This document shows, piece by piece, positions 1 through 64,000 of a DNA stretch of 64,000 nt (positions are counted from its first letter, which is position 1; every line of letters starts with the position of its first letter). The notes under the pieces were generated by a model. It did no database searches. It worked only from the letters and a program-made list of their open reading frames with translations, and was not told where the DNA came from. The DNA comes from an uncultured Candidatus Binatia bacterium (lineage in GTDB: Bacteria; Desulfobacterota; Binatia; UBA9968; JAJDTQ01). The position numbers and the translations under genes were made by a program. The DNA is taken from positions 384,001 to 448,000 of the forward strand of contig OZ244070.1 in assembly GCA_965215605.1 (NCBI GenBank). The letters run 5' to 3'.

Positions 1-432
1 GACCCCATGATCGTTGTTGCCCATTGGAAACGTGGTTGGGTGGCCGAACTCTTGTCCGGGAACTCGGACGTTGTGTCACCGAAGCACCGCGAGCTGTGTG
101 CTTCCTTCTGGCTGCGCTGTGCCGATCTGGACGGCGGAGACTATGTCTACATCCCGGTATGGACGGTCCACGCCATCGGTGAGCAATGCCGTCTCCGAGA
201 ACTCGTGAACTCGGCCAACACGGCGTTTCGCATGCTCCGTGATCGAGACCAACTCGCTGGCGGTATCGTGTTGGTCTCGCAAGTCGATGCGTCGGGGGAA
301 ACAGGAACTGAACGTGCGGAGTTCGTATTCGGCTGCCAGTTCGGCCCCTATGACAAACTGCTTCCCGACGCGGTGCAGCGTTTGGGCGAGGATATACGCG
401 CCAGGATCGAGGATTCGTTGTGGGCCCGTTGA
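1..432 (+). CDS. Hypothetical protein, probably the C-terminal part of a gene entering from the left
   Basis: Frame is open from base 1; stop overlaps the GTG start of the next 850-aa ORF; no recognisable motif. Confidence 0.6.
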   Translation, partial: DPMIVVAHWKRGWVAELLSGNSDVVSPKHRELCASFWLRCADLDGGDYVYIPVWTVHAIGEQCRLRELVNSANTAFRMLRDRDQLAGGIVLVSQVDASGETGTERAEFVFGCQFGPYDKLLPDAVQRLGEDIRARIEDSLWAR

Positions 433-2972
433 TCGGTATCGATTTGAACGGCATCCGCGACACGCTGGCAAGGTGCGATGGAGCGGGCGAAGCCGACCCG
501 GAATTCATCGACTTGGGGGTTCGCAGCGGCTTCATTCGCCTGCAGTCAGGTGATGACGGGGTGTGGCTCGGGGGCGAGCAGACAGAGTTGGCCCCGCATG
601 GCCGCGGCCCTGGATGGGGACCCATCGGTGTCGCCGAGAGTCGTATGGACTGTCTGGACATCCTACAAGAGATCCAGGACGGCAACCCCCGTGATGCGAC
701 ACGCCAGGCATTGGGGTCCGCACTGCCTAGCCTCTTGGGTAAGACCGACTCGGCGGTCTTTGCGGTTCCCGACGCCCCCACGTATGACGAGGCCTTCCGC
801 GACCGGTTTCTGGGTTTGCTCAAACGAGTGGACGGACTCCGCCCCCTCCTGCTCTGGCGACCTGTCGCCGCGCTTCTGGGCTGGATGGATACGGAACCGC
901 CGGACGCTCGTCCCGGTTGTCGTGTCGCCATACTTTCACTTATGGCGGACGGGATTCACCTGTCCGCGTTGTCGCTCAAGCGAGAACGCCATGGCGGCGT
1001 CTCGCTGCTGGTGCCGCAACGAAGCGAGTGCGGGCGGATGGTCGGCGCATCGTTCCGAGGCCGAGCCCTACTGGAGGCGGCTCAGGGCCAACTTGCAGGG
1101 GCGTCCGGCGTGGCCGCACCGGAGGTGAAGGCTGCTGCGCTGTCGCCTTGGCGATTCGCAGCAGGGACGAAACCGCAGCCGGAGATTGCGCGACTCTCGG
1201 GCAACCGGGGTTGGCGGAAGCTACCGCCACTCGACTACGGTTGCCCGCGACCGAACGAAATAGACCTGAGCGAAGGCTTCCTGAAAGGGCTTCGCACGGC
1301 TGACATCTTGTTGGTCGAAGGACCGTTGGCGGGCAACGCAGCTTGGCGCGATGGGGTGTTGAAGGCGTTGAACGCACAGCCGCCGGACGTGACCCTCTGC
1401 CGCAACGCTGTCGCGCGTGGTTGCTTGGCGGCGGCGATTCGCCGCCAGCTCGGCCAACCCATCTATTTCGATTTTCTGCCTCAGCTTCAGATCAACGCCT
1501 TGGTGGGGAGAAATCCGGAGTTCGTGGACCTGATCTCGCGCGGGGCGCGTTGTCAGGGCGGCGAATCGTTCCGCGCCAGTGCGCCTGGCGAGTATGCCGT
1601 CGCCAAGGGCGCCGACGAACTCACCCTTTGGCTGTTCAAGGAGGATTTCGTGCGCGGGCGCAAGGCTTGTGTCAGGCTGCCGACCGTGGCGGATCGGTGG
1701 TATCGCCTGTCGGTGTCTGTCGAGCAGATTCCTGGGCAGGGTTTCGCCGAGGTACGCATTTCCTCGCCCGAGTTCAGCAGTCTCCGGCAGTCCCCCATCA
1801 CGCTCGACTGGGAAGCCATGGAGGAAACGGATCAGCCCCGCGAGGAGATCCTGAGGCAGTTAACGGACCAACACCAAGCTCCACTTGCATGGCCCGAAAC
1901 AGCGGTGAATCCAGGGCACCCGGACTTGTGGCAGAAAGGACATCCTCGAGGCGATCTCGTCGCTCAACTCAGAGCCTATCGTGGCGCCCGGCTACTGTGG
2001 CATGGCAGGATCAACTCGAATACCCGGTCGAAGCTAAAGGTTCTGCTCGAACGGTTCAGGCAGCCGTACACGCCATCTTTCTGGGAGCGAAAGGCGGGTC
2101 TTGAGGGCGGCCAACGGGAAACCTTCCGCGCCCTCCGCAGCGACGGACGCCTTCCCAACCCGATTGGCGCTCATCCCATGCCGGCGAGCGCAGCCGAGGA
2201 ACTCGACCGTACGCTTGAGAAACTGGAGAACGACCTTGCCGCGCTAAAAGGCTACTTTGGCCAGCAGATCGAGTCGAGAGTCCTGGGTGAGGTCCTGGGC
2301 TTCGCCAGTTGGTGTTTCTGGCGTTGCCCACCCAGCATTGCCGATGTGTTCCTGGGAACCTACGAAGGCCGTTACTCCTACGACATCAACGCCACGCTCT
2401 TGTGCGAAGGCGTGGCGCGCGTTGTCGAGGGAGAGAACCAGTTGAGACGGTATTTCGCGGGGTTGGAACAGCGACTCAGACGCAGGAAACGGATGATATC
2501 GCCGGACCGCGCGGGCTTGGCCCGGGTTCTGGGCACTTCGGACAAGGCGGCTGTCAACCTCAACCCCTCGCTCGCTGAGCATATCGTGGAAGCGACCGTG
2601 GAGACTTTGCAGGATGAGAACAGGAGGGCGCCCGCAAGATGTTACAAAATACGGTTCAAGACTGCGCTACGGATGCTGGCGGCGCTGCTACGGCACCGCG
2701 AGGCGCGCCCGAGTTTCCTCGACCCGGATCACGACCCGGCCACAGGACGGCTTCTGGCCGCGCTGGACACGGCCGGGGAACGCAACGTTGACCTCGCTGC
2801 CCACATCGAACAGTCGGCCTCCCTTTACCACGGAACGACTCGTGCGTTATCGCGTGGGGCCAAGCGCTTCCACGCCAACGCCGAAATAATCGGCGACCTG
2901 AAAGGCTTCATCCGTCGCGAAGGCGGCAACCCCAACATCATACAACGCATCGACATGCTCGACGACGAGTGA
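420..2972 (+). CDS. Large hypothetical protein with degenerate Hsp70/actin-like ATPase N-terminal domain
   Basis: 850-aa ORF; IGIDLNG, AVFAVPD, LLWRPVAALLGW, ILLVEG and AVARGCLAAA occur in the same order as DnaK motifs IGIDLG, AVITVPA, IINEPTAAALAY, VLLVGG, AVALGAAIQA. Confidence 0.7.
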   Translation: MGPLIGIDLNGIRDTLARCDGAGEADPEFIDLGVRSGFIRLQSGDDGVWLGGEQTELAPHGRGPGWGPIGVAESRMDCLDILQEIQDGNPRDATRQALGSALPSLLGKTDSAVFAVPDAPTYDEAFRDRFLGLLKRVDGLRPLLLWRPVAALLGWMDTEPPDARPGCRVAILSLMADGIHLSALSLKRERHGGVSLLVPQRSECGRMVGASFRGRALLEAAQGQLAGASGVAAPEVKAAALSPWRFAAGTKPQPEIARLSGNRGWRKLPPLDYGCPRPNEIDLSEGFLKGLRTADILLVEGPLAGNAAWRDGVLKALNAQPPDVTLCRNAVARGCLAAAIRRQLGQPIYFDFLPQLQINALVGRNPEFVDLISRGARCQGGESFRASAPGEYAVAKGADELTLWLFKEDFVRGRKACVRLPTVADRWYRLSVSVEQIPGQGFAEVRISSPEFSSLRQSPITLDWEAMEETDQPREEILRQLTDQHQAPLAWPETAVNPGHPDLWQKGHPRGDLVAQLRAYRGARLLWHGRINSNTRSKLKVLLERFRQPYTPSFWERKAGLEGGQRETFRALRSDGRLPNPIGAHPMPASAAEELDRTLEKLENDLAALKGYFGQQIESRVLGEVLGFASWCFWRCPPSIADVFLGTYEGRYSYDINATLLCEGVARVVEGENQLRRYFAGLEQRLRRRKRMISPDRAGLARVLGTSDKAAVNLNPSLAEHIVEATVETLQDENRRAPARCYKIRFKTALRMLAALLRHREARPSFLDPDHDPATGRLLAALDTAGERNVDLAAHIEQSASLYHGTTRALSRGAKRFHANAEIIGDLKGFIRREGGNPNIIQRIDMLDDE

Positions 2973-3011
2973 CGGTCCTTGATGCCGTTCAGTTCAGCGT
3001 CTCGTACCGAT

Positions 3012-3227
3012 TCACTGTGATGGGCCAGGACTCACGCGACCCGCCGCTGACAACCGTTCCTTGAGGGACTTGAATCCAGACTCGTTCAGGCCGGTCGCTT
3101 CCTCGATCACGTCCCAACTCACGCCGGCGCGCAAAAAGCCTTCGACGGTTTTCAACTGTCCGAGCCGTTCGCCTTCGACCCGGCCCTTTGCTTCGCCCTC
3201 CGCCAGAAGTTGCTGAGCGTATGACAT
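3012..3227 (-). CDS. Putative nested small RpnS antitoxin ORF (71 aa, MSYAQQLLAEG...)
   Basis: GGAGGA (3234-3239, minus strand) 6 nt before an in-frame ATG at 3227. Confidence 0.6.
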   Translation of the reverse strand: MSYAQQLLAEGEAKGRVEGERLGQLKTVEGFLRAGVSWDVIEEATGLNESGFKSLKERLSAAGRVSPGPSQ

Positions 3228-3842
3228 GATCATTCCTCCCTGCTCGTGTCCGTGTCGCCGCAGCGCATCGTCAAATGCCTCGGTGCCTGCGGTGTCCTGA
3301 GTCGCCATGACGTACAACACGAACAGTTCAAAGTAATCGATCTCTCTCTGCAAACGCAACTGGCGCAACAACTGTGCCGCCATGTCCATCGCCAACGCCA
3401 CGTGTCGCCCATACGCGGCCATCATCAACCACTGCGCGACCCGGCCCCTTGCTGCCCCTTCCACCTCGTCGGGTTTGAGATTGGTCTGGTCCAGCAGCAG
3501 ATGGGCGAACCGGGGAACCCACGGCCACTCCCGCGCCACCTCGGGGAACAGGTCCGCGAACTGGGTGGAATGCGTCCATCCGTCGCGGCCTTGGTAGAAG
3601 ACCATGGGCACGATGGGGCGAAACCAGGATGGTCCGGCGCCGTCCTGTACTCCGGTGTCCCAGTGGCTTTGTCTCAGGTTTTCGTCCACGAAGCTCCCGT
3701 CCAGGAGCTTGAGGCTGGTCCAATCCACGCGCTCCTGGAGAGCACCGGGCAACGCCGTGCGCAACAAGCCGACAGCCTCTCCTACGTCAGAGAACACCTT
3801 GCGAAACAGGCCGTCATGAGGGTGATCGACTTCATTTGCCAA
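3012..3842 (-). pseudogene. Rpn/YhgA-like recombination-promoting nuclease with in-frame deletion of the catalytic region
   Basis: HPHDGLFRKVFS, SFVDENLR, PIVPMVFYQG and C-terminal EGEAKG..EG/IEEATGL typical of Rpn; the SDLL...FEHQS segment is absent at about 3662. Confidence 0.8.
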
Positions 3843-3897
3843 GGTTTCTTCCTCCCGCTACTGTCCTGTTCGGCAGTGTCGGGAGGAACTTTAGCTT

Positions 3898-4347
3898 TTA
3901 CGTCAGATTCGCCAGGATCTCCTCGTCGGCTGCGGTGAGATCCACGGGCTTGCGGAACGGCTGCGGCCAGTCGATGCCGGTGGGCCAGTACACTTCGACC
4001 GTGTTGCCGTCGGGATCGTGGAAGTAGATGCCGATGGCGTTGCCGTGGCTGGCAACGCGCTCGATGGGGACGCCGCGCTCGAGGAAATCGCGGTGGAACG
4101 CCTTTAACTCGGCCAGGCTTTCGCACCGGAAGGATATCTGCTGGATCAGGTTCCCGCCGTCTTCCCGGCCCGGGCGCAACTGCAGCTCGTGGTGTTCCTG
4201 GTGGCGTTCCTGGGCGGTCATGAAGACCGTGCCGGTGTCGCTTTCGTCGCTGACGGTCAGGCCCAGCACGTCACGGTAGAAGGCCTTGGACCGCTCGATG
4301 TCGTGGACCGTCAGGCCTATATGGCCCAGTGAAGAGACTTTCGGCAT
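3898..4347 (-). CDS. VOC (glyoxalase/extradiol dioxygenase fold) family protein
   Basis: LGHIGLTVHDIERSKAFYRDVLGL and IYFHDPDGNTVEVY motifs; GAGGA RBS. Confidence 0.9.
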   Translation of the reverse strand: MPKVSSLGHIGLTVHDIERSKAFYRDVLGLTVSDESDTGTVFMTAQERHQEHHELQLRPGREDGGNLIQQISFRCESLAELKAFHRDFLERGVPIERVASHGNAIGIYFHDPDGNTVEVYWPTGIDWPQPFRKPVDLTAADEEILANLT

Positions 4348-4391
4348 GATGGGTTTCCTCTTGTGGGCTTCCTCTCCCCCGGCTGCTCTCC

Positions 4392-5420
4392 TCAACCGTT
4401 GTAGAAGCGCTCGGCGTTGGCGTACAGCACCTTGTGTTTCTGCGTGTCCGAGAGGTCCTCGCGGGCGTTCAACTCGTCGATGTCGCCGTAGAACTCCCCC
4501 TTGTGGCGCTCGTGGGGATAGTCCGAGGCGAAGAGGATCCGGTCCTCGCCCACGAGCTGCAGCGCGGTGGGCAGGGTCTTCTCTTCCACCTCGCAACTGA
4601 AGTAGATGTTGCCGTCGCGCACATAGTCGCTGGGGCGCTTGGTCAGCACCGGGCACCACCGCCTTCTTCGCTCGTAGTTCTCGTCCATGCGGTCCATCAT
4701 GTAGGGGGCCCAGCCGGCGCCCGCCTCCAGGAAGGCGAAGCGCAGGTCGGGAAAACGCTCGAACACGCCCTCGGTCATCATGTCGGTGAACTGGATGAGC
4801 TGGGACAACGGGTGCTCCAGCGTGTGGGTCTTGAAGAGGTTGTCGGAGTTGTCGATGCCGATGCGCTGACTCACGGCGCCGTGAATGGCCAAGCAGCAGC
4901 CGAGGCGCTGGGCTTCCTCGTAGAGGGGGTCGAAGTCGCGGTGGCCGTAGTGCTTGCCGGCGGCGGTGACCGACGGAAGCATGGCGCCGGGCATGCCCAG
5001 CTCGGTCACCACGGCGCGTAGCTCGGTGACCGCTTCCGGTATGTTCTGGGCCGGGATCAGCGCCACCGCGCGCAGGCGGTCGCTGGCCTGCATGAACTTC
5101 GCGTGCACCCAGCGGTTGTAGGCGCGGGCGATGGCCGCGGCGTAGTCCCGGTCCTGGATCATGCCGCTGGCCAAGCCCACCGACGGATACAGGTAGGAGG
5201 TCTCGATGCCGCAGCGGTCGAGAAACTCCACCCAACGCTCGGCGTTGGGATCGTCGTCTTCGGTGAGACGCGAGAAGCCCCGGACGAAACCGTCCACGCT
5301 GGGGAACAACGAGTAAACCGTCCAGGGCAGTTGATTGTAGGGCGGGTCGAAGAACTCCTTGATCTCTCCGGGATGCTCCATCACGTGGCCGTCCGCATCG
5401 ACGGCGCGGTAGTTGCTCAT
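4392..5420 (-). CDS. Amidohydrolase_2 family protein
   Basis: VDADGHVME, LAIHG, FLEAGAGW, LFASDYPH motifs. Confidence 0.92.
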   Translation of the reverse strand: MSNYRAVDADGHVMEHPGEIKEFFDPPYNQLPWTVYSLFPSVDGFVRGFSRLTEDDDPNAERWVEFLDRCGIETSYLYPSVGLASGMIQDRDYAAAIARAYNRWVHAKFMQASDRLRAVALIPAQNIPEAVTELRAVVTELGMPGAMLPSVTAAGKHYGHRDFDPLYEEAQRLGCCLAIHGAVSQRIGIDNSDNLFKTHTLEHPLSQLIQFTDMMTEGVFERFPDLRFAFLEAGAGWAPYMMDRMDENYERRRRWCPVLTKRPSDYVRDGNIYFSCEVEEKTLPTALQLVGEDRILFASDYPHERHKGEFYGDIDELNAREDLSDTQKHKVLYANAERFYNG

Positions 5421-5544
5421 CTTCCCTCGTCTCCTTCCGTAAACACTGCCGCTTGGGGCTTTCGTTCATCGTAGTACCCCGTCCTTACCTTGACAAGGTC
5501 TAGCTCATGTGGCCATCTAGCAGCCACCAAAGGAGGTTTCTTAC

Positions 5545-6798
5545 ATGGCACCACAGTACGCATCCAAGCTCATCTACGGCAACGAGGTATCGGACTGGCA
5601 GGAGCGGCTGAACACGGACCGCATGCGCCGGGAGCGGGCCGAGCGCGCCAAGCGGATCATGCGCGAGCATGGGATCCCGGCGCTCCTGGAAGCCAACTCG
5701 GCCAACATCCGCTACCTCACCGGCCTCAAGGGCTTCAACTACCCCATGTGCCGCTACACCCTCTTTTTCGCCGACCACGACCCGATCATGTACGAGCACA
5801 GCGGCCACTTCCACCAGATGCCGGACCAGGCGCCCTGGATCACCGAGTGGCGGCCGGCACGGGCCTGGCTCACCGCCGCCTGCGGCATCGAGGCGGCCAA
5901 GGACGAGGCCCGGCAGTTCGCCGCCGACATTCACGACGAGCTCAAGAGCCGGGGGCTGCTGAACGAGAAGATTGGCTTCAGCGCCTTCGACGGCATCGCG
6001 CGCGAGGCGCTCACCAACGCCGGGGTCAAGAACCTGGTGGACTTCAGCCTGGTGATGAAGGAGATCCGCAAGATCAAGACGGCCGACGAGATCGATTGCC
6101 TCAAGACCGCCGCGGCCATCGTGGAAGGCGTCTGGTACAGCATCTGGGAGGCCGCCAAGCCCGGGGTGCGGGACACCGAGCTCTCGGGCATCGCCACCAA
6201 GGCCGGCTATGACATGGGCGCGGAGTCGGCTCCGCCCGGAGGCTGGCGCTCGGGACCCAGCACCTTCGACCGCGGCTTCCATCAGTCCAGCCGGCTGCTG
6301 CAGACCGGCGACCTCCTGTACGGCTCGCTCTGCGGCCTGACCTATCAGGGATACGCCACCTGCACCTACCGGACCTTCATCGTCGGCCGGAAGCCCAACG
6401 CCCAGGAACTGGACTGGTACAAGCGGGTCAAGGACAGCATCGACGGCGTCATCGACGCCATCAAGCCCGGCGCCACCACGGCCGACGCCGCCAAGCACTT
6501 TCCGCCGGCGTCGAGCTGGGGCTACGACGAGGAGTGCGAGGTGCTGGCCAGCGAGATCGGGCACGGCATCGGCCTCACCCAGGGAAGCACCAACTACGAT
6601 ATCCCCATCATCAACCGGCAGTGGTCCCTCAACTACCCGCAGGTGTTCGAGGAGGGCATGACCATTGCCATCGAGAGCCGCGAGGGCGAGACCCGCGTGG
6701 GCGGCGTGCGGCTGGAGAACATGGTGGTGGTGACCAAGGACGGCGCGGAGATCATGGACCACTTCCCGCGGGCAGAGATTCTGGTGGCGCCGCGCTAG
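5545..6798 (+). CDS. M24 (Xaa-Pro peptidase/creatinase) family protein
   Basis: NIRYLTG, IRKIKTADEI, IGHGIGL, GVRLENMVVVT; AGGAGG RBS. Confidence 0.88.
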   Translation: MAPQYASKLIYGNEVSDWQERLNTDRMRRERAERAKRIMREHGIPALLEANSANIRYLTGLKGFNYPMCRYTLFFADHDPIMYEHSGHFHQMPDQAPWITEWRPARAWLTAACGIEAAKDEARQFAADIHDELKSRGLLNEKIGFSAFDGIAREALTNAGVKNLVDFSLVMKEIRKIKTADEIDCLKTAAAIVEGVWYSIWEAAKPGVRDTELSGIATKAGYDMGAESAPPGGWRSGPSTFDRGFHQSSRLLQTGDLLYGSLCGLTYQGYATCTYRTFIVGRKPNAQELDWYKRVKDSIDGVIDAIKPGATTADAAKHFPPASSWGYDEECEVLASEIGHGIGLTQGSTNYDIPIINRQWSLNYPQVFEEGMTIAIESREGETRVGGVRLENMVVVTKDGAEIMDHFPRAEILVAPR

Positions 6799-6838
6799 GG
6801 AACGTCCTTCGATCCGGCATTCACGAAAGGAGAAAGCC

Positions 6839-7915
6839 GTGGGTGATTCACTTCGCTATTACGTGGCGTTCAACGGCGGGCTCACCGTATACGAGGACCG
6901 CGGCGGTGGGCTGGAGGCGTGCGCCGAGCATTTTCCCGGACAGACCGTGGACGGCCTGGCCGGCTCAAAGATCCGGCCCGAGCGCGTCTTTGCCGCCGTC
7001 CCCTTCGACGGCGCCTACCGCACCGACGACGCGGGCAAGAGCTGGAAGAGGGTCATCGAAGGCGACGCCCGCTGCTTCGCGGTGGACCCCCACGACGACC
7101 GCGTGGTGTATGCCGGACTCGGTCCGGTGCAGCTCATGCGCAGCGAGGACAGCGGCGACACCTGGGAGAATCTGGAGAGCCTGCAGCAGATGCCCGAGGA
7201 TGTGCAGAACCAGTGGTGCGTTCCGGGACCGTACGTCGGTATACAGTTCCCGCACGTCTGCAACATCTTCATCCATCCGGACGACGCCAACCTCCTGCTG
7301 CTGACGCTGGAGCACGGCGGGGTCGTGCGCAGCGAGGACCGGGGCAAGACCTGGGAGGACGCCAGCGCCGGCATCGACTATCTCGACATGCACCATATCT
7401 ACAACTACCCGGGCAGCAAGGACCGCTACTACGTGTCGTGCGCCCGGGGTTTCTTCCGTAGCGACGACCGCGGACGCCAGTGGCGCAGGGTCGAGGACGG
7501 CATGCCGTGGGGCTACACCGAGAAGTACAGCTACACCCACGACTGGTTCTTTCTACCGGGCGACAATCCGCGGATGATGGTGTGCGGCGGGCGCGGCTCC
7601 CCCGGAGTCTGGCGCGGCGAGAGCACCAACCCCCACGGCGTGATCATGCTGAGCGATGACGAGGGCGGAACCTGGCGCACCGCCACCAACGGCCTGGCCG
7701 AGATGATGCCGTACATGCCCTGGACCCTGCAGCGCCACCCCGAAGATCCGAACACGGTTTTCGCCGCCATGGGCGATGGCTCCCGCGGCTTCGGGTTCGA
7801 TCCCAAGGACCGGGGCATGGGCGCCGTGTACGTGACCCGTGACCGCGGCGACTCCTGGGAGCCGGTGCTGCCGGAGCTGCCGTCCGTGCTGACCACCTGC
7901 GTGACGCCGCAGTAG
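6839..7915 (+). CDS. BNR/Asp-box repeat beta-propeller protein
   Basis: Repeated (S/T)xDxGxxW boxes (TDDAGKSW, SEDSGDTW, SEDRGKTW, SDDRGRQW, SDDEGGTW, TRDRGDSW). Confidence 0.85.
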   Translation: MGDSLRYYVAFNGGLTVYEDRGGGLEACAEHFPGQTVDGLAGSKIRPERVFAAVPFDGAYRTDDAGKSWKRVIEGDARCFAVDPHDDRVVYAGLGPVQLMRSEDSGDTWENLESLQQMPEDVQNQWCVPGPYVGIQFPHVCNIFIHPDDANLLLLTLEHGGVVRSEDRGKTWEDASAGIDYLDMHHIYNYPGSKDRYYVSCARGFFRSDDRGRQWRRVEDGMPWGYTEKYSYTHDWFFLPGDNPRMMVCGGRGSPGVWRGESTNPHGVIMLSDDEGGTWRTATNGLAEMMPYMPWTLQRHPEDPNTVFAAMGDGSRGFGFDPKDRGMGAVYVTRDRGDSWEPVLPELPSVLTTCVTPQ

Positions 7916-8024
7916 CCAAGCCGGGCAATCCCGGCCTCGTCACCCCGGGCTCCGGGTCGTCAAGGCCGGACCGCCCTCGACGGCGCGCGCTACATCGCCC
8001 GCACGACGCTCATAGACGCACACA

Positions 8025-9035
8025 ATGAAGAAACTCCAACTCAGCCTGGTCTCCTCCCGGTACGAACGCATCGCCCCGCTCCTCGACGGCACCGTGCCGG
8101 TGGAGGGGGCGGAGTTGGTGTGGACCCACTCGAACCCTTCGGAGACCTTTTGGCGACAGCTTAAGTTCGGCGAGTTCGACGTTGCCGAGATGTCCATGTC
8201 CTCTCTGCTCATCGCCAAGGCCCGGGGCCACGACATGGTGGCCATTCCGGTGTTCCCCTCCCGGCGCTTCATGCACGGAGCGCTGTACGTCCAAAAGGAT
8301 TCCGGCATCCATGGGCCCGAGGAGTTGGCGGGGAAGCGCATCGGCGTGGGCGAATACCAGCAGACCGCCGCCCTTTGGACTCGCGGCACTTTGGAACACG
8401 ACTTCGGCGTGTCCCAATACGGCGTCGACTGGCACATGGAGCGGAGCGAGGCGTTGAGCCACGGCGGCGCCACCGGGTTTGCCCCGCCGGAAGGCATCCG
8501 CTTCCACCGGATCCCGGAGGACAAGAGCCTGATCTCCATGCTGGTGGGCGGGGAACTCGACACGGCCATGCTGCTGAGCACCTTCCATGCCGAGCCCAAC
8601 GTCATCGACCGCTCCACCGGCGACCGCCGGGAAGGCGACGAGGACCTGGTCCGGCCGCTGTTCCCGGACCTGATGGCAGAAGGCAAGCGCTACGTGGAGG
8701 CCCACGGCTTCGTCCCCATCAACCACTGTTTCGTGATCCGGGGAGATGTGCACGAGAAGCACCCCTGGCTCGCCTTCAACCTGTTCGCCGCCTTCGCCAA
8801 GGCCAAGGAGCACTGGCTCCGGCAACTGCCGCGGGCCGTCCCGTCGGACCTCTTCTTCGGCCCGCAGTACCTGGAACAGACCCGTTCCATCGTGGGGCGG
8901 GACCCCTTTCCCTACGGCATCAAGGACAATGCCGCCATGCTGCAAACGCTCATCGACTACTCCTTCGAACAGCAGCTCACGCCGCGCAAGCTGGCGCTGG
9001 AAGAAGTCTTCGCCCCGAGCACGCTGGACCTGTAA
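8025..9035 (+). CDS. 4,5-dihydroxyphthalate decarboxylase-like (PBP2 fold) protein
   Basis: FDVAEMSMSS, IPVFPSRRF, GKRIGVGEYQQTAALW, DPFPYG. Confidence 0.85.
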   Translation: MKKLQLSLVSSRYERIAPLLDGTVPVEGAELVWTHSNPSETFWRQLKFGEFDVAEMSMSSLLIAKARGHDMVAIPVFPSRRFMHGALYVQKDSGIHGPEELAGKRIGVGEYQQTAALWTRGTLEHDFGVSQYGVDWHMERSEALSHGGATGFAPPEGIRFHRIPEDKSLISMLVGGELDTAMLLSTFHAEPNVIDRSTGDRREGDEDLVRPLFPDLMAEGKRYVEAHGFVPINHCFVIRGDVHEKHPWLAFNLFAAFAKAKEHWLRQLPRAVPSDLFFGPQYLEQTRSIVGRDPFPYGIKDNAAMLQTLIDYSFEQQLTPRKLALEEVFAPSTLDL

Positions 9036-9090
9036 GCGGTCAGGTATTGAACAAGCCTGAAGGGTCTCCCGGAAGCACCAGGATCATCCC

Positions 9091-10083
9091 ATGCAAACCG
9101 CGATTTTCGGCAACACGGGCGAGAAGCTGTCGCGCATCGGGCTCGGCTGTTTCTCCATGTCGGGCGCGTACGGCGCGGCCGACGACGCCGAGTCCATCGC
9201 CACCATTCACCGGGCCATCGACCTCGGGGTTACGCTGCTCGACACCTCCGCCAGCTACGGTCAGGGACACAACCACCGGCTCATCGGCCAGGCGCTGAAG
9301 GGCGGCAAACGCGAAAGGGTCTTCATCCACTCCAAGACCGGCACGGTCCGCGCCCACGACGGCTCGTCGGTGGCCCAGGGCAGCGGCGCGCCGGACCGGC
9401 TGCGCCGGATTTGTGAGACGAGCCTCAAGAATCTCGGCATCGAGACGCTCGATGCGCTGTGCATGTCGCGGGTCGATCCCACCGTGCCCATCGAGGAATC
9501 GGTGGGCGCCATGGTCCGGCTGGTGGAGGAAGGCAAGACCCGCTTCATCGGCCTCTCGGAAGCCGCGCCCGGGACCCTGCGCCGGGCCATGAAGGTCCAT
9601 CCGCTGGTGTCGCTGCAGTACGAGTATTCACTGTGGACCCGCGACGTCGAGAGCGGCCACCTTGCGGCGTGCGGCGAACTGGGCCTCGGGCTGATGGCCT
9701 ATGCGCCGCTCGGTTACGGCTTCCTGGCGGGGACGGTGGGCGGCCGCGACGCGCTGGAAGAAGGCGACACGCGTCACAAGTTTCCACGCTTCTCGGACGA
9801 GAACGCCGCCGCCAACCGGGCGCGCGTGGCGGCCATCCGAAGGGTCGCCGACGCCCACGGCGCGACGCCGGCGCAAGTCTGCATCGCCTGGTTGCTGGCC
9901 CAGGGCGGCAACGTGTTCCCCATCCCCGGCTGCAAGCGGCGCACCCACCTGGAAGAGAACCTCGTGGCCATGGACATCATGTTAACCGCGGAGGACTTCG
10001 CCGTGCTGGATGCGGCGTTTCCGCCGGACGCGGCGGCGGGCGACCGCTATCCGCCCGACGGCATGGCGCGGGTCAATCTCTAG
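9091..10083 (+). CDS. Aldo/keto reductase
   Basis: IGLGC, LLDTSASYG, IGLSE, LQYEYSLW, YAPLG, PIPG motifs. Confidence 0.92.
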   Translation: MQTAIFGNTGEKLSRIGLGCFSMSGAYGAADDAESIATIHRAIDLGVTLLDTSASYGQGHNHRLIGQALKGGKRERVFIHSKTGTVRAHDGSSVAQGSGAPDRLRRICETSLKNLGIETLDALCMSRVDPTVPIEESVGAMVRLVEEGKTRFIGLSEAAPGTLRRAMKVHPLVSLQYEYSLWTRDVESGHLAACGELGLGLMAYAPLGYGFLAGTVGGRDALEEGDTRHKFPRFSDENAAANRARVAAIRRVADAHGATPAQVCIAWLLAQGGNVFPIPGCKRRTHLEENLVAMDIMLTAEDFAVLDAAFPPDAAAGDRYPPDGMARVNL

Positions 10084-11093
10084 CGGAACGCCGGCATGAC
10101 TTCGCGCGCGAAGAGGCGCATGGACTTCTTCACCTCCTCGTGCGGGAGGCCGCCGAAGTTGAAGTTGTGGGTCAGGGTGTCGAAGTGGTAATGGCGGCGG
10201 GCGTTGTGGATGATCTCGATGCACTGATCCGGAGTGCCGTAGAGGTTGCGGCCGGTCTCCAGCATCTCCTTCCAGGGATAGACGTAACCCGGAGGAGGCA
10301 GCGCCTTGCGCTGGATCCGTGAGATCTCCTCGTAGCGCGCGATCGCGTTTCCTCCGGCCTCGCGCGCCGCCACGGCGTTCTCGTTGACGTAGGTACGCAG
10401 GTGGTACTGGCAGTGGTAGTCCGCGGGATCGCGACCCGTGGCGACGAGCCCCTCGCGCCACGCCTCTACCCCGGCGCCCACCTTGTCGGGCGGATGGGGA
10501 TGTCCCACGGTCATGATGTGGTAACCGTTGCGGCCGGCCCATCCGAGCCCCTCGGGCGAGGTGCCGGCTACCCAGATGGGCGGCAGCGGCTGTTGCACCG
10601 GCCGCGGGTAGAGCGTGATGTCCTCGAACCGCCAGAAGTCGCCCGCGTGGCTGAAACGCTCATGGGTCCACGCCTTGACGATAATGTCGTGGGCCTCCTG
10701 GTAACGCGCGCGTCCCTCGTCTTGCGGCACCTCGTAGACGCGGTAGTCCAGCGCGGTGTTGCCCAGCCCGATGCCGAACTCGAGCCTTCCCCCGGATATG
10801 GCGTCCACCATGGCGTAGTCCTCGGCCACCTGAAGCGGATGGCGCACGCTCAGGATGGCGATGCACGGCCCCAGGCGGATCCTCGACGTTCTCGCCGCGG
10901 CGGCGGCAAGCATCACCGCCGGATTGGCGATGAGGCCGCCATAGCCCAGGAAATGGTGCTCGTTGAACATGAAGCACTCGAACCCCAGCTCCTCGGCCAA
11001 CTCGATCTGTTCCAGCATTTGCCGGTAGTAGACCTCGTAGGGAGGGTCGAGGTCCGGGTAGTAGGTCGAAAGGATGTTTACGTAGAATCGCAT
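10080..11093 (-). CDS. LLM-class flavin-dependent oxidoreductase
   Basis: AEELGF..FNEHHF, VAEDYAMVDAISGGRL, PRPVQQPLPPIWVA; start placed at MRFYV. Confidence 0.9.
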   Translation of the reverse strand: MRFYVNILSTYYPDLDPPYEVYYRQMLEQIELAEELGFECFMFNEHHFLGYGGLIANPAVMLAAAAARTSRIRLGPCIAILSVRHPLQVAEDYAMVDAISGGRLEFGIGLGNTALDYRVYEVPQDEGRARYQEAHDIIVKAWTHERFSHAGDFWRFEDITLYPRPVQQPLPPIWVAGTSPEGLGWAGRNGYHIMTVGHPHPPDKVGAGVEAWREGLVATGRDPADYHCQYHLRTYVNENAVAAREAGGNAIARYEEISRIQRKALPPPGYVYPWKEMLETGRNLYGTPDQCIEIIHNARRHYHFDTLTHNFNFGGLPHEEVKKSMRLFAREVMPAFR

Positions 11094-11116
11094 CGGCGAT
11101 TTCCACCCGGACGGCG

Positions 11117-12124
11117 CTAACCTCGAAACTCCGGCATCACTTCCCTGGCCAGCGCCTCCACCGTCTCCTCGTACACACTCCGGGCGGGAGTCAGCATGAC
11201 GCGCTCGACGCCGGCGTCGGCCAACTCCTCCAGGCGGGCGATGCACTCTTTCGGAGTGCCGGCGATGGCGAACCGCCGCACGAGGTAGTCGGTCAACAGC
11301 GCGGGATCCGACCGCTCCTCCATGGGTTTGGACTGATCGAAGGCGGCCATGAATCTCTTGACGCTTTCAAGCTCTTCTTCCGGAACGGTTTCCATGGTGG
11401 CCTGGAAGTTGTGGTGGACTCGATTGGCGATGCGGCGGCGCACGAGTTGGCGCGCCTCGTCGCCGTCTTCCTTGATGCACACCATGCCGGCGGCCAAGGT
11501 GGCGATCTCGTCCGGCGAGCGCCCGGCCTCGGCGGCGCCCTCGGCGATGCGCGCCAGCGCCCAACCCACGGCCCGGGGCTCCACTCCGCTCGCGACAAAG
11601 ACGCCGTCAGCCGCCCGCCCGGCCAGCCGCAGGCCCCGGGGCCCCTCCACCGCCAGGTACACCGGCGCCGGCAGGAGCCGGTAAGTCACGCGGACCCGGC
11701 CCGTGGGCGTGACCATCTCGCCGCCCTGCAACAGGTTGCGAATGGTGCGGATGCCCTCCTCGAAGTCCTTCATGCGGGTGGCCTTCCGGCCCAGGGCATA
11801 GACCGGACCGTCGCCGGTGCCGAGGCCGAGGACCGCCCGGCCGTCGGAAATCTCGTTCAGGGTGGCCGCCGAGCCCACCAACACCGTGGGTTCCTGATAC
11901 ACCATGTTGGTCACGCCCGTACCGAGCTTCAGACGGGTCGTGGCCATGGCGCAGGTAGCCAGCACCTGGAAAGGGTCCAGCGTGCTGAGCTGGCTGCAGC
12001 CGAGATAAACCCCCTCGAAGCCGAGCTCCTCCGCGTGGACCACGCGTTCCCGTATCCGTGCCACCTCCTTCACGCCGCCGTTGGGACTGTGGAGACTGAA
12101 CTGCATCTGCATGATGGACCTCAC
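11117..12124 (-). CDS. LLM-class (Mer-like) flavin/F420-dependent oxidoreductase
   Basis: AEELGFEGVY, LKLGTGVTN, GRAVLGLGTGD, LAGRAADG. Confidence 0.88.
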   Translation of the reverse strand: MRSIMQMQFSLHSPNGGVKEVARIRERVVHAEELGFEGVYLGCSQLSTLDPFQVLATCAMATTRLKLGTGVTNMVYQEPTVLVGSAATLNEISDGRAVLGLGTGDGPVYALGRKATRMKDFEEGIRTIRNLLQGGEMVTPTGRVRVTYRLLPAPVYLAVEGPRGLRLAGRAADGVFVASGVEPRAVGWALARIAEGAAEAGRSPDEIATLAAGMVCIKEDGDEARQLVRRRIANRVHHNFQATMETVPEEELESVKRFMAAFDQSKPMEERSDPALLTDYLVRRFAIAGTPKECIARLEELADAGVERVMLTPARSVYEETVEALAREVMPEFRG

Positions 12125-12282
12125 GACCGCGGTGTTGAACCTTGAAGTTTCACCCCGACTTTGAAAAGCTCCCCCAAATCGATGGACATTGTCATCCGCG
12201 CATCCGCATCATATCTGCCGCAACGGGCCGATGCAAAAACGCACTTGCGCAAAGAGAAGCGCCGTCACCCTTCACCGCGCAG

Positions 12283-12492
12283 GCGCGTGTTCTCCAGCAT
12301 GCTGGGCACATGCGGGCAGCCGGTGTGCTCGGCGAGCAGATTGCGCAGGAAGGGCTGGCCCACCAGCGCCGGCAGGAGCCAGAGCTACAACAGCGCCGCG
12401 GTCCCGGAGAGGATCGAGACCGCGGCCGCGGCGGAGTATACGGCGAGGAACCACCGGGCTTCCCGCGCCACCGCGTTCCGCGCCGACGGCGC
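12283..12492 (-). pseudogene. Relic of a membrane fatty-acid desaturase (MocD-like)
   Basis: Manual translation: AREARWFLAVY...ALL*LWLLPALVGQPFLRNLLAEHTGCPHVPSMLENTR with internal TAG at 12385-12387. Confidence 0.65.
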
Positions 12493-12525
12493 CCGCCGGG
12501 AACCAATATCACGGAGGAACCCACC

Positions 12526-13518
12526 TTGGGAAATCTCTCACTGACCCTGGCCACCGGCCCGTATGACCGGGTCGAAGCCATCGTCAAGGGCGTGGTCCGG
12601 CCCGAAGGAATCGACGTCACCTGCCTGCAGATCCAGTCGCCGCCGGAGATCTTCACCCGCATGATGAAGACCCGGGCCTTCGACCTGTGCGAAATGTCAC
12701 TGTCCACCTACCTGACCCGGCGGTCCCGGGGATCGTTTCCGTTCATCGCGTTGCCGGTGTTCCCGTCGCGGCTCTTTCGCCATGCCTACATATACGTGAA
12801 CCGGGACCAGAGCATCGTCGAGCCCGGGGATCTCAACGGCAAGCGCGTCGGGGTCCAGGAGTACGGCCAGACCGCGGCGGTGTGGGTCCGCGGCATCCTC
12901 CAGCACAGGCACGGAGTCGATCTCGCCACCATTCAGTGGGTGGAAGGCGGCGTCAACACGCCGCGGCCGCCTGATGACGAGATGGATCTCCGGCCGGTGA
13001 GCGGTCTGGAGATCGAGCCGGCGCCGGCGGACAAGTCCATCAACGACCTGCTGGTGGAGGGCGGCATAGCGGCCTACCTGGGCGCGCGGCAACCCGACGC
13101 CCTCGGGACGCATCCGGACATCGTCCGGCTGTTCCCCGACTACCGCCGGACGGAACGGGACTATTTCCGGGAAACCGGCATCTTTCCCATCATGCATACC
13201 ATCGTCATGCGGGAGGAGCTTCACGAGCGGCACCCGTGGATCGCGGAGAGCATGTTCAAGGCGTTTGAAGCAGCCAAGGCATGGGTGCTGGAGCACATGC
13301 GCTTCACCGGTGCCATGATGTACATGGTCCCGTGGCTCAACGCCGAGGTGGACGAGATCCGCGAGCTGTTCGGCGGCGACCCCTACCCCTACGGCGTGGA
13401 GGCCAACCGCAACAACCTGGACACGTTCATGCAGTATCTCGTGGAGCAGGGGTTCGTGGCGGAGCCGAGGCCGGCGCTGGAGGATCTGTTCACGCCCATC
13501 GTGGGATGGGCGGAATAA
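12526..13518 (+). CDS. Second 4,5-dihydroxyphthalate decarboxylase-like protein
   Basis: FDLCEMSLS, LPVFPSRLFRH, GVQEYGQTAAVW, GDPYPYG; TTG start behind GGAGGA. Confidence 0.85.
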   Translation: MGNLSLTLATGPYDRVEAIVKGVVRPEGIDVTCLQIQSPPEIFTRMMKTRAFDLCEMSLSTYLTRRSRGSFPFIALPVFPSRLFRHAYIYVNRDQSIVEPGDLNGKRVGVQEYGQTAAVWVRGILQHRHGVDLATIQWVEGGVNTPRPPDDEMDLRPVSGLEIEPAPADKSINDLLVEGGIAAYLGARQPDALGTHPDIVRLFPDYRRTERDYFRETGIFPIMHTIVMREELHERHPWIAESMFKAFEAAKAWVLEHMRFTGAMMYMVPWLNAEVDEIRELFGGDPYPYGVEANRNNLDTFMQYLVEQGFVAEPRPALEDLFTPIVGWAE

Positions 13519-13673
13519 CCGGGCGGCCTGCTACGAGTCCCCGTCCCACCGCCGCCCCTGGAGACCTGCGACCCGCCTTGACACCTTCGCGACGGAAGGC
13601 GTAGAAGGATTCCAACATGCGGGTTCCCGTATTCTGCGGCGAACCCAAACCCTGTTTCCGAAGGAGTCGTATC

Positions 13674-14174
13674 ATGAGCCACACGTTAGAGCAGTTCGCG
13701 GCAGACTGTCACCGCATCCTCAAGGCGGAGCCCGGCCCCGAAGGACGCCAGAAGGTCGTTTCGCTGGTCGAGGAGATATGCCAGGACGAGGAATTCATCA
13801 ACACGCATGTTGAAGAGGACCAACCGGAGCGGAAAGTGATCTATGAGGATGACGAGCTCGGGTTCTGCATACTGGCCCACCACAACAAGGGCTCCAAGGG
13901 GAGCAATCCCCACGACCACGGCCCGGCCTGGGCCATCTATGGCCAAGCCTCGGGCGAGACCGAGATGACCGACTGGGAGAAGGTCGAGCCCGCGGAGGAA
14001 GGCAAGAAGGGCAAGGCCCGCAAGCTGCGCACCTATACCCTCAAACCCGGCATGGCCCATCTGTACAATGAAGGAGACCTTCACTCGCCCTGGCGCGCGG
14101 ACACCACCAAGCTGATCCGCATCGAGGGCAAGAACATGGCGAAGGTGAAACGTTATCCCTACGAGGCGATCTGA
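13674..14174 (+). CDS. Cysteine dioxygenase-like cupin
   Basis: PHDHG..WAIYG and GDLHSP three-His pattern; AAGGAG RBS. Confidence 0.75.
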   Translation: MSHTLEQFAADCHRILKAEPGPEGRQKVVSLVEEICQDEEFINTHVEEDQPERKVIYEDDELGFCILAHHNKGSKGSNPHDHGPAWAIYGQASGETEMTDWEKVEPAEEGKKGKARKLRTYTLKPGMAHLYNEGDLHSPWRADTTKLIRIEGKNMAKVKRYPYEAI

Positions 14175-14222
14175 CCGTTCTTTTCGGGGAGAAGGTTCCC
14201 CACATACCGCTGGAGGTGTCCT

Positions 14223-15239
14223 ATGCGTATGAAGTCCTTTCCAGGCGTTTCGCTGCTCGCCCTGTTGCTGGCCGTGCCCCTGTGGACCCTCACCGCCGCC
14301 GCGCCGGCCGGCGCCAAGGAGGTGGTGATCCGCGCCATCTCCGCCTGGCCGCTGAGCATAGACGGCAACACCTGGTACAAGAACTACATCAAGGAAGTGA
14401 ACAAGCGTGGCAAGGGCGTGGTGCAGATTCGGCTCCTGGGCGGAAACGAGGTGGCCTCCGCATTCGAGCAGTTCCAGTCCCTGCGTACCGGCATCGCCGA
14501 CATGACCAACTCCGCGCCCGCCTACTACGTGGGCGAGACGGTCGAAGCCGCAGCCATGAGCCTGATCGCGCCCGACAGCCTGGAGAAGTACCTGGAGGCC
14601 CTGCGCAAGAGCGGCGCCATGGCGATCATCAACAAGGCCTACCGTGAGAAGTCGGAGATGCGCTTCCTGGGCATCACCGTGGCCGGCACCGGCTTCCGCT
14701 TCCTCATGGCCAAGCCCGTCAAGGACCTCGACGGCATCAAAGGCAAGCGGATCCGGGCCTCGGGCGCCCAGGACGCCGCCGCCATCCAGGCCCTCGGCGG
14801 CTCGCCCCAGACCCTCCCGGCCAACGAGCTGTACACGGCGTTGCAGCGCGGCGTGGTGGACGGCGCCTACCGCGCGCCCAACGACGCCTGGAGCTTCGGC
14901 GAGCACAAGGTCTACAAGGCCATGATCGCCACCCCTATCCAGTTCGCGCCGGGCGGCGTCTACATGCCAACGCGGGCATGGGACAAGCTGGCGGACAACG
15001 TGAAGAAGGTGCTGGAGGGGACCATCATCGACATGGAACCCGGGATCCTCAAGTACTTCCAGACCAACGACAATGCCGCGATCAAGAGGCTTGAGAAAAA
15101 CGGCATGAAAGTCATCGAGGTGGACGACGCCGCCAAGAAGCGGCTGTCCGACGCCCGCAACGCCTACTGGCCGGAGCTGCTCAAGCAATCGCCCAAGTAC
15201 GGCGCGCAGATCCAGAAGGCCCTGGCGCCTTACAACTGA
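14223..15239 (+). CDS. dctP: TRAP transporter substrate-binding protein
   Basis: Signal peptide, DLDGIKGKRIR, ELYTALQRGVVDG; precedes dctQM. Confidence 0.9.
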   Translation: MRMKSFPGVSLLALLLAVPLWTLTAAAPAGAKEVVIRAISAWPLSIDGNTWYKNYIKEVNKRGKGVVQIRLLGGNEVASAFEQFQSLRTGIADMTNSAPAYYVGETVEAAAMSLIAPDSLEKYLEALRKSGAMAIINKAYREKSEMRFLGITVAGTGFRFLMAKPVKDLDGIKGKRIRASGAQDAAAIQALGGSPQTLPANELYTALQRGVVDGAYRAPNDAWSFGEHKVYKAMIATPIQFAPGGVYMPTRAWDKLADNVKKVLEGTIIDMEPGILKYFQTNDNAAIKRLEKNGMKVIEVDDAAKKRLSDARNAYWPELLKQSPKYGAQIQKALAPYN

Positions 15240-15262
15240 TCCGGGTTCTCCGGACCCGAGAC

Positions 15263-15308
15263 ACGGCGGCTGCCGGCCTTGTGTGACAAGGCACTCGGCG
15301 GCCGCCGT
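15263..15308 (+). promoter_or_regulatory. Stem-loop between dctP and dctQ (probable mRNA stabiliser/attenuator)
   Basis: acggcggctgccg...cggcggccgccgt enclosing gccttgt-gtg-acaaggc. Confidence 0.45.
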
Positions 15309-15323
15309 CCTTGACCCCACTCG

Positions 15324-15839
15324 ATGCTGAATACGCTGAACCGCGCATTCGACAGGACGAACCGCGTGCTGGGATACGTATCCGCCGCGTTCGTCGTGGT
15401 CATGGCGGTGACCGTCTTGTACGACGTGCTCGCCCGCATGCTCTTCGCCGCGCCCACCATCTGGGTTCTCGACATCAACGAATACCTGCTGGTGTACCTC
15501 TGCTTCGTTCCATCCGCCTGGATCCTCATGAACGACCATCACGTGAAGGTGGAGATCGTAACCGCACGGCTCAGACCGGCATCGCAAGGCAGGCTGCGCG
15601 TCGTCACCGACTTCCTGGGGCTTATCTACTGCATCGTCCTCGCCTGGCAGGGCTGGGTGGTGGCTTGGCACGCGTTCGAGAACGGCTACCGGTTCTCCAC
15701 CGCGCTCAACCTGCCGAAGTTCCCGGTGCTGGTGATCATCCCCATCGGGGCCGCGTGGCTGGGTCTCGCCTTTGTAGTCAGAATCCTCACTGGATCGCAC
15801 GCGCACGCCGCGGCGACTCCCGAGAAGGGAGGCCTCTGA
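15324..15839 (+). CDS. dctQ: TRAP small permease
   Basis: 4 TM segments, DVLARMLF, HVKVEIV. Confidence 0.9.
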   Translation: MLNTLNRAFDRTNRVLGYVSAAFVVVMAVTVLYDVLARMLFAAPTIWVLDINEYLLVYLCFVPSAWILMNDHHVKVEIVTARLRPASQGRLRVVTDFLGLIYCIVLAWQGWVVAWHAFENGYRFSTALNLPKFPVLVIIPIGAAWLGLAFVVRILTGSHAHAAATPEKGGL

Positions 15840-17152
15840 TCTTCCTCGAGTGGTGGATCGTTCTGGTCATCATGTTCGGCGCCCTGATCGTGCTCATGGC
15901 GTCGGGCATCCCGATCGCGTTCGCGTTCGGCGTGCTGAACCTCGGGTTCCTTTATGTGCTGGTGGGCCCGGGCGCGGTCCAGGCCATCGCCCTCAGCAGC
16001 TTCACGAGCATCGGCACCTTCGCGTTCATCGCCCTGCCGCTGTTCGTGCTGATGGGCGAGTTGGTGCTCCACTCGGGGCTGGCCGCCCTCGCCATCACCT
16101 CCATCGGCAAGTGGCTGGGCCGGGTGCCCGGCCGCCTCGCCGTTCTGGCCGTGCTCGCGGGCACGGCGTTCGGCGCCGGCAGCGGCTCCAGCATGGCCAG
16201 CTCGGCCACCCTGGGCACGATCCTGGTGCCGGAGATGCGCAAGCAGGGCTACGACACAGGCCTGGCCGTGGGCACCCTCGCCACCTCCGGGGGGCTCGCG
16301 GTGCTGATCCCGCCCAGCGCGCTGATGGTCATCTTCGGCGGCATCAGCCAGCTCTCGGTGGGGGATCTCCTGATCGGCGGGATCCTGCCGGGACTGCTGC
16401 TGGCCACGCTGCTGTTCGGCTACATCGTCATCATCTGCTCTGTCCGGCCGGATCTGGCGCCGGCCGTGGAGCTGGAGAAGGTATCCTGGAGCGAGCGCCT
16501 GAATGCGCTCTTGTACTTCCTGCCGCTGGTGGTGCTGGTGCTGGTGGTGTTGGGCTCGATCTTCATGGGTATCGCCACCCCCAGCGAATCCGCCGCCATG
16601 GGCGTGGCGGGAGCCTTCTGCCTGGCCGTGGCCTACCGGCGCCTGTCGCGGGAGATCCTGCGCAAGGCCCTGCTGGGGACCGTGGAGGTTTCGGGATTCG
16701 CTCTGCTCATCGTCACCAGCGCCACCGCCTTCAGCCAGATCCTGGCCCACTCCGGCGCCGCCATGGGCCTTTCGATGTTCGCCACCGAGCTGCCGGTGTC
16801 GCCGTGGGTCATCATCGCCAGCATGCAGATTGTGATCCTCATCATGGGCGCGTTCATGGAGCCCATCTCCATCATGCTCATCACGGTGCCGATCTTCTTC
16901 CCGGTGATCCGCTCCCTGGGACTCGACCCGCTGTGGTTCGCCATCGTCACCATGGTGAACATCGAGCTGTCCCTCATCACCCCGCCCTTCGGCATGAACC
17001 TCTTCGTCCTCAAGGGCGTCTCGCCCCCCGACGTCACCCTTGGCGCCATCTACCGCGGCGTCATCCCCTTTGTGCTCATCAACATCATCGCGCTCGCGCT
17101 GGTGATGCTGTTTCCGCCCATCGCCATCTGGCTGCCGGGGCTGATGGGGTAG
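15836..17152 (+). CDS. dctM: TRAP large permease (start uncertain: CTG 15836 or ATG 15872)
   Basis: ALPLFVLMGEL, GSSMASSATLG, VLIPPS, ATPSESAA, ITPPFGMNLFV. Confidence 0.9.
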   Translation: MIFLEWWIVLVIMFGALIVLMASGIPIAFAFGVLNLGFLYVLVGPGAVQAIALSSFTSIGTFAFIALPLFVLMGELVLHSGLAALAITSIGKWLGRVPGRLAVLAVLAGTAFGAGSGSSMASSATLGTILVPEMRKQGYDTGLAVGTLATSGGLAVLIPPSALMVIFGGISQLSVGDLLIGGILPGLLLATLLFGYIVIICSVRPDLAPAVELEKVSWSERLNALLYFLPLVVLVLVVLGSIFMGIATPSESAAMGVAGAFCLAVAYRRLSREILRKALLGTVEVSGFALLIVTSATAFSQILAHSGAAMGLSMFATELPVSPWVIIASMQIVILIMGAFMEPISIMLITVPIFFPVIRSLGLDPLWFAIVTMVNIELSLITPPFGMNLFVLKGVSPPDVTLGAIYRGVIPFVLINIIALALVMLFPPIAIWLPGLMG

Positions 17153-17255
17153 CGTCGGCGAAGCGGCCTCGCGCATAAGCGCCGCTCGAGCCAACTGCCG
17201 GAAACCAAACGGTTTGCATCGCCCGATCGCTTGAGGGAAGAGGAGTGCATGCGAC

Positions 17256-18245
17256 TCATACGCTACCAACCTTCGGCAGCACCTCCTCGGCCATCATGGC
17301 CATGGAGTCGAGAATGCTCTTCTGGTCCAGGCCGGCGAAGTTCATGGAAAAGATGACGTAGTTGGCGCCGGTGCCGGCGATCTCCTGGATCTGCTCGATG
17401 CAGCGGGCGGGGCCGCCGACCATGAGCATGCGCTCTTGGTCGAGCTCGTCGTAGCCGCGGGGGCGTACGGACTTGCGCGCTTCGTAGTAACGGCTCATGG
17501 CGGGGCGGGCGCGGCGGCGGGCGGCGGCATCGGACTCGGCCACGTGCGTATGGATGGTCTGGCCCACGTCCAGGGCACCGGGGTCGTGACCTGACCGGGT
17601 CAGCGTCTCCTTGTAGAAGTCCACCTTTCGCTTCACCTCGGCCATGTCCACGCAACTCGCGAAGGGGATGCCCAGGATGGGATATCCCCTCTCCCCCGCC
17701 GCCTGGTAGGAACCCTGGCTCAGGGCGGCGAAGTACACCGGCGGCAAAGGCCGCTGCACCGGCAGCACGTTCAGGGATACGTCGTCGATCTGGTGGAACT
17801 GTCCCCGGTAGGATACCCGGCCGTCCCGCCAGGCCATCTCGACCACCTCCAGGCTCTCCACCAACCGGTCCCGGTTGTCTTCCTTGACGCCGAAGCCCGC
17901 CAATTCCGGCGGGGTACCGCGTCCCACTCCAAAGTCCAGCCGCCCGCCGCTCAGCACGTCGACCATGGCATACTCCTCGGCGGTGAGCACGGGATCGCGG
18001 TACGGCAACAGCGCCACGGCCACGCCCAGCCGGATAGAGTCGGTGCACGCGGCCGCGGCCGACATCAGCACCGTGGGCGACGGGATGACGCCGTGGAAGT
18101 CGAAATGGTGCTCGCCGAACCAGAAGCACTCGTAGCCCAGGGACTCGCCCCAGCGGACCTGCTCCAGCATCCTCTCGTAATAGCCCTTGAGGTCGAGCTT
18201 GAGCTCCGGGTCGTCGTCGCCGATGATGAACAGACCGAATTTCAC
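17256..18245 (-). CDS. LLM-class flavin-dependent oxidoreductase
   Basis: KFGLF, WFGEHHF, AEEYAMVDVLSGGRLDFGVGRG. Confidence 0.9.
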   Translation of the reverse strand: MKFGLFIIGDDDPELKLDLKGYYERMLEQVRWGESLGYECFWFGEHHFDFHGVIPSPTVLMSAAAACTDSIRLGVAVALLPYRDPVLTAEEYAMVDVLSGGRLDFGVGRGTPPELAGFGVKEDNRDRLVESLEVVEMAWRDGRVSYRGQFHQIDDVSLNVLPVQRPLPPVYFAALSQGSYQAAGERGYPILGIPFASCVDMAEVKRKVDFYKETLTRSGHDPGALDVGQTIHTHVAESDAAARRRARPAMSRYYEARKSVRPRGYDELDQERMLMVGGPARCIEQIQEIAGTGANYVIFSMNFAGLDQKSILDSMAMMAEEVLPKVGSV

Positions 18246-18479
18246 GGATCCCTCTTTCGTTTGGAACGTTGAGCGTCTACCACAAAACCGGATCGCGATG
18301 CACGGCAAGCAGCCGCTTCCAGGCCCCTGACGTCACTTGCCACCGGCTCGACGGGGACGTCTCCCCTCTTTCGTTTCGGGTTTCGAGGGTCTACTATGGA
18401 AATGTATCACAACGCGCCGCGCGCCGTATCCGGCGCGGCCCCCGTGGGCGATTCCGCCCGTGGTGAAGGGAGTTGCACG

Positions 18480-19493
18480 ATGAACGATAACGTGGTCTCG
18501 ACCCCAACCCAGGAACGATGCGTCACCTCCTACGCGGCGCGCACCCAGTACAAGCCGGGAGTAGTCCATCCCGGCCACGTCAAGGTCAAGGACGCCATCG
18601 ACATCCACTGCCACGCCCACGCCGGCCAGCAGGACGCTCTCGACTTGGTGAAGAAGGCGTCCCGGGCCGAAATGAAGGGCATCCTGTTCAAGTCCATCGT
18701 CGGTAACGCGGGGAAGGCGGTCCGAGAGCTCCAGCAGCAGCTCGACGAGTGGGCGGCCCAGGAGGGCGTTGCGTCGGCGGCCCTGTTCGCCGGCTTCGTG
18801 TGCGGCCGGAACGACGATCCGGTGTCGGCCGAGTTGGCCGAGAAGGCCATCGACGGCGGCGTCGTGGCCCTGTGGCTGCCGGTTTTCAATCACGCCAACA
18901 CCATGCACATCGTGGGAAGCCGCCGGGAGCTCATCGAGCACGACATGAACGCCCGGGGCTGGATCGGCCCCCTGTCCTGGGAGAAGGCGCTGGAACACGG
19001 CCGCTACAATCTCGACGACTCGGGTGAGCTGAAGCCGGAGGTGCGCGACATCATCCGCCTGTGCGTGGAACGCGACGCGGCGCTTTTCTTCGGCCATCCC
19101 ACCCACAAGGAGATCTTCAAGATCGCCGAGGAAGGTCACAAGGCCGGCCTCAGGCGGATGGTCATCGACCACCCCTACAGCCCGTTTCTGGACGTCTCGG
19201 TGGAGCAGATGAAGGAGCTGGCCCCGCTGGGGGTGCTGTTCAACTTCACCTTCGACGAGCTATCGCCACTCCTCGGCGTCGACCCCCAGATCATGTACAA
19301 CACCATCCGGGAGGTCGGGGTGGAACACTTCGCCCTTTCCAGCGACGCCGGCGAACCCCTGTTCCCGGACTCCGTAGAAGCCATGCGCCTGATCCGGGGC
19401 TACATGGAAGCCTTCGGCCTGACGCAGGACGAGCTCCACACCGTTTGCACCGTCAACCCCGCCAAGGTGCTCGGCATGGAACTGGATAGCTGA
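18480..19493 (+). CDS. DUF6282-like amidohydrolase/TIM-barrel protein
   Basis: AIDIHCH, FFGH, VIDHP, LSSDAG, NPAKVLG. Confidence 0.7.
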   Translation: MNDNVVSTPTQERCVTSYAARTQYKPGVVHPGHVKVKDAIDIHCHAHAGQQDALDLVKKASRAEMKGILFKSIVGNAGKAVRELQQQLDEWAAQEGVASAALFAGFVCGRNDDPVSAELAEKAIDGGVVALWLPVFNHANTMHIVGSRRELIEHDMNARGWIGPLSWEKALEHGRYNLDDSGELKPEVRDIIRLCVERDAALFFGHPTHKEIFKIAEEGHKAGLRRMVIDHPYSPFLDVSVEQMKELAPLGVLFNFTFDELSPLLGVDPQIMYNTIREVGVEHFALSSDAGEPLFPDSVEAMRLIRGYMEAFGLTQDELHTVCTVNPAKVLGMELDS

Positions 19494-19717
19494 CTTCCGC
19501 CGTATTCCGACCTTCACCGCACCCTCCTGCCCGTCCGCGCCCAAATTGTGCGCCTCCCGGGCGCTGAACCCTAAAGTTCGGCGCCCACCGACCGATTAGT
19601 ATAGCTGTAGGCGCCGCTGTGGCCTCGACCGCCGAGGCGGCACAGGCAGACGTCCGACACGTGCCGGCTACGGAACTCCGGCGGGCACGGCGGACCGGGC
19701 TCGAGCCGGGAGGTCCC

Positions 19718-20602
19718 ATGAGCATATCGCGTTCTTCCACGCCGCCCCTGATCGGCATCGGTTTCCGCGTTCCCATCGCCAAGTGGACGCTGGCCAACCT
19801 GCACCGTTTCGACGTCCTCGAGATCACCGTGGACCACTACATAAAGGGAGGCGAGCACGCCCGCAAGGCGATCCGCAACCTCGTGGACCGGATACCGCTG
19901 GTGCTGCATGGCGTGGGCCTTTCCATCGGCACCGACGCGCCACTCGACGAGGCGTACCTGGACGGCGTGGCGGAAGCCGTCGAAGACCTGAAGACGCCTT
20001 CCTACAGCGAGCATCTGGCGTGGACCAAGGTGCCGGGCATCGACATTGCCAACCTGCTGCCCGTGCCCAAGACCCGCGCCGCCGCCGACATGCTCATCCC
20101 CAAGATCCGGCAGGTGCAGGCCCGTTTGCCGGTCCCCTTTTCCATCGAGAACATTTCCTACGTCTTCGACTTCCCGGAAGCGGATATGAGCGAGGCCGAG
20201 TTTTTCAACCTGCTGTTCCGGGAAACCGGCGTGGGCATGCTCCTGGATGTCGAGAACCTGTTCGTCAACTCCCGGAACCATGCCATCGACCCGCGGGCGT
20301 TCCTGGACGCGCTGCCCGAGACGGTGGTGACCCACGTGCACGCGGCCGGGGGGCCGCTGATTCGCCGGCCTTACCTGGATGCGCCGTTCCATGCCGACAA
20401 CCACAGCAGTCCGGTACCGGAACAGGCTTTGGACCTGCTGGCGCACGCCCTCCGCCGGCAACGCCCGCGCACGATAATCCTGGAGCGCGACAACGACGTC
20501 GACCGGGGCGACGAGCTTCTGGACGACGTGACGCGCATTCGGCTGCAAGCGGCCAACGCCGGCGGAGAAGAAAGGCCCGACACCCATGAACAAGCTCCTT
20601 GA
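19718..20602 (+). CDS. DUF692 / multinuclear non-heme iron oxidative enzyme (MNIO; MbnB/TglH/ChrH family)
   Basis: GIGFR, LHGVGLSIG, YSEHLAW, IENISY, LLDVENL, HVHAAG, ADNHS, ILERD; GGGAGG RBS. Confidence 0.93.
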   Translation: MSISRSSTPPLIGIGFRVPIAKWTLANLHRFDVLEITVDHYIKGGEHARKAIRNLVDRIPLVLHGVGLSIGTDAPLDEAYLDGVAEAVEDLKTPSYSEHLAWTKVPGIDIANLLPVPKTRAAADMLIPKIRQVQARLPVPFSIENISYVFDFPEADMSEAEFFNLLFRETGVGMLLDVENLFVNSRNHAIDPRAFLDALPETVVTHVHAAGGPLIRRPYLDAPFHADNHSSPVPEQALDLLAHALRRQRPRTIILERDNDVDRGDELLDDVTRIRLQAANAGGEERPDTHEQAP

Positions 20603-21326
20603 AAGACAGACCCGCCTGCTTCGCCATCTGACCAGCCAAGCCTTCATCTTCGGCACCGACGGGCTTGGCGTAGCGGCCCGGGACCCCGGTCTCCGGGGCA
20701 TGGACATCCGGCGTCTGCGGCTGGAGGCGGAATTCTCCTACAACAAGCGGATCAAGCGGATTCGCCAGACCTTCGAGCGCACCGCCGCCCTGCTCGGTCA
20801 CGGCTTCTCGGCCATCACACGCGAATTTGCCGCGTTGCATCCACCCGAGACCTACGAGCGCCATCCGGACGCACAACGTTTCTTCGACCATTTCATGGAA
20901 CACTGGGCTCGCAAACCGTCCACGCCGGCCTGGGCCGCGGACGTGGCGACGGTGGAGTTGGCCTTGTCCCGTGCCCGGACGCTCCGGCCTACGACCATGG
21001 AGACCGCGGCCCTGGCGGAATGCCCGAGGCCGCCCTCTCTACGGTATCGCACCCATCCATGCGCCCTGTTGGTGCGTTGCGGGCACGACGTGCGGCCCCT
21101 GTTCGAGCCCGGCCGTTCCGGCGCGCCGGTCACACAGCGGCAGGTCTGCCTCGCCGTCCTGACCTCTCGTGGGCGCCGGCGGCCCACGGTCATGGAGCTT
21201 GCGCCGGAAGCCTTTGCGCTGCTGGAACGTTCCACGGAATGGTCGGCGCCGGAACCGGCGGTTGAGGCCATGACCAGGCACCTTGCCGCGCAGGGCCTGG
21301 TACTGGCGTGCGGCAACCATGGCTGA
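20586..21326 (+). CDS. MNIO partner protein (DUF2063/RRE-like)
   Basis: Overlaps MNIO stop; TFERTAALLG..FSAITREFAALHPP and WAADVATVELALSRA resemble DUF2063 partners. Confidence 0.7.
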   Translation: MNKLLERQTRLLRHLTSQAFIFGTDGLGVAARDPGLRGMDIRRLRLEAEFSYNKRIKRIRQTFERTAALLGHGFSAITREFAALHPPETYERHPDAQRFFDHFMEHWARKPSTPAWAADVATVELALSRARTLRPTTMETAALAECPRPPSLRYRTHPCALLVRCGHDVRPLFEPGRSGAPVTQRQVCLAVLTSRGRRRPTVMELAPEAFALLERSTEWSAPEPAVEAMTRHLAAQGLVLACGNHG

Positions 21327-23181
21327 GGTCAACGGGCTGGCGGGCTGGTCCGTGGGGGGCGCCACGCGCCACGCGGAATCCTCAGCGGACGGAGCCTTCA
21401 CTCTCCGTTCCATCGCCGCGCATCTGCTCGCCAACAAGACCGTCTTCGGGCCGTTGGTGGCGGCGTCCTTCTTCATCAATCTGCTGGGCTACATCTACCC
21501 TTTCGCCTTCCTCATCATCATCGACAAGGTCATCTCCAACCGAGGCGCCGCCACCCTCGACGTCATCATCGTGAGCCTGGTCTTCTTTCTGGTCTTCGAG
21601 GCGGTCCTGCGCGGCGCCCGCCACAAGGCCCTGCGCCACGCGGTGCGGGACATGGACCACTCGCTGCTTTCGAGGCTCATCCGCCATTCCCTGGAGTTGC
21701 CGGTCTCCTTCTACTTTCGCAACACCCCGGTGGAGACCCTCTCCCGCATCGAAGAGTTGCGCTATCTGCGGCGCTTCCTTACCAACGCCGTGGTGTTCGT
21801 GTTCGTGGACATCGTCTTCGTGCTGGTGTTCCTGGCGCTGATGCTGAACTTCAGCTTCGCCCTGTCCATGATCATCCTGGGCTGCCTGCCGCTCTATATC
21901 GCGCCGGCCTTCGTCGTCATGCCCACGTTGCGGCAATGGAGCCAGCGGACCAAGGACAGCCGGCGGGAGAGCAACGAGGCCGTGCTCGACACCTTCAACG
22001 GCATCGAAACGGTCAAGGGGATGCACCGGGAGGAAGCCCAGGAGACGTTCCTGACCCAGCGGGTGGACGACGCCGTATCCTCCGACGACGACGCCCAGGA
22101 CCTGCGCGACTCGATGACCCAGTACAACCAGTTCGTGAACCGCCTGGCCAGCGCAGGCCTGCTCTGGTTCGGCGCCTCCATGGTGCTGGACGGACAACTC
22201 ACCCTGGGACAGCTCGTCGCCGTCAACCTGGTGAACATGCGGTTCTCCCAGCCCATGATGCGTCTTTGCATGTTCACCTATGACTTCTCGCGGCTCCGGG
22301 GCCTCATCCGGGAGGTGGGGACCGTCCTGGATGAGCCCGCGGAGCGGCAGCGCGGCCATCTCGTCACGTTGCCCTCCCTGGAGGGCACAATCCAGTTCGA
22401 CAGCGTCCGTTTCCGCTACCCGGACGCGCGCCGTGATGCCCTGGCCGGTGTGACCTTCGAGATCAAGCCCGGCGAGACCCTGGGAATCGTGGGTCCGTCG
22501 GGCTCGGGGAAGAGCACCGTGGCCCGCCTGATTCAGAGGCTGCATCTGGCCGCGGAGGGGCGTGTTCTGCTGGACGGCGCGGACGCCGCGGTGCTGGACC
22601 CGGCCTGGCTCCGCGGCCACATCGGCGCGGTGGAGCAGGACTATCCGATGTTTCGGCGCAGCATCGCCGAAAACATCGCCCTGGAGCCCGCGGAGCACCA
22701 CATGGCCCGGGTGATGGCCGCGGCCAAAGCGGCCTGCGCCCACGAGTTCATCACCCGCACTCCCAAGGGATACGACACCCGGGTCGGCGCCCGGGGCGCG
22801 ATCTTGTCGGGTGGAGAACGGCAACGCATCGCGCTGGCCCGGGCGCTGTTCCACTCCAAGAGCGTGTTGATCCTGGATGAAGCCACCAGTTCGGTGGACC
22901 AGGAGGACGAAGGCCGGATCCAGGAAAACGTCCGGCGGCTCGCCAGCGGACGGACCACCATCATCATCGCCCATCGGTTGTCCGCCCTCCGTTACGCCGA
23001 CCGCATCGTCTGCATGGACCGGGGAGAGGTGGTGGAGCAGGGCGCGCCCGGGGAACTGGTCCAAGGCGACGGATATTTTTCCCGCATGGTACGCGGCGAG
23101 GCCACGCTGCTCCAGGAGTTGGTGCAGAGGCGGCCGGCGGCCGAAGCCACACAAGCCGCCGTGGAGGCGCGGGATGGATAA
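21319..23181 (+). CDS. Type I secretion ABC transporter (HlyB-like permease/ATPase, no C39 domain)
   Basis: ASFFINLL..IIDKVI membrane start, GQLTLGQLVA, GPSGSGKST, LSGGERQR, ILDEATS, IIAHRLS. Confidence 0.92.
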   Translation: MAEVNGLAGWSVGGATRHAESSADGAFTLRSIAAHLLANKTVFGPLVAASFFINLLGYIYPFAFLIIIDKVISNRGAATLDVIIVSLVFFLVFEAVLRGARHKALRHAVRDMDHSLLSRLIRHSLELPVSFYFRNTPVETLSRIEELRYLRRFLTNAVVFVFVDIVFVLVFLALMLNFSFALSMIILGCLPLYIAPAFVVMPTLRQWSQRTKDSRRESNEAVLDTFNGIETVKGMHREEAQETFLTQRVDDAVSSDDDAQDLRDSMTQYNQFVNRLASAGLLWFGASMVLDGQLTLGQLVAVNLVNMRFSQPMMRLCMFTYDFSRLRGLIREVGTVLDEPAERQRGHLVTLPSLEGTIQFDSVRFRYPDARRDALAGVTFEIKPGETLGIVGPSGSGKSTVARLIQRLHLAAEGRVLLDGADAAVLDPAWLRGHIGAVEQDYPMFRRSIAENIALEPAEHHMARVMAAAKAACAHEFITRTPKGYDTRVGARGAILSGGERQRIALARALFHSKSVLILDEATSSVDQEDEGRIQENVRRLASGRTTIIIAHRLSALRYADRIVCMDRGEVVEQGAPGELVQGDGYFSRMVRGEATLLQELVQRRPAAEATQAAVEARDG

Positions 23182-24496
23182 AGGCCGACCGCGCGCGCAA
23201 GCCGTCCTGCTGGTCTCTCTCTGCGCCTTCCTCGTCGGGGCGCTGGCATGGGCCTCCATCGCCGAGGTGGAGCTGGCGGCCATGGCCTCGGGACGCATCG
23301 TTCCGCACGGCCAGGTGAAGACGGTCCGTTCCTTCGAACACGGGAAGATCAAGCAGATCGCGGTGGAGGAAGGGAGCGTCGTCAGCAAGGGCGACGTGCT
23401 CGTGGAGCTTGACGCCACCCTGGTGGACGCGGAAGTCGCCAAGCACGCGTCGGAGCTCGGCACCAAGTCGGTGGAGGCTGCCCGCCTGGAAGCGCTTCTG
23501 GGCTGGCGACGGAGCGAACCGTTCCGGCCGCCTCCGGATGCGCCTGCGGAAATCGTCTCCATCAACGAAAGGCTCCTGGCGGATCAGATTGCCTCCCACC
23601 GAGCGCGCCTCCGCGAGCTGGACGGCATGATCGCGGAACGCCAAGCCCGGCTGCGGACGCTCGGAGCCGGGCTTGCCAAGTACGAACGGCTGCTGCCCAT
23701 CCTGCGCGAGAGGACGCGGATGCGGGAGACCCTCTACCGGAAGGACCACGGCTCCAGGCTCGAGCTCTTCAAGGAGCAGGAGCGGCTGGTGGAGCTCGAA
23801 GGAGACCTGGCCCTTGGCAGGGAGGAGCTGGCCCAGGCCGAAGCCTCCCTCGCCTCCCTTCGGGCGCAAAGGCAACAAACCCGTTCCGAGTTCGACCGGG
23901 AGCACCGTGCGGCCCTCGCCGCCGTGCGGGAAAGAATGATCGTTTTGCGCCAGGACATCCGCCAGGCGCGGGAGCACCGCGCCCGGCACGTCCTGGTGTC
24001 TCCGGTGGACGGGGTGGTGCAGGATCTGGCCGTGCACACGGAGAACGGCATGGTGGAGCCGGGCGCGCGCCTCATGGTCATCGTACCCCGAAACGCCGGC
24101 ATCCGGGTCGAGGCCTTGATTGCCAACGCCGACATCGGCTTCATCAAACCGGGCCAGCGGGTCGCCTTGAGGGTCACCAGCTTCGACTTCCGCCGGTACG
24201 GCGCGCTCCAGGGAACGGTGAGCCACCTGGGCGAGGACGCCGTGAACGCCGGAACGCAAGCCGGCGGCCATTCGCCCGCGGTAGCGGCCGCGCCACCCGA
24301 CGCCCGCGCGACCGGCCCGATGTTCAAGGCCGTCATCGAGCTGGACCAGGACTACATGGAGGTCGAGGGACGGACGATCCCTCTCGTGCCCGGCATGACC
24401 GCGGAAGCGGCGGTGATCCTGGGCAAGCAGCGCGTCATCGACTACGTCCTGTTGCCGCTTCGCGGCTACCGGCAGGACGCGTTCCGGGAAAAATAA
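23174..24496 (+). CDS. HlyD-family type I secretion periplasmic adaptor
   Basis: N-terminal TM, ASGRIVP, VEEGSVVSKGDVLVELD, coiled coil, SPVDGVV, DIGFIKPGQ, LVPGMTA. Confidence 0.92.
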   Translation: MDKGRPRAQAVLLVSLCAFLVGALAWASIAEVELAAMASGRIVPHGQVKTVRSFEHGKIKQIAVEEGSVVSKGDVLVELDATLVDAEVAKHASELGTKSVEAARLEALLGWRRSEPFRPPPDAPAEIVSINERLLADQIASHRARLRELDGMIAERQARLRTLGAGLAKYERLLPILRERTRMRETLYRKDHGSRLELFKEQERLVELEGDLALGREELAQAEASLASLRAQRQQTRSEFDREHRAALAAVRERMIVLRQDIRQAREHRARHVLVSPVDGVVQDLAVHTENGMVEPGARLMVIVPRNAGIRVEALIANADIGFIKPGQRVALRVTSFDFRRYGALQGTVSHLGEDAVNAGTQAGGHSPAVAAAPPDARATGPMFKAVIELDQDYMEVEGRTIPLVPGMTAEAAVILGKQRVIDYVLLPLRGYRQDAFREK

Positions 24497-24522
24497 CACT
24501 GTCACGCACGGAGGCAACGCTG

Positions 24523-25497
24523 ATGAACGACAAGGTCGAAGAGTTCCCCAGAGCAACGGACCCGGCGGCATGGACGCCGGAGGACATCGAGCGGTCGGCG
24601 GCCTGGCGCCACGCTTTCACCGGGCGCGAAGCGGCCGAGTTGCGGGCGGTGGCAAGAAACGACGCCACCGGAGAGGGACCGCCCCTCCGGGTCCTCGCTC
24701 CGCAGTTGGAGCAGACGGCACGGGAGCTGGCGTCAGGCGTGGGTTTCCGCGTGCTTCGCGGCTTCCCGGTGAAGGAGCTGGGCCAGGAAGGCACCCCAAA
24801 GGCATTCATGGCCCTGAGCCGGGGGCTCGGTTGCCCCATGGAGCAACCGGGAGGAGTCGAACTCGCCCACGTGCGCGCCGACGCCAAGGGACGCAAGGGC
24901 TTCGGCTTTCGCGCCGCCGGAGAGCTTCCTTTCCACGCGGACCTCGAAGACGTCATCGGGTTCCTGTGCGTCAGGCCCGCTTCCGGAGGCGGCACGCGCA
25001 GGTTCGCCAGCGCCGTCACCGTGTACAACATCATGCGGGACGAGCACCCGGACGAGTTGCGGGTGCTCATGCAACCCTTTCACATGGCGCTGCAACAGCC
25101 CCATCCGGACCACGGGCAGAAGTGGACGCGCCTCCCTTTCCTCGGCGTCCGGGAAGGGGTGTTCACTGCCTGCGCCTACCCCGTCCATATCAAGCGGGCG
25201 CAGGCCCTTGCCGGGGTTCCCGAACTGACCCCCGCGCAGACCCAAGCGTTGGCTGCCTTCAACGACGTGGCCGGCCGGGCGGCGGTTTCCATGGAGTTGA
25301 AGCCCGGCGACGTGGAGTATTTCAACAACCACGTGGTCCTGCATACCCGGTCCGAGTTCTCCGAGGACCGTGGACCCGGTCGCCACCTGCTGCGGGTCTG
25401 GCTGTCCATGAGCCGCTTCCGGCCGCTGCATGCAGAGCATCCCATCAGCCTCCGGGCCAGGACTCCGGTTGCCGAGGGCGGGCCGAAGCCAGGGTAA
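24523..25497 (+). CDS. TauD/TfdA (clavaminate synthase-like) Fe(II)/2-oxoglutarate oxygenase
   Basis: FHAD...NNHVVLHTR...RHLLRVWL; GGAGG RBS. Confidence 0.88.
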   Translation: MNDKVEEFPRATDPAAWTPEDIERSAAWRHAFTGREAAELRAVARNDATGEGPPLRVLAPQLEQTARELASGVGFRVLRGFPVKELGQEGTPKAFMALSRGLGCPMEQPGGVELAHVRADAKGRKGFGFRAAGELPFHADLEDVIGFLCVRPASGGGTRRFASAVTVYNIMRDEHPDELRVLMQPFHMALQQPHPDHGQKWTRLPFLGVREGVFTACAYPVHIKRAQALAGVPELTPAQTQALAAFNDVAGRAAVSMELKPGDVEYFNNHVVLHTRSEFSEDRGPGRHLLRVWLSMSRFRPLHAEHPISLRARTPVAEGGPKPG

Positions 25498-25500
25498 CTC

Positions 25501-26220
25501 ATGGACCTGGGCATCAAGGGCAGGCGGGCGCTGGTCCTGGGGGGCTCCCGGGGCATCGGCCGCGCGGTGGCCGGCGCCCTCGCCGCCGACGGGGCGGAGG
25601 TGGCGGTCTGCGCCCGGAAGGAATGGGCGGCGAAGAGGGTCGCTTCCGAAGCCGCCCAGGACTGCGGGGTCAGAGCTGCGGGCTACCGCATCGACGCTTG
25701 GGACGAGGAGTCCGCCGTTGCCCTCGTCAACCGCATCGCCAGCGACTTCGGCGCCATCGATCTGCTGTTCGGGGTGGCCCGGCGTCCCTCGCTGGAAGAC
25801 AGGCAGCGGCTGTCGTGGAAGCAGCGGCTCGACGACGGCTTCCTCCGCTTCAAGGCAACCACCGAAACCCTCCTGCCGGGCATGCGGGAGCGGCGATGGG
25901 GCCGCGTGCTGTGGATGGTACCGTGGCCCGCGCCGGGGACCAGCTCGGAAAGGCAGCTTCACGCGGTGACCGCCGCCGCGTTGTCGGCCTGGCTCCAGGT
26001 GATGGCCGCCGAGGCGGCCGAGGACAATGTCGTCCTGAACGTGCTGAAGCCCGCGCCGGTGTCGAGGACCTCGGGGCGCGGTTGCGACGAACCGCGGACG
26101 GGCTCCCGCCATCCGGCCCCGGGCGATTCCCTTTCAGTGTCCCAAGTGGCGGCGACAGCCGCCTTTCTACTCGGCGACCCGGCCGGCGCATGGCGCGGCA
26201 AGGTCATCGAGCTCGGGTGA
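25501..26220 (+). CDS. Atypical SDR-family oxidoreductase
   Basis: MDLGIKGRRALVLGGSRGIG Rossmann motif; no YxxxK. Confidence 0.8.
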   Translation: MDLGIKGRRALVLGGSRGIGRAVAGALAADGAEVAVCARKEWAAKRVASEAAQDCGVRAAGYRIDAWDEESAVALVNRIASDFGAIDLLFGVARRPSLEDRQRLSWKQRLDDGFLRFKATTETLLPGMRERRWGRVLWMVPWPAPGTSSERQLHAVTAAALSAWLQVMAAEAAEDNVVLNVLKPAPVSRTSGRGCDEPRTGSRHPAPGDSLSVSQVAATAAFLLGDPAGAWRGKVIELG

Positions 26221-26236
26221 GGCGGCCGCGACGGCT

Positions 26237-27097
26237 TCAGTAACCCTGGTCGAGGATCCAGTTGGCGATCTCGATCCTCCTGGCGAACCAGACGTCGGAG
26301 AAGCCCTTGGCGTACTTGATGAACTCGTCGATGATCTTGGTCCGGTAGGGCACGCCGGATACGAACGGATGGAGGTTGAACGCGAAGAACTTCGGCGCTC
26401 CCTGCTCTCCTTCCCAGTACAGGTAGTCGAACTGGTCCTTCATGATCTGGAGGAGATCCCTGGGCGTGCGCCCGCCGCCGTAGGTGGAGTAGTCGTTGCA
26501 GCCAGGCACGTTATAGGGCACCACCGCGACCTTGCGGCCCCCCGCCTCGACGGTATAGGGGACGTCCGAATTCAGAGGATCGGCCCACCACACGAAGCCC
26601 GCTTCCGCCACCAGCTCCAGGGTGTTGTCGGTGGACGCGTGACCCGGCGACAGGTAGCCCGTGGGCGGCGCCCCGAGCACATTCTTGAAAGCGGCAACGG
26701 TGTCCTGGATCGACTTCCGCTCCTCCTCCCTAGTGTACATGAAGGCGTACTCGTGCTCGTAGCACTCCGAGGAGAACTCGTGCCCCTGGGCCTGGAACTC
26801 CTTGCACTCGTCGGGGAACTGCTCGACCTTCTTGCCGTTCATGAGGAATGTGGCCTTGAGGTTGTGCCGCTCGAACATGTCCATGATGCGCCAGATGCCC
26901 ACCCGGTCGCCATACTCGCGCTCGGTCACCGCGGCCATGTTCTGCTTGAAGACCGCGTTCTCCGGCGGCAGCGGATGGCTGACCCGCTGAAGCGAGCCGC
27001 GGGTGGCGTAGTTGTCGGGCCATACTTCCCAGGGGATGATGAAAGTGACGCATATCTTGGCGTTGTCCGGCCACTGGATGGGGCTCGGTCTGGGCAT
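26237..27097 (-). CDS. Polysaccharide deacetylase family (PuuE-like) protein
   Basis: WPDNAK, EYGDRVGIWRI, FDYLYWEG, LHPFVSGVPYR; AGGAG RBS. Confidence 0.87.
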   Translation of the reverse strand: MPRPSPIQWPDNAKICVTFIIPWEVWPDNYATRGSLQRVSHPLPPENAVFKQNMAAVTEREYGDRVGIWRIMDMFERHNLKATFLMNGKKVEQFPDECKEFQAQGHEFSSECYEHEYAFMYTREEERKSIQDTVAAFKNVLGAPPTGYLSPGHASTDNTLELVAEAGFVWWADPLNSDVPYTVEAGGRKVAVVPYNVPGCNDYSTYGGGRTPRDLLQIMKDQFDYLYWEGEQGAPKFFAFNLHPFVSGVPYRTKIIDEFIKYAKGFSDVWFARRIEIANWILDQGY

Positions 27098-27314
27098 GGT
27101 GAAATCTCCTCTCGTCCGATGTTGCTGAAATTCGGTGCACAGGCCTGCGGAAGGCAGTGTAGCCCCAACTATAACCAGTGCGGATTTGTGGGGCAAACAG
27201 GTGCCACGACCGCCGCGGTGACAACCGGAAACTGTTGATTTTCATAGCTGCAGCGGTAAAGGTTATCGCCAGGAAACGTACCATGGCGAACGGAATGGAA
27301 GAGCGGATGACCGG

Positions 27315-28574
27315 GTGTCCGTGATGGGCAGCCGGACGAGGACAGGCACGGTGTTGGCGGCGGCCCTTCTCCTGGCCGGCGGCGTCGCCGGCCCTCTGCC
27401 GGGCGCTCAAGCGCTGACATCCAACCAAGCAGCCTACCACAAATTCGTCAAGGAGTTCCGCACGGTTGCCCGTCGCAACGGCATCCCGGGGACGCTCTAC
27501 GACCGCGCGTTCCGCGGCCTGACCCCCGACCCGGAAGTCATCCAGAGGAACGACCGGCAGCCCGAGTTCGTGCTGCCGCCGTCCCACTACGTGGCGCTGG
27601 TGGTCACGGACACGCGCATCAGGGAGGGCCGCCGGAAACTCTCCGAGTACCGCGCCGACCTGGATGAAATCGAACGGCGATACGGCGTGGACCGCCACGT
27701 GCTGGTGGCCGTCTGGGGCATGGAAACGCTGTATGGAGCGCTTCGCGGCAAGCGCAACGTCATTCGGTCGCTCTCCACTCTGGCCTACAAGGGACGTCGG
27801 GCGCGGTTCGGGCGCAAGCAATTGCTGGCGGCGTTCAAGATCCTCAAGACGGGCGACATCACCCTCGACCGGATGACCGGCTCATGGGCCGGGGCCATGG
27901 GCCACACGCAGTTCATCCCCACCAGCTACGAAGCATACGCGGTGGACTTTACGGGCGACGGCCGCCGCGACATCTGGGACACGCCGCAGGACGCGCTCGC
28001 ATCCACGGCCAACTACCTGCGGCGAAACGGCTGGTTGTCCGGACGACCCTGGGGACATCAGGTGGTCCTGCCGGAAGGTTTCGACGCCGGACTCGCCGGC
28101 TCGAAGAACGAAACAGAGCTCCGTCATTGGGCACGTGCCGGCCTTCGGCGCGCCGACAACCGGGTCTTTTCCCATTCCCGGGACTTGGCCTACCTCTACC
28201 TGCCGGCGGGGGCGCGCGGGCCGGCTTTCCTGCTGCGCCAAAACTTCCGGTCGATCATGCGTTACAACCCCGCGCACAAGTACGCGCTGGCGGTGGGGCA
28301 TCTCGCCGACCGGTTGCAGGGCAAAGCGACCGGCCTGACGTGGCCCGACGGCATCGGCCCCATGGCGGAACCGGAACGCAAGGAGTTGCAGCGGCTGCTG
28401 GCGGCGAGGGGATACGACATCGGTGAGATCGACGGGATCATCGGCGCCAAGACCCGCGCCGCCATCCGGGACTACCAACGGAAGACGCGGCTTTCGGTGG
28501 ACGGGTTCCCGCGGCGGGAGATCCTCCGGCTCCTGCGTTCCGACGCCTCCGCCGCCGTGCCGCTCCGCGAATAG
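27315..28574 (+). CDS. Lytic murein transglycosylase (MltB/SLT_2) with peptidoglycan-binding domain
   Basis: WGMET, GSWAGAMGHTQFIPTSY, STANYL, C-terminal IDGIIGAKTRAAI. Confidence 0.92.
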   Translation: MSVMGSRTRTGTVLAAALLLAGGVAGPLPGAQALTSNQAAYHKFVKEFRTVARRNGIPGTLYDRAFRGLTPDPEVIQRNDRQPEFVLPPSHYVALVVTDTRIREGRRKLSEYRADLDEIERRYGVDRHVLVAVWGMETLYGALRGKRNVIRSLSTLAYKGRRARFGRKQLLAAFKILKTGDITLDRMTGSWAGAMGHTQFIPTSYEAYAVDFTGDGRRDIWDTPQDALASTANYLRRNGWLSGRPWGHQVVLPEGFDAGLAGSKNETELRHWARAGLRRADNRVFSHSRDLAYLYLPAGARGPAFLLRQNFRSIMRYNPAHKYALAVGHLADRLQGKATGLTWPDGIGPMAEPERKELQRLLAARGYDIGEIDGIIGAKTRAAIRDYQRKTRLSVDGFPRREILRLLRSDASAAVPLRE

Positions 28575-28682
28575 GCTTGCGAAACCGCTCAGCGGGTTCT
28601 ATCGTCGCTGGCGGGTGGAACGCGCGGGCATCGGCCTCACCGGGATGCCCGGCACGACGGGGAAAGGAAACGGAGAACGGAA

Positions 28683-29516
28683 ATGCCAATAGCCGAGCTG
28701 GACGGACTGGACATCTACTACGAGCGGCAGGGAGCCGGCGAGCCCGTGCTGTTCGTGCCGGCATCATGGTGGCCGTCGGACCCCTGGAAACTCCAGGTGG
28801 TCCCCACCCTGAGCCAAAACTGGGAGACCGTGATCATGGACTGCCGCGGCACCGGCCGCAGCAGCCAACCCGAGGACGGCTATACGGTCAGCCAATTCGC
28901 CGAGGACTGCGCCGCGCTGCTGGCGCATCTCGACATTTCACGGTGCCACGTGGTGGGCTTCGCCATGGGCAGCCAGGTCCTCCAGGCCCTGGCCATCCAG
29001 CGGCCCGACCTCGTGGCCACCCTCACCATGTCCGCCAGCGGCCCGGGGTCCAGGACCCTCGGCGGCGACCCACGGGAACTGTCTTCCGATGCCGCCGGGG
29101 AGATCCAGGAGATGGGATTCGAGCAATACATACGCTCCCACGTGGACAACGACGGCATGGCGTTCAACCCATCGTTCTATCACGCCAACCGCGAAGCCGC
29201 CGCGGCCCTGTCCGATGCCCTGTGGTCGGGACAGTCCACGGTGGAAATGTTTCGCCGCCACGAGCTCGCCCGTCTGAGCTGGGATGCCCTGGCCAGGTCC
29301 CCGGAGGTCAAGGTGCCGACACTGGTGCTCTGCGGCGAAGACGACGAGGTCGAGCGGCGCGGCAGCACCCCGGTGGGCACCGCGCGGCTACTGGGCCAAG
29401 CCATACCCGGAGCCGAGCTGGCGCTCATACCCGGGGTCCGGCACATGACCTTCTGGGACGGCACCGGCGCGCTGGAGGCACTGAAGGATTTCCTGGCGCG
29501 CCATCCGATCGGATAG
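28683..29516 (+). CDS. Alpha/beta hydrolase fold protein
   Basis: DCRGTGRS, HVVGFAMG (Ala at the usual nucleophile position), PTLVLCGEDD, GVRH. Confidence 0.8.
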   Translation: MPIAELDGLDIYYERQGAGEPVLFVPASWWPSDPWKLQVVPTLSQNWETVIMDCRGTGRSSQPEDGYTVSQFAEDCAALLAHLDISRCHVVGFAMGSQVLQALAIQRPDLVATLTMSASGPGSRTLGGDPRELSSDAAGEIQEMGFEQYIRSHVDNDGMAFNPSFYHANREAAAALSDALWSGQSTVEMFRRHELARLSWDALARSPEVKVPTLVLCGEDDEVERRGSTPVGTARLLGQAIPGAELALIPGVRHMTFWDGTGALEALKDFLARHPIG

Positions 29517-29578
29517 GGGCAGCCTGCTTGGTTCCATGGGCAGTTGCCACAGCTCATCCGCATACATTGGAGAACCTG

Positions 29579-31629
29579 ATGCCGTACGTCGTCGCCGTGG
29601 ACATCGGGGGCACCTTCACCGACCTGGTGGCATTCGATCACGAGACCGGCGCCGCGACGTACACGAAAAGTCCAACCACCTACGATGATTTCGTCGAGGG
29701 CATCCTTGACTGTTTCAACAAGGGCAACCTGGCGCCCGCCGATGCCGGCTTCCTCAATCACGGAACCACGCTGGTCATCAACTCGTTGATACAGCGTCGC
29801 GGGGCGAAGTGCGCGCTGGTAACCTCGGCGGGTTTTCGCGATGTTCTGGAAATCGCCCGTGCCAACCGTCCCGACCCCTTCGACCTGCACTATCAGAGGG
29901 ACGAGCCGCTGATCCCGCGCGAGCTGCGCTTCGAGGTGCCCGAACGGATCGACGCCAACGGCACGGTGCTGGTACCGCTGGATCAGGCGTCGCTCAGAGC
30001 GCTGGCGGAGGATCTGAAGCGGCTCAAGATCGAGGCGGTGGCGGTCTTCTTCATGAATTCGTATCTCGATCCAGCCCACGAAGAACAGGCGGCCGCCATC
30101 CTGAAGCGATCGCTCCCCGGGGTCTACGTGACCTACAGCACCGAGCTCACGCGCGAATGGTACGAGTACGAGCGCACCTCCACCGTCGCCGCCAACGCCT
30201 ACGTCGGACCACAGGTCGATGCCTATGTCCGCCGTCTGGAGAATGACTTCCGCGCGAAGGGCCATGACGGCTCGCTTTTCATGATGGGATCGAACGGCGG
30301 ACTGTTGTCGGTGGACCGCACCTGCCGCCACCCCATCGGACTGGTGGAGTCCGGACCCATCGGCGGCTGCATAGGCGCCGGCGCCTATGCCGAGGCCCTC
30401 GGCATCGACAACGTCGTCGCCTTCGACATGGGCGGCACCACGGCGAAATGCGCGTTGGTCGAGAACGGGCGTTTCACCGTCGAATCGGTCTACTACGTGA
30501 ACGGCTACGTCCAGGGCTTCCCCATCAAGTGGCCGGTGATCGACATTGTCGAGGTCGGCTCCGGCGGCGGCTCCATCGCGTGGCTGGACGACCAGGACCG
30601 GCTCCATGTCGGACCCCGGAGCGCCGGCTCGACGCCCGGCCCGGTGTGCTACGAACGCGGCGGGACCGAGCCTACCGTCACCGACGCCAATCTTGTGCTT
30701 GGACGGCTCAACCCCCACCGGTTCCTGGGCGGCGAGTTGACCCTGGGACTCGATTCCGCCCGCCACGCCATCGCCGCGAAGACTGCCGCGCCGCTCGACT
30801 ACCGCGGCGAGGAAGGGTTGATCCGCACGGCCGACGGTATCGTCTCCATCGCCACCGTGCTGATGGCCGGCGCGGTCCGCCAGGTTTCGGTAGAACATGG
30901 ACTCGACCCGCGCGATTTCGAGCTGTTCGCCTATGGCGGCGGCGGGCCGCTGCATGCCTCCGCGCTGGCGCGCGAGCTGTCCATCCCGACGGTCGTCATC
31001 CCCCCGGAACCCGGCAACTTCTCCGCCATCGGCATGCTGTTGGCGGACGCGCGGATCGACACGTCGGAGACCTTTACCGGCATCCTCGACGATGCGCTGA
31101 CAGCCGGGATGGACGCCGGCTTCCGCAAGATGGAGGCCGACGCCGCGGATGCCCTTCGCCGGGATTTCGGCGCCCGCGATGTCTATTTCGAACGCAAGGC
31201 CGAGATGCGCTACCACGGACAAAGGCCAACATTCATGTGCCCATCACCGGCTTGCGCACCGTGACCGAGATCAGAGAGGCCTTCGAGCGCGACTACAAGC
31301 GGCGCTATGGCCACGCCGATTCGAAGGCGGCGACGGAGCTTCAGGCCCTGCACCTGTCAGCCTTCGCCAGACTCCGCCGGCCGGACATCGCCGACCTGCG
31401 GCGCAGGAAACCGTCAGGCGCGCCAACGAGCCCGCATACCCGGCCGGTCTATTTCAACGGCAACGAAGGTGCGGCCGAGACGGCCATCTACGACCGCGAC
31501 GCACTGGAGCCGGGGTTCGCGGCGGAAGGGCCCGCGATCATCGAAGAGTACGGCTCGACGACGCTCATCTGGCCGGGCGACCGCTTCGAAATCGGCCGAA
31601 TGGGCGAAATCCGTATCGGTTGCGGCTAG
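29579..31629 (+). pseudogene. Hydantoinase/oxoprolinase subunit A, frameshifted near 31226
   Basis: DIGGTFTD, HGTT, DMGGTT, GSGGGS; MRYHGQ continues in another frame as NIHVP...IIEEYGSTT. Confidence 0.85.
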
Positions 31630-31636
31630 CCGCGGA

Positions 31637-31703
31637 CCGTCATTCCCGCGAAAGCGGGAATCCAGGAGTTGGGAGGGGATTCCCGCTTTCGCGGGAATGG
31701 CGG
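31637..31703. repeat. Paired inverted dRS3/REP-like palindromes
   Basis: ccgtcattcccgcgaaagcgggaatcc (31637-31663) and its near-perfect reverse complement (31677-31703), each ATTCCC-N8-GGGAAT. Confidence 0.8.
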
Positions 31704-31743
31704 AGAGGGACGTGGGAATCACGAGCGGCGCACCCAGAGAAGA

Positions 31744-33462
31744 ATGATGAGCAGCAGAACCGCCACACAAGTCCCGGGAACCTCTTCCCGAATCGACCCC
31801 ATCACCCTCGAGGTGATCCGTTGCGGCGTCGTTTCCATCACCAACCAGATCGACGCCAACATCACGCGCACGGCGTTCAGTTCCTACGTCTACGAGTACA
31901 AGGACTTCGCCGTCGGACTGGTGGACGTGAACGGGCAGCTCGTGGCCCAGTCGACCGGGGGCATGCCGCCCTTCGTCGCCGATGCCGTGGGCACCGCGGT
32001 GCGCGACGGCCTGAAGATATATGGGCGCGAAAGGCTCTTCGATGGGGACGTGGTGGTCTGCAACCACCCGGCGGTGCAGGGACAGCACCTCAACAACACG
32101 GTGATGTACACGCCCATCTACGGCGGCCCGGACCGCGGGACGTTGCTGGGGTTCTTCGCCCTCAACGTCCACTGGATCGACATCGGCGGGGTGATGCACG
32201 GCTCCACCGACATCTTCATGGAAGGACTGCAGCTCCGCATCATCAAGCTCTGGTCAAAAGGGGAGCCCGTCGAGGAAGTATACCGCATCATCGAGAACAA
32301 CACGCGGATGCCGGTGGACGTCATGGGCGACATCTCGGCACAGCTCGCCGGCTGTTTCCTGGGGCGCGATCTCACCCTGGCGCTTGCCGACAAGTATGGC
32401 GCCGACACCTACTTCGCCGCGGTGGAGACGATCATGGCCCAAGGCGAAGCGTCGTCACGCGCGCGCATCCGGGACATCCCGGACGGGACCTATGAAAGCG
32501 AAGCGTTCCTGGACGACGACTCCCTGGGCACCGAGCCGGTGCCCATCCGGGTCAAGGTCGTCGTCGACGGCGAGGAGATGACCATCGATTTCTCTGGCCT
32601 CGCCGACCAGGTGCCGGGGCCGCTCAACTCGGGCTACTTCGGCGGCGGCGTCACCGTGGCGCGGGTCGCCTTCAAGTACCTGATCACTCCGCGGGAGCCG
32701 GCCAACGAAGGCGTATTCCGTCCGCTCAAGCTGATCCTGCCGGAGGGCAAGATCCTGAGCGCCCGGCCCGACGCTCCCATGTCCAACTACTCGGCGCCCT
32801 TTCCCACGGTCATCGACTGTCTCTCGGACGCGCTTCCGCGTCTCGCGACCGGAGCCCATTTCGGCACTCATTCGGGGTTCATGATGCATGGCCGCTGGGC
32901 CGACGGAAGCCGCTTTCACGGCCATGACAGCGGCCACGGGGGCTGAGGCGCGGGCGACGGACACGACGGCGCCGGGCCGTTCCGGACCATGGCCCACGGC
33001 GACACGCGCCTCATCCCCATGGAGTTGCAGGAGTCCCTGCTGCCGTTCCGCGTGTGTTCGCTTGCCTTGCGCGAGGATTCGGGCGGGCCCGGCAAGTTCC
33101 GGGGCGGGCTCGGCTTCCGCAAGGAATATGAGATCCTCCATCCTTGCACCCTCAACACCAACCTCGACCGCAGGAAGTGTCCGCCATGGGGCGTGCGCGG
33201 CGGCAAGGCGGCGAAGACGGGCTGCGTCACCATCATCAAGGCATCGGGCAAGACGGAGAGCATGGGCAAGGCGCAGAACTACAAGCTCCAACCCGGCGAC
33301 CGGGTGATCCTCGAAACCGGCGGCGGCGGCGGGTGGGGACCGCCCGAGGAGCGCGCCGTCGAGTTGATCCAGCGCGACCTCGACCGCGGCTACATCACGC
33401 CCGATGGCGCCGCTCGCGACTACGGCGTCCGTGTCGACGCCGGCCGGGTGTTGCGCGGGTAG
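31744..33462 (+). pseudogene. Hydantoinase/oxoprolinase subunit B with in-frame TGA at 32944
   Basis: DPITLEVI, GQHLNN, HWIDIGG; GHGG*GA then same frame continues to DSGGPGKFRGGLG and TGGGGGWG. Confidence 0.85.
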
Positions 33463-33483
33463 CGGTTCATGGCATTTTCGTTT

Positions 33484-34506
33484 TCACCGTGACGCCGTCT
33501 CTCTCTCGGCCATCATGGCGACCAGATCGGCCACACGGCAACTGTAGCCCCATTCGTTGTCGTACCATGACAGGACCTTCACCATTGTCTCGTCCACGGC
33601 GACGGTGGAGAGTCCATCGACGATGGAAGAAGCCGTATTCCCCTTGAAGTCGCTCGAAACCAGCGGCTTGTCGCAGTAATCCAGTATCCCGTTCATGGGT
33701 CCTTCAGCGGCTTCGGCCAGGGCGGCGTTGACGTCGTCCGCGGTGCCCGGTTTCTTGAGGTCGCTCACGAGGTCCACCACCGAGACGGTGGCGGTGGGCA
33801 CCCGCAACGCCATCCCGCGCAGCTTGCCTTCGAGCTCGGGAATGACGCGCGCTATGGCGTGGGCGGCCCCGGTGGTGGTGGGCACGATGTTCATGGCCGC
33901 GGCCCGGGCGCGCCGGAGGTCCTTGTGCGCCACGTCAAGGATGCGCTGGTCGCCGGTGTACGCATGGGTCGTGGTCATCATGCCTCTCTCGATGCCGAAG
34001 CGGTCGTGGAGCACCTTGGCCACCGGCGCCAGACAGTTGGTGGTGCAGGAGGCGTTGGAGACGACACGATGTTTTTCGGGGTCGTACCGGGAATCGTTGA
34101 CACCCAGGACAACGGTCATGTCCGCGTTCCCGGACGGCGCCGTGATCACCGCTCTGCGCGCCCCGGCCTGGAGGTGAGCCGATGCCGCGCCGGCGTCGGT
34201 GAAGACACCCGTGGACTCGATGACCACGTCCACCCCCATCTTCTTCCAGGGCAGACGGGACGGCTCCAGTTCATGAGTGACGCTGATGGCGGCGCCGTCC
34301 ACCTCCATAACGCCATCGCCGACCGCGACCCCGGCCGGGAAAGTGCCGTAGTTCGTGTCGAACTTGAACAGGTGCGCGCCGACTTCAAGAGCCGCGATGT
34401 CGTTGATGGCGACCACGGAGAGACGCTCCCTGTGTCTTTGCAATATGGCGCGCAAGCTGAGACGGCCGATACGCCCGAATCCGTTGATGGCGACCCGTGT
34501 GGTCAT
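33484..34506 (-). CDS. gap: Glyceraldehyde-3-phosphate dehydrogenase, type I
   Basis: INGFGRIGR, SNASCTTNCL, WYDNEWGYS. Confidence 0.97.
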   Translation of the reverse strand: MTTRVAINGFGRIGRLSLRAILQRHRERLSVVAINDIAALEVGAHLFKFDTNYGTFPAGVAVGDGVMEVDGAAISVTHELEPSRLPWKKMGVDVVIESTGVFTDAGAASAHLQAGARRAVITAPSGNADMTVVLGVNDSRYDPEKHRVVSNASCTTNCLAPVAKVLHDRFGIERGMMTTTHAYTGDQRILDVAHKDLRRARAAAMNIVPTTTGAAHAIARVIPELEGKLRGMALRVPTATVSVVDLVSDLKKPGTADDVNAALAEAAEGPMNGILDYCDKPLVSSDFKGNTASSIVDGLSTVAVDETMVKVLSWYDNEWGYSCRVADLVAMMAERETASR

Positions 34507-34732
34507 GATGGCTCCCGCAAGCAGTTGAAGTTGAAACGACCTTGACTAACCAAGCGTTCCCAAACGCAGCACCATGTGCCCTGAAATAGAGTACTACTTT
34601 ACGTACAAGGAACATGGTCTGTCGTAAAGTGACGCGCTCCACATGCACCCGGCTTCAACTTACTGCTCGGAAAAAAGGTGTCCCGCGCCCTCGTAGACTT
34701 TGACGCAGACGACTCAACGGGGCGGATGCCCG

Positions 34733-35884
34733 CTACGCGTCCCCCCACACGCTGTGGGCGACTTCCACCATGCGCGCGAGCTTGGCTTCCTGGTCGGCTT
34801 CGGTGAGGGGGTTGCCTTTGACGGAGCTGGCAAAGCCGCACTGGGGGGCGAGGGCGAGGCGTTCCAGGGGGGCGTAGCGGGCGGCGTCTTCGATTCGGCG
34901 CTTGAGGTGGTCGGCGGTTTCGAGTTCCGGGCCCTTGGTGGAGACCAGGCCGAGGGCTACCACCTTGCCGTCGGGGAGAAGGCGCAGGGGCTCGAAGGTA
35001 CCGGCCCGCGGGGTGTCGTATTCGAGAAAGTAGCCCTGGACGTTGATCTCGTTGAACAGCACCTCGGCCACCGGGTCGTAGCCGCCGGCGGCGGCCCATA
35101 GCCCTTCGCGGTTGCCGCGGCACTGGTGCATGGTGACGGTGACGTCGCCGGGCAGGCCTTCAAGGGCCTGGTTGATGCGGCGCGCGTACTCGGCCAGCAC
35201 GGCCTGGGGGCCGGAGCCCCAGGAGCGGAACACCTCTTCGTAGGTGGGATCGCACAGGAACGGGATGGCGACGTCGTCCAGTTGGATGTAACGCGCGCCG
35301 GCGTCCACCAAGGCGGCCAGTTCCTGCCGGTAGGCGGCCACCAAGTCCTCCCAGAACTCATCGACGTCGTCATAGACGGAACCCAGCACACCCGGATCTC
35401 CACCGGCGAAACAGTAGACCACCGGCGGCGCGGGGATGGTCACCTTGGGGACGGCGTCGGTGCTGGCCTTGAGGAACTCGAACGCCGGTACGATGGCGCT
35501 GGGGCGCCAGCGCACCTTGCCGTTGACCCACACCACGGTGAAGTCCTGCTCCTGGTTCTTCTCGTTGCGCCAACTGAAGGGCGACGCAGCGCCCTGCCGG
35601 GTGGCGGAGAAGCCGTCCCAGGTCATCATCAGCTCACTGAACCAGCTACGGCGGCGGAACTCTCCATCGGTGGCGGAACGCAGGCCCACGCGCTTCTGAA
35701 GCGCGACGACATCTCTGACGAAGCCGTCCTCGACCCGAGCCAGTTCCTCGTTCCCGTGGGGTCCCAGGTTGCTCTCGGCCGTGTCCGGCCCCAGGAGCCG
35801 CACCCTGGCTTCCTTGAGCCCGGCGGGGCGCAGGAGGCTGCCGACATGGTCGGCTCGAAACGGCGGTGTAGTTCTCGTCGGCAT
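34733..35884 (-). CDS. Cobalamin-independent methionine synthase II family (single barrel, YxjH-like)
   Basis: RADHVGSLLRP, TDGEFRR, HQCRGN, FLEYD, PQCGFAS. Confidence 0.9.
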   Translation of the reverse strand: MPTRTTPPFRADHVGSLLRPAGLKEARVRLLGPDTAESNLGPHGNEELARVEDGFVRDVVALQKRVGLRSATDGEFRRRSWFSELMMTWDGFSATRQGAASPFSWRNEKNQEQDFTVVWVNGKVRWRPSAIVPAFEFLKASTDAVPKVTIPAPPVVYCFAGGDPGVLGSVYDDVDEFWEDLVAAYRQELAALVDAGARYIQLDDVAIPFLCDPTYEEVFRSWGSGPQAVLAEYARRINQALEGLPGDVTVTMHQCRGNREGLWAAAGGYDPVAEVLFNEINVQGYFLEYDTPRAGTFEPLRLLPDGKVVALGLVSTKGPELETADHLKRRIEDAARYAPLERLALAPQCGFASSVKGNPLTEADQEAKLARMVEVAHSVWGDA

Positions 35885-35953
35885 GGCGGGACGATCTCCG
35901 GTAGGATGCGGCCAGCCAGCCTACCTGTCTTGTTCGTTACGTGGGACAGGACA

Positions 35954-37738
35954 CTAGCGGACGTCCAGGCCGTGGCGGCGGCTCAGCTTGTAGAACAGGG
36001 TGGCCAGAAGAACGGTGCCGACGCTGATGCCCAGGGCGAAGGCCGACAGGCTCCCCACGTGGCCGTTGTCCCAAAGCTCCCAGATGACCACGGAGATCAC
36101 CTCGGAACCGGGGCTGTAGAGCAGCAGGGCGACGGACAGCTCCCGGATGGTGATGAGGAAGATGTAGATCCACCCGGCGAAAAGCGCCGGCATCATCAGC
36201 GGAATCATGATCTTCCGGGCCACGTTGCCCCAGCTCGCGCCGCTGGCGGTGGCGCTCTCCTCCAGCTCCTTGTGGATGCCGATGAGGCCGGCGTGGCTGA
36301 AGCGCATGGCGTATGGCAGATAGCGCGCCGAGAAGGCAATGACCAGGATCCAGATGGTCCCGTACACGGGAATCGGAACCGTGAGGTAGGTTTGCAGGAC
36401 CGCGACCCCCATGACGATGCCCGGGAACACCAGCGGCACCATGGTCAACCGGTCCAGGTACCAGCGCAGCTTGATGTTGGTGCGGGTCACCAGCCAGGCG
36501 GTGACGAACGCCACGCCCACGCAGGCGGTGGCGGACACCATGCTGATGGTGACGTTGTTGGTGACGGAGCGCAGAATCTTGTCGTCGCTGAACGCCTCCA
36601 CGTAGTTGTTGAAGGTAAACATGGAGAGCGCCTCCCACGAGGGCACCACCAGATAGGGCATGAAGCTCGACCAGATGAGCGCCGTGAGCGGCAGAAGCTG
36701 GAGCGCCGGCAGGCCCAGCAGCGCCAACCCTCCCAGCCAGCGCCACCGTCCCAGGTCCTTGCGCCGAGGTTGAAACCCCTTGCCGGTGATGGTGGTGAAC
36801 CGGTGCGCGTGCTGGGTGACGCGATAGTAGGGAATCAGACACAGGCCGACCAGACCGATGAGAAGCACGGAGTAGGCGCTGGCGAAACCGTACTCGGGCA
36901 CGAACCCCTCGATCAACTGGAGATAGATCTGGGTCGTCAGGACCTCGATGCCCGCGGGAAGACCCACCAGCGCGGGGATCTCGAAGGCCTCCATGCTGCG
37001 GATGAAGGTGAGGATCAGCACGGAGAGGAGGCTGGGCATGGCCATGGGCAGGGTCACCTTCCAGAACACCTGCCAATCGTTGCTGCCGGCCACCACCGCG
37101 GCTTCCTCCAGGGACGGATCCATGGACCGGAACGGCGTCGCCATGAGCAGGAACACGATGGGGGTCCACAGAAACCCCTCCACCAGTATCATGCCGCTCA
37201 TGGAGAAGAGGTCGAAGATGGGCATGATCCCGGTGACGGAGTTCACCGCCACGTTGATGAAACCCGCCTCCGGCCCCAGCAGCAGGATCCAGCCGATGAC
37301 CTTCACCAGCCCCGGAACGGCGAACGACACGAAAGCCGCCACGTAGGCTACCGCGCGGAACGGCGCGTTGCTGCGCTCCGCCAGCCAGGCCATGGCGGTG
37401 CCGAAGACCAGCGCCCAGGCGGCGCTGCCCACCGAGAACACGACGGAGTTCCAGACCAGGGTCTCGAACTCCGACATGCTCTCGAAAATCTCGACGAAAT
37501 TCTGAAGCGTCAGGCCGACGATGTCCGAGTCTTCGGAAGGAACGAAACTCGAATAGACGATGAAGACCAGCGGCGGAATGACGAGGAACAGGAGCACGAG
37601 CCCGCAGGGTATGAACAACCACAGCGGATGGTCACGGCCCTGCCTGCTGGGACGGAAGACATCGAGGAATGCCGAAATCCCGCCCCTGGGCAAACCGGAC
37701 TCCTTCAGCGCTGCTTCGTCTCTGCTCAAGTGTAGCAA
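35954..37738 (-). CDS. ABC transporter fused permease (FbpB-like); start uncertain
   Basis: Two EAA loops (SLEEAAVVAG, ELEESATASGAS), many TM segments. Confidence 0.88.
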   Translation of the reverse strand: MLHLSRDEAALKESGLPRGGISAFLDVFRPSRQGRDHPLWLFIPCGLVLLFLVIPPLVFIVYSSFVPSEDSDIVGLTLQNFVEIFESMSEFETLVWNSVVFSVGSAAWALVFGTAMAWLAERSNAPFRAVAYVAAFVSFAVPGLVKVIGWILLLGPEAGFINVAVNSVTGIMPIFDLFSMSGMILVEGFLWTPIVFLLMATPFRSMDPSLEEAAVVAGSNDWQVFWKVTLPMAMPSLLSVLILTFIRSMEAFEIPALVGLPAGIEVLTTQIYLQLIEGFVPEYGFASAYSVLLIGLVGLCLIPYYRVTQHAHRFTTITGKGFQPRRKDLGRWRWLGGLALLGLPALQLLPLTALIWSSFMPYLVVPSWEALSMFTFNNYVEAFSDDKILRSVTNNVTISMVSATACVGVAFVTAWLVTRTNIKLRWYLDRLTMVPLVFPGIVMGVAVLQTYLTVPIPVYGTIWILVIAFSARYLPYAMRFSHAGLIGIHKELEESATASGASWGNVARKIMIPLMMPALFAGWIYIFLITIRELSVALLLYSPGSEVISVVIWELWDNGHVGSLSAFALGISVGTVLLATLFYKLSRRHGLDVR

Positions 37739-37786
37739 TTCCTGGTGACGGCTCGTCCCGGGCGCGCCGGTCGTCAGCGACTACCG

Positions 37787-37825
37787 GGAACCCGAGGGAG
37801 GGTTCGCGTCCTGCCCTCGGGTTCC
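37787..37825. promoter_or_regulatory. Stem-loop between binding-protein and permease genes
   Basis: 12-bp perfect stem ggaacccgaggg/ccctcgggttcc. Confidence 0.45.
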
Positions 37826-37871
37826 GCGGTCGCCCGGATGGGCCGCAACGGAAGGTCGCACATGCAGTCCG

Positions 37872-38912
37872 TCACTTGCGGCCGATGGACCGCAACAGCT
37901 TGTTCAGTTTCTTGGATTCCTTGTTGTACTGCTTCGAGCTCAGGCCGCGTTCGGGGTACACCCGCTTGAACGGATAGTCCAACCACGCCATGCCGTAATG
38001 GAACTTCTGCAGGAGCTTCTGCCCGTCGGTCAGCACGAAATTGGTAAGCAGCAGCGCGGCATGGGGATGCGGCGCGTTGGTGAACACCCCGGAGCCTCCG
38101 GCGTTGGTCGGGACTTCATCCAAGGCGTTCCATCCCAGCGGCGCTCCCTCGTTGATCTTCACCAGCGCGTGGTTGCGGAACACCGAGGGCGACACCACGA
38201 ACTCGCCGGCGATGATCAGGTCCCGAGTGGCCGTGCCGGAGATCTTGACGAGCTTGATTTGCTGCTTCTTGAGCTTCTCGACGTATTCCATGCCCTTGAC
38301 CGCGATCATGCGTCCCAGCATCCGGTCGCCGGTGCTTTGAACGCTCATGACGATCTTGCCCTTGAGAGACGGGTCCAGGAGGTCCTCGAAGCTCTTGGGG
38401 GACTTGTCCTTGGGCATCTTGTCGGTGTTGTAGCCCAGGCCGATAAAGGACTCGCGGTCGGTGACCCACCACACCCCGCCGCTCTTGGCCTTGGTCTGGT
38501 GCTCGTCCGGCCATCTCTTGTGCTCCGGGCTGGTATAGGGGTGGATGATGTTCCTCTCGCGGAACAACTGCAGCACGCCCGGGGTGCTCTCGATCCCGTC
38601 CACAAGGTATTTCTTGGCCTTGGCCTCGGCGAGGACCTTGGACGCGATATCCTTGCTTCCCGCCCGATAGACCTCGATCTTCACGTCGGGGTATTTCTTG
38701 GCAAAATTCGACTGTATGGTCTTGTAGGACTTGCCGCTGAGCGAGGTGTACCAGACCACCTTGCCTTCCTTCTTGGCACCCTCGTGCAGCATCTTCTCGT
38801 AGTCGGCCGCGGGTCCGCTGTAGTTGACCAGTTTCTTGAGGGTTGCGCTCTGGCCCCACGCTGCGGTCACGCACGCAAAAAGCAGCGCGACGGTCATGTA
38901 TAGTGCCTTCAT
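37872..38912 (-). CDS. ABC extracellular solute-binding protein
   Basis: Signal peptide, AKKEGKVVWYTS, APHPHAALL; GAGGAGG RBS. Confidence 0.88.
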   Translation of the reverse strand: MKALYMTVALLFACVTAAWGQSATLKKLVNYSGPAADYEKMLHEGAKKEGKVVWYTSLSGKSYKTIQSNFAKKYPDVKIEVYRAGSKDIASKVLAEAKAKKYLVDGIESTPGVLQLFRERNIIHPYTSPEHKRWPDEHQTKAKSGGVWWVTDRESFIGLGYNTDKMPKDKSPKSFEDLLDPSLKGKIVMSVQSTGDRMLGRMIAVKGMEYVEKLKKQQIKLVKISGTATRDLIIAGEFVVSPSVFRNHALVKINEGAPLGWNALDEVPTNAGGSGVFTNAPHPHAALLLTNFVLTDGQKLLQKFHYGMAWLDYPFKRVYPERGLSSKQYNKESKKLNKLLRSIGRK

Positions 38913-39124
38913 AGAGATGTCCTCCTCTGGGTTTGACTCTGCGGAAGCCTGACGCATGCGCACGGACGAGCCCCCTGCCCTTCCACACATACAACGCCCC
39001 TTCTAGGGCACGGGCTGGCGGCTTGTCAAATGGAAAGTATTGCGCGAGGATGGGCACATTCCCGGACGCTGGTGGGTTCTGGTGCGTCGACGCGGCGTCT
39101 GTCCGCCAACGGAGGTTGGAGAAA

Positions 39125-39922
39125 ATGAACGGCGCGCTTCGGCTCTGGTTGCCTTTCACTGTTCTTTTCCTGCTGCTCTCCCATGGCCCTCTCTTCGGCG
39201 CATGCAGGGAGGAAAGCTTCGCGAGCCGCTTCCTCCGCCCGGCCTACGCCGCAACACCCGACGCAACCCTTCACTACTTCGGGCACAGCTTCTTCCAGCT
39301 CGTAACCAGCCGGGGCACCCGGGTCGTGATGGATCCCCTGGCGCCGGGCTGGTACCCCGTGCCCGACGTCTCCGCGGACGTGGTCACCATCGGCCGGGAG
39401 CACGAGAACCACAACTGGATCCCCATCGTGCGCGGCCGGCCGCTGATCCTCCGGGGTCTCCGGGAAATGGGGTACGCGTACGAATGGAACCAGGTGAGGA
39501 CAACGGTGAAGGACGTGCTTGTGCAGAGCGTACCCATCTACGTGAGCCGCCCGGACGGCGACCTCTTCAAGGGCGCGGCGTTCACCTACGATCTCGGGCG
39601 GCTGTGCGTCGCCCATCTGGGGGACCTGAGCCACAAGCTCACCCCCAAACAACTGAAGCAGTTCGGCAAGGTCGACGTGGCGCTGGTCCCCATCGGCGGC
39701 CGCACCACCATGGGACCCCGTACCGCCCGGGAGGTGGTGGGGCAACTCAAACCCAAGATAGCCATCCCCATGCACTACCGCGACGATCTCGAGCGCGTGG
39801 GGATCTTCACCGAAGGGTTCCCCACCCGGACCGTGCCGGACGGCTCCCTGGCCATCAGCAAGGCGGCGCTGCCACGGAACACGAAGATGGTGGTGCTGGG
39901 TTACCGCGGCGGTCCATTCTGA
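39125..39922 (+). CDS. MBL-fold metallo-hydrolase, probably exported
   Basis: YFGHSFF, VVMDP, AHLGDL, IAIPMHY; hydrophobic N-terminus. Confidence 0.8.
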   Translation: MNGALRLWLPFTVLFLLLSHGPLFGACREESFASRFLRPAYAATPDATLHYFGHSFFQLVTSRGTRVVMDPLAPGWYPVPDVSADVVTIGREHENHNWIPIVRGRPLILRGLREMGYAYEWNQVRTTVKDVLVQSVPIYVSRPDGDLFKGAAFTYDLGRLCVAHLGDLSHKLTPKQLKQFGKVDVALVPIGGRTTMGPRTAREVVGQLKPKIAIPMHYRDDLERVGIFTEGFPTRTVPDGSLAISKAALPRNTKMVVLGYRGGPF

Positions 39923-39930
39923 ATTTTGGG

Positions 39931-39959
39931 TTGACTGCCGAATACATCCATCCTATTTT
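39931..39959 (+). promoter_or_regulatory. Putative sigma70 promoter of the TAXI operon
   Basis: TTGACT-N17-TATTTT. Confidence 0.4.
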
Positions 39960-40028
39960 GCGGTTTCGTTGGGCGGCGGGCTTGCTGATGCAGACCCGTC
40001 ACGAATCAACCAACTCAGGAGGTATTTC

Positions 40029-41012
40029 ATGAGAAGTCCGAGACTCAAAGGGTTGCTGGTCGCGGTCGCGGTGGCGGCCATGGCGTGGGCATCCGGCCCG
40101 CAGCGGGCGGCCGCGGCGGAGATGCCGAAGAGCCTGGAGATCGGCGGCGCCAGCATCGGCGGCGCCTTCTACGTGGTGGCCGGCGGCGTGGCCAAGCTGC
40201 TGGAAGAGAATATGAAGATTCCAGTGACCGCGGCGGTCACCGAGGGCTCGCGCGAGAACGTACGCCTCATCGACCGCAAGCAGATCTTCATGGGCGTCAT
40301 CGCGTCGAACAACTCGTACCCGGCGTACCACGGGGTCCTGACCTTCAAGAAAAAACATCCGTTGGCCTTGGTCATGGGCCTTTACCCCAACGCCTTCACG
40401 CTTCACACGCTGCCCGGCAGTTCCGTCAACTCGTTCGCCGACCTCAAGGGAAACCGCGTGGGCGTGGGCACCGGCCGGACCTGGGACGCCTTCATGGTGC
40501 CGTTGATGACGGCCCACGGCCTGACCTACAAGAAGGACTTCAAGCCAGTTTACGCGGGCATGAGCGACCTCTACACGCAGCTCGGCGACGGCAACATCGT
40601 AGCCATGCCGACCATGGTCTCGGGGCTGAGCCCGATCCCCGCGGCGCTGCGCCTGCACGCCGAAAAGGGCGCTCGGTACCTGCCTCCGGAGCCCCAGGCG
40701 GTGGACAAGATGGTCAAGCAGTTCCCGTACATGACGCGGCAAACCATTCCGGCGACCACGCCCACCTTCGAGAAGGCCGTTGAGACCTTCGACATCGGCG
40801 GCCCTCTGCTCACCGTCCGGGCGGACGCCGACGAGGAGCTCGTCTACAATGTCATCAAGATGATTCATCAGAACCTGGACAAGCTGGCGGAGGACGTGCG
40901 CTACTTCAAGTACGCTCAGATCAATCCCGCGGTGCTCACCACCCAGATCGGGGTCCCCTATCATCCGGGTGCGGTGCGCTACTGGAAGGAAGCCGGACTC
41001 TGGAAGAAGTAG
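40029..41012 (+). CDS. TAXI-family TRAP solute receptor 1
   Basis: GASIGGAFY, TEGSRENV, PYHPGAVRYWKE; AGGAGG RBS. Confidence 0.9.
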   Translation: MRSPRLKGLLVAVAVAAMAWASGPQRAAAAEMPKSLEIGGASIGGAFYVVAGGVAKLLEENMKIPVTAAVTEGSRENVRLIDRKQIFMGVIASNNSYPAYHGVLTFKKKHPLALVMGLYPNAFTLHTLPGSSVNSFADLKGNRVGVGTGRTWDAFMVPLMTAHGLTYKKDFKPVYAGMSDLYTQLGDGNIVAMPTMVSGLSPIPAALRLHAEKGARYLPPEPQAVDKMVKQFPYMTRQTIPATTPTFEKAVETFDIGGPLLTVRADADEELVYNVIKMIHQNLDKLAEDVRYFKYAQINPAVLTTQIGVPYHPGAVRYWKEAGLWKK

Positions 41013-41132
41013 GCGTCCCTCGAACCGGGTGCCGGCGATCGGACCGTGGGCTGTCAGACACGCGCGGCGTGTGCTGAACGGCTCCGGTCCGTTGCCGCCG
41101 GTGCAGGAACGCAAACGTCCAGGAGGTACTCC

Positions 41133-42113
41133 ATGAAACGTACAAGACCGAAGGAGCTGTTGGCGGCGGTCGTGGTTGCGGCCATGGCGTGGGCCTCCGG
41201 TCCGCAACCGGCCACCGCGGCGGAGATGCCGAAGAGCCTGGAGATCGGCGGCGCCAGCATCGGCGGCGCCTTCTACGTCGTGGCGGGCGCCGTGGCCAAG
41301 TTGCTGGAGAAGAACTTCAAGATCCCGGTCACCGCGGCGGTTACCGAAGGCTCGCGCGAGAACATCCGTCTCATCGACCGCAAACAGATCTTCATGGGCG
41401 TCGTCGCGGCGAACAACTCGTATCCCGCATACCACGGAGTCCTGAAATTCGACAAAAAGCATCCCGTGGCACTGGCCATGGGCCTTTTCCCGAACTCCTT
41501 CGCGTTCATGACTCTGCCCGACAGCCCGGTGCGCTCGTTCAAGGACCTCAAGGGAAAGCGCGTGGGCGTCGGCACCGGCAAGACCTGGGACGCGTTCATG
41601 GAGCCCATGTTCAACGGCCACGGCATAGACTACAAGGATATCAAGCGCGTCTACGCGGGATTGAGTGACCTGTACACGCAACTCGGCGACGGCATCATCG
41701 TGGCGGCGCCGGGCATCGTTTCGGGCCTGAGCCCGATTCCCGGGGCCTTGCGTCTGGCGGCCGAGAAGGGCGCGGCCTACTTCGGGCCGGAGCCCGGCGC
41801 CATCGACAAGTTCCTGAAGGCGCTCCCCTACACCTCTCGAATCACGATTCCGAAGGGTACTCCCACCTTCGACAAGGACATCGAAACCGTGGACATCGGC
41901 GGTCCGCACCTCGTCGTCCGTGGCGACGCGGACGAGGAACTCGTCTACAAGGCGATCAAGCTGCTCCACCAGAACCTGGACAGCCTGGCGGGTGAGGTGC
42001 GCTACTTCAAATACGCCCAGAAGAACTCCGCGGTTCTCACCAACCAGATCGGCGTGCCCTATCATCCCGGAGCCGTGCGGTACTGGAAGGAGGCGGGGCT
42101 CTGGAAGCAATAG
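41133..42113 (+). CDS. TAXI-family TRAP solute receptor 2 (tandem paralogue)
   Basis: Same motifs; 64 bp identical between 40111-40174 and 41215-41278. Confidence 0.9.
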   Translation: MKRTRPKELLAAVVVAAMAWASGPQPATAAEMPKSLEIGGASIGGAFYVVAGAVAKLLEKNFKIPVTAAVTEGSRENIRLIDRKQIFMGVVAANNSYPAYHGVLKFDKKHPVALAMGLFPNSFAFMTLPDSPVRSFKDLKGKRVGVGTGKTWDAFMEPMFNGHGIDYKDIKRVYAGLSDLYTQLGDGIIVAAPGIVSGLSPIPGALRLAAEKGAAYFGPEPGAIDKFLKALPYTSRITIPKGTPTFDKDIETVDIGGPHLVVRGDADEELVYKAIKLLHQNLDSLAGEVRYFKYAQKNSAVLTNQIGVPYHPGAVRYWKEAGLWKQ

Positions 42114-44011
42114 GCCGCGCCCTCACCCGGATACTGGCGATCGGACTGTCGGCGTACGCCGTCTGGAACGCCTTCAGTCCGTTGCCGCCCCTCCAGGAAC
42201 GCAGCCTGTTCCTGCTGGTGCTGTTCGCTCTGGTGTTCCTCACCCAAGCAACGGAACGCGAGCGGCCTGCCCAGGTGGCGGTGGACCTTTTCTGGCTGGC
42301 ACTCAGCATGGCGACCTTCGGGTACGTGTTCATCGAGCACGAGGAGATCGCCTTCAAGTCGGGACTCGTTACCCAGACCGACCTGGTATTGGGGGTCGTG
42401 TGCGTCATCGTCGTGCTCGAAGCCACCCGCCGCATCGTGGGCTGGGCCCTGGTGGTCACGGCCCTGGTGTTCCTGGTCTACGTCTTCTACGGGCAGCACC
42501 TGCCTCGATGGGTGGGGGGCCACGGCGGCTTTGACCTGGACCGCATCGTCACCACCGTCTACCTGTCCGGCAACGGCGTCTTCGGCGTCGCCACCTATAT
42601 CACCTTCAAATTCGTGTTCCTGTTCGTGATGTTCGGCAAGCTGCTGGAAGCCACTGGCGCGTTGTCGTTCATCATGGAGTTCACCCGCTCGCTGGTGGGA
42701 AGATACCGCGGCGGCCCGGCGATGATGGCGGTGGTCTCCAGCGGCATGATGGGATCGGTCAGCGGCAGCGCGGTGGCCAACGTCATGGTCACGGGCTCCA
42801 TCACCATCCCGCTCATGAAGCGCGTGGGCTTTCAGCCCCACGTCGCGGGCGCAGTGGAGGCGGCCGCGTCCACCGGCGGGCAGTTCATGCCGCCGGTCAT
42901 GGGAGCCGCGGCGTTCCTGATGATGCAGTTCCTGGCGGTGGACTATCTCCAGATCGTCAAGGCCGCGCTCATTCCGGCGGTACTGTACTTCATCGGCGTC
43001 CTGGCGGGCGTCTACTTCTACGCGTTGCGCTCCGGGCTCACGGGCTTGCCGCCGAACGAGCTGCCCAACGTCAGGGACGTGGTGCGCGAGCCCCAGGGGC
43101 TGACGTTCATCGCCGGCATCGGCCTGCTCATCGTGCTGCTGCTGCTGCGGATGTCGCCGGTCCAGGCGGTGCTGCGGGCCATGGCCGTCATCGCGGTCCT
43201 GGGGTTGGGCATCTCCGCCATCACCCTGTTCTTCCAGGACCGCAACCGTTTCGTCTCGGCCCTCCCGGGCGGAGCCTTGACCGCCGTCAAGAAGGGCATC
43301 CAGGTGTTCGAAGGCACCGGCCGGGACTTCGTCACCCTGGGCACCGCGGTGGCCTGCGTCGGCATCATCATGGGCACCATCCTGATGACCGGCCTCGCCA
43401 CGCGCTTCTCGGGTCTCGTGATCGGCATGGCGGGCGGCGACCTCACGCTGATCCTGCTGCTGACCATGTTCGCCTCCATGATCCTGGGCATGGGACTGCC
43501 CACCAGCATCGCCTATATCATTCTGGCGCTGATGGTGGCGCCCGTGCTTATCAAGGTCGGCGTGTGGCCCATGGCCGCGCATCTGTTCATCTTCTTCTCC
43601 GGCATGCTGTCCATGGTGACGCCGCCGGTGGCACTGGCGGCATACGCGGGTGCCACCGTGGCGGGCAGCGACTTCTGGCGCACCAGTCTGTTCGCCGGCC
43701 TGATCTCGTTGCCCGTGTATATACTCCCCTACGCCTTCGTGTTCGGCACGCCGCTGCTGATGCGGGGCCATCCCGTGGACATCGTCCTGACCACGGCCAC
43801 GGCGGTCGCGGGGGTGATCCTCAACGCCTACGCGCTGGTAGGCGACTTCAAGGACCGTGCCGAAGTGATCGAGCGGATCGTCGTGTTCGCGGCCGCCATC
43901 ATGCTCATCGCCCCGGGCGCCATGACCGACGTCATCGGCGTGGTGCTGGCCGCCGCCGGCCTGGCCCGGCCGGTCATGCGGCGTGTGGCCCTGGCCAACG
44001 CCACCGGCTGA
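42101..44011 (+). CDS. TRAP fused 4TM/12TM permease (proposed CTG start at 42101)
   Basis: LEATRR, GGPAMMAV, SGSAVANV, STGGQFMPPVMG, LGMGLPT, VTPPVALAA; frame open back to CTG behind AAGGAGG. Confidence 0.88.
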   Translation: MEAIGRALTRILAIGLSAYAVWNAFSPLPPLQERSLFLLVLFALVFLTQATERERPAQVAVDLFWLALSMATFGYVFIEHEEIAFKSGLVTQTDLVLGVVCVIVVLEATRRIVGWALVVTALVFLVYVFYGQHLPRWVGGHGGFDLDRIVTTVYLSGNGVFGVATYITFKFVFLFVMFGKLLEATGALSFIMEFTRSLVGRYRGGPAMMAVVSSGMMGSVSGSAVANVMVTGSITIPLMKRVGFQPHVAGAVEAAASTGGQFMPPVMGAAAFLMMQFLAVDYLQIVKAALIPAVLYFIGVLAGVYFYALRSGLTGLPPNELPNVRDVVREPQGLTFIAGIGLLIVLLLLRMSPVQAVLRAMAVIAVLGLGISAITLFFQDRNRFVSALPGGALTAVKKGIQVFEGTGRDFVTLGTAVACVGIIMGTILMTGLATRFSGLVIGMAGGDLTLILLLTMFASMILGMGLPTSIAYIILALMVAPVLIKVGVWPMAAHLFIFFSGMLSMVTPPVALAAYAGATVAGSDFWRTSLFAGLISLPVYILPYAFVFGTPLLMRGHPVDIVLTTATAVAGVILNAYALVGDFKDRAEVIERIVVFAAAIMLIAPGAMTDVIGVVLAAAGLARPVMRRVALANATG

Positions 44012-44041
44012 TCCCGCGGGCAACAGCGCCCTCTCAACGAC

Positions 44042-44802
44042 ATGGCCCGCGCGCCCCGATTGGACTTCGGCCTCTACGCCAACAACCGCGCGTCGGTATT
44101 CCTGCCGGACTTCTCCATGGAGGGGTTGCTGGATCTGGCCGTGGAGGCCGAAGATCTCGGCTACCACTCCCTCTGGGTCGGCGACAGCATCCTGGCCAAG
44201 CCCCGTTACGATCCCGTCGTGACCCTGACGGCCATCGCCGCGCGGACCAAGGACATCAAGCTGGCCACGGGGATCCTGCAACCGCACATGAGGAATCCGG
44301 TGGTGCTGGCCCTGGAGTGGGCCACCCTGGATCTCGTATCCAAGGGTGGCACCATCATGGGCGTGGGACCCGGCGCCGGTCCGCCGGAACTGCTCTCCAA
44401 GGAATGCGAGGTGGCCGGGTTCGAGCGGCGGGTCAGGGGCAGGGTCTTCGAGGAGTGCCTGGAAGTGCTGAAGGCGCTGTGGACGCTCGACTCGGTGAAC
44501 TTCGAGGGCCGCCACTACCGCTACCGGGACGTATCGCTGGGATACAAACCGGTCCAACAGCCCCATCCGCCCATCTGGATCGCCGCCGGCCACTACAACC
44601 CGAAGCCTACCACCGCATGCCATTCGACGACGAGAGCGTGGACCGGTGGGTGATCTGCGGCACCGCCCTGGAGTGCATCGAACGCCTGGAAGAGTTCGCG
44701 GCGGCGGGCGTCCGCACCATGCAGATCGTGCTGGCGTCCAGGGATCAGCCCGAGCAGATGCGGCGCATCGCCGCCGACGTTCTTCCCGCCTTCCGCGGTT
44801 GA
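44042..44802 (+). pseudogene. LLM oxidoreductase with internal deletion and frameshift near 44603
   Basis: N-part ends at PPIWIAAGHYNPK; C-part EAYHRMPF...GTALECIERL...ADVLPAFRG in another frame. Confidence 0.8.
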
Positions 44803-44859
44803 CCCACATCCACGTCAAGGGCGGCCGGAGCCGTTTCTCGGGAACCCGCTATCGTCTAA

Positions 44860-45525
44860 ATGAATGAAAGCAGTTCATGGGAGCGAGGCAGGCGATTGAG
44901 GATGACAGGAGCGCTACCCTACCCCCTCACCCTGGAAGACACGGAGAGGGACGTGGTGCGACGGGTCCGGGACGGCGATTCGGACGCCTACCGGCTCCTG
45001 GTGGAGCGCCACCAGGCGCGCGTGCACCGGCTGGTGGGGAGGCTCCTCGGGCCGGATCACGGCGACGTGGACGACGTGGTCCAGGAGGTGTTCGTCAAGG
45101 CGTACTTCTCGCTGAGCAAGTTTCGTGAAGACGCGGCGTTCGGCACCTGGATCACGCGTATCGCCATCAACCGCGCGCGGGACGAGCTCAAGAAACAAGC
45201 GGGCAAGGTTTCCCTGGACGCGGAGCCCGGGGAAGAGGCCGTCCGGGGCCTGCACGACATCCTCTCCGCCGAAGAGCCTCCTGACGAAGAGAGACAGGAA
45301 GCCTCGGAGGCCGCCGTCGGCCGCCTGGTGACCCGCACCGTGGCGGGCCTGCCCGATCACTTGCGCATCGTCACAACCTTGAAGGACATGGAGGGGCACT
45401 CCTATAAGGAAGTCGCCGGCATGTTGAAGTGTTCGGTGGGCACTGTGAAATCGCGTCACGCACGGGCGCGCCAGCGCCTGCGGCAGGCGTTGGCCCCGCA
45501 TGTCTTGGTCGGAGGTGATTCGTGA
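44860..45525 (+). CDS. ECF RNA polymerase sigma factor (start may be ATG 44902)
   Basis: DDVVQEVF, FGTWITRIAIN, SYKEVAGMLKCSVGTVKSR. Confidence 0.93.
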   Translation: MNESSSWERGRRLRMTGALPYPLTLEDTERDVVRRVRDGDSDAYRLLVERHQARVHRLVGRLLGPDHGDVDDVVQEVFVKAYFSLSKFREDAAFGTWITRIAINRARDELKKQAGKVSLDAEPGEEAVRGLHDILSAEEPPDEERQEASEAAVGRLVTRTVAGLPDHLRIVTTLKDMEGHSYKEVAGMLKCSVGTVKSRHARARQRLRQALAPHVLVGGDS

Positions 45526-45980
45526 CCTGTAAAAATTTCAGGCAATGGCTGGAAACCGCCGGCGCGATGGTCGCGGGGACCATTCCGGACACGCACAGGC
45601 AACATGCCGAGTCGTGCGCGGCCTGCCGTGCGGCCCTCGTGGAGGAGCGGACCTGGCGGCGCTTCTTCTCCGCCGCGCCGGAACCGGCCCCGGGACGGCC
45701 GGCATGGCCGGGGGTCATCGCCAGAATCCGCGAGGAAGAAAGCCGGCGCTCGTCGCTCAGCGACGCGCTGCTGCTCTTCAGCCGGCGGCTCGCACCGGCC
45801 TTCGCCCTGGTGGTGTTGTGCCTGGGCGGCGTCGGCCTGTGGCGTGACATGCTGCCGGAGACCCCGGAGCAGGTCCCCGCCACCGTCGCCATGCTGGAGA
45901 ACGCATCGGGCCAGGAGGCATTGTCCGCGGACGAACCCGACGCGGTCCTGATCGCGTGGGTAGGAGCTCGGAGACCATGA
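45522..45980 (+). CDS. Putative anti-sigma factor
   Basis: C..H...CAAC zinc motif plus one TM; GTGA overlap with sigma. Confidence 0.75.
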   Translation: MTCKNFRQWLETAGAMVAGTIPDTHRQHAESCAACRAALVEERTWRRFFSAAPEPAPGRPAWPGVIARIREEESRRSSLSDALLLFSRRLAPAFALVVLCLGGVGLWRDMLPETPEQVPATVAMLENASGQEALSADEPDAVLIAWVGARRP

Positions 45981-46429
45981 AACGCAAAGCCTTTATCGCA
46001 GTGGTGGGCGTGTTCCTCCTGGGGCTGATGGGAGGCGCCCTTGTCGGGCAGGTCTACCCGGTCAAGCACCTGTGGGGGCGGGCCTGGCATGACGCCGGGG
46101 ACGGCAAGGAACACCGCGGCGGCCGGCGGCACGGCTCGAGCGGCCGGTACATCCGCATGCTGCAACGGGAGCTCGACCTGACGGACCGGCAGATGGCCGA
46201 GATCGGCCCGCTGCTGAGCCAGACCCGCCGCGACCTGTACCAGGCGCGTATCCGATCTCTCGAAGACGCCGACCGGATCATCCTCGAGTTCCACGGCAAG
46301 ATCAGGCCGTCCCTGGACGAGGCCCAGGCGCGCAAGCTGGAGGAGCGCACCGACAACTTCCGCGAGTGGCGGAGGAAGAAACGCGAGCGCATGATCTCCC
46401 GGCTCGAATCGCTGCGCGACGGGAGTTGA
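45977..46429 (+). CDS. Spy/CpxP-like periplasmic helical protein
   Basis: Signal/TM, LDLTDRQ and LDEAQ motifs; ATGA overlap. Confidence 0.7.
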   Translation: MKRKAFIAVVGVFLLGLMGGALVGQVYPVKHLWGRAWHDAGDGKEHRGGRRHGSSGRYIRMLQRELDLTDRQMAEIGPLLSQTRRDLYQARIRSLEDADRIILEFHGKIRPSLDEAQARKLEERTDNFREWRRKKRERMISRLESLRDGS

Positions 46430-46511
46430 CGGGGGACCGGGAACCGGGGGGCGTCTAATCCGTGACACAGCGATCCGGATCGAACCACTCAAACAAGAAG
46501 GAGAACGACAA

Positions 46512-47048
46512 ATGAAGAATCGCAAGCGCACGGCATTGATGATGGTACCCCTGCTCCTGGTGGGGCTCTCCGGCGGCGTCGCCTGGAGCCAGCAGGGCGA
46601 AGGGCGTCGGGGCGACGGTCCCCGCATCGCCCGCGCCGACGGCGAGGAGCGCCGCGGACGGCACTGGCGCGGACGCGAAGGCCGGCGCGGACGCCACGGC
46701 CAGGAAAGGTCGGTCAAGCGCATGGCCCGGAAGCTCGAGCTGACCGACGAGCAGGTCACGAAGATCAAGAGCGTTCTCACGGACGCGCGAAAGAAGCGGA
46801 TCGGCCTGCGCGCCGACGCCCGGGTCGCCGGCATCGAGCTCCGGGAAATGGTTTCGCTGGAGACCGTGGACAAGGCCCAGATCGACGCCAAGGTGGCCGC
46901 CATCACGAAGATCCGGGGAGATCTGCTGCGGGCACGGACCGACGCGGTGCTGGGAGTTCGCGAGGTCCTGACGCCCGAACAGTTGGCAAAGGCGGACGGC
47001 ATGCTGGAACGCATGCTGAAGGGCCGTGGAGGCCGCGGTCGCCGGTAG
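46512..47048 (+). CDS. Spy/CpxP family periplasmic chaperone
   Basis: Signal peptide; LELTDEQ and VLTPEQ LTxxQ motifs. Confidence 0.85.
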   Translation: MKNRKRTALMMVPLLLVGLSGGVAWSQQGEGRRGDGPRIARADGEERRGRHWRGREGRRGRHGQERSVKRMARKLELTDEQVTKIKSVLTDARKKRIGLRADARVAGIELREMVSLETVDKAQIDAKVAAITKIRGDLLRARTDAVLGVREVLTPEQLAKADGMLERMLKGRGGRGRR

Positions 47049-47070
47049 GCACCCCGGTTCGTCAATCATC

Positions 47071-47109
47071 GGAGGGGGCAGCCGTAGAGGCTGCCCCCCT
47101 CCTTTCTTT
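47071..47109 (+). terminator. Rho-independent terminator
   Basis: ggagggggcagcc-gtaga-ggctgcccccctcc followed by tttcttt. Confidence 0.75.
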
Positions 47110-47184
47110 CGCCGGTTGTCAAAGAAGCGGCAACCCGTCTAAAGTGATTCCTGTCGCACCGGCGTCTTACAACCTCGACACTTC

Positions 47185-48447
47185 ATGAGCACACCCGCAC
47201 CGCCACCCGCCCAGGCGCCGCCCGCGTTCGCCGCGCTCCGGAACCGGGATTTCGCGTGGTTCTTCGTCGGCAACATGCTGTCGATGATGGCGGACAACAT
47301 CGAGCACGTCATCAGCTACGGGATCGTTTACCAGCTATTCCGGTCAGAGACCCTTCAGGGCTTTGCGGTCATCAGCCACTGGCTGCCGGCCCTGACGTTG
47401 TCGTGGTACTTCGGCGCGCTGGCGGACCGCTTCGACTGCCGGCGGGTCATGGAGTGGTCCCAGGCGCTGTTCATCTCGGTGAGCCTCGCCTGGGCCCTGC
47501 TGTTCTACACGGAACGCCTCGAGATGTGGCACTCGGTCATTCTGCTGGTCCTCCACGGTCTCGGCGGCGCCCTGTGGAACCCGGCACGCCAGCTCATGAT
47601 CTACGACGTGGTGGGTCCCGAGACGCTGCAGAGCGGCATCCGGCTTCTGGCCACGGGACGGCAGTTGGGGATCCTGTTCGGCCCGGCGGTGGGAGGCGGC
47701 GTCCTGTTGTTGCTGAAGCCCGCGCTGGCGCTGTGCGTCAACGCCCTCATCTACCTTCCGCTGCTGGTATGGTGCCGGCTGGTGCCCTACACCGGACACG
47801 GTACCGGACGGCGGAGCCGGGGAGGAGGCTGGTCGGAGGCGCTCTCGGCGCTGTGGGGCGCCTCGAACAATCGGGTCCTGCTGTCCATGATCCTGCTGGT
47901 GGGTTTCTACGCATTCTTCGTGGGCAACGCGTTCCAAGCCTTGATGCCGGCGTTCGCCCTGTCCCTCGGCGCCGGTGATTTGAGCCTGGGGTACGCCGCG
48001 CTGTTCGCCGCCAACGGCGCGGGCGCCGTGACCGGCGGCCTGTTGCTGGAAGTGCGCGGGCTGCTGAAGGCGCGCCCCTCCACCGCGATGGTGCTGGCCA
48101 TCTTGTGGTGCGCGGCGATGATCGCCTTTGCCACCGCGTCCCAATACGTGCTGGCGCTGCTGTTCCTGTTTACCGCCGGTATCCTCAACCTCGCCTTCCT
48201 CTCCATGGCGCAGACCTTGGTGCAGCTCGAGGCGCCGGTCAATCTACGCGGCCGCCTGATCGGTCTCTACAACATGGCCGCCCAGGGGCTGCGGAGCTTC
48301 AGCGGCGTGACCGTGGGCTTTGCCGGCGCGTACATCGGCATCAGTTGGTCGCTGGGGCTCAGCACCCTGGTGGTGATGGTGATCGCCGCCGTCCTGTTGG
48401 CGATCACGGCGAGAGGAACGAGGACCCCGGAGCCCACAGCCGGTTGA
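47185..48447 (+). CDS. MFS transporter (MFS_3-like)
   Basis: FAALRNRDF, GALADRFDCRR, about 12 TM. Confidence 0.88.
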   Translation: MSTPAPPPAQAPPAFAALRNRDFAWFFVGNMLSMMADNIEHVISYGIVYQLFRSETLQGFAVISHWLPALTLSWYFGALADRFDCRRVMEWSQALFISVSLAWALLFYTERLEMWHSVILLVLHGLGGALWNPARQLMIYDVVGPETLQSGIRLLATGRQLGILFGPAVGGGVLLLLKPALALCVNALIYLPLLVWCRLVPYTGHGTGRRSRGGGWSEALSALWGASNNRVLLSMILLVGFYAFFVGNAFQALMPAFALSLGAGDLSLGYAALFAANGAGAVTGGLLLEVRGLLKARPSTAMVLAILWCAAMIAFATASQYVLALLFLFTAGILNLAFLSMAQTLVQLEAPVNLRGRLIGLYNMAAQGLRSFSGVTVGFAGAYIGISWSLGLSTLVVMVIAAVLLAITARGTRTPEPTAG

Positions 48448-48485
48448 GCGGCGGAGTCCGGGACGGCATCGAAAGGATACATTCC

Positions 48486-48866
48486 ATGTCCAAACGAGTG
48501 AGCATCGAGCTGCCGGGTGTCCCGCACAACGCTCCCATTCCCATGGGAGCCAGGATCGGCAACATCGTCTACTCCTCCGGCATCTCGGGACGGGACGCCG
48601 CCACCGGTGAAATCCCGCCGGACCCGGACAGGCAGGCCGAGGTGATGTTCAACAACCTCCGCAAGTTCATGGAACTGGCCGGCGGCAGCCCCGACGACAT
48701 CGTGCGGATGACGGTCTACCTGAAAGAGGAAGAGTACCGGGACGCCATCAACAAGCCGTGGCTCGAGATGTTCCCCGACGAACATGACCGGCCTGCCCGC
48801 CACGCCATCAAATCCCCCGTGCGCGGCAACATGCTGTTTCAGATCGAAGTGGTGGCGGTGCTGTAA
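48486..48866 (+). CDS. RidA/YjgF family protein
   Basis: YSSGISG, DDIVRMTVYL, RPARH, QIEVVAVL. Confidence 0.88.
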   Translation: MSKRVSIELPGVPHNAPIPMGARIGNIVYSSGISGRDAATGEIPPDPDRQAEVMFNNLRKFMELAGGSPDDIVRMTVYLKEEEYRDAINKPWLEMFPDEHDRPARHAIKSPVRGNMLFQIEVVAVL

Positions 48867-48892
48867 CGGGCGCGGGCGGGTTGTCCCGGGGC

Positions 48893-49234
48893 CTACTCCG
48901 TCATGCGCTTGAGCCCGCTCAGAGGCTGAACCTTCACCGCCCGCGAGGCGGGCTTCGCGGCCACCGTGATCTCCTGGCCAGTGAAGGGCGAGATCATCTT
49001 GCGCGCCTTTGTCGCGGGCTTGCGCACCACCTTGATCTTCAGCAGGCCGGGAAGCGTGAACGTTCCCACAGCGCGCCTCTTGACGTGACGCTCGATGACC
49101 ACTCCAAGCTGGTCTAGCACCGAGGCCACATCCTTCTTTTGGAGCCCGGTCGATTCGGACAGGGCTTCCAGGAGTTGGCTCTTGGTCATCGTCTCCTTGA
49201 CGGCCGTGTTCCTGCGGTTTGCGGTTGTCGCCAT
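48893..49234 (-). CDS. HU/IHF family DNA-binding protein
   Basis: MTKSQLLEALSESTGL, FTLPGLLKI, ISPFTGQEITVAAK. Confidence 0.88.
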   Translation of the reverse strand: MATTANRRNTAVKETMTKSQLLEALSESTGLQKKDVASVLDQLGVVIERHVKRRAVGTFTLPGLLKIKVVRKPATKARKMISPFTGQEITVAAKPASRAVKVQPLSGLKRMTE

Positions 49235-49380
49235 CTCATTTGTCCTTTCGTCGCTTGCGGTCACCGTGGATACGGCATCTCAGGTTAGCCGACCGACCGT
49301 CGAAAAGCGAATCGTTCCCGATGAGCCAGGGGCCCTGGTCCCGGCAGCAGAACGGATCAAGTTTGGCGTGACGGAAACGT

Positions 49381-50297
49381 TTAGGTTCTGCCGTTCCGCT
49401 TTCTCGCGTAGGCGATCATGTTCAGGCGATGGTTGAAGTGTACGAAGGCCCGGGAGAGTTTAAGGGCCTTGACGGCTGCGCGAGCGATTGCGCCGACCGT
49501 GGGAAGCGCTGCTCCGACACGTTTTGCTGCCGTTGCAAAGTCCGTCGTCAAGCCGTAGCTGTCGATACGGATCACATCAAAACCCGCCCGATGGAGTGCC
49601 GCAGTCAGCGTCCGGCGGGTGAAGAACGTCAGGTGCTCGCCGGACTCCGCCTTCTGAACCAGTTCGTTACGCGCCCCAAGGAGTCGTGCGGCAAGTGAAC
49701 CCAAGTCAGGGGTGCTAACGGCCATGACTCCCCCTTCTCGTACCAACGATGCTGCCTTGGCGATACTTCCCCAGGGGTCTTCGAGGTGTTCGACCACATC
49801 CAACATCGTCACCGTGTCATAGGGGCCGCCGTTGAAGTCGGCCAACTCGGTACAAGTCGCGAGAAAGCAGTATTTGGCCGAAAGCTTGCTTATGGCATCC
49901 GCGTTGCGGTCGATGCCCTCTACGTCGAATCCACAATCCTGTGCGGTGTCCATGAAGTGCCCCATTGCGCACCCGATGTCCAACAAGCTTGGACGGGGGG
50001 GGGGGGGGCCAGTTCCATCAGCCTGCGTGCGACCCGCTGGTGGTCCATTTGCTTGAGAAACCGGAGCCCGACGTAATCGTGGTAGCCCACGAGTCGATGG
50101 CCGTCGTCAGGACCTTCGTTCCTTCGTTCGAAGTAATCGCCGTCATACAGTCGAGCTAACTGGTCCTCGTCGGGCATCGGGTCCGCCCACATCAGTCCGC
50201 AATCCTGGCACCTGAGCACGTTCCGCGTACCGAGGTGCCATTGGACCTTTACGTCGGTGTGTCCGCACAAGGCGCATATGTGTTCATTTTGAGACAT
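49381..50297 (-). pseudogene. Class I SAM-dependent methyltransferase split by a homopolymer tract
   Basis: N-part with CALC/CQDC; C-part LLDIGCAMG and DVVEHLEDP; frames switch at G14 (49995-50008). Confidence 0.82.
49995..50008. repeat. Poly-G tract (14 nt)
   Basis: Directly visible. Confidence 0.95.
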
Positions 50298-50358
50298 TCC
50301 TCGTCTACTGACAGCCGGGTCCTGAGACTCGCGCCTGCAACTTCGATCTCCTGCAACA

Positions 50359-51552
50359 CTAAGCGGGCGCCGGTTCGGCCGGGGACCTGGAGAGCGCGAA
50401 CCACAACGTCGCCGCGGCCGCGATGGCCAGCAGCGGGATGCTGCTCAGGTTCACCCATTCCCAGCCGAAGAAGTGCAGCAGCGCCCCGGACGACAGCGAC
50501 ACCACCGCCACGAAGGCGTAGTTGATGAAGCTCATGGCGCCCTGGGTCTTGGCCCGCTCGGCCGGGTTGTAGGACGCCGTCAGGAGCGACGTGCCGCCGG
50601 TGAAGGCGAAGTTCCAGCCCACGCCGAGGAGCAGCATGGAGAGCCAGAACTCCATCACGCCCTCGCCCGACAGCGCCACCCCGATGCACAGGAGCTGCAG
50701 CGCCACCCCGGTCAGGATGACGCGCACCTCGCCGAAGCGCTTGATCAGGGATCCGGTGACGAACCCCGGCGCGAACATGCCGAAGCTGTGCCAGCTTATG
50801 ACGAACGCGGTGTCGGCGAACTGGAAGTCGGCCTCGACCATGGCGATGGGGATGGCCGTCATCAACAGGTTCATGACCCCTTGCCCCATGGTGGCCGCCA
50901 GGGTGGCGGCGATGAATACCGGCTGCACCATGATCCGGGCCAGGGGACGCTGAGCGGCGGCGCGTTCGCTCGGGGTGAGGTTGGGAATATGGAGGAAGAT
51001 CAGCGCCAGGGCGATAAGCGCCATGAGCCCCACGAGGAACACATAGGAGCCCATGAACTCGCCCGTGGCCACGAGGTTCTCCCCGGTCTTGGCCAGGTAG
51101 GGGCCGATGAAGGCCGCCACCACGCCGCCGGCCAGCACCAGGGAGATGGCCTTGCTCTTGAACTCCTGGGGCGCGGTGTCGGCCGCGGCAAAGCGGAAGT
51201 ACTGTCCGAAGGCGGCGAAGACGCCGTAGGTGAGGGCGGCGAGGCACAACAGCCAGAACCGCGACTGGACGATGGCGACCAGGACCATGACGCCGGCGAG
51301 GGCGCCGATGCCCGCGCCGATCATGAACCCGAAACGGCGTCCGGTGACGCGCATGAACATCGAGGCCGGCATGGTGGCGATGGCCGTGCCGACGATCACC
51401 AGTGCCGCCGGCGTGGTGGCCAGCGCCCGGTAGCCCATGCCCAAGGCGATGACCGGCGTGGTGGCGATGAGGAGGGTCCGCGAAGACCCGAACAGCATCT
51501 GGCACGTGGCCAGAACGAAGACGTTCCTGCGGATGGGAGGCTCGGTGGCCAT
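50359..51552 (-). CDS. MFS transporter
   Basis: RNVFVLA, YFRFAAAD, GVGWNFAFTGG, about 12 TM. Confidence 0.88.
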   Translation of the reverse strand: MATEPPIRRNVFVLATCQMLFGSSRTLLIATTPVIALGMGYRALATTPAALVIVGTAIATMPASMFMRVTGRRFGFMIGAGIGALAGVMVLVAIVQSRFWLLCLAALTYGVFAAFGQYFRFAAADTAPQEFKSKAISLVLAGGVVAAFIGPYLAKTGENLVATGEFMGSYVFLVGLMALIALALIFLHIPNLTPSERAAAQRPLARIMVQPVFIAATLAATMGQGVMNLLMTAIPIAMVEADFQFADTAFVISWHSFGMFAPGFVTGSLIKRFGEVRVILTGVALQLLCIGVALSGEGVMEFWLSMLLLGVGWNFAFTGGTSLLTASYNPAERAKTQGAMSFINYAFVAVVSLSSGALLHFFGWEWVNLSSIPLLAIAAAATLWFALSRSPAEPAPA

Positions 51553-51616
51553 ACGCGCCTACCCTACAGCAATTCGTGACGATGCGCCATCGTGCACCCG
51601 GCCGGCGCCGCCGGCG

Positions 51617-53212
51617 TCAGTCGAAGACCGTAGCGGAGTAGGGCTCCACGTCGATGAAGGCCTCGATGACGCTGGGGCCGTCGAGACCGAGCCCCCAGCG
51701 GATGGCGGCCTCGACCTCGGCAGCACTTGTGGCGCTCCGGCACGGGACGCCGAAGTAGTGCGGCGGAGAGTCCGCCCGGGTGCCGAGTTCCACTCCGGAA
51801 AGCGGGAACTCCCTGCGCTCCTGCTTCACCTTCATGAGCCCGAGCCATCCGTCGTTGAGCACGATGATCGGCACCGCGAGGTTGCGCCGCCGGGCCACCG
51901 CAAGCTCCCCCGCCGTCATCTGAAAGCAGCCGTCCCCCACCACCCCCGCCACCGCGCGGTCGGGGTGGACCATCTTGGCGGCATAGGCGGCGGGCATGCC
52001 GAAACCCATGGACGACCAGCCGTTGGTGGCCAGCAGCGTGCGCGGCAGGTCGGTGCGCCACTGGGTGGCGATCTGGTGCGTGTGGGCCCCCACGTCATAG
52101 GCCAGGATGCCGTCCGCCGGCAGGGCCGCGCGCAGGATGTCGAGCACATAATGGGCCGCCAACCGGCTCCCTTCCGGGCGGAGCTCCCGGTCCAGCATGT
52201 TCCGGTGGGCTTCCCACTCCTCCGGCGTCCAGTCGTTGGCCACCGGCGCCAGGTCCTCCCACCGCCGCAGCGCCCGATCGAGATCGCCGCCGCGGTTGAA
52301 GGCGAAGCGGACACGCGGGTCCGGCTCCGCGGGGGTGGTGTCCAGGTGGAACACCGGCGTGTCTCCTGTCCACTCCTCGTAGTTGATCTCGATGGGGTCG
52401 TAACCGGCGGCGACGATCAGGTCGGCCCGGTCGAGCATCCGCTGCACGTCGGTGCGACGGGCCCGCCCGATCACCCCTACCCAGTTGGGGTGGCCCTCGG
52501 GCAGGCACCCCTTGGCGTGCAGGGTCGACACGAACGGCAGGCGGTGGTCCTCGATGAAGCGCAGCAGCGAGGCCCCGGCCGTGCTCCTGGCAAAGGTCAA
52601 TCCCGTGATGACCAGCGGACGGCGGCTTCGGGAGAGCGCCGCCGCGAGTGCCGCCCGGGCCTGCTCCGAAACGTCCTCCAGCACCGGCGCCGGGGCGGGC
52701 GCCGGCGCCTCGCCCACACACGGGGCCACGCCCACGTCCTCGGGCAGATCGAGGTGCACCGGGCCGGGCGGCTCCGCGACGGCCACGGCCAAGGCTTCCG
52801 CCAACAGGTCCGGCACGTCGTGGGAGCCCAGGGCGAAGGTGGCCTTGGTGAGGGGCCGAAAGAGCGCGTTGTGGTCGATGCGCATCTGGACCCTGCGCTG
52901 GAGCCAGGGGCTGGAAACGTTGCAGGTGAAGGCCAGCACCGGCGCGCTGTCCAGCCAGGCGCAGCCCACGCCGGTGGTGAGGTTGGTGGCGCCCGGGCCC
53001 ACGGTGGCGGCGCAGGCCCCGGGCACGCCGGTGAGTTGGCCCACGGTGGTAGCCATGAAACCCGCGGAGGTCTCGCTGGCCGTCAGCACGAACTCCACGG
53101 GGCTCCGGCCCAGGGCCTCGATGAGCGGCAGCACCGGACCGCTGGGGATGCCGAAGACCCAGCGGACTCCCGCCTGCTCCAGCATGCGGACAATGGTCTC
53201 GACGTTGGTCAT
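51617..53212 (-). CDS. Thiamine-pyrophosphate-binding enzyme (acetolactate synthase-like)
   Basis: VFGIP, ETSAGFMA, GPGATN, SSMGFG, GDGCF..LND. Confidence 0.9.
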   Translation of the reverse strand: MTNVETIVRMLEQAGVRWVFGIPSGPVLPLIEALGRSPVEFVLTASETSAGFMATTVGQLTGVPGACAATVGPGATNLTTGVGCAWLDSAPVLAFTCNVSSPWLQRRVQMRIDHNALFRPLTKATFALGSHDVPDLLAEALAVAVAEPPGPVHLDLPEDVGVAPCVGEAPAPAPAPVLEDVSEQARAALAAALSRSRRPLVITGLTFARSTAGASLLRFIEDHRLPFVSTLHAKGCLPEGHPNWVGVIGRARRTDVQRMLDRADLIVAAGYDPIEINYEEWTGDTPVFHLDTTPAEPDPRVRFAFNRGGDLDRALRRWEDLAPVANDWTPEEWEAHRNMLDRELRPEGSRLAAHYVLDILRAALPADGILAYDVGAHTHQIATQWRTDLPRTLLATNGWSSMGFGMPAAYAAKMVHPDRAVAGVVGDGCFQMTAGELAVARRRNLAVPIIVLNDGWLGLMKVKQERREFPLSGVELGTRADSPPHYFGVPCRSATSAAEVEAAIRWGLGLDGPSVIEAFIDVEPYSATVFD

Positions 53213-53216
53213 ATCG

Positions 53217-54014
53217 TCACGTGCCCACCCGGACGGGGTCCAGCGCATCCTGGAGGGAGCGGATCATGGACAGCACGGTCAGCCGCCCGGTCCGCGGATT
53301 CTCGGTGGGGACGTTCTCGATATGCATGGTCAGGCGGCCGAACTCGCCCTCGGCCTCGACGTCGTGACAGTTGCGCTCGAGCCCCGGCACCGCCAGGATC
53401 CGTATCCGCGTGCGGTCCGGCCCCAGGCCCGCCAGGCTCACGGCCGCGGACACGTTGACGTTGGCGGGAAAGGCCCGGCAGGCTTGCCGTGCCGTGCCGG
53501 AGAAGATCTCCTTCGGCTCGGTCAAGCCGGCCAGCGAGATATCGTTCTCGACGAGATGGGGAGCACCTTCCAGGCCATGGGGAGGTTTTCGCGTGGTGAT
53601 GGTGACGTGGGCCACTTCTCCGGCGCACGCCGACTTGATGCCGTCGAGCGCCGCAATGGCGCCGGAAGGCAGCAGCAGCCGGCAGCCGGTCTCGCGCGCC
53701 CGCTCGATGACCTCGGGATGGTCCAGCAGTGCGCCGACGCTGATGACCATGAGGTCCTTGCCGGCGTCGAACACCCGGCGCGCCAACTCGCGGACGACGG
53801 CTCCCCCCGCCGCCTCCACGACGATGTCCGAACGGACGACGAGCTCGTCGAGAGAGAGGAAAGGCACCGCGGTCCCCAGGGTCTCGAGGAACTCCCTGCA
53901 AGAGCTCTCCGTGCGGCTGGTGACGCATGCATCCGCGGCCACGGCTCCTGAATCAATGGCCTTCAACAAGCCCTTGCCGATGGCTCCGCAGCCCACGATA
54001 CCGATGGTTTTCAT
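53217..54014 (-). CDS. nadX: L-aspartate dehydrogenase
   Basis: GCGAIG, VVEAA, SVGAL, PSGAI, FPANVNV, NPRT. Confidence 0.88.
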   Translation of the reverse strand: MKTIGIVGCGAIGKGLLKAIDSGAVAADACVTSRTESSCREFLETLGTAVPFLSLDELVVRSDIVVEAAGGAVVRELARRVFDAGKDLMVISVGALLDHPEVIERARETGCRLLLPSGAIAALDGIKSACAGEVAHVTITTRKPPHGLEGAPHLVENDISLAGLTEPKEIFSGTARQACRAFPANVNVSAAVSLAGLGPDRTRIRILAVPGLERNCHDVEAEGEFGRLTMHIENVPTENPRTGRLTVLSMIRSLQDALDPVRVGT

Positions 54015-54253
54015 ATGAGATGGCTCCCTGACGGACCAGGCGACTTGTCTGCCCTATAGCAGCCCCGTGGGGAGGGTTTCAACATGGGCCGGGGTAACGG
54101 GGACGATCGGATAGCGGATGCGTGTTGCGAAAATGTTACAAACGCCGCGCCGAGTGTGGTATGGGTTTCGTGACTTGCAAGGTCCACCAGGGACGCTCGA
54201 AAAATGGCGCTCAGGCATGCGCGTCAACACGAAGACATTGGGAGGACAGTACT

Positions 54254-55288
54254 ATGAAACGTCTCGGCCTGTTCATGTTTGCCTTCGCCGTCTCCGGCCT
54301 CGTGGCGGGAGCTGCCAACACGGCGTTTGCCGCCGGCAAGTTGACCCTGTACTGCAGCCCGCAGATCGAGTGGTGCCAGCTCATGGTCAAGGAGTTCGAG
54401 AAGGCCACCGGCATCAAGGTCGCCATGACGCGGAAGAGCTCCGGTGAAACCTTCGCCCAGATCAAGGCGGAAAGGCGCAACCCGAAGGGCGACGTCTGGT
54501 GGGGCGGCACCGGCGATCCACACCTGCAGGCGGCCGAGGAAGGCCTCACCCAGGAGTACAAGTCGCCGCGACTGGGCGAACTGCAGGACTGGGCCCAGCG
54601 CCAGGCCGAGCAGTCCGGCTACAAGACCGTGGGCATCTACGCCGGCGCTCTCGGAGCCGGTTACAACAGCGAACTCCTGGCCAAGCACAAGCTGACGGCG
54701 CCGAAATGCTGGGCGGACCTGACCAAGCCCGCGTTCAAGGGACACGTCCAGATGGCGAATCCCAACTCCTCCGGCACCGCCTACACGACGCTGGCCACCA
54801 TCATCCAGGTCTTCGGCGAGGAGAAGGGCTTCGAGTTCATGAAGGGCCTGCACAAGAACATCAACCAGTACACCAAGTCGGGCTCGGCCCCGATCAAGGC
54901 GTCGGCCCGGGGCGAGACCACCGTCGGCATCGTCTTCCAGCACGACGCGGTGACCCAGGCGGTCAAGGGCTTCCCCATCAAGATCGTCTCGCCCTGCGAG
55001 GGTACCGGCTATGAGATCGGCTCGGTGAGCATCATCAAGGGCGGCCGCAATCCGGAAAGCGCCAGGAAGTGGGTGGACTTCGCCCTGGATCCGAAGATCC
55101 AGACCATGGCGGCCCAGGCCAAGGCGTACCAGGTGCCGTCGAACGCCAAGGCCACTCCGCCGCCGCAGGCCCCCGACCTCAGCCAGATCAAGCTCATCGA
55201 CTACGACTTCAAGAAGTACGGATCTTCGGCGGAACGGCGGCGTCTGTTGAAGAAGTGGGACGACGAGGTTTCCACGCTGCCGCGTTGA
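54254..55288 (+). CDS. ABC substrate-binding protein (AfuA-like)
   Basis: WWGGTGDP, NPNSSGTAY, YTKSG, PCEGTGYEIG. Confidence 0.88.
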   Translation: MKRLGLFMFAFAVSGLVAGAANTAFAAGKLTLYCSPQIEWCQLMVKEFEKATGIKVAMTRKSSGETFAQIKAERRNPKGDVWWGGTGDPHLQAAEEGLTQEYKSPRLGELQDWAQRQAEQSGYKTVGIYAGALGAGYNSELLAKHKLTAPKCWADLTKPAFKGHVQMANPNSSGTAYTTLATIIQVFGEEKGFEFMKGLHKNINQYTKSGSAPIKASARGETTVGIVFQHDAVTQAVKGFPIKIVSPCEGTGYEIGSVSIIKGGRNPESARKWVDFALDPKIQTMAAQAKAYQVPSNAKATPPPQAPDLSQIKLIDYDFKKYGSSAERRRLLKKWDDEVSTLPR

Positions 55289-55302
55289 GCGTCTGATCCG
55301 TT

Positions 55303-57518
55303 GTGGCCATGAATCGGCCCGCCGCGCTTTGGCTTGCCGTGGGGTGGGGCGGCTTCGCGCTCCTCCCTTGGTACGGCGTGGAGGACGGGTTCTGGTCCTT
55401 CGCTTGGCTGTTCGACTACCCGGCCGGAGCCGATGCGGCTCCGGCCCTTCTCCAAATCCTCCTGATCGGCCGCTGGTGGCTGACGCCGATGGTGCTGCCG
55501 CTGGCGGCGCCGCTGGTGGTGCTGTGGCGCCGGCGCACGGACCCGCTCTTCTCCACCGTCCTGCTGGCGGCCGGCGGCGCCGGCACCATCTGTCTCCTGG
55601 CCCAGGGCTTTCTGATCGGCATCGGCGGCTGGGAGTACGCCTCCCTGGAAGGGATCTTCGGTCCCCTCGGCGATCGCCAGTTCGGCATGGGCTACGGTGC
55701 CCTGCTGGTGTCGGCCGCGTTTCTTTTCCTGTTCGCGCAGGGACTGGCCGCGCGCGGAGCGATCAACGGCGACGGTTTCGTCGTGGGCTCCATCGCCTTG
55801 GTCATCGCCCTCGTCGCGGCGTTCATCTTCTTCCCGGTCGTACGCATCCTGGCCAGCGCCTTCCAGGACAACGACTACAACTTCGTGCCCTTCCTCTTCG
55901 TCGAGAAGCTGTTCAGCCGCGACATCTGGGGACTGGGCTGCCTCACCGCCAGCGTCAACTGCGGCGTCGCCTGGAACTCGCTGTTGATGGCCATCGCGGT
56001 CGGCGCCAGCACGACGATCCTGGGGCTGGCCTTCGCCCTGCTGGCGACCCGGACCGGCTTCCGCGCCAAGAAACTGCTCCGCCTGCTGACCGTCCTGCCC
56101 ATCATCACGCCGCCTTTCGTCATCGGCCTTGCCATCATCCTGCTGTTCGGCGCGTCGGGCACGGTGACGCTGGCCATCGAGGCCGTCACCGGAACGACAC
56201 CCGGGCGCTATATCTACGGCCTCCCCGGGATATGGCTGGCTCAGACCCTGGCCTTTACGCCCATCGCCTTCCTGGTCCTGATCGGCGTCGTCGAAGGCGT
56301 CAGTCCCTCCATGGAAGAGGCGGCCCAGACCCTGCGCGCCGACGATTGGCGCACCTTCACCACCGTCTCGCTGCCGCTGATGCGTCCGGGGCTGGCCAAT
56401 GCCTTCCTCGTGGGTTTCATCGAGAGCCTGGCGGATTTCGGCAATCCGCTGGTCCTGGGCGGCAACTTCGACGTCCTGTCGACGTCCATCTTCTTTGCCA
56501 TCGTCGGCGCCCAGAACGACCAGGGCCGGGCCGCGGTTCTGGCCATCCTTCTGCTGGTCTTCACCTTGTCCGCCTTCTGGGCCCAGCACCGCTGGCTGGG
56601 ACAGAAGTCCTACGCCACGGTGACCGGCAAGGGCGACGCCGGCCTGCACGTGCCGCTGCCCAAGCGCGTGACTTGGCTGACCTACGGTTCGGCCCTGCCC
56701 TGGGCGGGGCTGACCGCGATCATCTACTGCATGATCCTGTTCGGCGGTTTTGTGGAGCTCTGGGGTCGCGATCACAGCTTGACCCTGCGGCACTACATCG
56801 ACGCCTTTTCCGTCACCACCGGCGCAGGCGGTTGGGTCTGGTCGGGCGCCGCCTGGAACTCTTTCTGGACGACCATCTACATCTCGGTTGTCTCCGCTCC
56901 CCTGACCGCGGCGGTGGGTCTGCTTACCGCCTGGCTGCTGATCCGTCAGAAGTTCGCCGGGCAGGAGGCATTCGAGTTCGGTACCATGCTGAGCTTCGCG
57001 ATACCCGGCACCGTCATCGGAGTCGGCTACATCCTGGCGTTCAACGTGCCGCCCATCGAGCTCACCGGCACGGGCATCATACTGGTCATCTGCTTCATCT
57101 TCCGGAACATGCCGGTGGGCGTCCGCGCCGGCATCGCCGCCATGACCCAGATCGACAAGAGCCTGGACGAGGCCTCGCTGACCCTGGGCGCCAGCTCGTT
57201 CGCCACGGTCCGCAGAGTGGTCCTGCCGCTCCTCCGGCCGGCCGTGGTGGCCGCCCTGGTCTTCAGCTTCGTCCGCGCCATGACCGCCATCAGCGCGGTG
57301 ATCTTCCTGGTCAGCGCCAACTACGACATGGCCACATCCTATATCATCGGCCGGGTGGAGAACGGCGATTACGGCCTTGCCATCGCCTATAGCTCGGTCC
57401 TGATCGTGGTCATGGTAGCGGTGATCTGGCTGATTCAGTTGGTGGTAGGCCAACGGCGCATCGGCCGTCGGGCGGAGTCCATGGACGTGACCGCCCTCGG
57501 CACGGGAGGAGGGGCGGC

Positions 57519-57522
<4 letters not shown>
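55303..57522 (+). CDS. ABC fused permease (AfuB-like)
   Basis: PIITPPFV, MEEAAQTL, ADFGNP, SLDEASLTLGA. Confidence 0.9.
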
Positions 57523-58595
<1,073 letters not shown>

Positions 58596-58618
58596 TCCGC
58601 AAGGGGTACGGCACCGAT

Positions 58619-59446
58619 ATGGATGATCGAGCGCTGGCCGATCGCTTCCGGGCGGCGAAAGAGATCGCACACGACGCGGGCCGGGCGGCGCTGGCATCTT
58701 TCCGCAATCCGGCCGGGCTCAAAATAAGCTCCAAGGGCCGACAGGACTTCGTCAGCCAGGCCGACAACGCCGTCGAGGCGCTCATCCGGGACCGCGTTCA
58801 CGCGATCTTCCCCGATGACGGATTTCTCGGTGAAGAGGGCGGCGCCGCGCTTGCGGGTAGTGACGACGGCGGCCTCTGGGTCGTCGATCCCATCGACGGA
58901 ACCGCGAACTTCATCAACCAGGTGCCGGCGTGGTGCGTCTCCATCGCCTATGTGCGGCAGGGCCGAATCGAGCTCGGCGTGGTCTACGACCCGAACGCGG
59001 ACGAGATGTTCTCGGCCCGCCGCGGCCGGGGCGCCTTCCGCGGCGAAACCCCGATCTCGACCAGCACCGCCGAAAGTCTGACCCAGGGCGCGGTCGACAT
59101 CGGCTACTCCACCCGGACCCCGCCGGCGCCGGCGGTTGACAGCATCCGCCGATTGCTCGAAGCCGGCGGGATGTACCAGCGCAGCGGTTCGGGCGCGTTG
59201 ATGCTCTGTTACGTCGCCGCCGGCCGTGTGCTTGGCTACCTGGAAGCACACATCAACGCTTGGGATTGTCTCGCGGGGATCTTGCTCGTTCGAGAGGCCG
59301 GCGGCTGGACCAACGACTTCCTCGCCAATGACGGCCTGCTCCATGGCAACCCCATCGTGGCCGCGGCGCCGGGCGTCGCCAGCGCCTTGCGCGCCGTGGC
59401 GGCGTTCGAAGTGGAGATGCGTTACGCGACGCCGAAGGGTCGGTAG
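58619..59446 (+). CDS. Inositol monophosphatase family protein
   Basis: FLGEE, WVVDPIDGTANF, GSGAL, AWDCLAG. Confidence 0.92.
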   Translation: MDDRALADRFRAAKEIAHDAGRAALASFRNPAGLKISSKGRQDFVSQADNAVEALIRDRVHAIFPDDGFLGEEGGAALAGSDDGGLWVVDPIDGTANFINQVPAWCVSIAYVRQGRIELGVVYDPNADEMFSARRGRGAFRGETPISTSTAESLTQGAVDIGYSTRTPPAPAVDSIRRLLEAGGMYQRSGSGALMLCYVAAGRVLGYLEAHINAWDCLAGILLVREAGGWTNDFLANDGLLHGNPIVAAAPGVASALRAVAAFEVEMRYATPKGR

Positions 59447-59495
59447 GGGTTCGGCCGCCGGGAGACGCCACGCGGCCAAATTTGAAAACTCACCC

Positions 59496-59921
59496 CTACG
59501 AGAAATCCATCCGGTACAACATCCAATACACCACGACGCCGGTGGCCGACACGTAGATCCACAGCGGCAGGGTCCAGCGCGCGATGGCGCGGTGTCTGTC
59601 GAAGCGTTCCCTCAGTGCCCGCACGACGGTGATGACGACCAGCGGCGCGATGGCCGTGGCCAGGACCGTGTGGGACACCAGGACGGCGAAGTAGACCATG
59701 CGGATCCAGCCCTGCCCCTGGAAGCGGACGGAACCGACACTGAAGTGATAGACGAGGTACGAGATCAGAAACAGCCCGGAACTGCCCAGCGCGGCCAGCA
59801 TGCACCGTTTATGAGCCGCGACGTTGCGCTGCCGGATGAACCAGTAGCCAGTGAGGAGAAGAATCGCACTGACCGAGTTGAGCAGCGCGTTCAGGTGAGG
59901 AAGCGACGTGACCGTGATCAA
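59496..59921 (-). CDS. DUF420 (CtaM-like) membrane protein
   Basis: LPHLNALLN, HKRCM, FLISYLVYH, LPLWIYVSATG. Confidence 0.88.
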   Translation of the reverse strand: MITVTSLPHLNALLNSVSAILLLTGYWFIRQRNVAAHKRCMLAALGSSGLFLISYLVYHFSVGSVRFQGQGWIRMVYFAVLVSHTVLATAIAPLVVITVVRALRERFDRHRAIARWTLPLWIYVSATGVVVYWMLYRMDFS

Positions 59922-60002
59922 TGGAGGCGTTGGTGTTTCAGGGGCTGCGCTTTCCGAGCCTGCCCAATCCGCTCCGCTCCGGCCCTCGGTATCACGATGG
60001 GG

Positions 60003-60290
60003 TCAGGCCAGCTCCGGAATCAGCATCAAGATCAGGAAGACGCAGAGAATCGCCGGTATAATTGCGATCCACCAGATCACGACCTTCTCGAACTTGAGGT
60101 GCATGAAGTAGATGGCCACCAGCGCGGCCTTCACCGATGCCAACAGCACCAGGCCGGCGGCGATCATGAGCTGGGGTATCGGCAGGTAGATGATCCCCAC
60201 CTCCACCACCGTGAGGACGAAGAGCCAGCCGAATACCGCCAGGTATTTGGGTTCCGCGTGTGCTTCGTTATGAGCTGCTGTATCTGCCAT
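60003..60290 (-). CDS. Cytochrome c oxidase subunit IV (caa3 type)
   Basis: LTVVEV, KAALVAIYFMHLKFE. Confidence 0.88.
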   Translation of the reverse strand: MADTAAHNEAHAEPKYLAVFGWLFVLTVVEVGIIYLPIPQLMIAAGLVLLASVKAALVAIYFMHLKFEKVVIWWIAIIPAILCVFLILMLIPELA

Positions 60291-60307
60291 GGATGCTCTC
60301 CCGTTTC

Positions 60308-60919
60308 CTACAAGAGGTAGACGAAGGTGAAGATCAGGATCCACACCAGGTCGACGAAGTGCCAGTAGAGACCGGCGATCTCAACCACCGAGGCATTGGC
60401 CTGGGTGATCCGGCCGGTCAGGCCGCCCACAAACACGACGATAAGGTAGACGACGCCGCCGAACACGTGCATGCCGTGAAAACCGGTCATGATGTAGAAG
60501 GTGTCGCCGAACACCGGCGAGCCGAACTTGTTCGCGGAGATGGTCACGCCCTGATGAATGAGATGGGTCCATTCGTAGACCTGGCACGCCAGGAAGGCCG
60601 TGCCTCCCAGGATCGTCAGCAGCATGAACTTTCTGAACTCCTGCATATTGCCGCGTTTGATGCCGGAAAGGGACAGCACCATGGTCACGCTGCTGCAGAT
60701 CAGCAAGAACGTCATGAACGCGGTCAGGTTGATGCCCAGCACTTCCGCCGGCACCGGCCAGTCGGTCGCGGCCATACGCATGATGCCAAAGGTCACGATG
60801 AGGGTCCCGAAGGTCATCGCGTCGCCGCAGAGGAAGATCCACATGCCCAGCTTGCCCCAGCTTTCCGGGGTGAGTGGAGACTCCGCGGGCTCTCGATGTA
60901 ACGTCGCTGCCTCGCTCAT
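60308..60919 (-). CDS. ctaE: Cytochrome c oxidase subunit III
   Basis: KLGMWIFL, TGFHGMHV, GLYWHFVDLVWI. Confidence 0.9.
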   Translation of the reverse strand: MSEAATLHREPAESPLTPESWGKLGMWIFLCGDAMTFGTLIVTFGIMRMAATDWPVPAEVLGINLTAFMTFLLICSSVTMVLSLSGIKRGNMQEFRKFMLLTILGGTAFLACQVYEWTHLIHQGVTISANKFGSPVFGDTFYIMTGFHGMHVFGGVVYLIVVFVGGLTGRITQANASVVEIAGLYWHFVDLVWILIFTFVYLL

Positions 60920-61192
60920 CTAACATTCTCCTTTTCCGACGATATGTAGCCGGGCCTGCCCGCCCTCGCGCGCCTTCTGCGCGCGCGTGTAACGATAGAT
61001 GATCCAGCCCGCGCAACCGGCCAGGGTGGCGTAGGGCATGGCCATCAGGAACACCACGGTCCAGTTGAAGGCCTCGGCGATCCGCTCGGTCTCGGCGGCA
61101 AGGCCCCGTGGGGTCCAGGGCACGGAAACCATGGCCGCAACGGTGGTCATTCCCGCCACCCGCGCCACGAGTCGATTGTCCGTCGAGGCCAT
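60920..61192 (-). CDS. Small membrane protein in the oxidase operon
   Basis: Fills the gap between two subunit III genes; TM segment AFNWTVVFLMAMPY. Confidence 0.6.
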   Translation of the reverse strand: MASTDNRLVARVAGMTTVAAMVSVPWTPRGLAAETERIAEAFNWTVVFLMAMPYATLAGCAGWIIYRYTRAQKAREGGQARLHIVGKGEC

Positions 61193-61202
61193 ACGCGCGC
61201 TT

Positions 61203-61859
61203 TCAGTACAGGTAAACGAGTCCGTAGAGCACCGGCCACAGCGCCACCACGAACAGCCAGTACATGGCACACAACTCGACGTCCGCCGCACGGTCCGAAG
61301 CGTAGCGTCCCTTCCGCGCCAGGGACCACACCACGGCCACCCACACGAGCGCCCCGAGGACGTGGAGTCCGTGCAGCCCGATGAGGGCGTAGAAGGTGGA
61401 ACCGTACAGACCGCTCCGCATGGTCAGCCCGAACCCGATCAACCGCACCCACTCGTACCCCTGGATGCAGAGGAACAACGCGCCCAGAACAGCGGTCGCC
61501 AGCAGCCACCCGGACAGCCGCAACGGGTCCCGAAGCCGCGCGGCCAGCGATGCCCGGTGCACGGCAAGCCCGCTGCAGAGCAGCACCACCGTGTTGAACC
61601 CCGTGATCCATACCGGCAACCGCGGCTGGGACGGCGGCGGCCAGACCTCGCTGCTCAGGCGCAACACCAGGAATGCGCCGATGAGGCCGGCGAAGAACAT
61701 CACCTCCGCGCCGATGAACATCATCAGCCCCAGTCTCGCGTTGCTGATCACCGGCTCCGTTCCGGAAGGCGGCGGCGGACCGCCCCCGAAGGCCGGCGCG
61801 GGCGCCAGCGTCTCCGCGCCGTCGCCGCTCAAGCTCTTCGCCGTGGCATCCCTTGCCAT
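61203..61859 (-). CDS. Second cytochrome c oxidase subunit III-like protein
   Basis: LGLMMFIGAEVMFF, YGSTFYALIGLHGLHV, YWLFV. Confidence 0.88.
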   Translation of the reverse strand: MARDATAKSLSGDGAETLAPAPAFGGGPPPPSGTEPVISNARLGLMMFIGAEVMFFAGLIGAFLVLRLSSEVWPPPSQPRLPVWITGFNTVVLLCSGLAVHRASLAARLRDPLRLSGWLLATAVLGALFLCIQGYEWVRLIGFGLTMRSGLYGSTFYALIGLHGLHVLGALVWVAVVWSLARKGRYASDRAADVELCAMYWLFVVALWPVLYGLVYLY

Positions 61860-61880
61860 CCGTATCTTCCATGCCTTCCG

Positions 61881-61997
61881 TCAATACACGACCAGAAAGA
61901 CCACCGTCGCCACGATGTAGCTGACCGCCACGGCGGCGATCACGAGTCCCAGGCGGCCGTTCCTCCGTCGATCCCGACTCTCCGCGATAGGTTCCAT
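61881..61997 (-). CDS. 38-aa single-TM peptide
   Basis: ATG 1 nt after ctaB stop; RRRNGRLG followed by hydrophobic helix. Confidence 0.5.
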   Translation of the reverse strand: MEPIAESRDRRRNGRLGLVIAAVAVSYIVATVVFLVVY

Positions 61998-61998
61998 A

Positions 61999-62901
61999 TC
62001 AGATCGGTATCCTGTCCAGGGCCATGGCGACGAACAGCAGCGGCAGGTAGAACAGCGAGGCGAAGAGCAAATGACGCGCACTGTTCACCGACCTCAAGAC
62101 TGCGAGCCTTACCGCGTAGACCAGAAATCCGGCTCCCAACAGGATGGCCGCGAAGTAGTAAATTCCCCCCGCGAAACCCGTGAGCGTCGGCATCAGGCTC
62201 ACCACCAGCAACGCCAGGCAATGGCTCACGGCCTGCCGGCCGGTGCTTTTCCCCTCCTCGTCCAGCACGGGCAGGAAGCGAATGCCGGCGCTCAGGAAAT
62301 CGTCGCGGTAGAGCCGCGCGATGGCCAGGTTGTGGGGAATCTGCCAGAGGTAGAGTATCCCGAACAGGATCGCGGCCTCCAGGCCGAGGGTTCCCTGTGC
62401 GGCGGTCCAGCCGATGACCGGCGGCAGGGCTCCGGGCACCGCGCCGATAAGGCTGCACAGGGAGGACTTCTGCTTGAACGGCGTATACAGAAAAAGATAG
62501 GTGACGGAGATGATGGCGGTCAGAAGCGCGCTAAGCACGTTTACGGCCACTAGCAGCAGCAGCAACCCGGAGGCCACCAGGATGGCTCCGAAGAGAACGC
62601 ACTCCAGTGGCTGGACCCTTCCCTCGGGGATCGGGCGGTGTCGGGTGCGATCCATCGCCGCATCGATGTCGCGTTCGAGGGACTGATTCAGAGCCAGGGT
62701 GCCCCCCGCCGCGAGGGCGGTGCCGAGCACCGTGTTGAAGAGCACGATGTAGTCCGGCAAGGGCTCGGAGCCCATGTAGTAACCCACCAGGGTGGTCATG
62801 AGGACCATCAGCACGAGCCGCGGCTTGGTGAGCTCGAGGTAATCGACCAGCTTTCGGCCGTGAGCGGAGCCGACAACAACCGTTTCGGTTCGCAGGGTCA
62901 C
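61999..62901 (-). CDS. ctaB: Protoheme IX farnesyltransferase (heme O synthase)
   Basis: LTKPRL, IDAAMDRTRHRPIP, GALPPVIGW, LWQIPH; GTGA overlap with ctaA. Confidence 0.93.
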   Translation of the reverse strand: MTLRTETVVVGSAHGRKLVDYLELTKPRLVLMVLMTTLVGYYMGSEPLPDYIVLFNTVLGTALAAGGTLALNQSLERDIDAAMDRTRHRPIPEGRVQPLECVLFGAILVASGLLLLLVAVNVLSALLTAIISVTYLFLYTPFKQKSSLCSLIGAVPGALPPVIGWTAAQGTLGLEAAILFGILYLWQIPHNLAIARLYRDDFLSAGIRFLPVLDEEGKSTGRQAVSHCLALLVVSLMPTLTGFAGGIYYFAAILLGAGFLVYAVRLAVLRSVNSARHLLFASLFYLPLLFVAMALDRIPI

Positions 62902-63818
62902 GCGGTCGCCCTCTCGGAGACAATCCCGTCCACCGCCGGGAGACGGCCCGCGCCTAGAACCCGGAACGCCCACAAGGTCATCAGCACGCTCAGCGCGAAC
63001 ATGAGCGCCCCGGTCACCACGTGGGCAGTGGTGACGGCGACGATCATCCCTGGTTGCCACATCACTCCGAACGACAGGAAGCGGGCCGCGTAGGCGCCGG
63101 CGCCCAACGCGGTCTGCACCGTCAGGAGCAGTCCCAGAAAAAGCGAAAGCGTCCTGAACACCGGCGCCTCGTCACCGAGCTGGAGTCCCTTCACCACCAA
63201 CAGGACGGTCTGGACCGCCACCAACAGCGCCATCAGCACATGCAGCGTTACGGCCGTGCCGGTGTGGCGGATGACGGCTCCGAGCAGGCTCTGCACATAG
63301 ATCAACAGCGTCGTGGCGAGACAGAACCACTGGAACATCGTCCAGCCGCCCGCCGGAGGCGTCCGCCGGACTTCCCGCCAGGAACGGGAGGTGAACAGCG
63401 CCATGGCAACGATGAGGCCGAAGAAGGCGTGGGCCAGCGACGCGTGGATGATGGCGAAATCCTGCTCGAGCAACACCACGCGAAGGCCTCCGACAATGCC
63501 CTGAACCGTCACCAGCAGCAACGCTACGGCCCCGAGCCGGCGAACCCACACGCGCGGCTCCCGCAGCCAAAGGCACACCGCCAGCACCAGGGTGAGAAAC
63601 CCGACGCCGGAGGCCACCAAGCGGTGGCCGTGCTCGTAAAACACGCCCCCCACCATCCCTTCCCAGGGGAACAGGAACATGTTGTGGCCAAAGGTGGTGG
63701 GCCAATCCGGCACCGCCAAGCCCACGCCCTTGCTCGTGACCAGCGCGCCCACGAACAACAGAAACAGGGTGGTCCCGGCGGTGGTCAGCGCCAACCGATG
63801 GAGCCAGGCGTCGGCCAT
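62898..63818 (-). CDS. ctaA: Heme A synthase (COX15/CtaA)
   Basis: GLAVPDWP, FYEHGHRL, QGIVGG, conserved His residues. Confidence 0.88.
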   Translation of the reverse strand: MADAWLHRLALTTAGTTLFLLFVGALVTSKGVGLAVPDWPTTFGHNMFLFPWEGMVGGVFYEHGHRLVASGVGFLTLVLAVCLWLREPRVWVRRLGAVALLLVTVQGIVGGLRVVLLEQDFAIIHASLAHAFFGLIVAMALFTSRSWREVRRTPPAGGWTMFQWFCLATTLLIYVQSLLGAVIRHTGTAVTLHVLMALLVAVQTVLLVVKGLQLGDEAPVFRTLSLFLGLLLTVQTALGAGAYAARFLSFGVMWQPGMIVAVTTAHVVTGALMFALSVLMTLWAFRVLGAGRLPAVDGIVSERATA

Positions 63819-63831
63819 CCCCGTGTACCCC

Positions 63832-64000
63832 CTAGTGACCCGTGGCGGCAGCGGCGGCGAGCGGCCGGTCCTGCGGCAGCCAGTCTTCCTCGACCCCCGG
63901 AACGCTGTACTCGTAAGGGCCGCGGTAGACCTGCGGCGTGGTCACGAAGTTCCCGTGGGGCGGCGGCGAGGGCGCCGACCACTCCAGCGTGTTGGCTTCC
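63832..64000 (-). CDS. ctaD: C-terminus of cytochrome c oxidase subunit I (truncated by window edge)
   Basis: Manual translation EANTLEWSAPSPPPHGNF...VYRGPYEYS. Confidence 0.9.
   Translation of the reverse strand, partial: EANTLEWSAPSPPPHGNFVTTPQVYRGPYEYSVPGVEEDWLPQDRPLAAAAATGH

Follow-up and report, generated by a model that had tools for sequence, protein, structure and literature searches.

Characterised MNIO (DUF692) enzymes act on peptides or proteins, as set out in the accessible part of PMC12452194. In the bufferin systems, BufB and BufC together form 5-thiooxazoles from cysteines and the products are exported via Sec (PMC11626156, accessible part), and FonB prefers a Cys-Gly dyad (PMC13097082, accessible part). 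A further group, called Adjamnio-I, shows the gene order precursor, MNIO, PME-type 2 and has 100 putative precursor proteins of 122–293 residues with 8 to 21 cysteines and no signal peptide (Antoine et al. 2025, PMC12452194, accessible part); ABC, HlyD, TauD and Binatia are not mentioned in the available text and two supplements of that paper. The literature searched contained no paper pairing MNIO with HlyD or with “secretion system”, and none linking an MNIO to type I secretion. Here we describe a six-gene operon in which an MNIO and its partner are joined to a HlyB/HlyD-type exporter and a TauD-type oxygenase, an association proposed in the initial annotation that we found to recur in related loci. 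On balance, we lean toward reading this operon as one half of a RiPP-like protein-modification system of Binatia, which would mature and export Cys-Gly-repeat proteins encoded elsewhere in the genome. By analogy with known systems, the repeats would probably become thiooxazole-type metal-binding tracts, and the products would leave the cell through type I secretion.

The six open reading frames run from ATG to stop codon and lie on the forward strand within the window, which is the entire 64-kb stretch of DNA analysed. Recomputing the coordinates reproduced the arrangement first annotated, with overlaps of 17, 8 and 8 nt followed by gaps of 26 and 3 nt. Purifying selection acts on every gene of the operon: comparison with 4 to 6 orthologues each gave dN/dS values of 0.10–0.34. 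The first gene (19718..20602, + strand) encodes the MNIO of 294 aa, which matches PF05114 (MbnB_TglH_ChrH; E 4.4e-75) with 252.8 bits at a cut-off of 25, over profile positions 2–259 of 263. The closest NCBIfam models are BufB (210.6 bits, cut-off 310) and HvfB (188 bits, cut-off 360), but no curated NCBIfam cut-off is reached and the protein is not a BufB or HvfB equivalog. The nearest solved structure is 3BWW (2.3e-43), followed by TglH (8.1e-22) and MbnB. The motifs HG, SEHL, EN, LDVEN, HAAG, DNH and ERD are unchanged across 16 family members, and H40, H64, E98, H99, E144, D177, E179, N180, H208, D227, H229 and E256 do not vary among 16 relatives; the initial annotation had described the metal-ligand motifs as apparently intact. 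These invariant H, D, E and N positions, putative metal-binding residues, fall in blocks aligned to 3BWW, TglH and MbnB. The dN/dS of the MNIO is 0.10–0.17.

The partner gene (20586..21326, + strand, 246 aa) follows directly. It had been annotated as DUF2063-like, and at the sequence level this signature remains below the Pfam threshold (E 0.0018, 19 bits, cut-off 27.2), whereas PF05114, HlyD_3 and TauD were all matched in their respective proteins. There was also no NCBIfam match, no MbnC match in Pfam or NCBIfam and no PDB match at the sequence level. The fold makes up for this weak DUF2063 signal, because the AlphaFold model (pLDDT 89.3, pTM 0.84) has three Foldseek matches to the PDB at E ≤ 0.001, all of this type: TglI (8hi7_A, 1.3e-5), NGO1945 (3dee, 2.4e-4) and again TglI (8hci_A), with a sequence identity to TglI of only 12–14%. 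The N-terminal half of the protein is helical and DUF2063-like and the C-terminal half is an RRE-like beta/helix domain. Judged from the model, the partner is a PME of type 2, as this class is defined in the accessible part of PMC12452194, with an NGO1945/TglI-like fold lacking the DUF2063 signature and encoded directly after the MNIO with a 17-nt overlap.

The third gene (21319..23181, + strand) encodes a HlyB-type ABC exporter of 620 aa without the N-terminal domain. It matches ABC_membrane (1.4e-35) and ABC_tran (6e-30), shows Walker A, signature motif, Walker B and H-loop, and has TIGR01846 (type_I_sec_HlyB) as its best NCBIfam model, with 541.5 bits at a cut-off of 725.55 over profile positions 115–690 of 694. 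The next gene (23174..24496, + strand, 440 aa) encodes a HlyD-family membrane fusion (periplasmic adaptor) protein with a hydrophobic helix at its N-terminus, which exceeds the TIGR01843 (type_I_hlyD) cut-off of 208.65 with 341 bits and matches HlyD_3 (7.5e-19), HlyD_D23 and Biotin_lipoyl_2. The annotation of a HlyB-like ABC with HlyD therefore stands, except that the ABC N-terminal domain is gone. Relatives carry about 130 additional N-terminal residues, and an HMM of this domain matches only the linker in the window protein. The domain is kept in 12 related loci and lost in 15 of 27, apparently more than once. It is kept in all four precursor-bearing or second-copy loci with an ABC sequence; that the window ABC lacks it speaks against our main reading. 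A full-length relative has HlyB as its top PDB match, the isolated domain does not match that of HlyB significantly (E 0.74), and in one locus (L020) the His of the HlyB DGRHF motif is deleted. Neither the window ABC nor two full-length relatives tested match Peptidase_C39, and the leader of the related precursors ends in HG, the double-glycine leader consensus being GG/GA/GS; a peptidase-containing bacteriocin exporter (PCAT, microcin type) was rejected on these grounds. Among 55 window proteins scanned, none matches the OEP/TolC family of outer-membrane channels, which counts against our main reading; in type I secretion systems, the channel genes are often unlinked.

Downstream follows the gene for a TauD/TfdA-family Fe(II)/2-oxoglutarate oxygenase (24523..25497, + strand, 324 aa), an assignment borne out by PF02668 (E 5.3e-31, 108.9 bits, cut-off 27) and by a facial triad consisting of HxD (FHADLED) and a distal His (VLHTR) that align with 7n7v. 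Only two PDB relatives were found, 7n7v, a “predicted hydroxylase” (5.1e-33), and FrbJ (5eqn, 2.6e-21); FrbJ is a small-molecule enzyme, an observation that runs against our main reading. The last gene (25501..26220, + strand, 239 aa; dN/dS 0.23–0.34) encodes an SDR-fold protein that matches adh_short (3.9e-22) and adh_short_C2 and keeps the Gly-rich dinucleotide-binding motif GGSRGIG. In an alignment with FabG, its catalytic Ser, Tyr and Lys are replaced by Pro, His and Ala; Ser and Lys are absent in 24 of 24 orthologues and Tyr is retained in 4. With Ser and Lys missing, the protein does not qualify as a catalytically active short-chain dehydrogenase/reductase, and the earlier designation as a tailoring enzyme is not supported.

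For comparison, we used thirty related loci, mostly from Candidatus Binatia metagenome-assembled genomes. The operon occupies a fixed chromosomal site, with 22 core-site loci including the window; four further loci are second copies (L015, L018, L020 and L021). MNIO and partner occur together in all 28 loci with an MNIO at least 57% identical, an ABC gene follows the pair in 26 of these 28, and the complete six-gene order is present in 9 other loci across two different genomic contexts. The arrangement is therefore more than chance. Both HlyD and TauD are present in 10 of 27 assessable loci and missing from 15, so that they are accessory to a core of MNIO, partner and ABC. Lack of linkage to ABC, HlyD and TauD in close MNIO homologues had been named as evidence that would count against the proposed system; most loci keep the ABC gene, but HlyD and TauD are often missing.

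The precursor family, for which there is no Pfam or NCBIfam model, is found in paralogous or distant loci. Open reading frames with a leader and a CGCGCG core lie beside family MNIOs in L020 (directly upstream), L021, L025 and L028, with matches to the precursor HMM of E 1e-20 to 1e-9, and L015 contains a truncated copy. These proteins, of 110–310 residues or longer, begin with a leader of ~32 residues (W...LDLE[IV]HG) followed by a (Cys-Gly)n/(Cys-Ser)n core; an acidic linker then connects to a C-terminal domain that is variable. Among 25 sequences, there is no variation at W17, L26, L28, H31, G32 or the first Cys and Gly residues. The proteins are acidic with a polar leader and no signal-peptide-like N-terminus, and therefore fit a dedicated pump rather than Sec. 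An S9 peptidase gene often lies alongside.

No such gene was found in the 64-kb window by regular expression, by HMM search (best E 0.38) or by tblastn with 58 precursor-family proteins. A scan of small intergenic open reading frames in the window gave neither a precursor nor an alternative candidate substrate, and the 224-nt spacer upstream of the MNIO contains no open reading frame except an in-frame extension of the MNIO. The operon is therefore not a self-contained RiPP cluster; of the new RiPP or protein-modification system initially proposed, the modifying pair with its exporter is present but the precursor is missing. The same holds for all core-site loci: 0 of 22 have a precursor in cis, whereas 7 other loci contain 4 intact precursors and 1 truncated one. 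The missing precursor, in the window and at the core site, weighs against our main reading. We infer that the window enzymes act on such a precursor in trans. In line with this, precursor P0121 is recorded on a contig of 3,949,999 bases, and the chromosome of L027 is of the same size; its single MNIO locus is core-type, with no precursor within 10 kb. None of the precursor-family proteins in the database could be assigned to the contig of the window, a weak test because the L020 and L021 precursors are missing there too.

Compared with the bufferins and captophorins (BufABC, FonABC, HvfABC), the locus shares the best MNIO models, BufB and HvfB, the nearest structure 3BWW, a partner with a helical and an RRE-like domain as in NGO1945 and the order MNIO then partner, and the Cys-Gly-rich precursors of related loci provide the context preferred by FonB (PMC13097082, accessible part). 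In contrast, the MNIO is below the BufB and HvfB cut-offs and the partner fails the DUF2063 threshold, the precursors carry a leader instead of the Sec signal of bufferins (PMC11626156, accessible part) and their CGCGCG repeats are contiguous, not of the EGKCG type. A HlyB/HlyD-type exporter is present, the window has no DoxX gene and no precursor, and TauD, the SDR-fold protein and, in full cassettes, the S9 peptidase are added. Membership was rejected on the MNIO scores and the lack of a Sec-type Cys-rich precursor upstream. The locus resembles TglHI (3-thiaglutamate/pearlin) in that the partner finds its best structural match in TglI, that TglH is the second PDB match of the MNIO and that precursors lack signal peptides, but the partner is only distantly similar in sequence, the precursor type differs and no tRNA-dependent peptide-extension genes of that pathway were seen in the window. 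Methanobactin systems (MbnABC), likewise, use an MNIO with a partner to modify cysteines, in a Cys-Gly context, of a leader-bearing precursor without signal peptide, and have a dedicated export pump. This candidate was rejected because the MNIO reaches 43.8 bits with the MbnB model TIGR04159 (cut-off 325) and the partner does not resemble MbnC; exporter family and precursor lengths also differ. The exporter resembles the HlyB-HlyD-TolC system in the HlyD score, the best ABC model and the 8-nt overlap of both genes, but the window ABC is under the cut-off without the C39-like N-terminal domain, and the window has neither an RTX substrate nor a TolC gene. Compared by description only, precursor lengths, cysteine counts and partner type fit Adjamnio-I (PMC12452194, accessible part).

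In the proposed maturation and export module, the partner would bind the precursor leader, which has the invariant Trp and LDLE[IV]HG, and offer the (Cys-Gly)n/(Cys-Ser)n tract as substrate to the MNIO. The MNIO would oxidise the cysteines; 5-thiooxazole-type heterocycles, as formed by its nearest characterised relatives, are the most likely product and would make up a dense metal-binding tract. This outcome is not secure, because the MNIO reaches no curated NCBIfam cut-off and the partner is as close to TglI as to NGO1945, and TglH chemistry differs. The TauD-type oxygenase could add hydroxylation, the SDR-fold protein may serve as a nucleotide-binding or scaffolding subunit, and the HlyB-type ABC, HlyD and an unlinked outer-membrane channel would export the product in one step.

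A different reading, which we regard as rather unlikely though worth weighing, is that the core-site operon was re-purposed for a substrate without Cys-Gly repeats once its precursor, its S9 peptidase and the N-terminal domain of its ABC had been lost. The consistent lack of a cis precursor at the core site, the apparently repeated loss of the ABC domain, the upstream element specific to core loci and the persisting purifying selection on all genes agree with this. However, the second-copy loci remain close to the window (MNIO 77–81%, partner 65–69% identical), the MNIO tree does not separate core-site and second-copy groups with support (39/85), a free-standing precursor exists in a genome having a core-type locus only, and the window offers no other candidate substrate. 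We consider a small-molecule pathway improbable, in which a non-ribosomal metabolite would be the substrate of TauD, the SDR-fold protein and the MNIO and would be exported by ABC/HlyD, although the window lacks a precursor, the solved TauD relatives are 7n7v and FrbJ, and small molecules are the usual substrates of the SDR and TauD families. HlyB/HlyD-type pumps export polypeptides, the partner has the peptide-binding TglI/NGO1945 fold, paralogous operons adjoin precursor genes and the SDR-fold protein lacks its catalytic residues. Characterised MNIOs, moreover, have peptide or protein substrates (PMC12452194, accessible part). Least probable of all is that a formerly complete cassette is now in decay and without function, since the losses of precursor, S9 peptidase and ABC domain, and in other core loci of HlyD and TauD or of all but three genes (L004), stand against six intact reading frames with ATG starts, dN/dS of 0.10–0.34, retention of the locus at this chromosomal position in 21 other loci and intact ATPase motifs and oxygenase triad.

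Upstream of the MNIO, ~100–180 nt before its ATG, lies a conserved element (19540..19616, + strand) of the form ..TGAAC-CCTAAAGTTCGGCGCC-ACCGA-CGATTAGTAT..TGTAGG. The stretch between it and the ATG is non-coding, as its indels are not multiples of three. A scan for the sigma-70 consensus and an Rfam search gave no match; the element is probably a promoter or operator. It can be aligned in each of the 15 core-locus sequences examined, none of the 4 second-copy loci has it, and its 16-nt core occurs once in the window (0.11 expected) and at an identical offset in 9 loci.

Six co-oriented genes on the plus strand, each an ORF with an ATG start, were confirmed as first noted, with overlaps of 17, 8 and 8 nt and gaps of 26 and 3 nt. 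They encode the MNIO (19718-20602), its DUF2063-like partner (20586-21326), an ABC exporter subunit (21319-23181), HlyD (23174-24496), a TauD-type oxygenase (24523-25497) and an SDR (25501-26220). Pfam searches bore out the domain assignments of the initial annotation for the MNIO (PF05114, E 4.4e-75), the exporter (ABC_membrane and ABC_tran in ABC; HlyD_3 in HlyD) and the oxygenase (TauD, E 5.3e-31). The next gene after the SDR, for a polysaccharide deacetylase (26237-27196), lies on the opposite strand, and the gene preceding MNIO, encoding a DUF6282 protein (18396-19493), is 224 nt away; therefore, the operon comprises exactly six genes. We rejected the DUF6282 protein as a substrate or operon member: it is part of a conserved chromosomal flank and missing from second copies of the cassette elsewhere. 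Purifying selection acts on each of the six genes (dN/dS 0.10-0.34 in comparison with the related loci L001, L024, L022, L002, L020 and L003).

The nearest family models of the MNIO are BufB (210.6 bits) and HvfB (188 bits), both scores lying under the curated cut-offs, and its nearest solved structures are, in this order, 3BWW, TglH and MbnB. Its His, Asp and Glu motifs are unchanged across 16 relatives. For the partner, a sequence search of the PDB gave 0 matches even at an E-value of 10. Its structure model is confident (pLDDT 89.3), and its significant structural matches are three only, TglI (twice) and NGO1945. These matches agree with the description of the partner as DUF2063-like, but the Pfam DUF2063 hit itself (E 0.0018) stays under the cut-off of that model. 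The partner also fits the ‘PME-type 2’ partners of Antoine et al. (PMC12452194). HlyD is a full member of TIGR01843. TauD keeps the HxD...H triad and has 7n7v and FrbJ as its only solved relatives. The SDR assignment held for the fold, with an adh_short match and a retained dinucleotide-binding motif, but not for the active site: in the alignment with FabG the catalytic Ser, Tyr and Lys are replaced by Pro, His and Ala, and Ser and Lys are missing in 24 of 24 orthologues. Judged by these residues, the protein is probably dead as an oxidoreductase or works in an unusual way.

We scanned genomes with the MNIO, taking one genome per species, and obtained 30 loci, nearly all from Candidatus Binatia or similarly labeled MAGs. 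A tblastn comparison of 24 proteins from the window against these loci showed that the chromosomal site of the operon is fixed, with luciferase-like and DUF6282 genes on one side and deacetylase and transglycosylase genes on the other; 21 other loci share it (‘core’ loci). Flanks of related loci also conserve three ORFs at 11411-14174 (244, 458 and 185 aa) that had no Pfam match at E 1e-5. With the MNIO identity threshold set at 57%, 28 loci qualify; the partner is present in all 28, ABC in 26 and the SDR in 23. The linkage of MNIO to the secretion and oxygenase genes thus extends to relatives for ABC, but HlyD plus TauD occur in 10 of the 28; ABC is found without both in 15, and one locus, L021, was left out of this count because its sequence stops inside ABC. 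In the MNIO tree (29 rows), the window falls into a supported group of seven core loci, all with HlyD and TauD.

Second copies lie elsewhere on four chromosomes (L015, L018, L020 and L021), adjoining phage terminase or transposase genes. Genes for the phage terminase large subunit are directly upstream of the cassettes in L018 (8550-9500) and L020 (6029-8086), which suggests mobile DNA as the vehicle of the complete cassette. In L021, two cassettes stand in tandem (489-3907 and 5300-6451): the first consists of a C-terminal precursor fragment, MNIO, partner and the start of ABC with its N-terminal domain, and is followed by a DDE transposase gene and then by the second, complete cassette. The second-copy cassette of L015 (9282-9827 and 11512-12578) appears damaged. 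Its precursor gene, a 98% match to the family protein P0134, is missing the N-terminal ~70 residues with leader and Cys-Gly core, and the N-terminal domain of its ABC is divided over two reading frames; alternatively, this is an assembly error in a repeat. An S9 peptidase gene belongs to the full cassettes L015, L020, L021 and L025; we found none in the window, and no outer-membrane channel gene there either.

The window ABC is best described by the HlyB-type model, with the match beginning at profile position 115. ABC proteins of full cassettes have ~130 extra N-terminal residues where HlyB carries its C39-like domain. With a purpose-built HMM, we detected this domain in 12 loci, including the frameshift-split one of L015; the window ABC is without it. 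The isolated domain of the relatives, searched as a profile against the PDB, gave nothing significant (HlyB 3zua at E 0.74), so it is termed HlyB-like by position only. Pfam Peptidase_C39 did not match in two full-length ABC relatives; the label ‘C39-like’ is based on position and partial full-length alignments. In the ABC of L020 the His of the HlyB DGRHF motif is deleted. Because the window ABC retains both the first residues (MAEVNG.AG; MAEGNGWAG in L003) and the linker preceding the membrane domain, the loss of the domain looks like an in-frame internal deletion.

Searching all sequences in six frames for an alternating-Cys pattern led to the precursors. ORFs with ...LDLDLEVHGCGCGCGCGC... 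were found immediately upstream of MNIO in L020 and in its vicinity in L021, L025 and L028. When databases were queried with this region, 30 and 28 proteins were returned; among 1.84 billion representatives, searched exhaustively with a profile, only 36 scored E ≤ 0.001, 27 of which reach 1e-10. The family is real but rare. Its leader (~32 residues) has an invariant Trp and the motif LDLE[IV]HG; after it come a core of contiguous Cys-Gly repeats and of Cys-Ser repeats, an acidic linker and a variable C-terminal part with interchangeable domains. The proteins range from 110 to over 300 residues. The C-terminal domain of one subtype has a weak match (E 4e-4) to the Hedgehog/DD-peptidase zinc fold. 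The family is covered by neither a Pfam nor an NCBIfam model, and the predicted fold of a whole precursor (A6) had a mean pLDDT of 43.6, too low to use.

At related loci, three ORFs were recorded in more detail. In L028, a 786-codon open frame (16065-18422) combines the leader motif with a CGCGCG core, then has ~600 residues of Ala/Glu/Asn-rich low-complexity sequence and a Gly-rich hydrophobic C-terminus; no ATG, GTG or TTG lies ahead of position 17883. L026 has a basic 117-residue ORF (9651-10004) immediately upstream of an MNIO of 59% identity. It ends in ...HTHACACGCGCFTHHKPGHRKRKR and shows a short Cys-Ala/Cys-Gly run but no family leader (HMM E 0.68); it may be a different type of precursor. 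In L029, a 107-residue ORF (8757-9080) with a hydrophobic N-terminus and at least four Cys precedes a distant MNIO (32% identity, Haliea MAG), a classic bufferin layout, in contrast to the window’s family.

The 64-kb window itself gave no precursor with the leader HMM (best E 0.38) or by tblastn with 58 family proteins, and the 37 ORFs examined included no convincing small Cys-rich intergenic one. The 224-nt spacer before MNIO contains no ORF except an in-frame extension of MNIO from a GTG at 19619. As a fused leader this extension was dismissed, since the loci differ in this stretch by indels whose lengths are not divisible by three; it is hence not conserved as coding sequence. The conserved region 5′ of MNIO lies outside known RNA families, as Rfam gave 0 matches for the whole window. 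It contains an element with TGAAC..N16..CCGA features, which we take to be ECF-like. A sigma-70 promoter scan returned 0 sites, and the terminator-like sites (7 vs 4.2 ± 2.4 expected) were not informative.

None of the core-site loci, 22 with the window included, has a precursor in cis. Only a core-type locus is present on 12 chromosomes. In at least one genome of that kind a precursor, P0121, stands free; its contig and the L027 chromosome are both 3,949,999 bases long, and P0121 is not within 10 kb of MNIO. Because the paralogues act on cis precursors, the operon genes are conserved and such a free-standing precursor exists, we propose that the six-gene operon matures and exports Cys-Gly-repeat proteins encoded elsewhere. 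The MNIO would likely convert Cys to 5-thiooxazole, as do BufB with BufC (PMC11626156) and the large MNIO-PME1 group, to which Gadgil et al. assigned this product with Cys-Gly preferred (PMC13097082). In these two papers 5-thiooxazole is marked by 4 Da lost per Cys and by absorbance near 305 nm. For the window this step is inferred; the MNIO is under the family cut-offs, and the partner is as TglI-like as NGO1945-like. TauD might then hydroxylate the product, the SDR-fold protein might have a non-catalytic role and, going by family membership, ABC plus HlyD would export the product.

A wider reading, which we rate as rather improbable, makes the core operon a common hub where several cargoes encoded elsewhere, each with a leader and a poly(Cys-Gly) tract, are matured and exported. 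The MNIO would then produce an uninterrupted run of up to ~20 thiooxazole-type heterocycles, a ‘tag’ that binds metal, is perhaps redox-active and is carried by proteins with variable C-terminal domains, and type I protein secretion would gain a new branch with RiPP-tagged cargo. Since some of these domains resemble cell-wall hydrolases of the Hedgehog/DD-peptidase fold, the tag could work like a metallophore, as an address that directs delivery or uptake.

To our knowledge, MNIO systems described to date make small peptides or, like those of bufferins and captophorins, rely on precursors exported by Sec. Here, this enzyme pair is tied to a HlyB/HlyD exporter and, in relatives, also to the Cys-Gly-repeat proteins. 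If every Cys were converted, the product would have a denser heterocycle tract than any other ribosomal product known, on a secreted protein, and RiPP chemistry would extend to protein tagging. The operon also offers a testable case of enzymes acting on far-encoded precursors, which cluster-based genome mining misses; the absence of cis precursors from all core-site loci is a practical warning for such mining.

Our literature search found no paper joining MNIO with HlyD, ‘secretion system’, Binatia or ‘Cys-Gly repeat’, and the single occurrence of HGCGCGC was in a nematode paper, where it is a DNA consensus. The text and two supplements of the MNIO landscape paper (PMC12452194) do not mention ABC, HlyD, TauD or type I secretion. 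It describes ‘adjamnio-I’ proteins of 122-293 residues with 8-21 Cys, no signal peptide and a PME-type 2 partner; compared by description only, these may be the Cys-Gly-repeat family, which may bear on its novelty.

Several other genes of the window were recorded. An 850-residue ORF (420-2972) has no Pfam match at E 1e-5. A YhgA-like Transposase_31 gene (3012-3842, minus strand) adjoins a stretch of atypical codon-position GC (region 3012-4279). Hydantoinase B/oxoprolinase (31669-33462) is spread over two ORFs, 31669-32946 covering profile positions 1-373 and 32989-33462 positions 401-519, which reflects a split gene or else a frameshift. At 44042-44653, an ORF of only 203 aa for a luciferase-like monooxygenase covers profile positions 20-174 of 314 and may be truncated. 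On the plus strand, a gene run at 44860-48447, 18 kb from the operon, starts with an ECF-type sigma factor (44860-45525) and continues with two small ORFs without a Pfam match, possibly an anti-sigma pair (45522-45980 and 45956-46429), a Metal_resist/LTXXQ periplasmic protein (46512-47048) and an MFS_3 exporter (47185-48447); this run looks like a metal-stress module.
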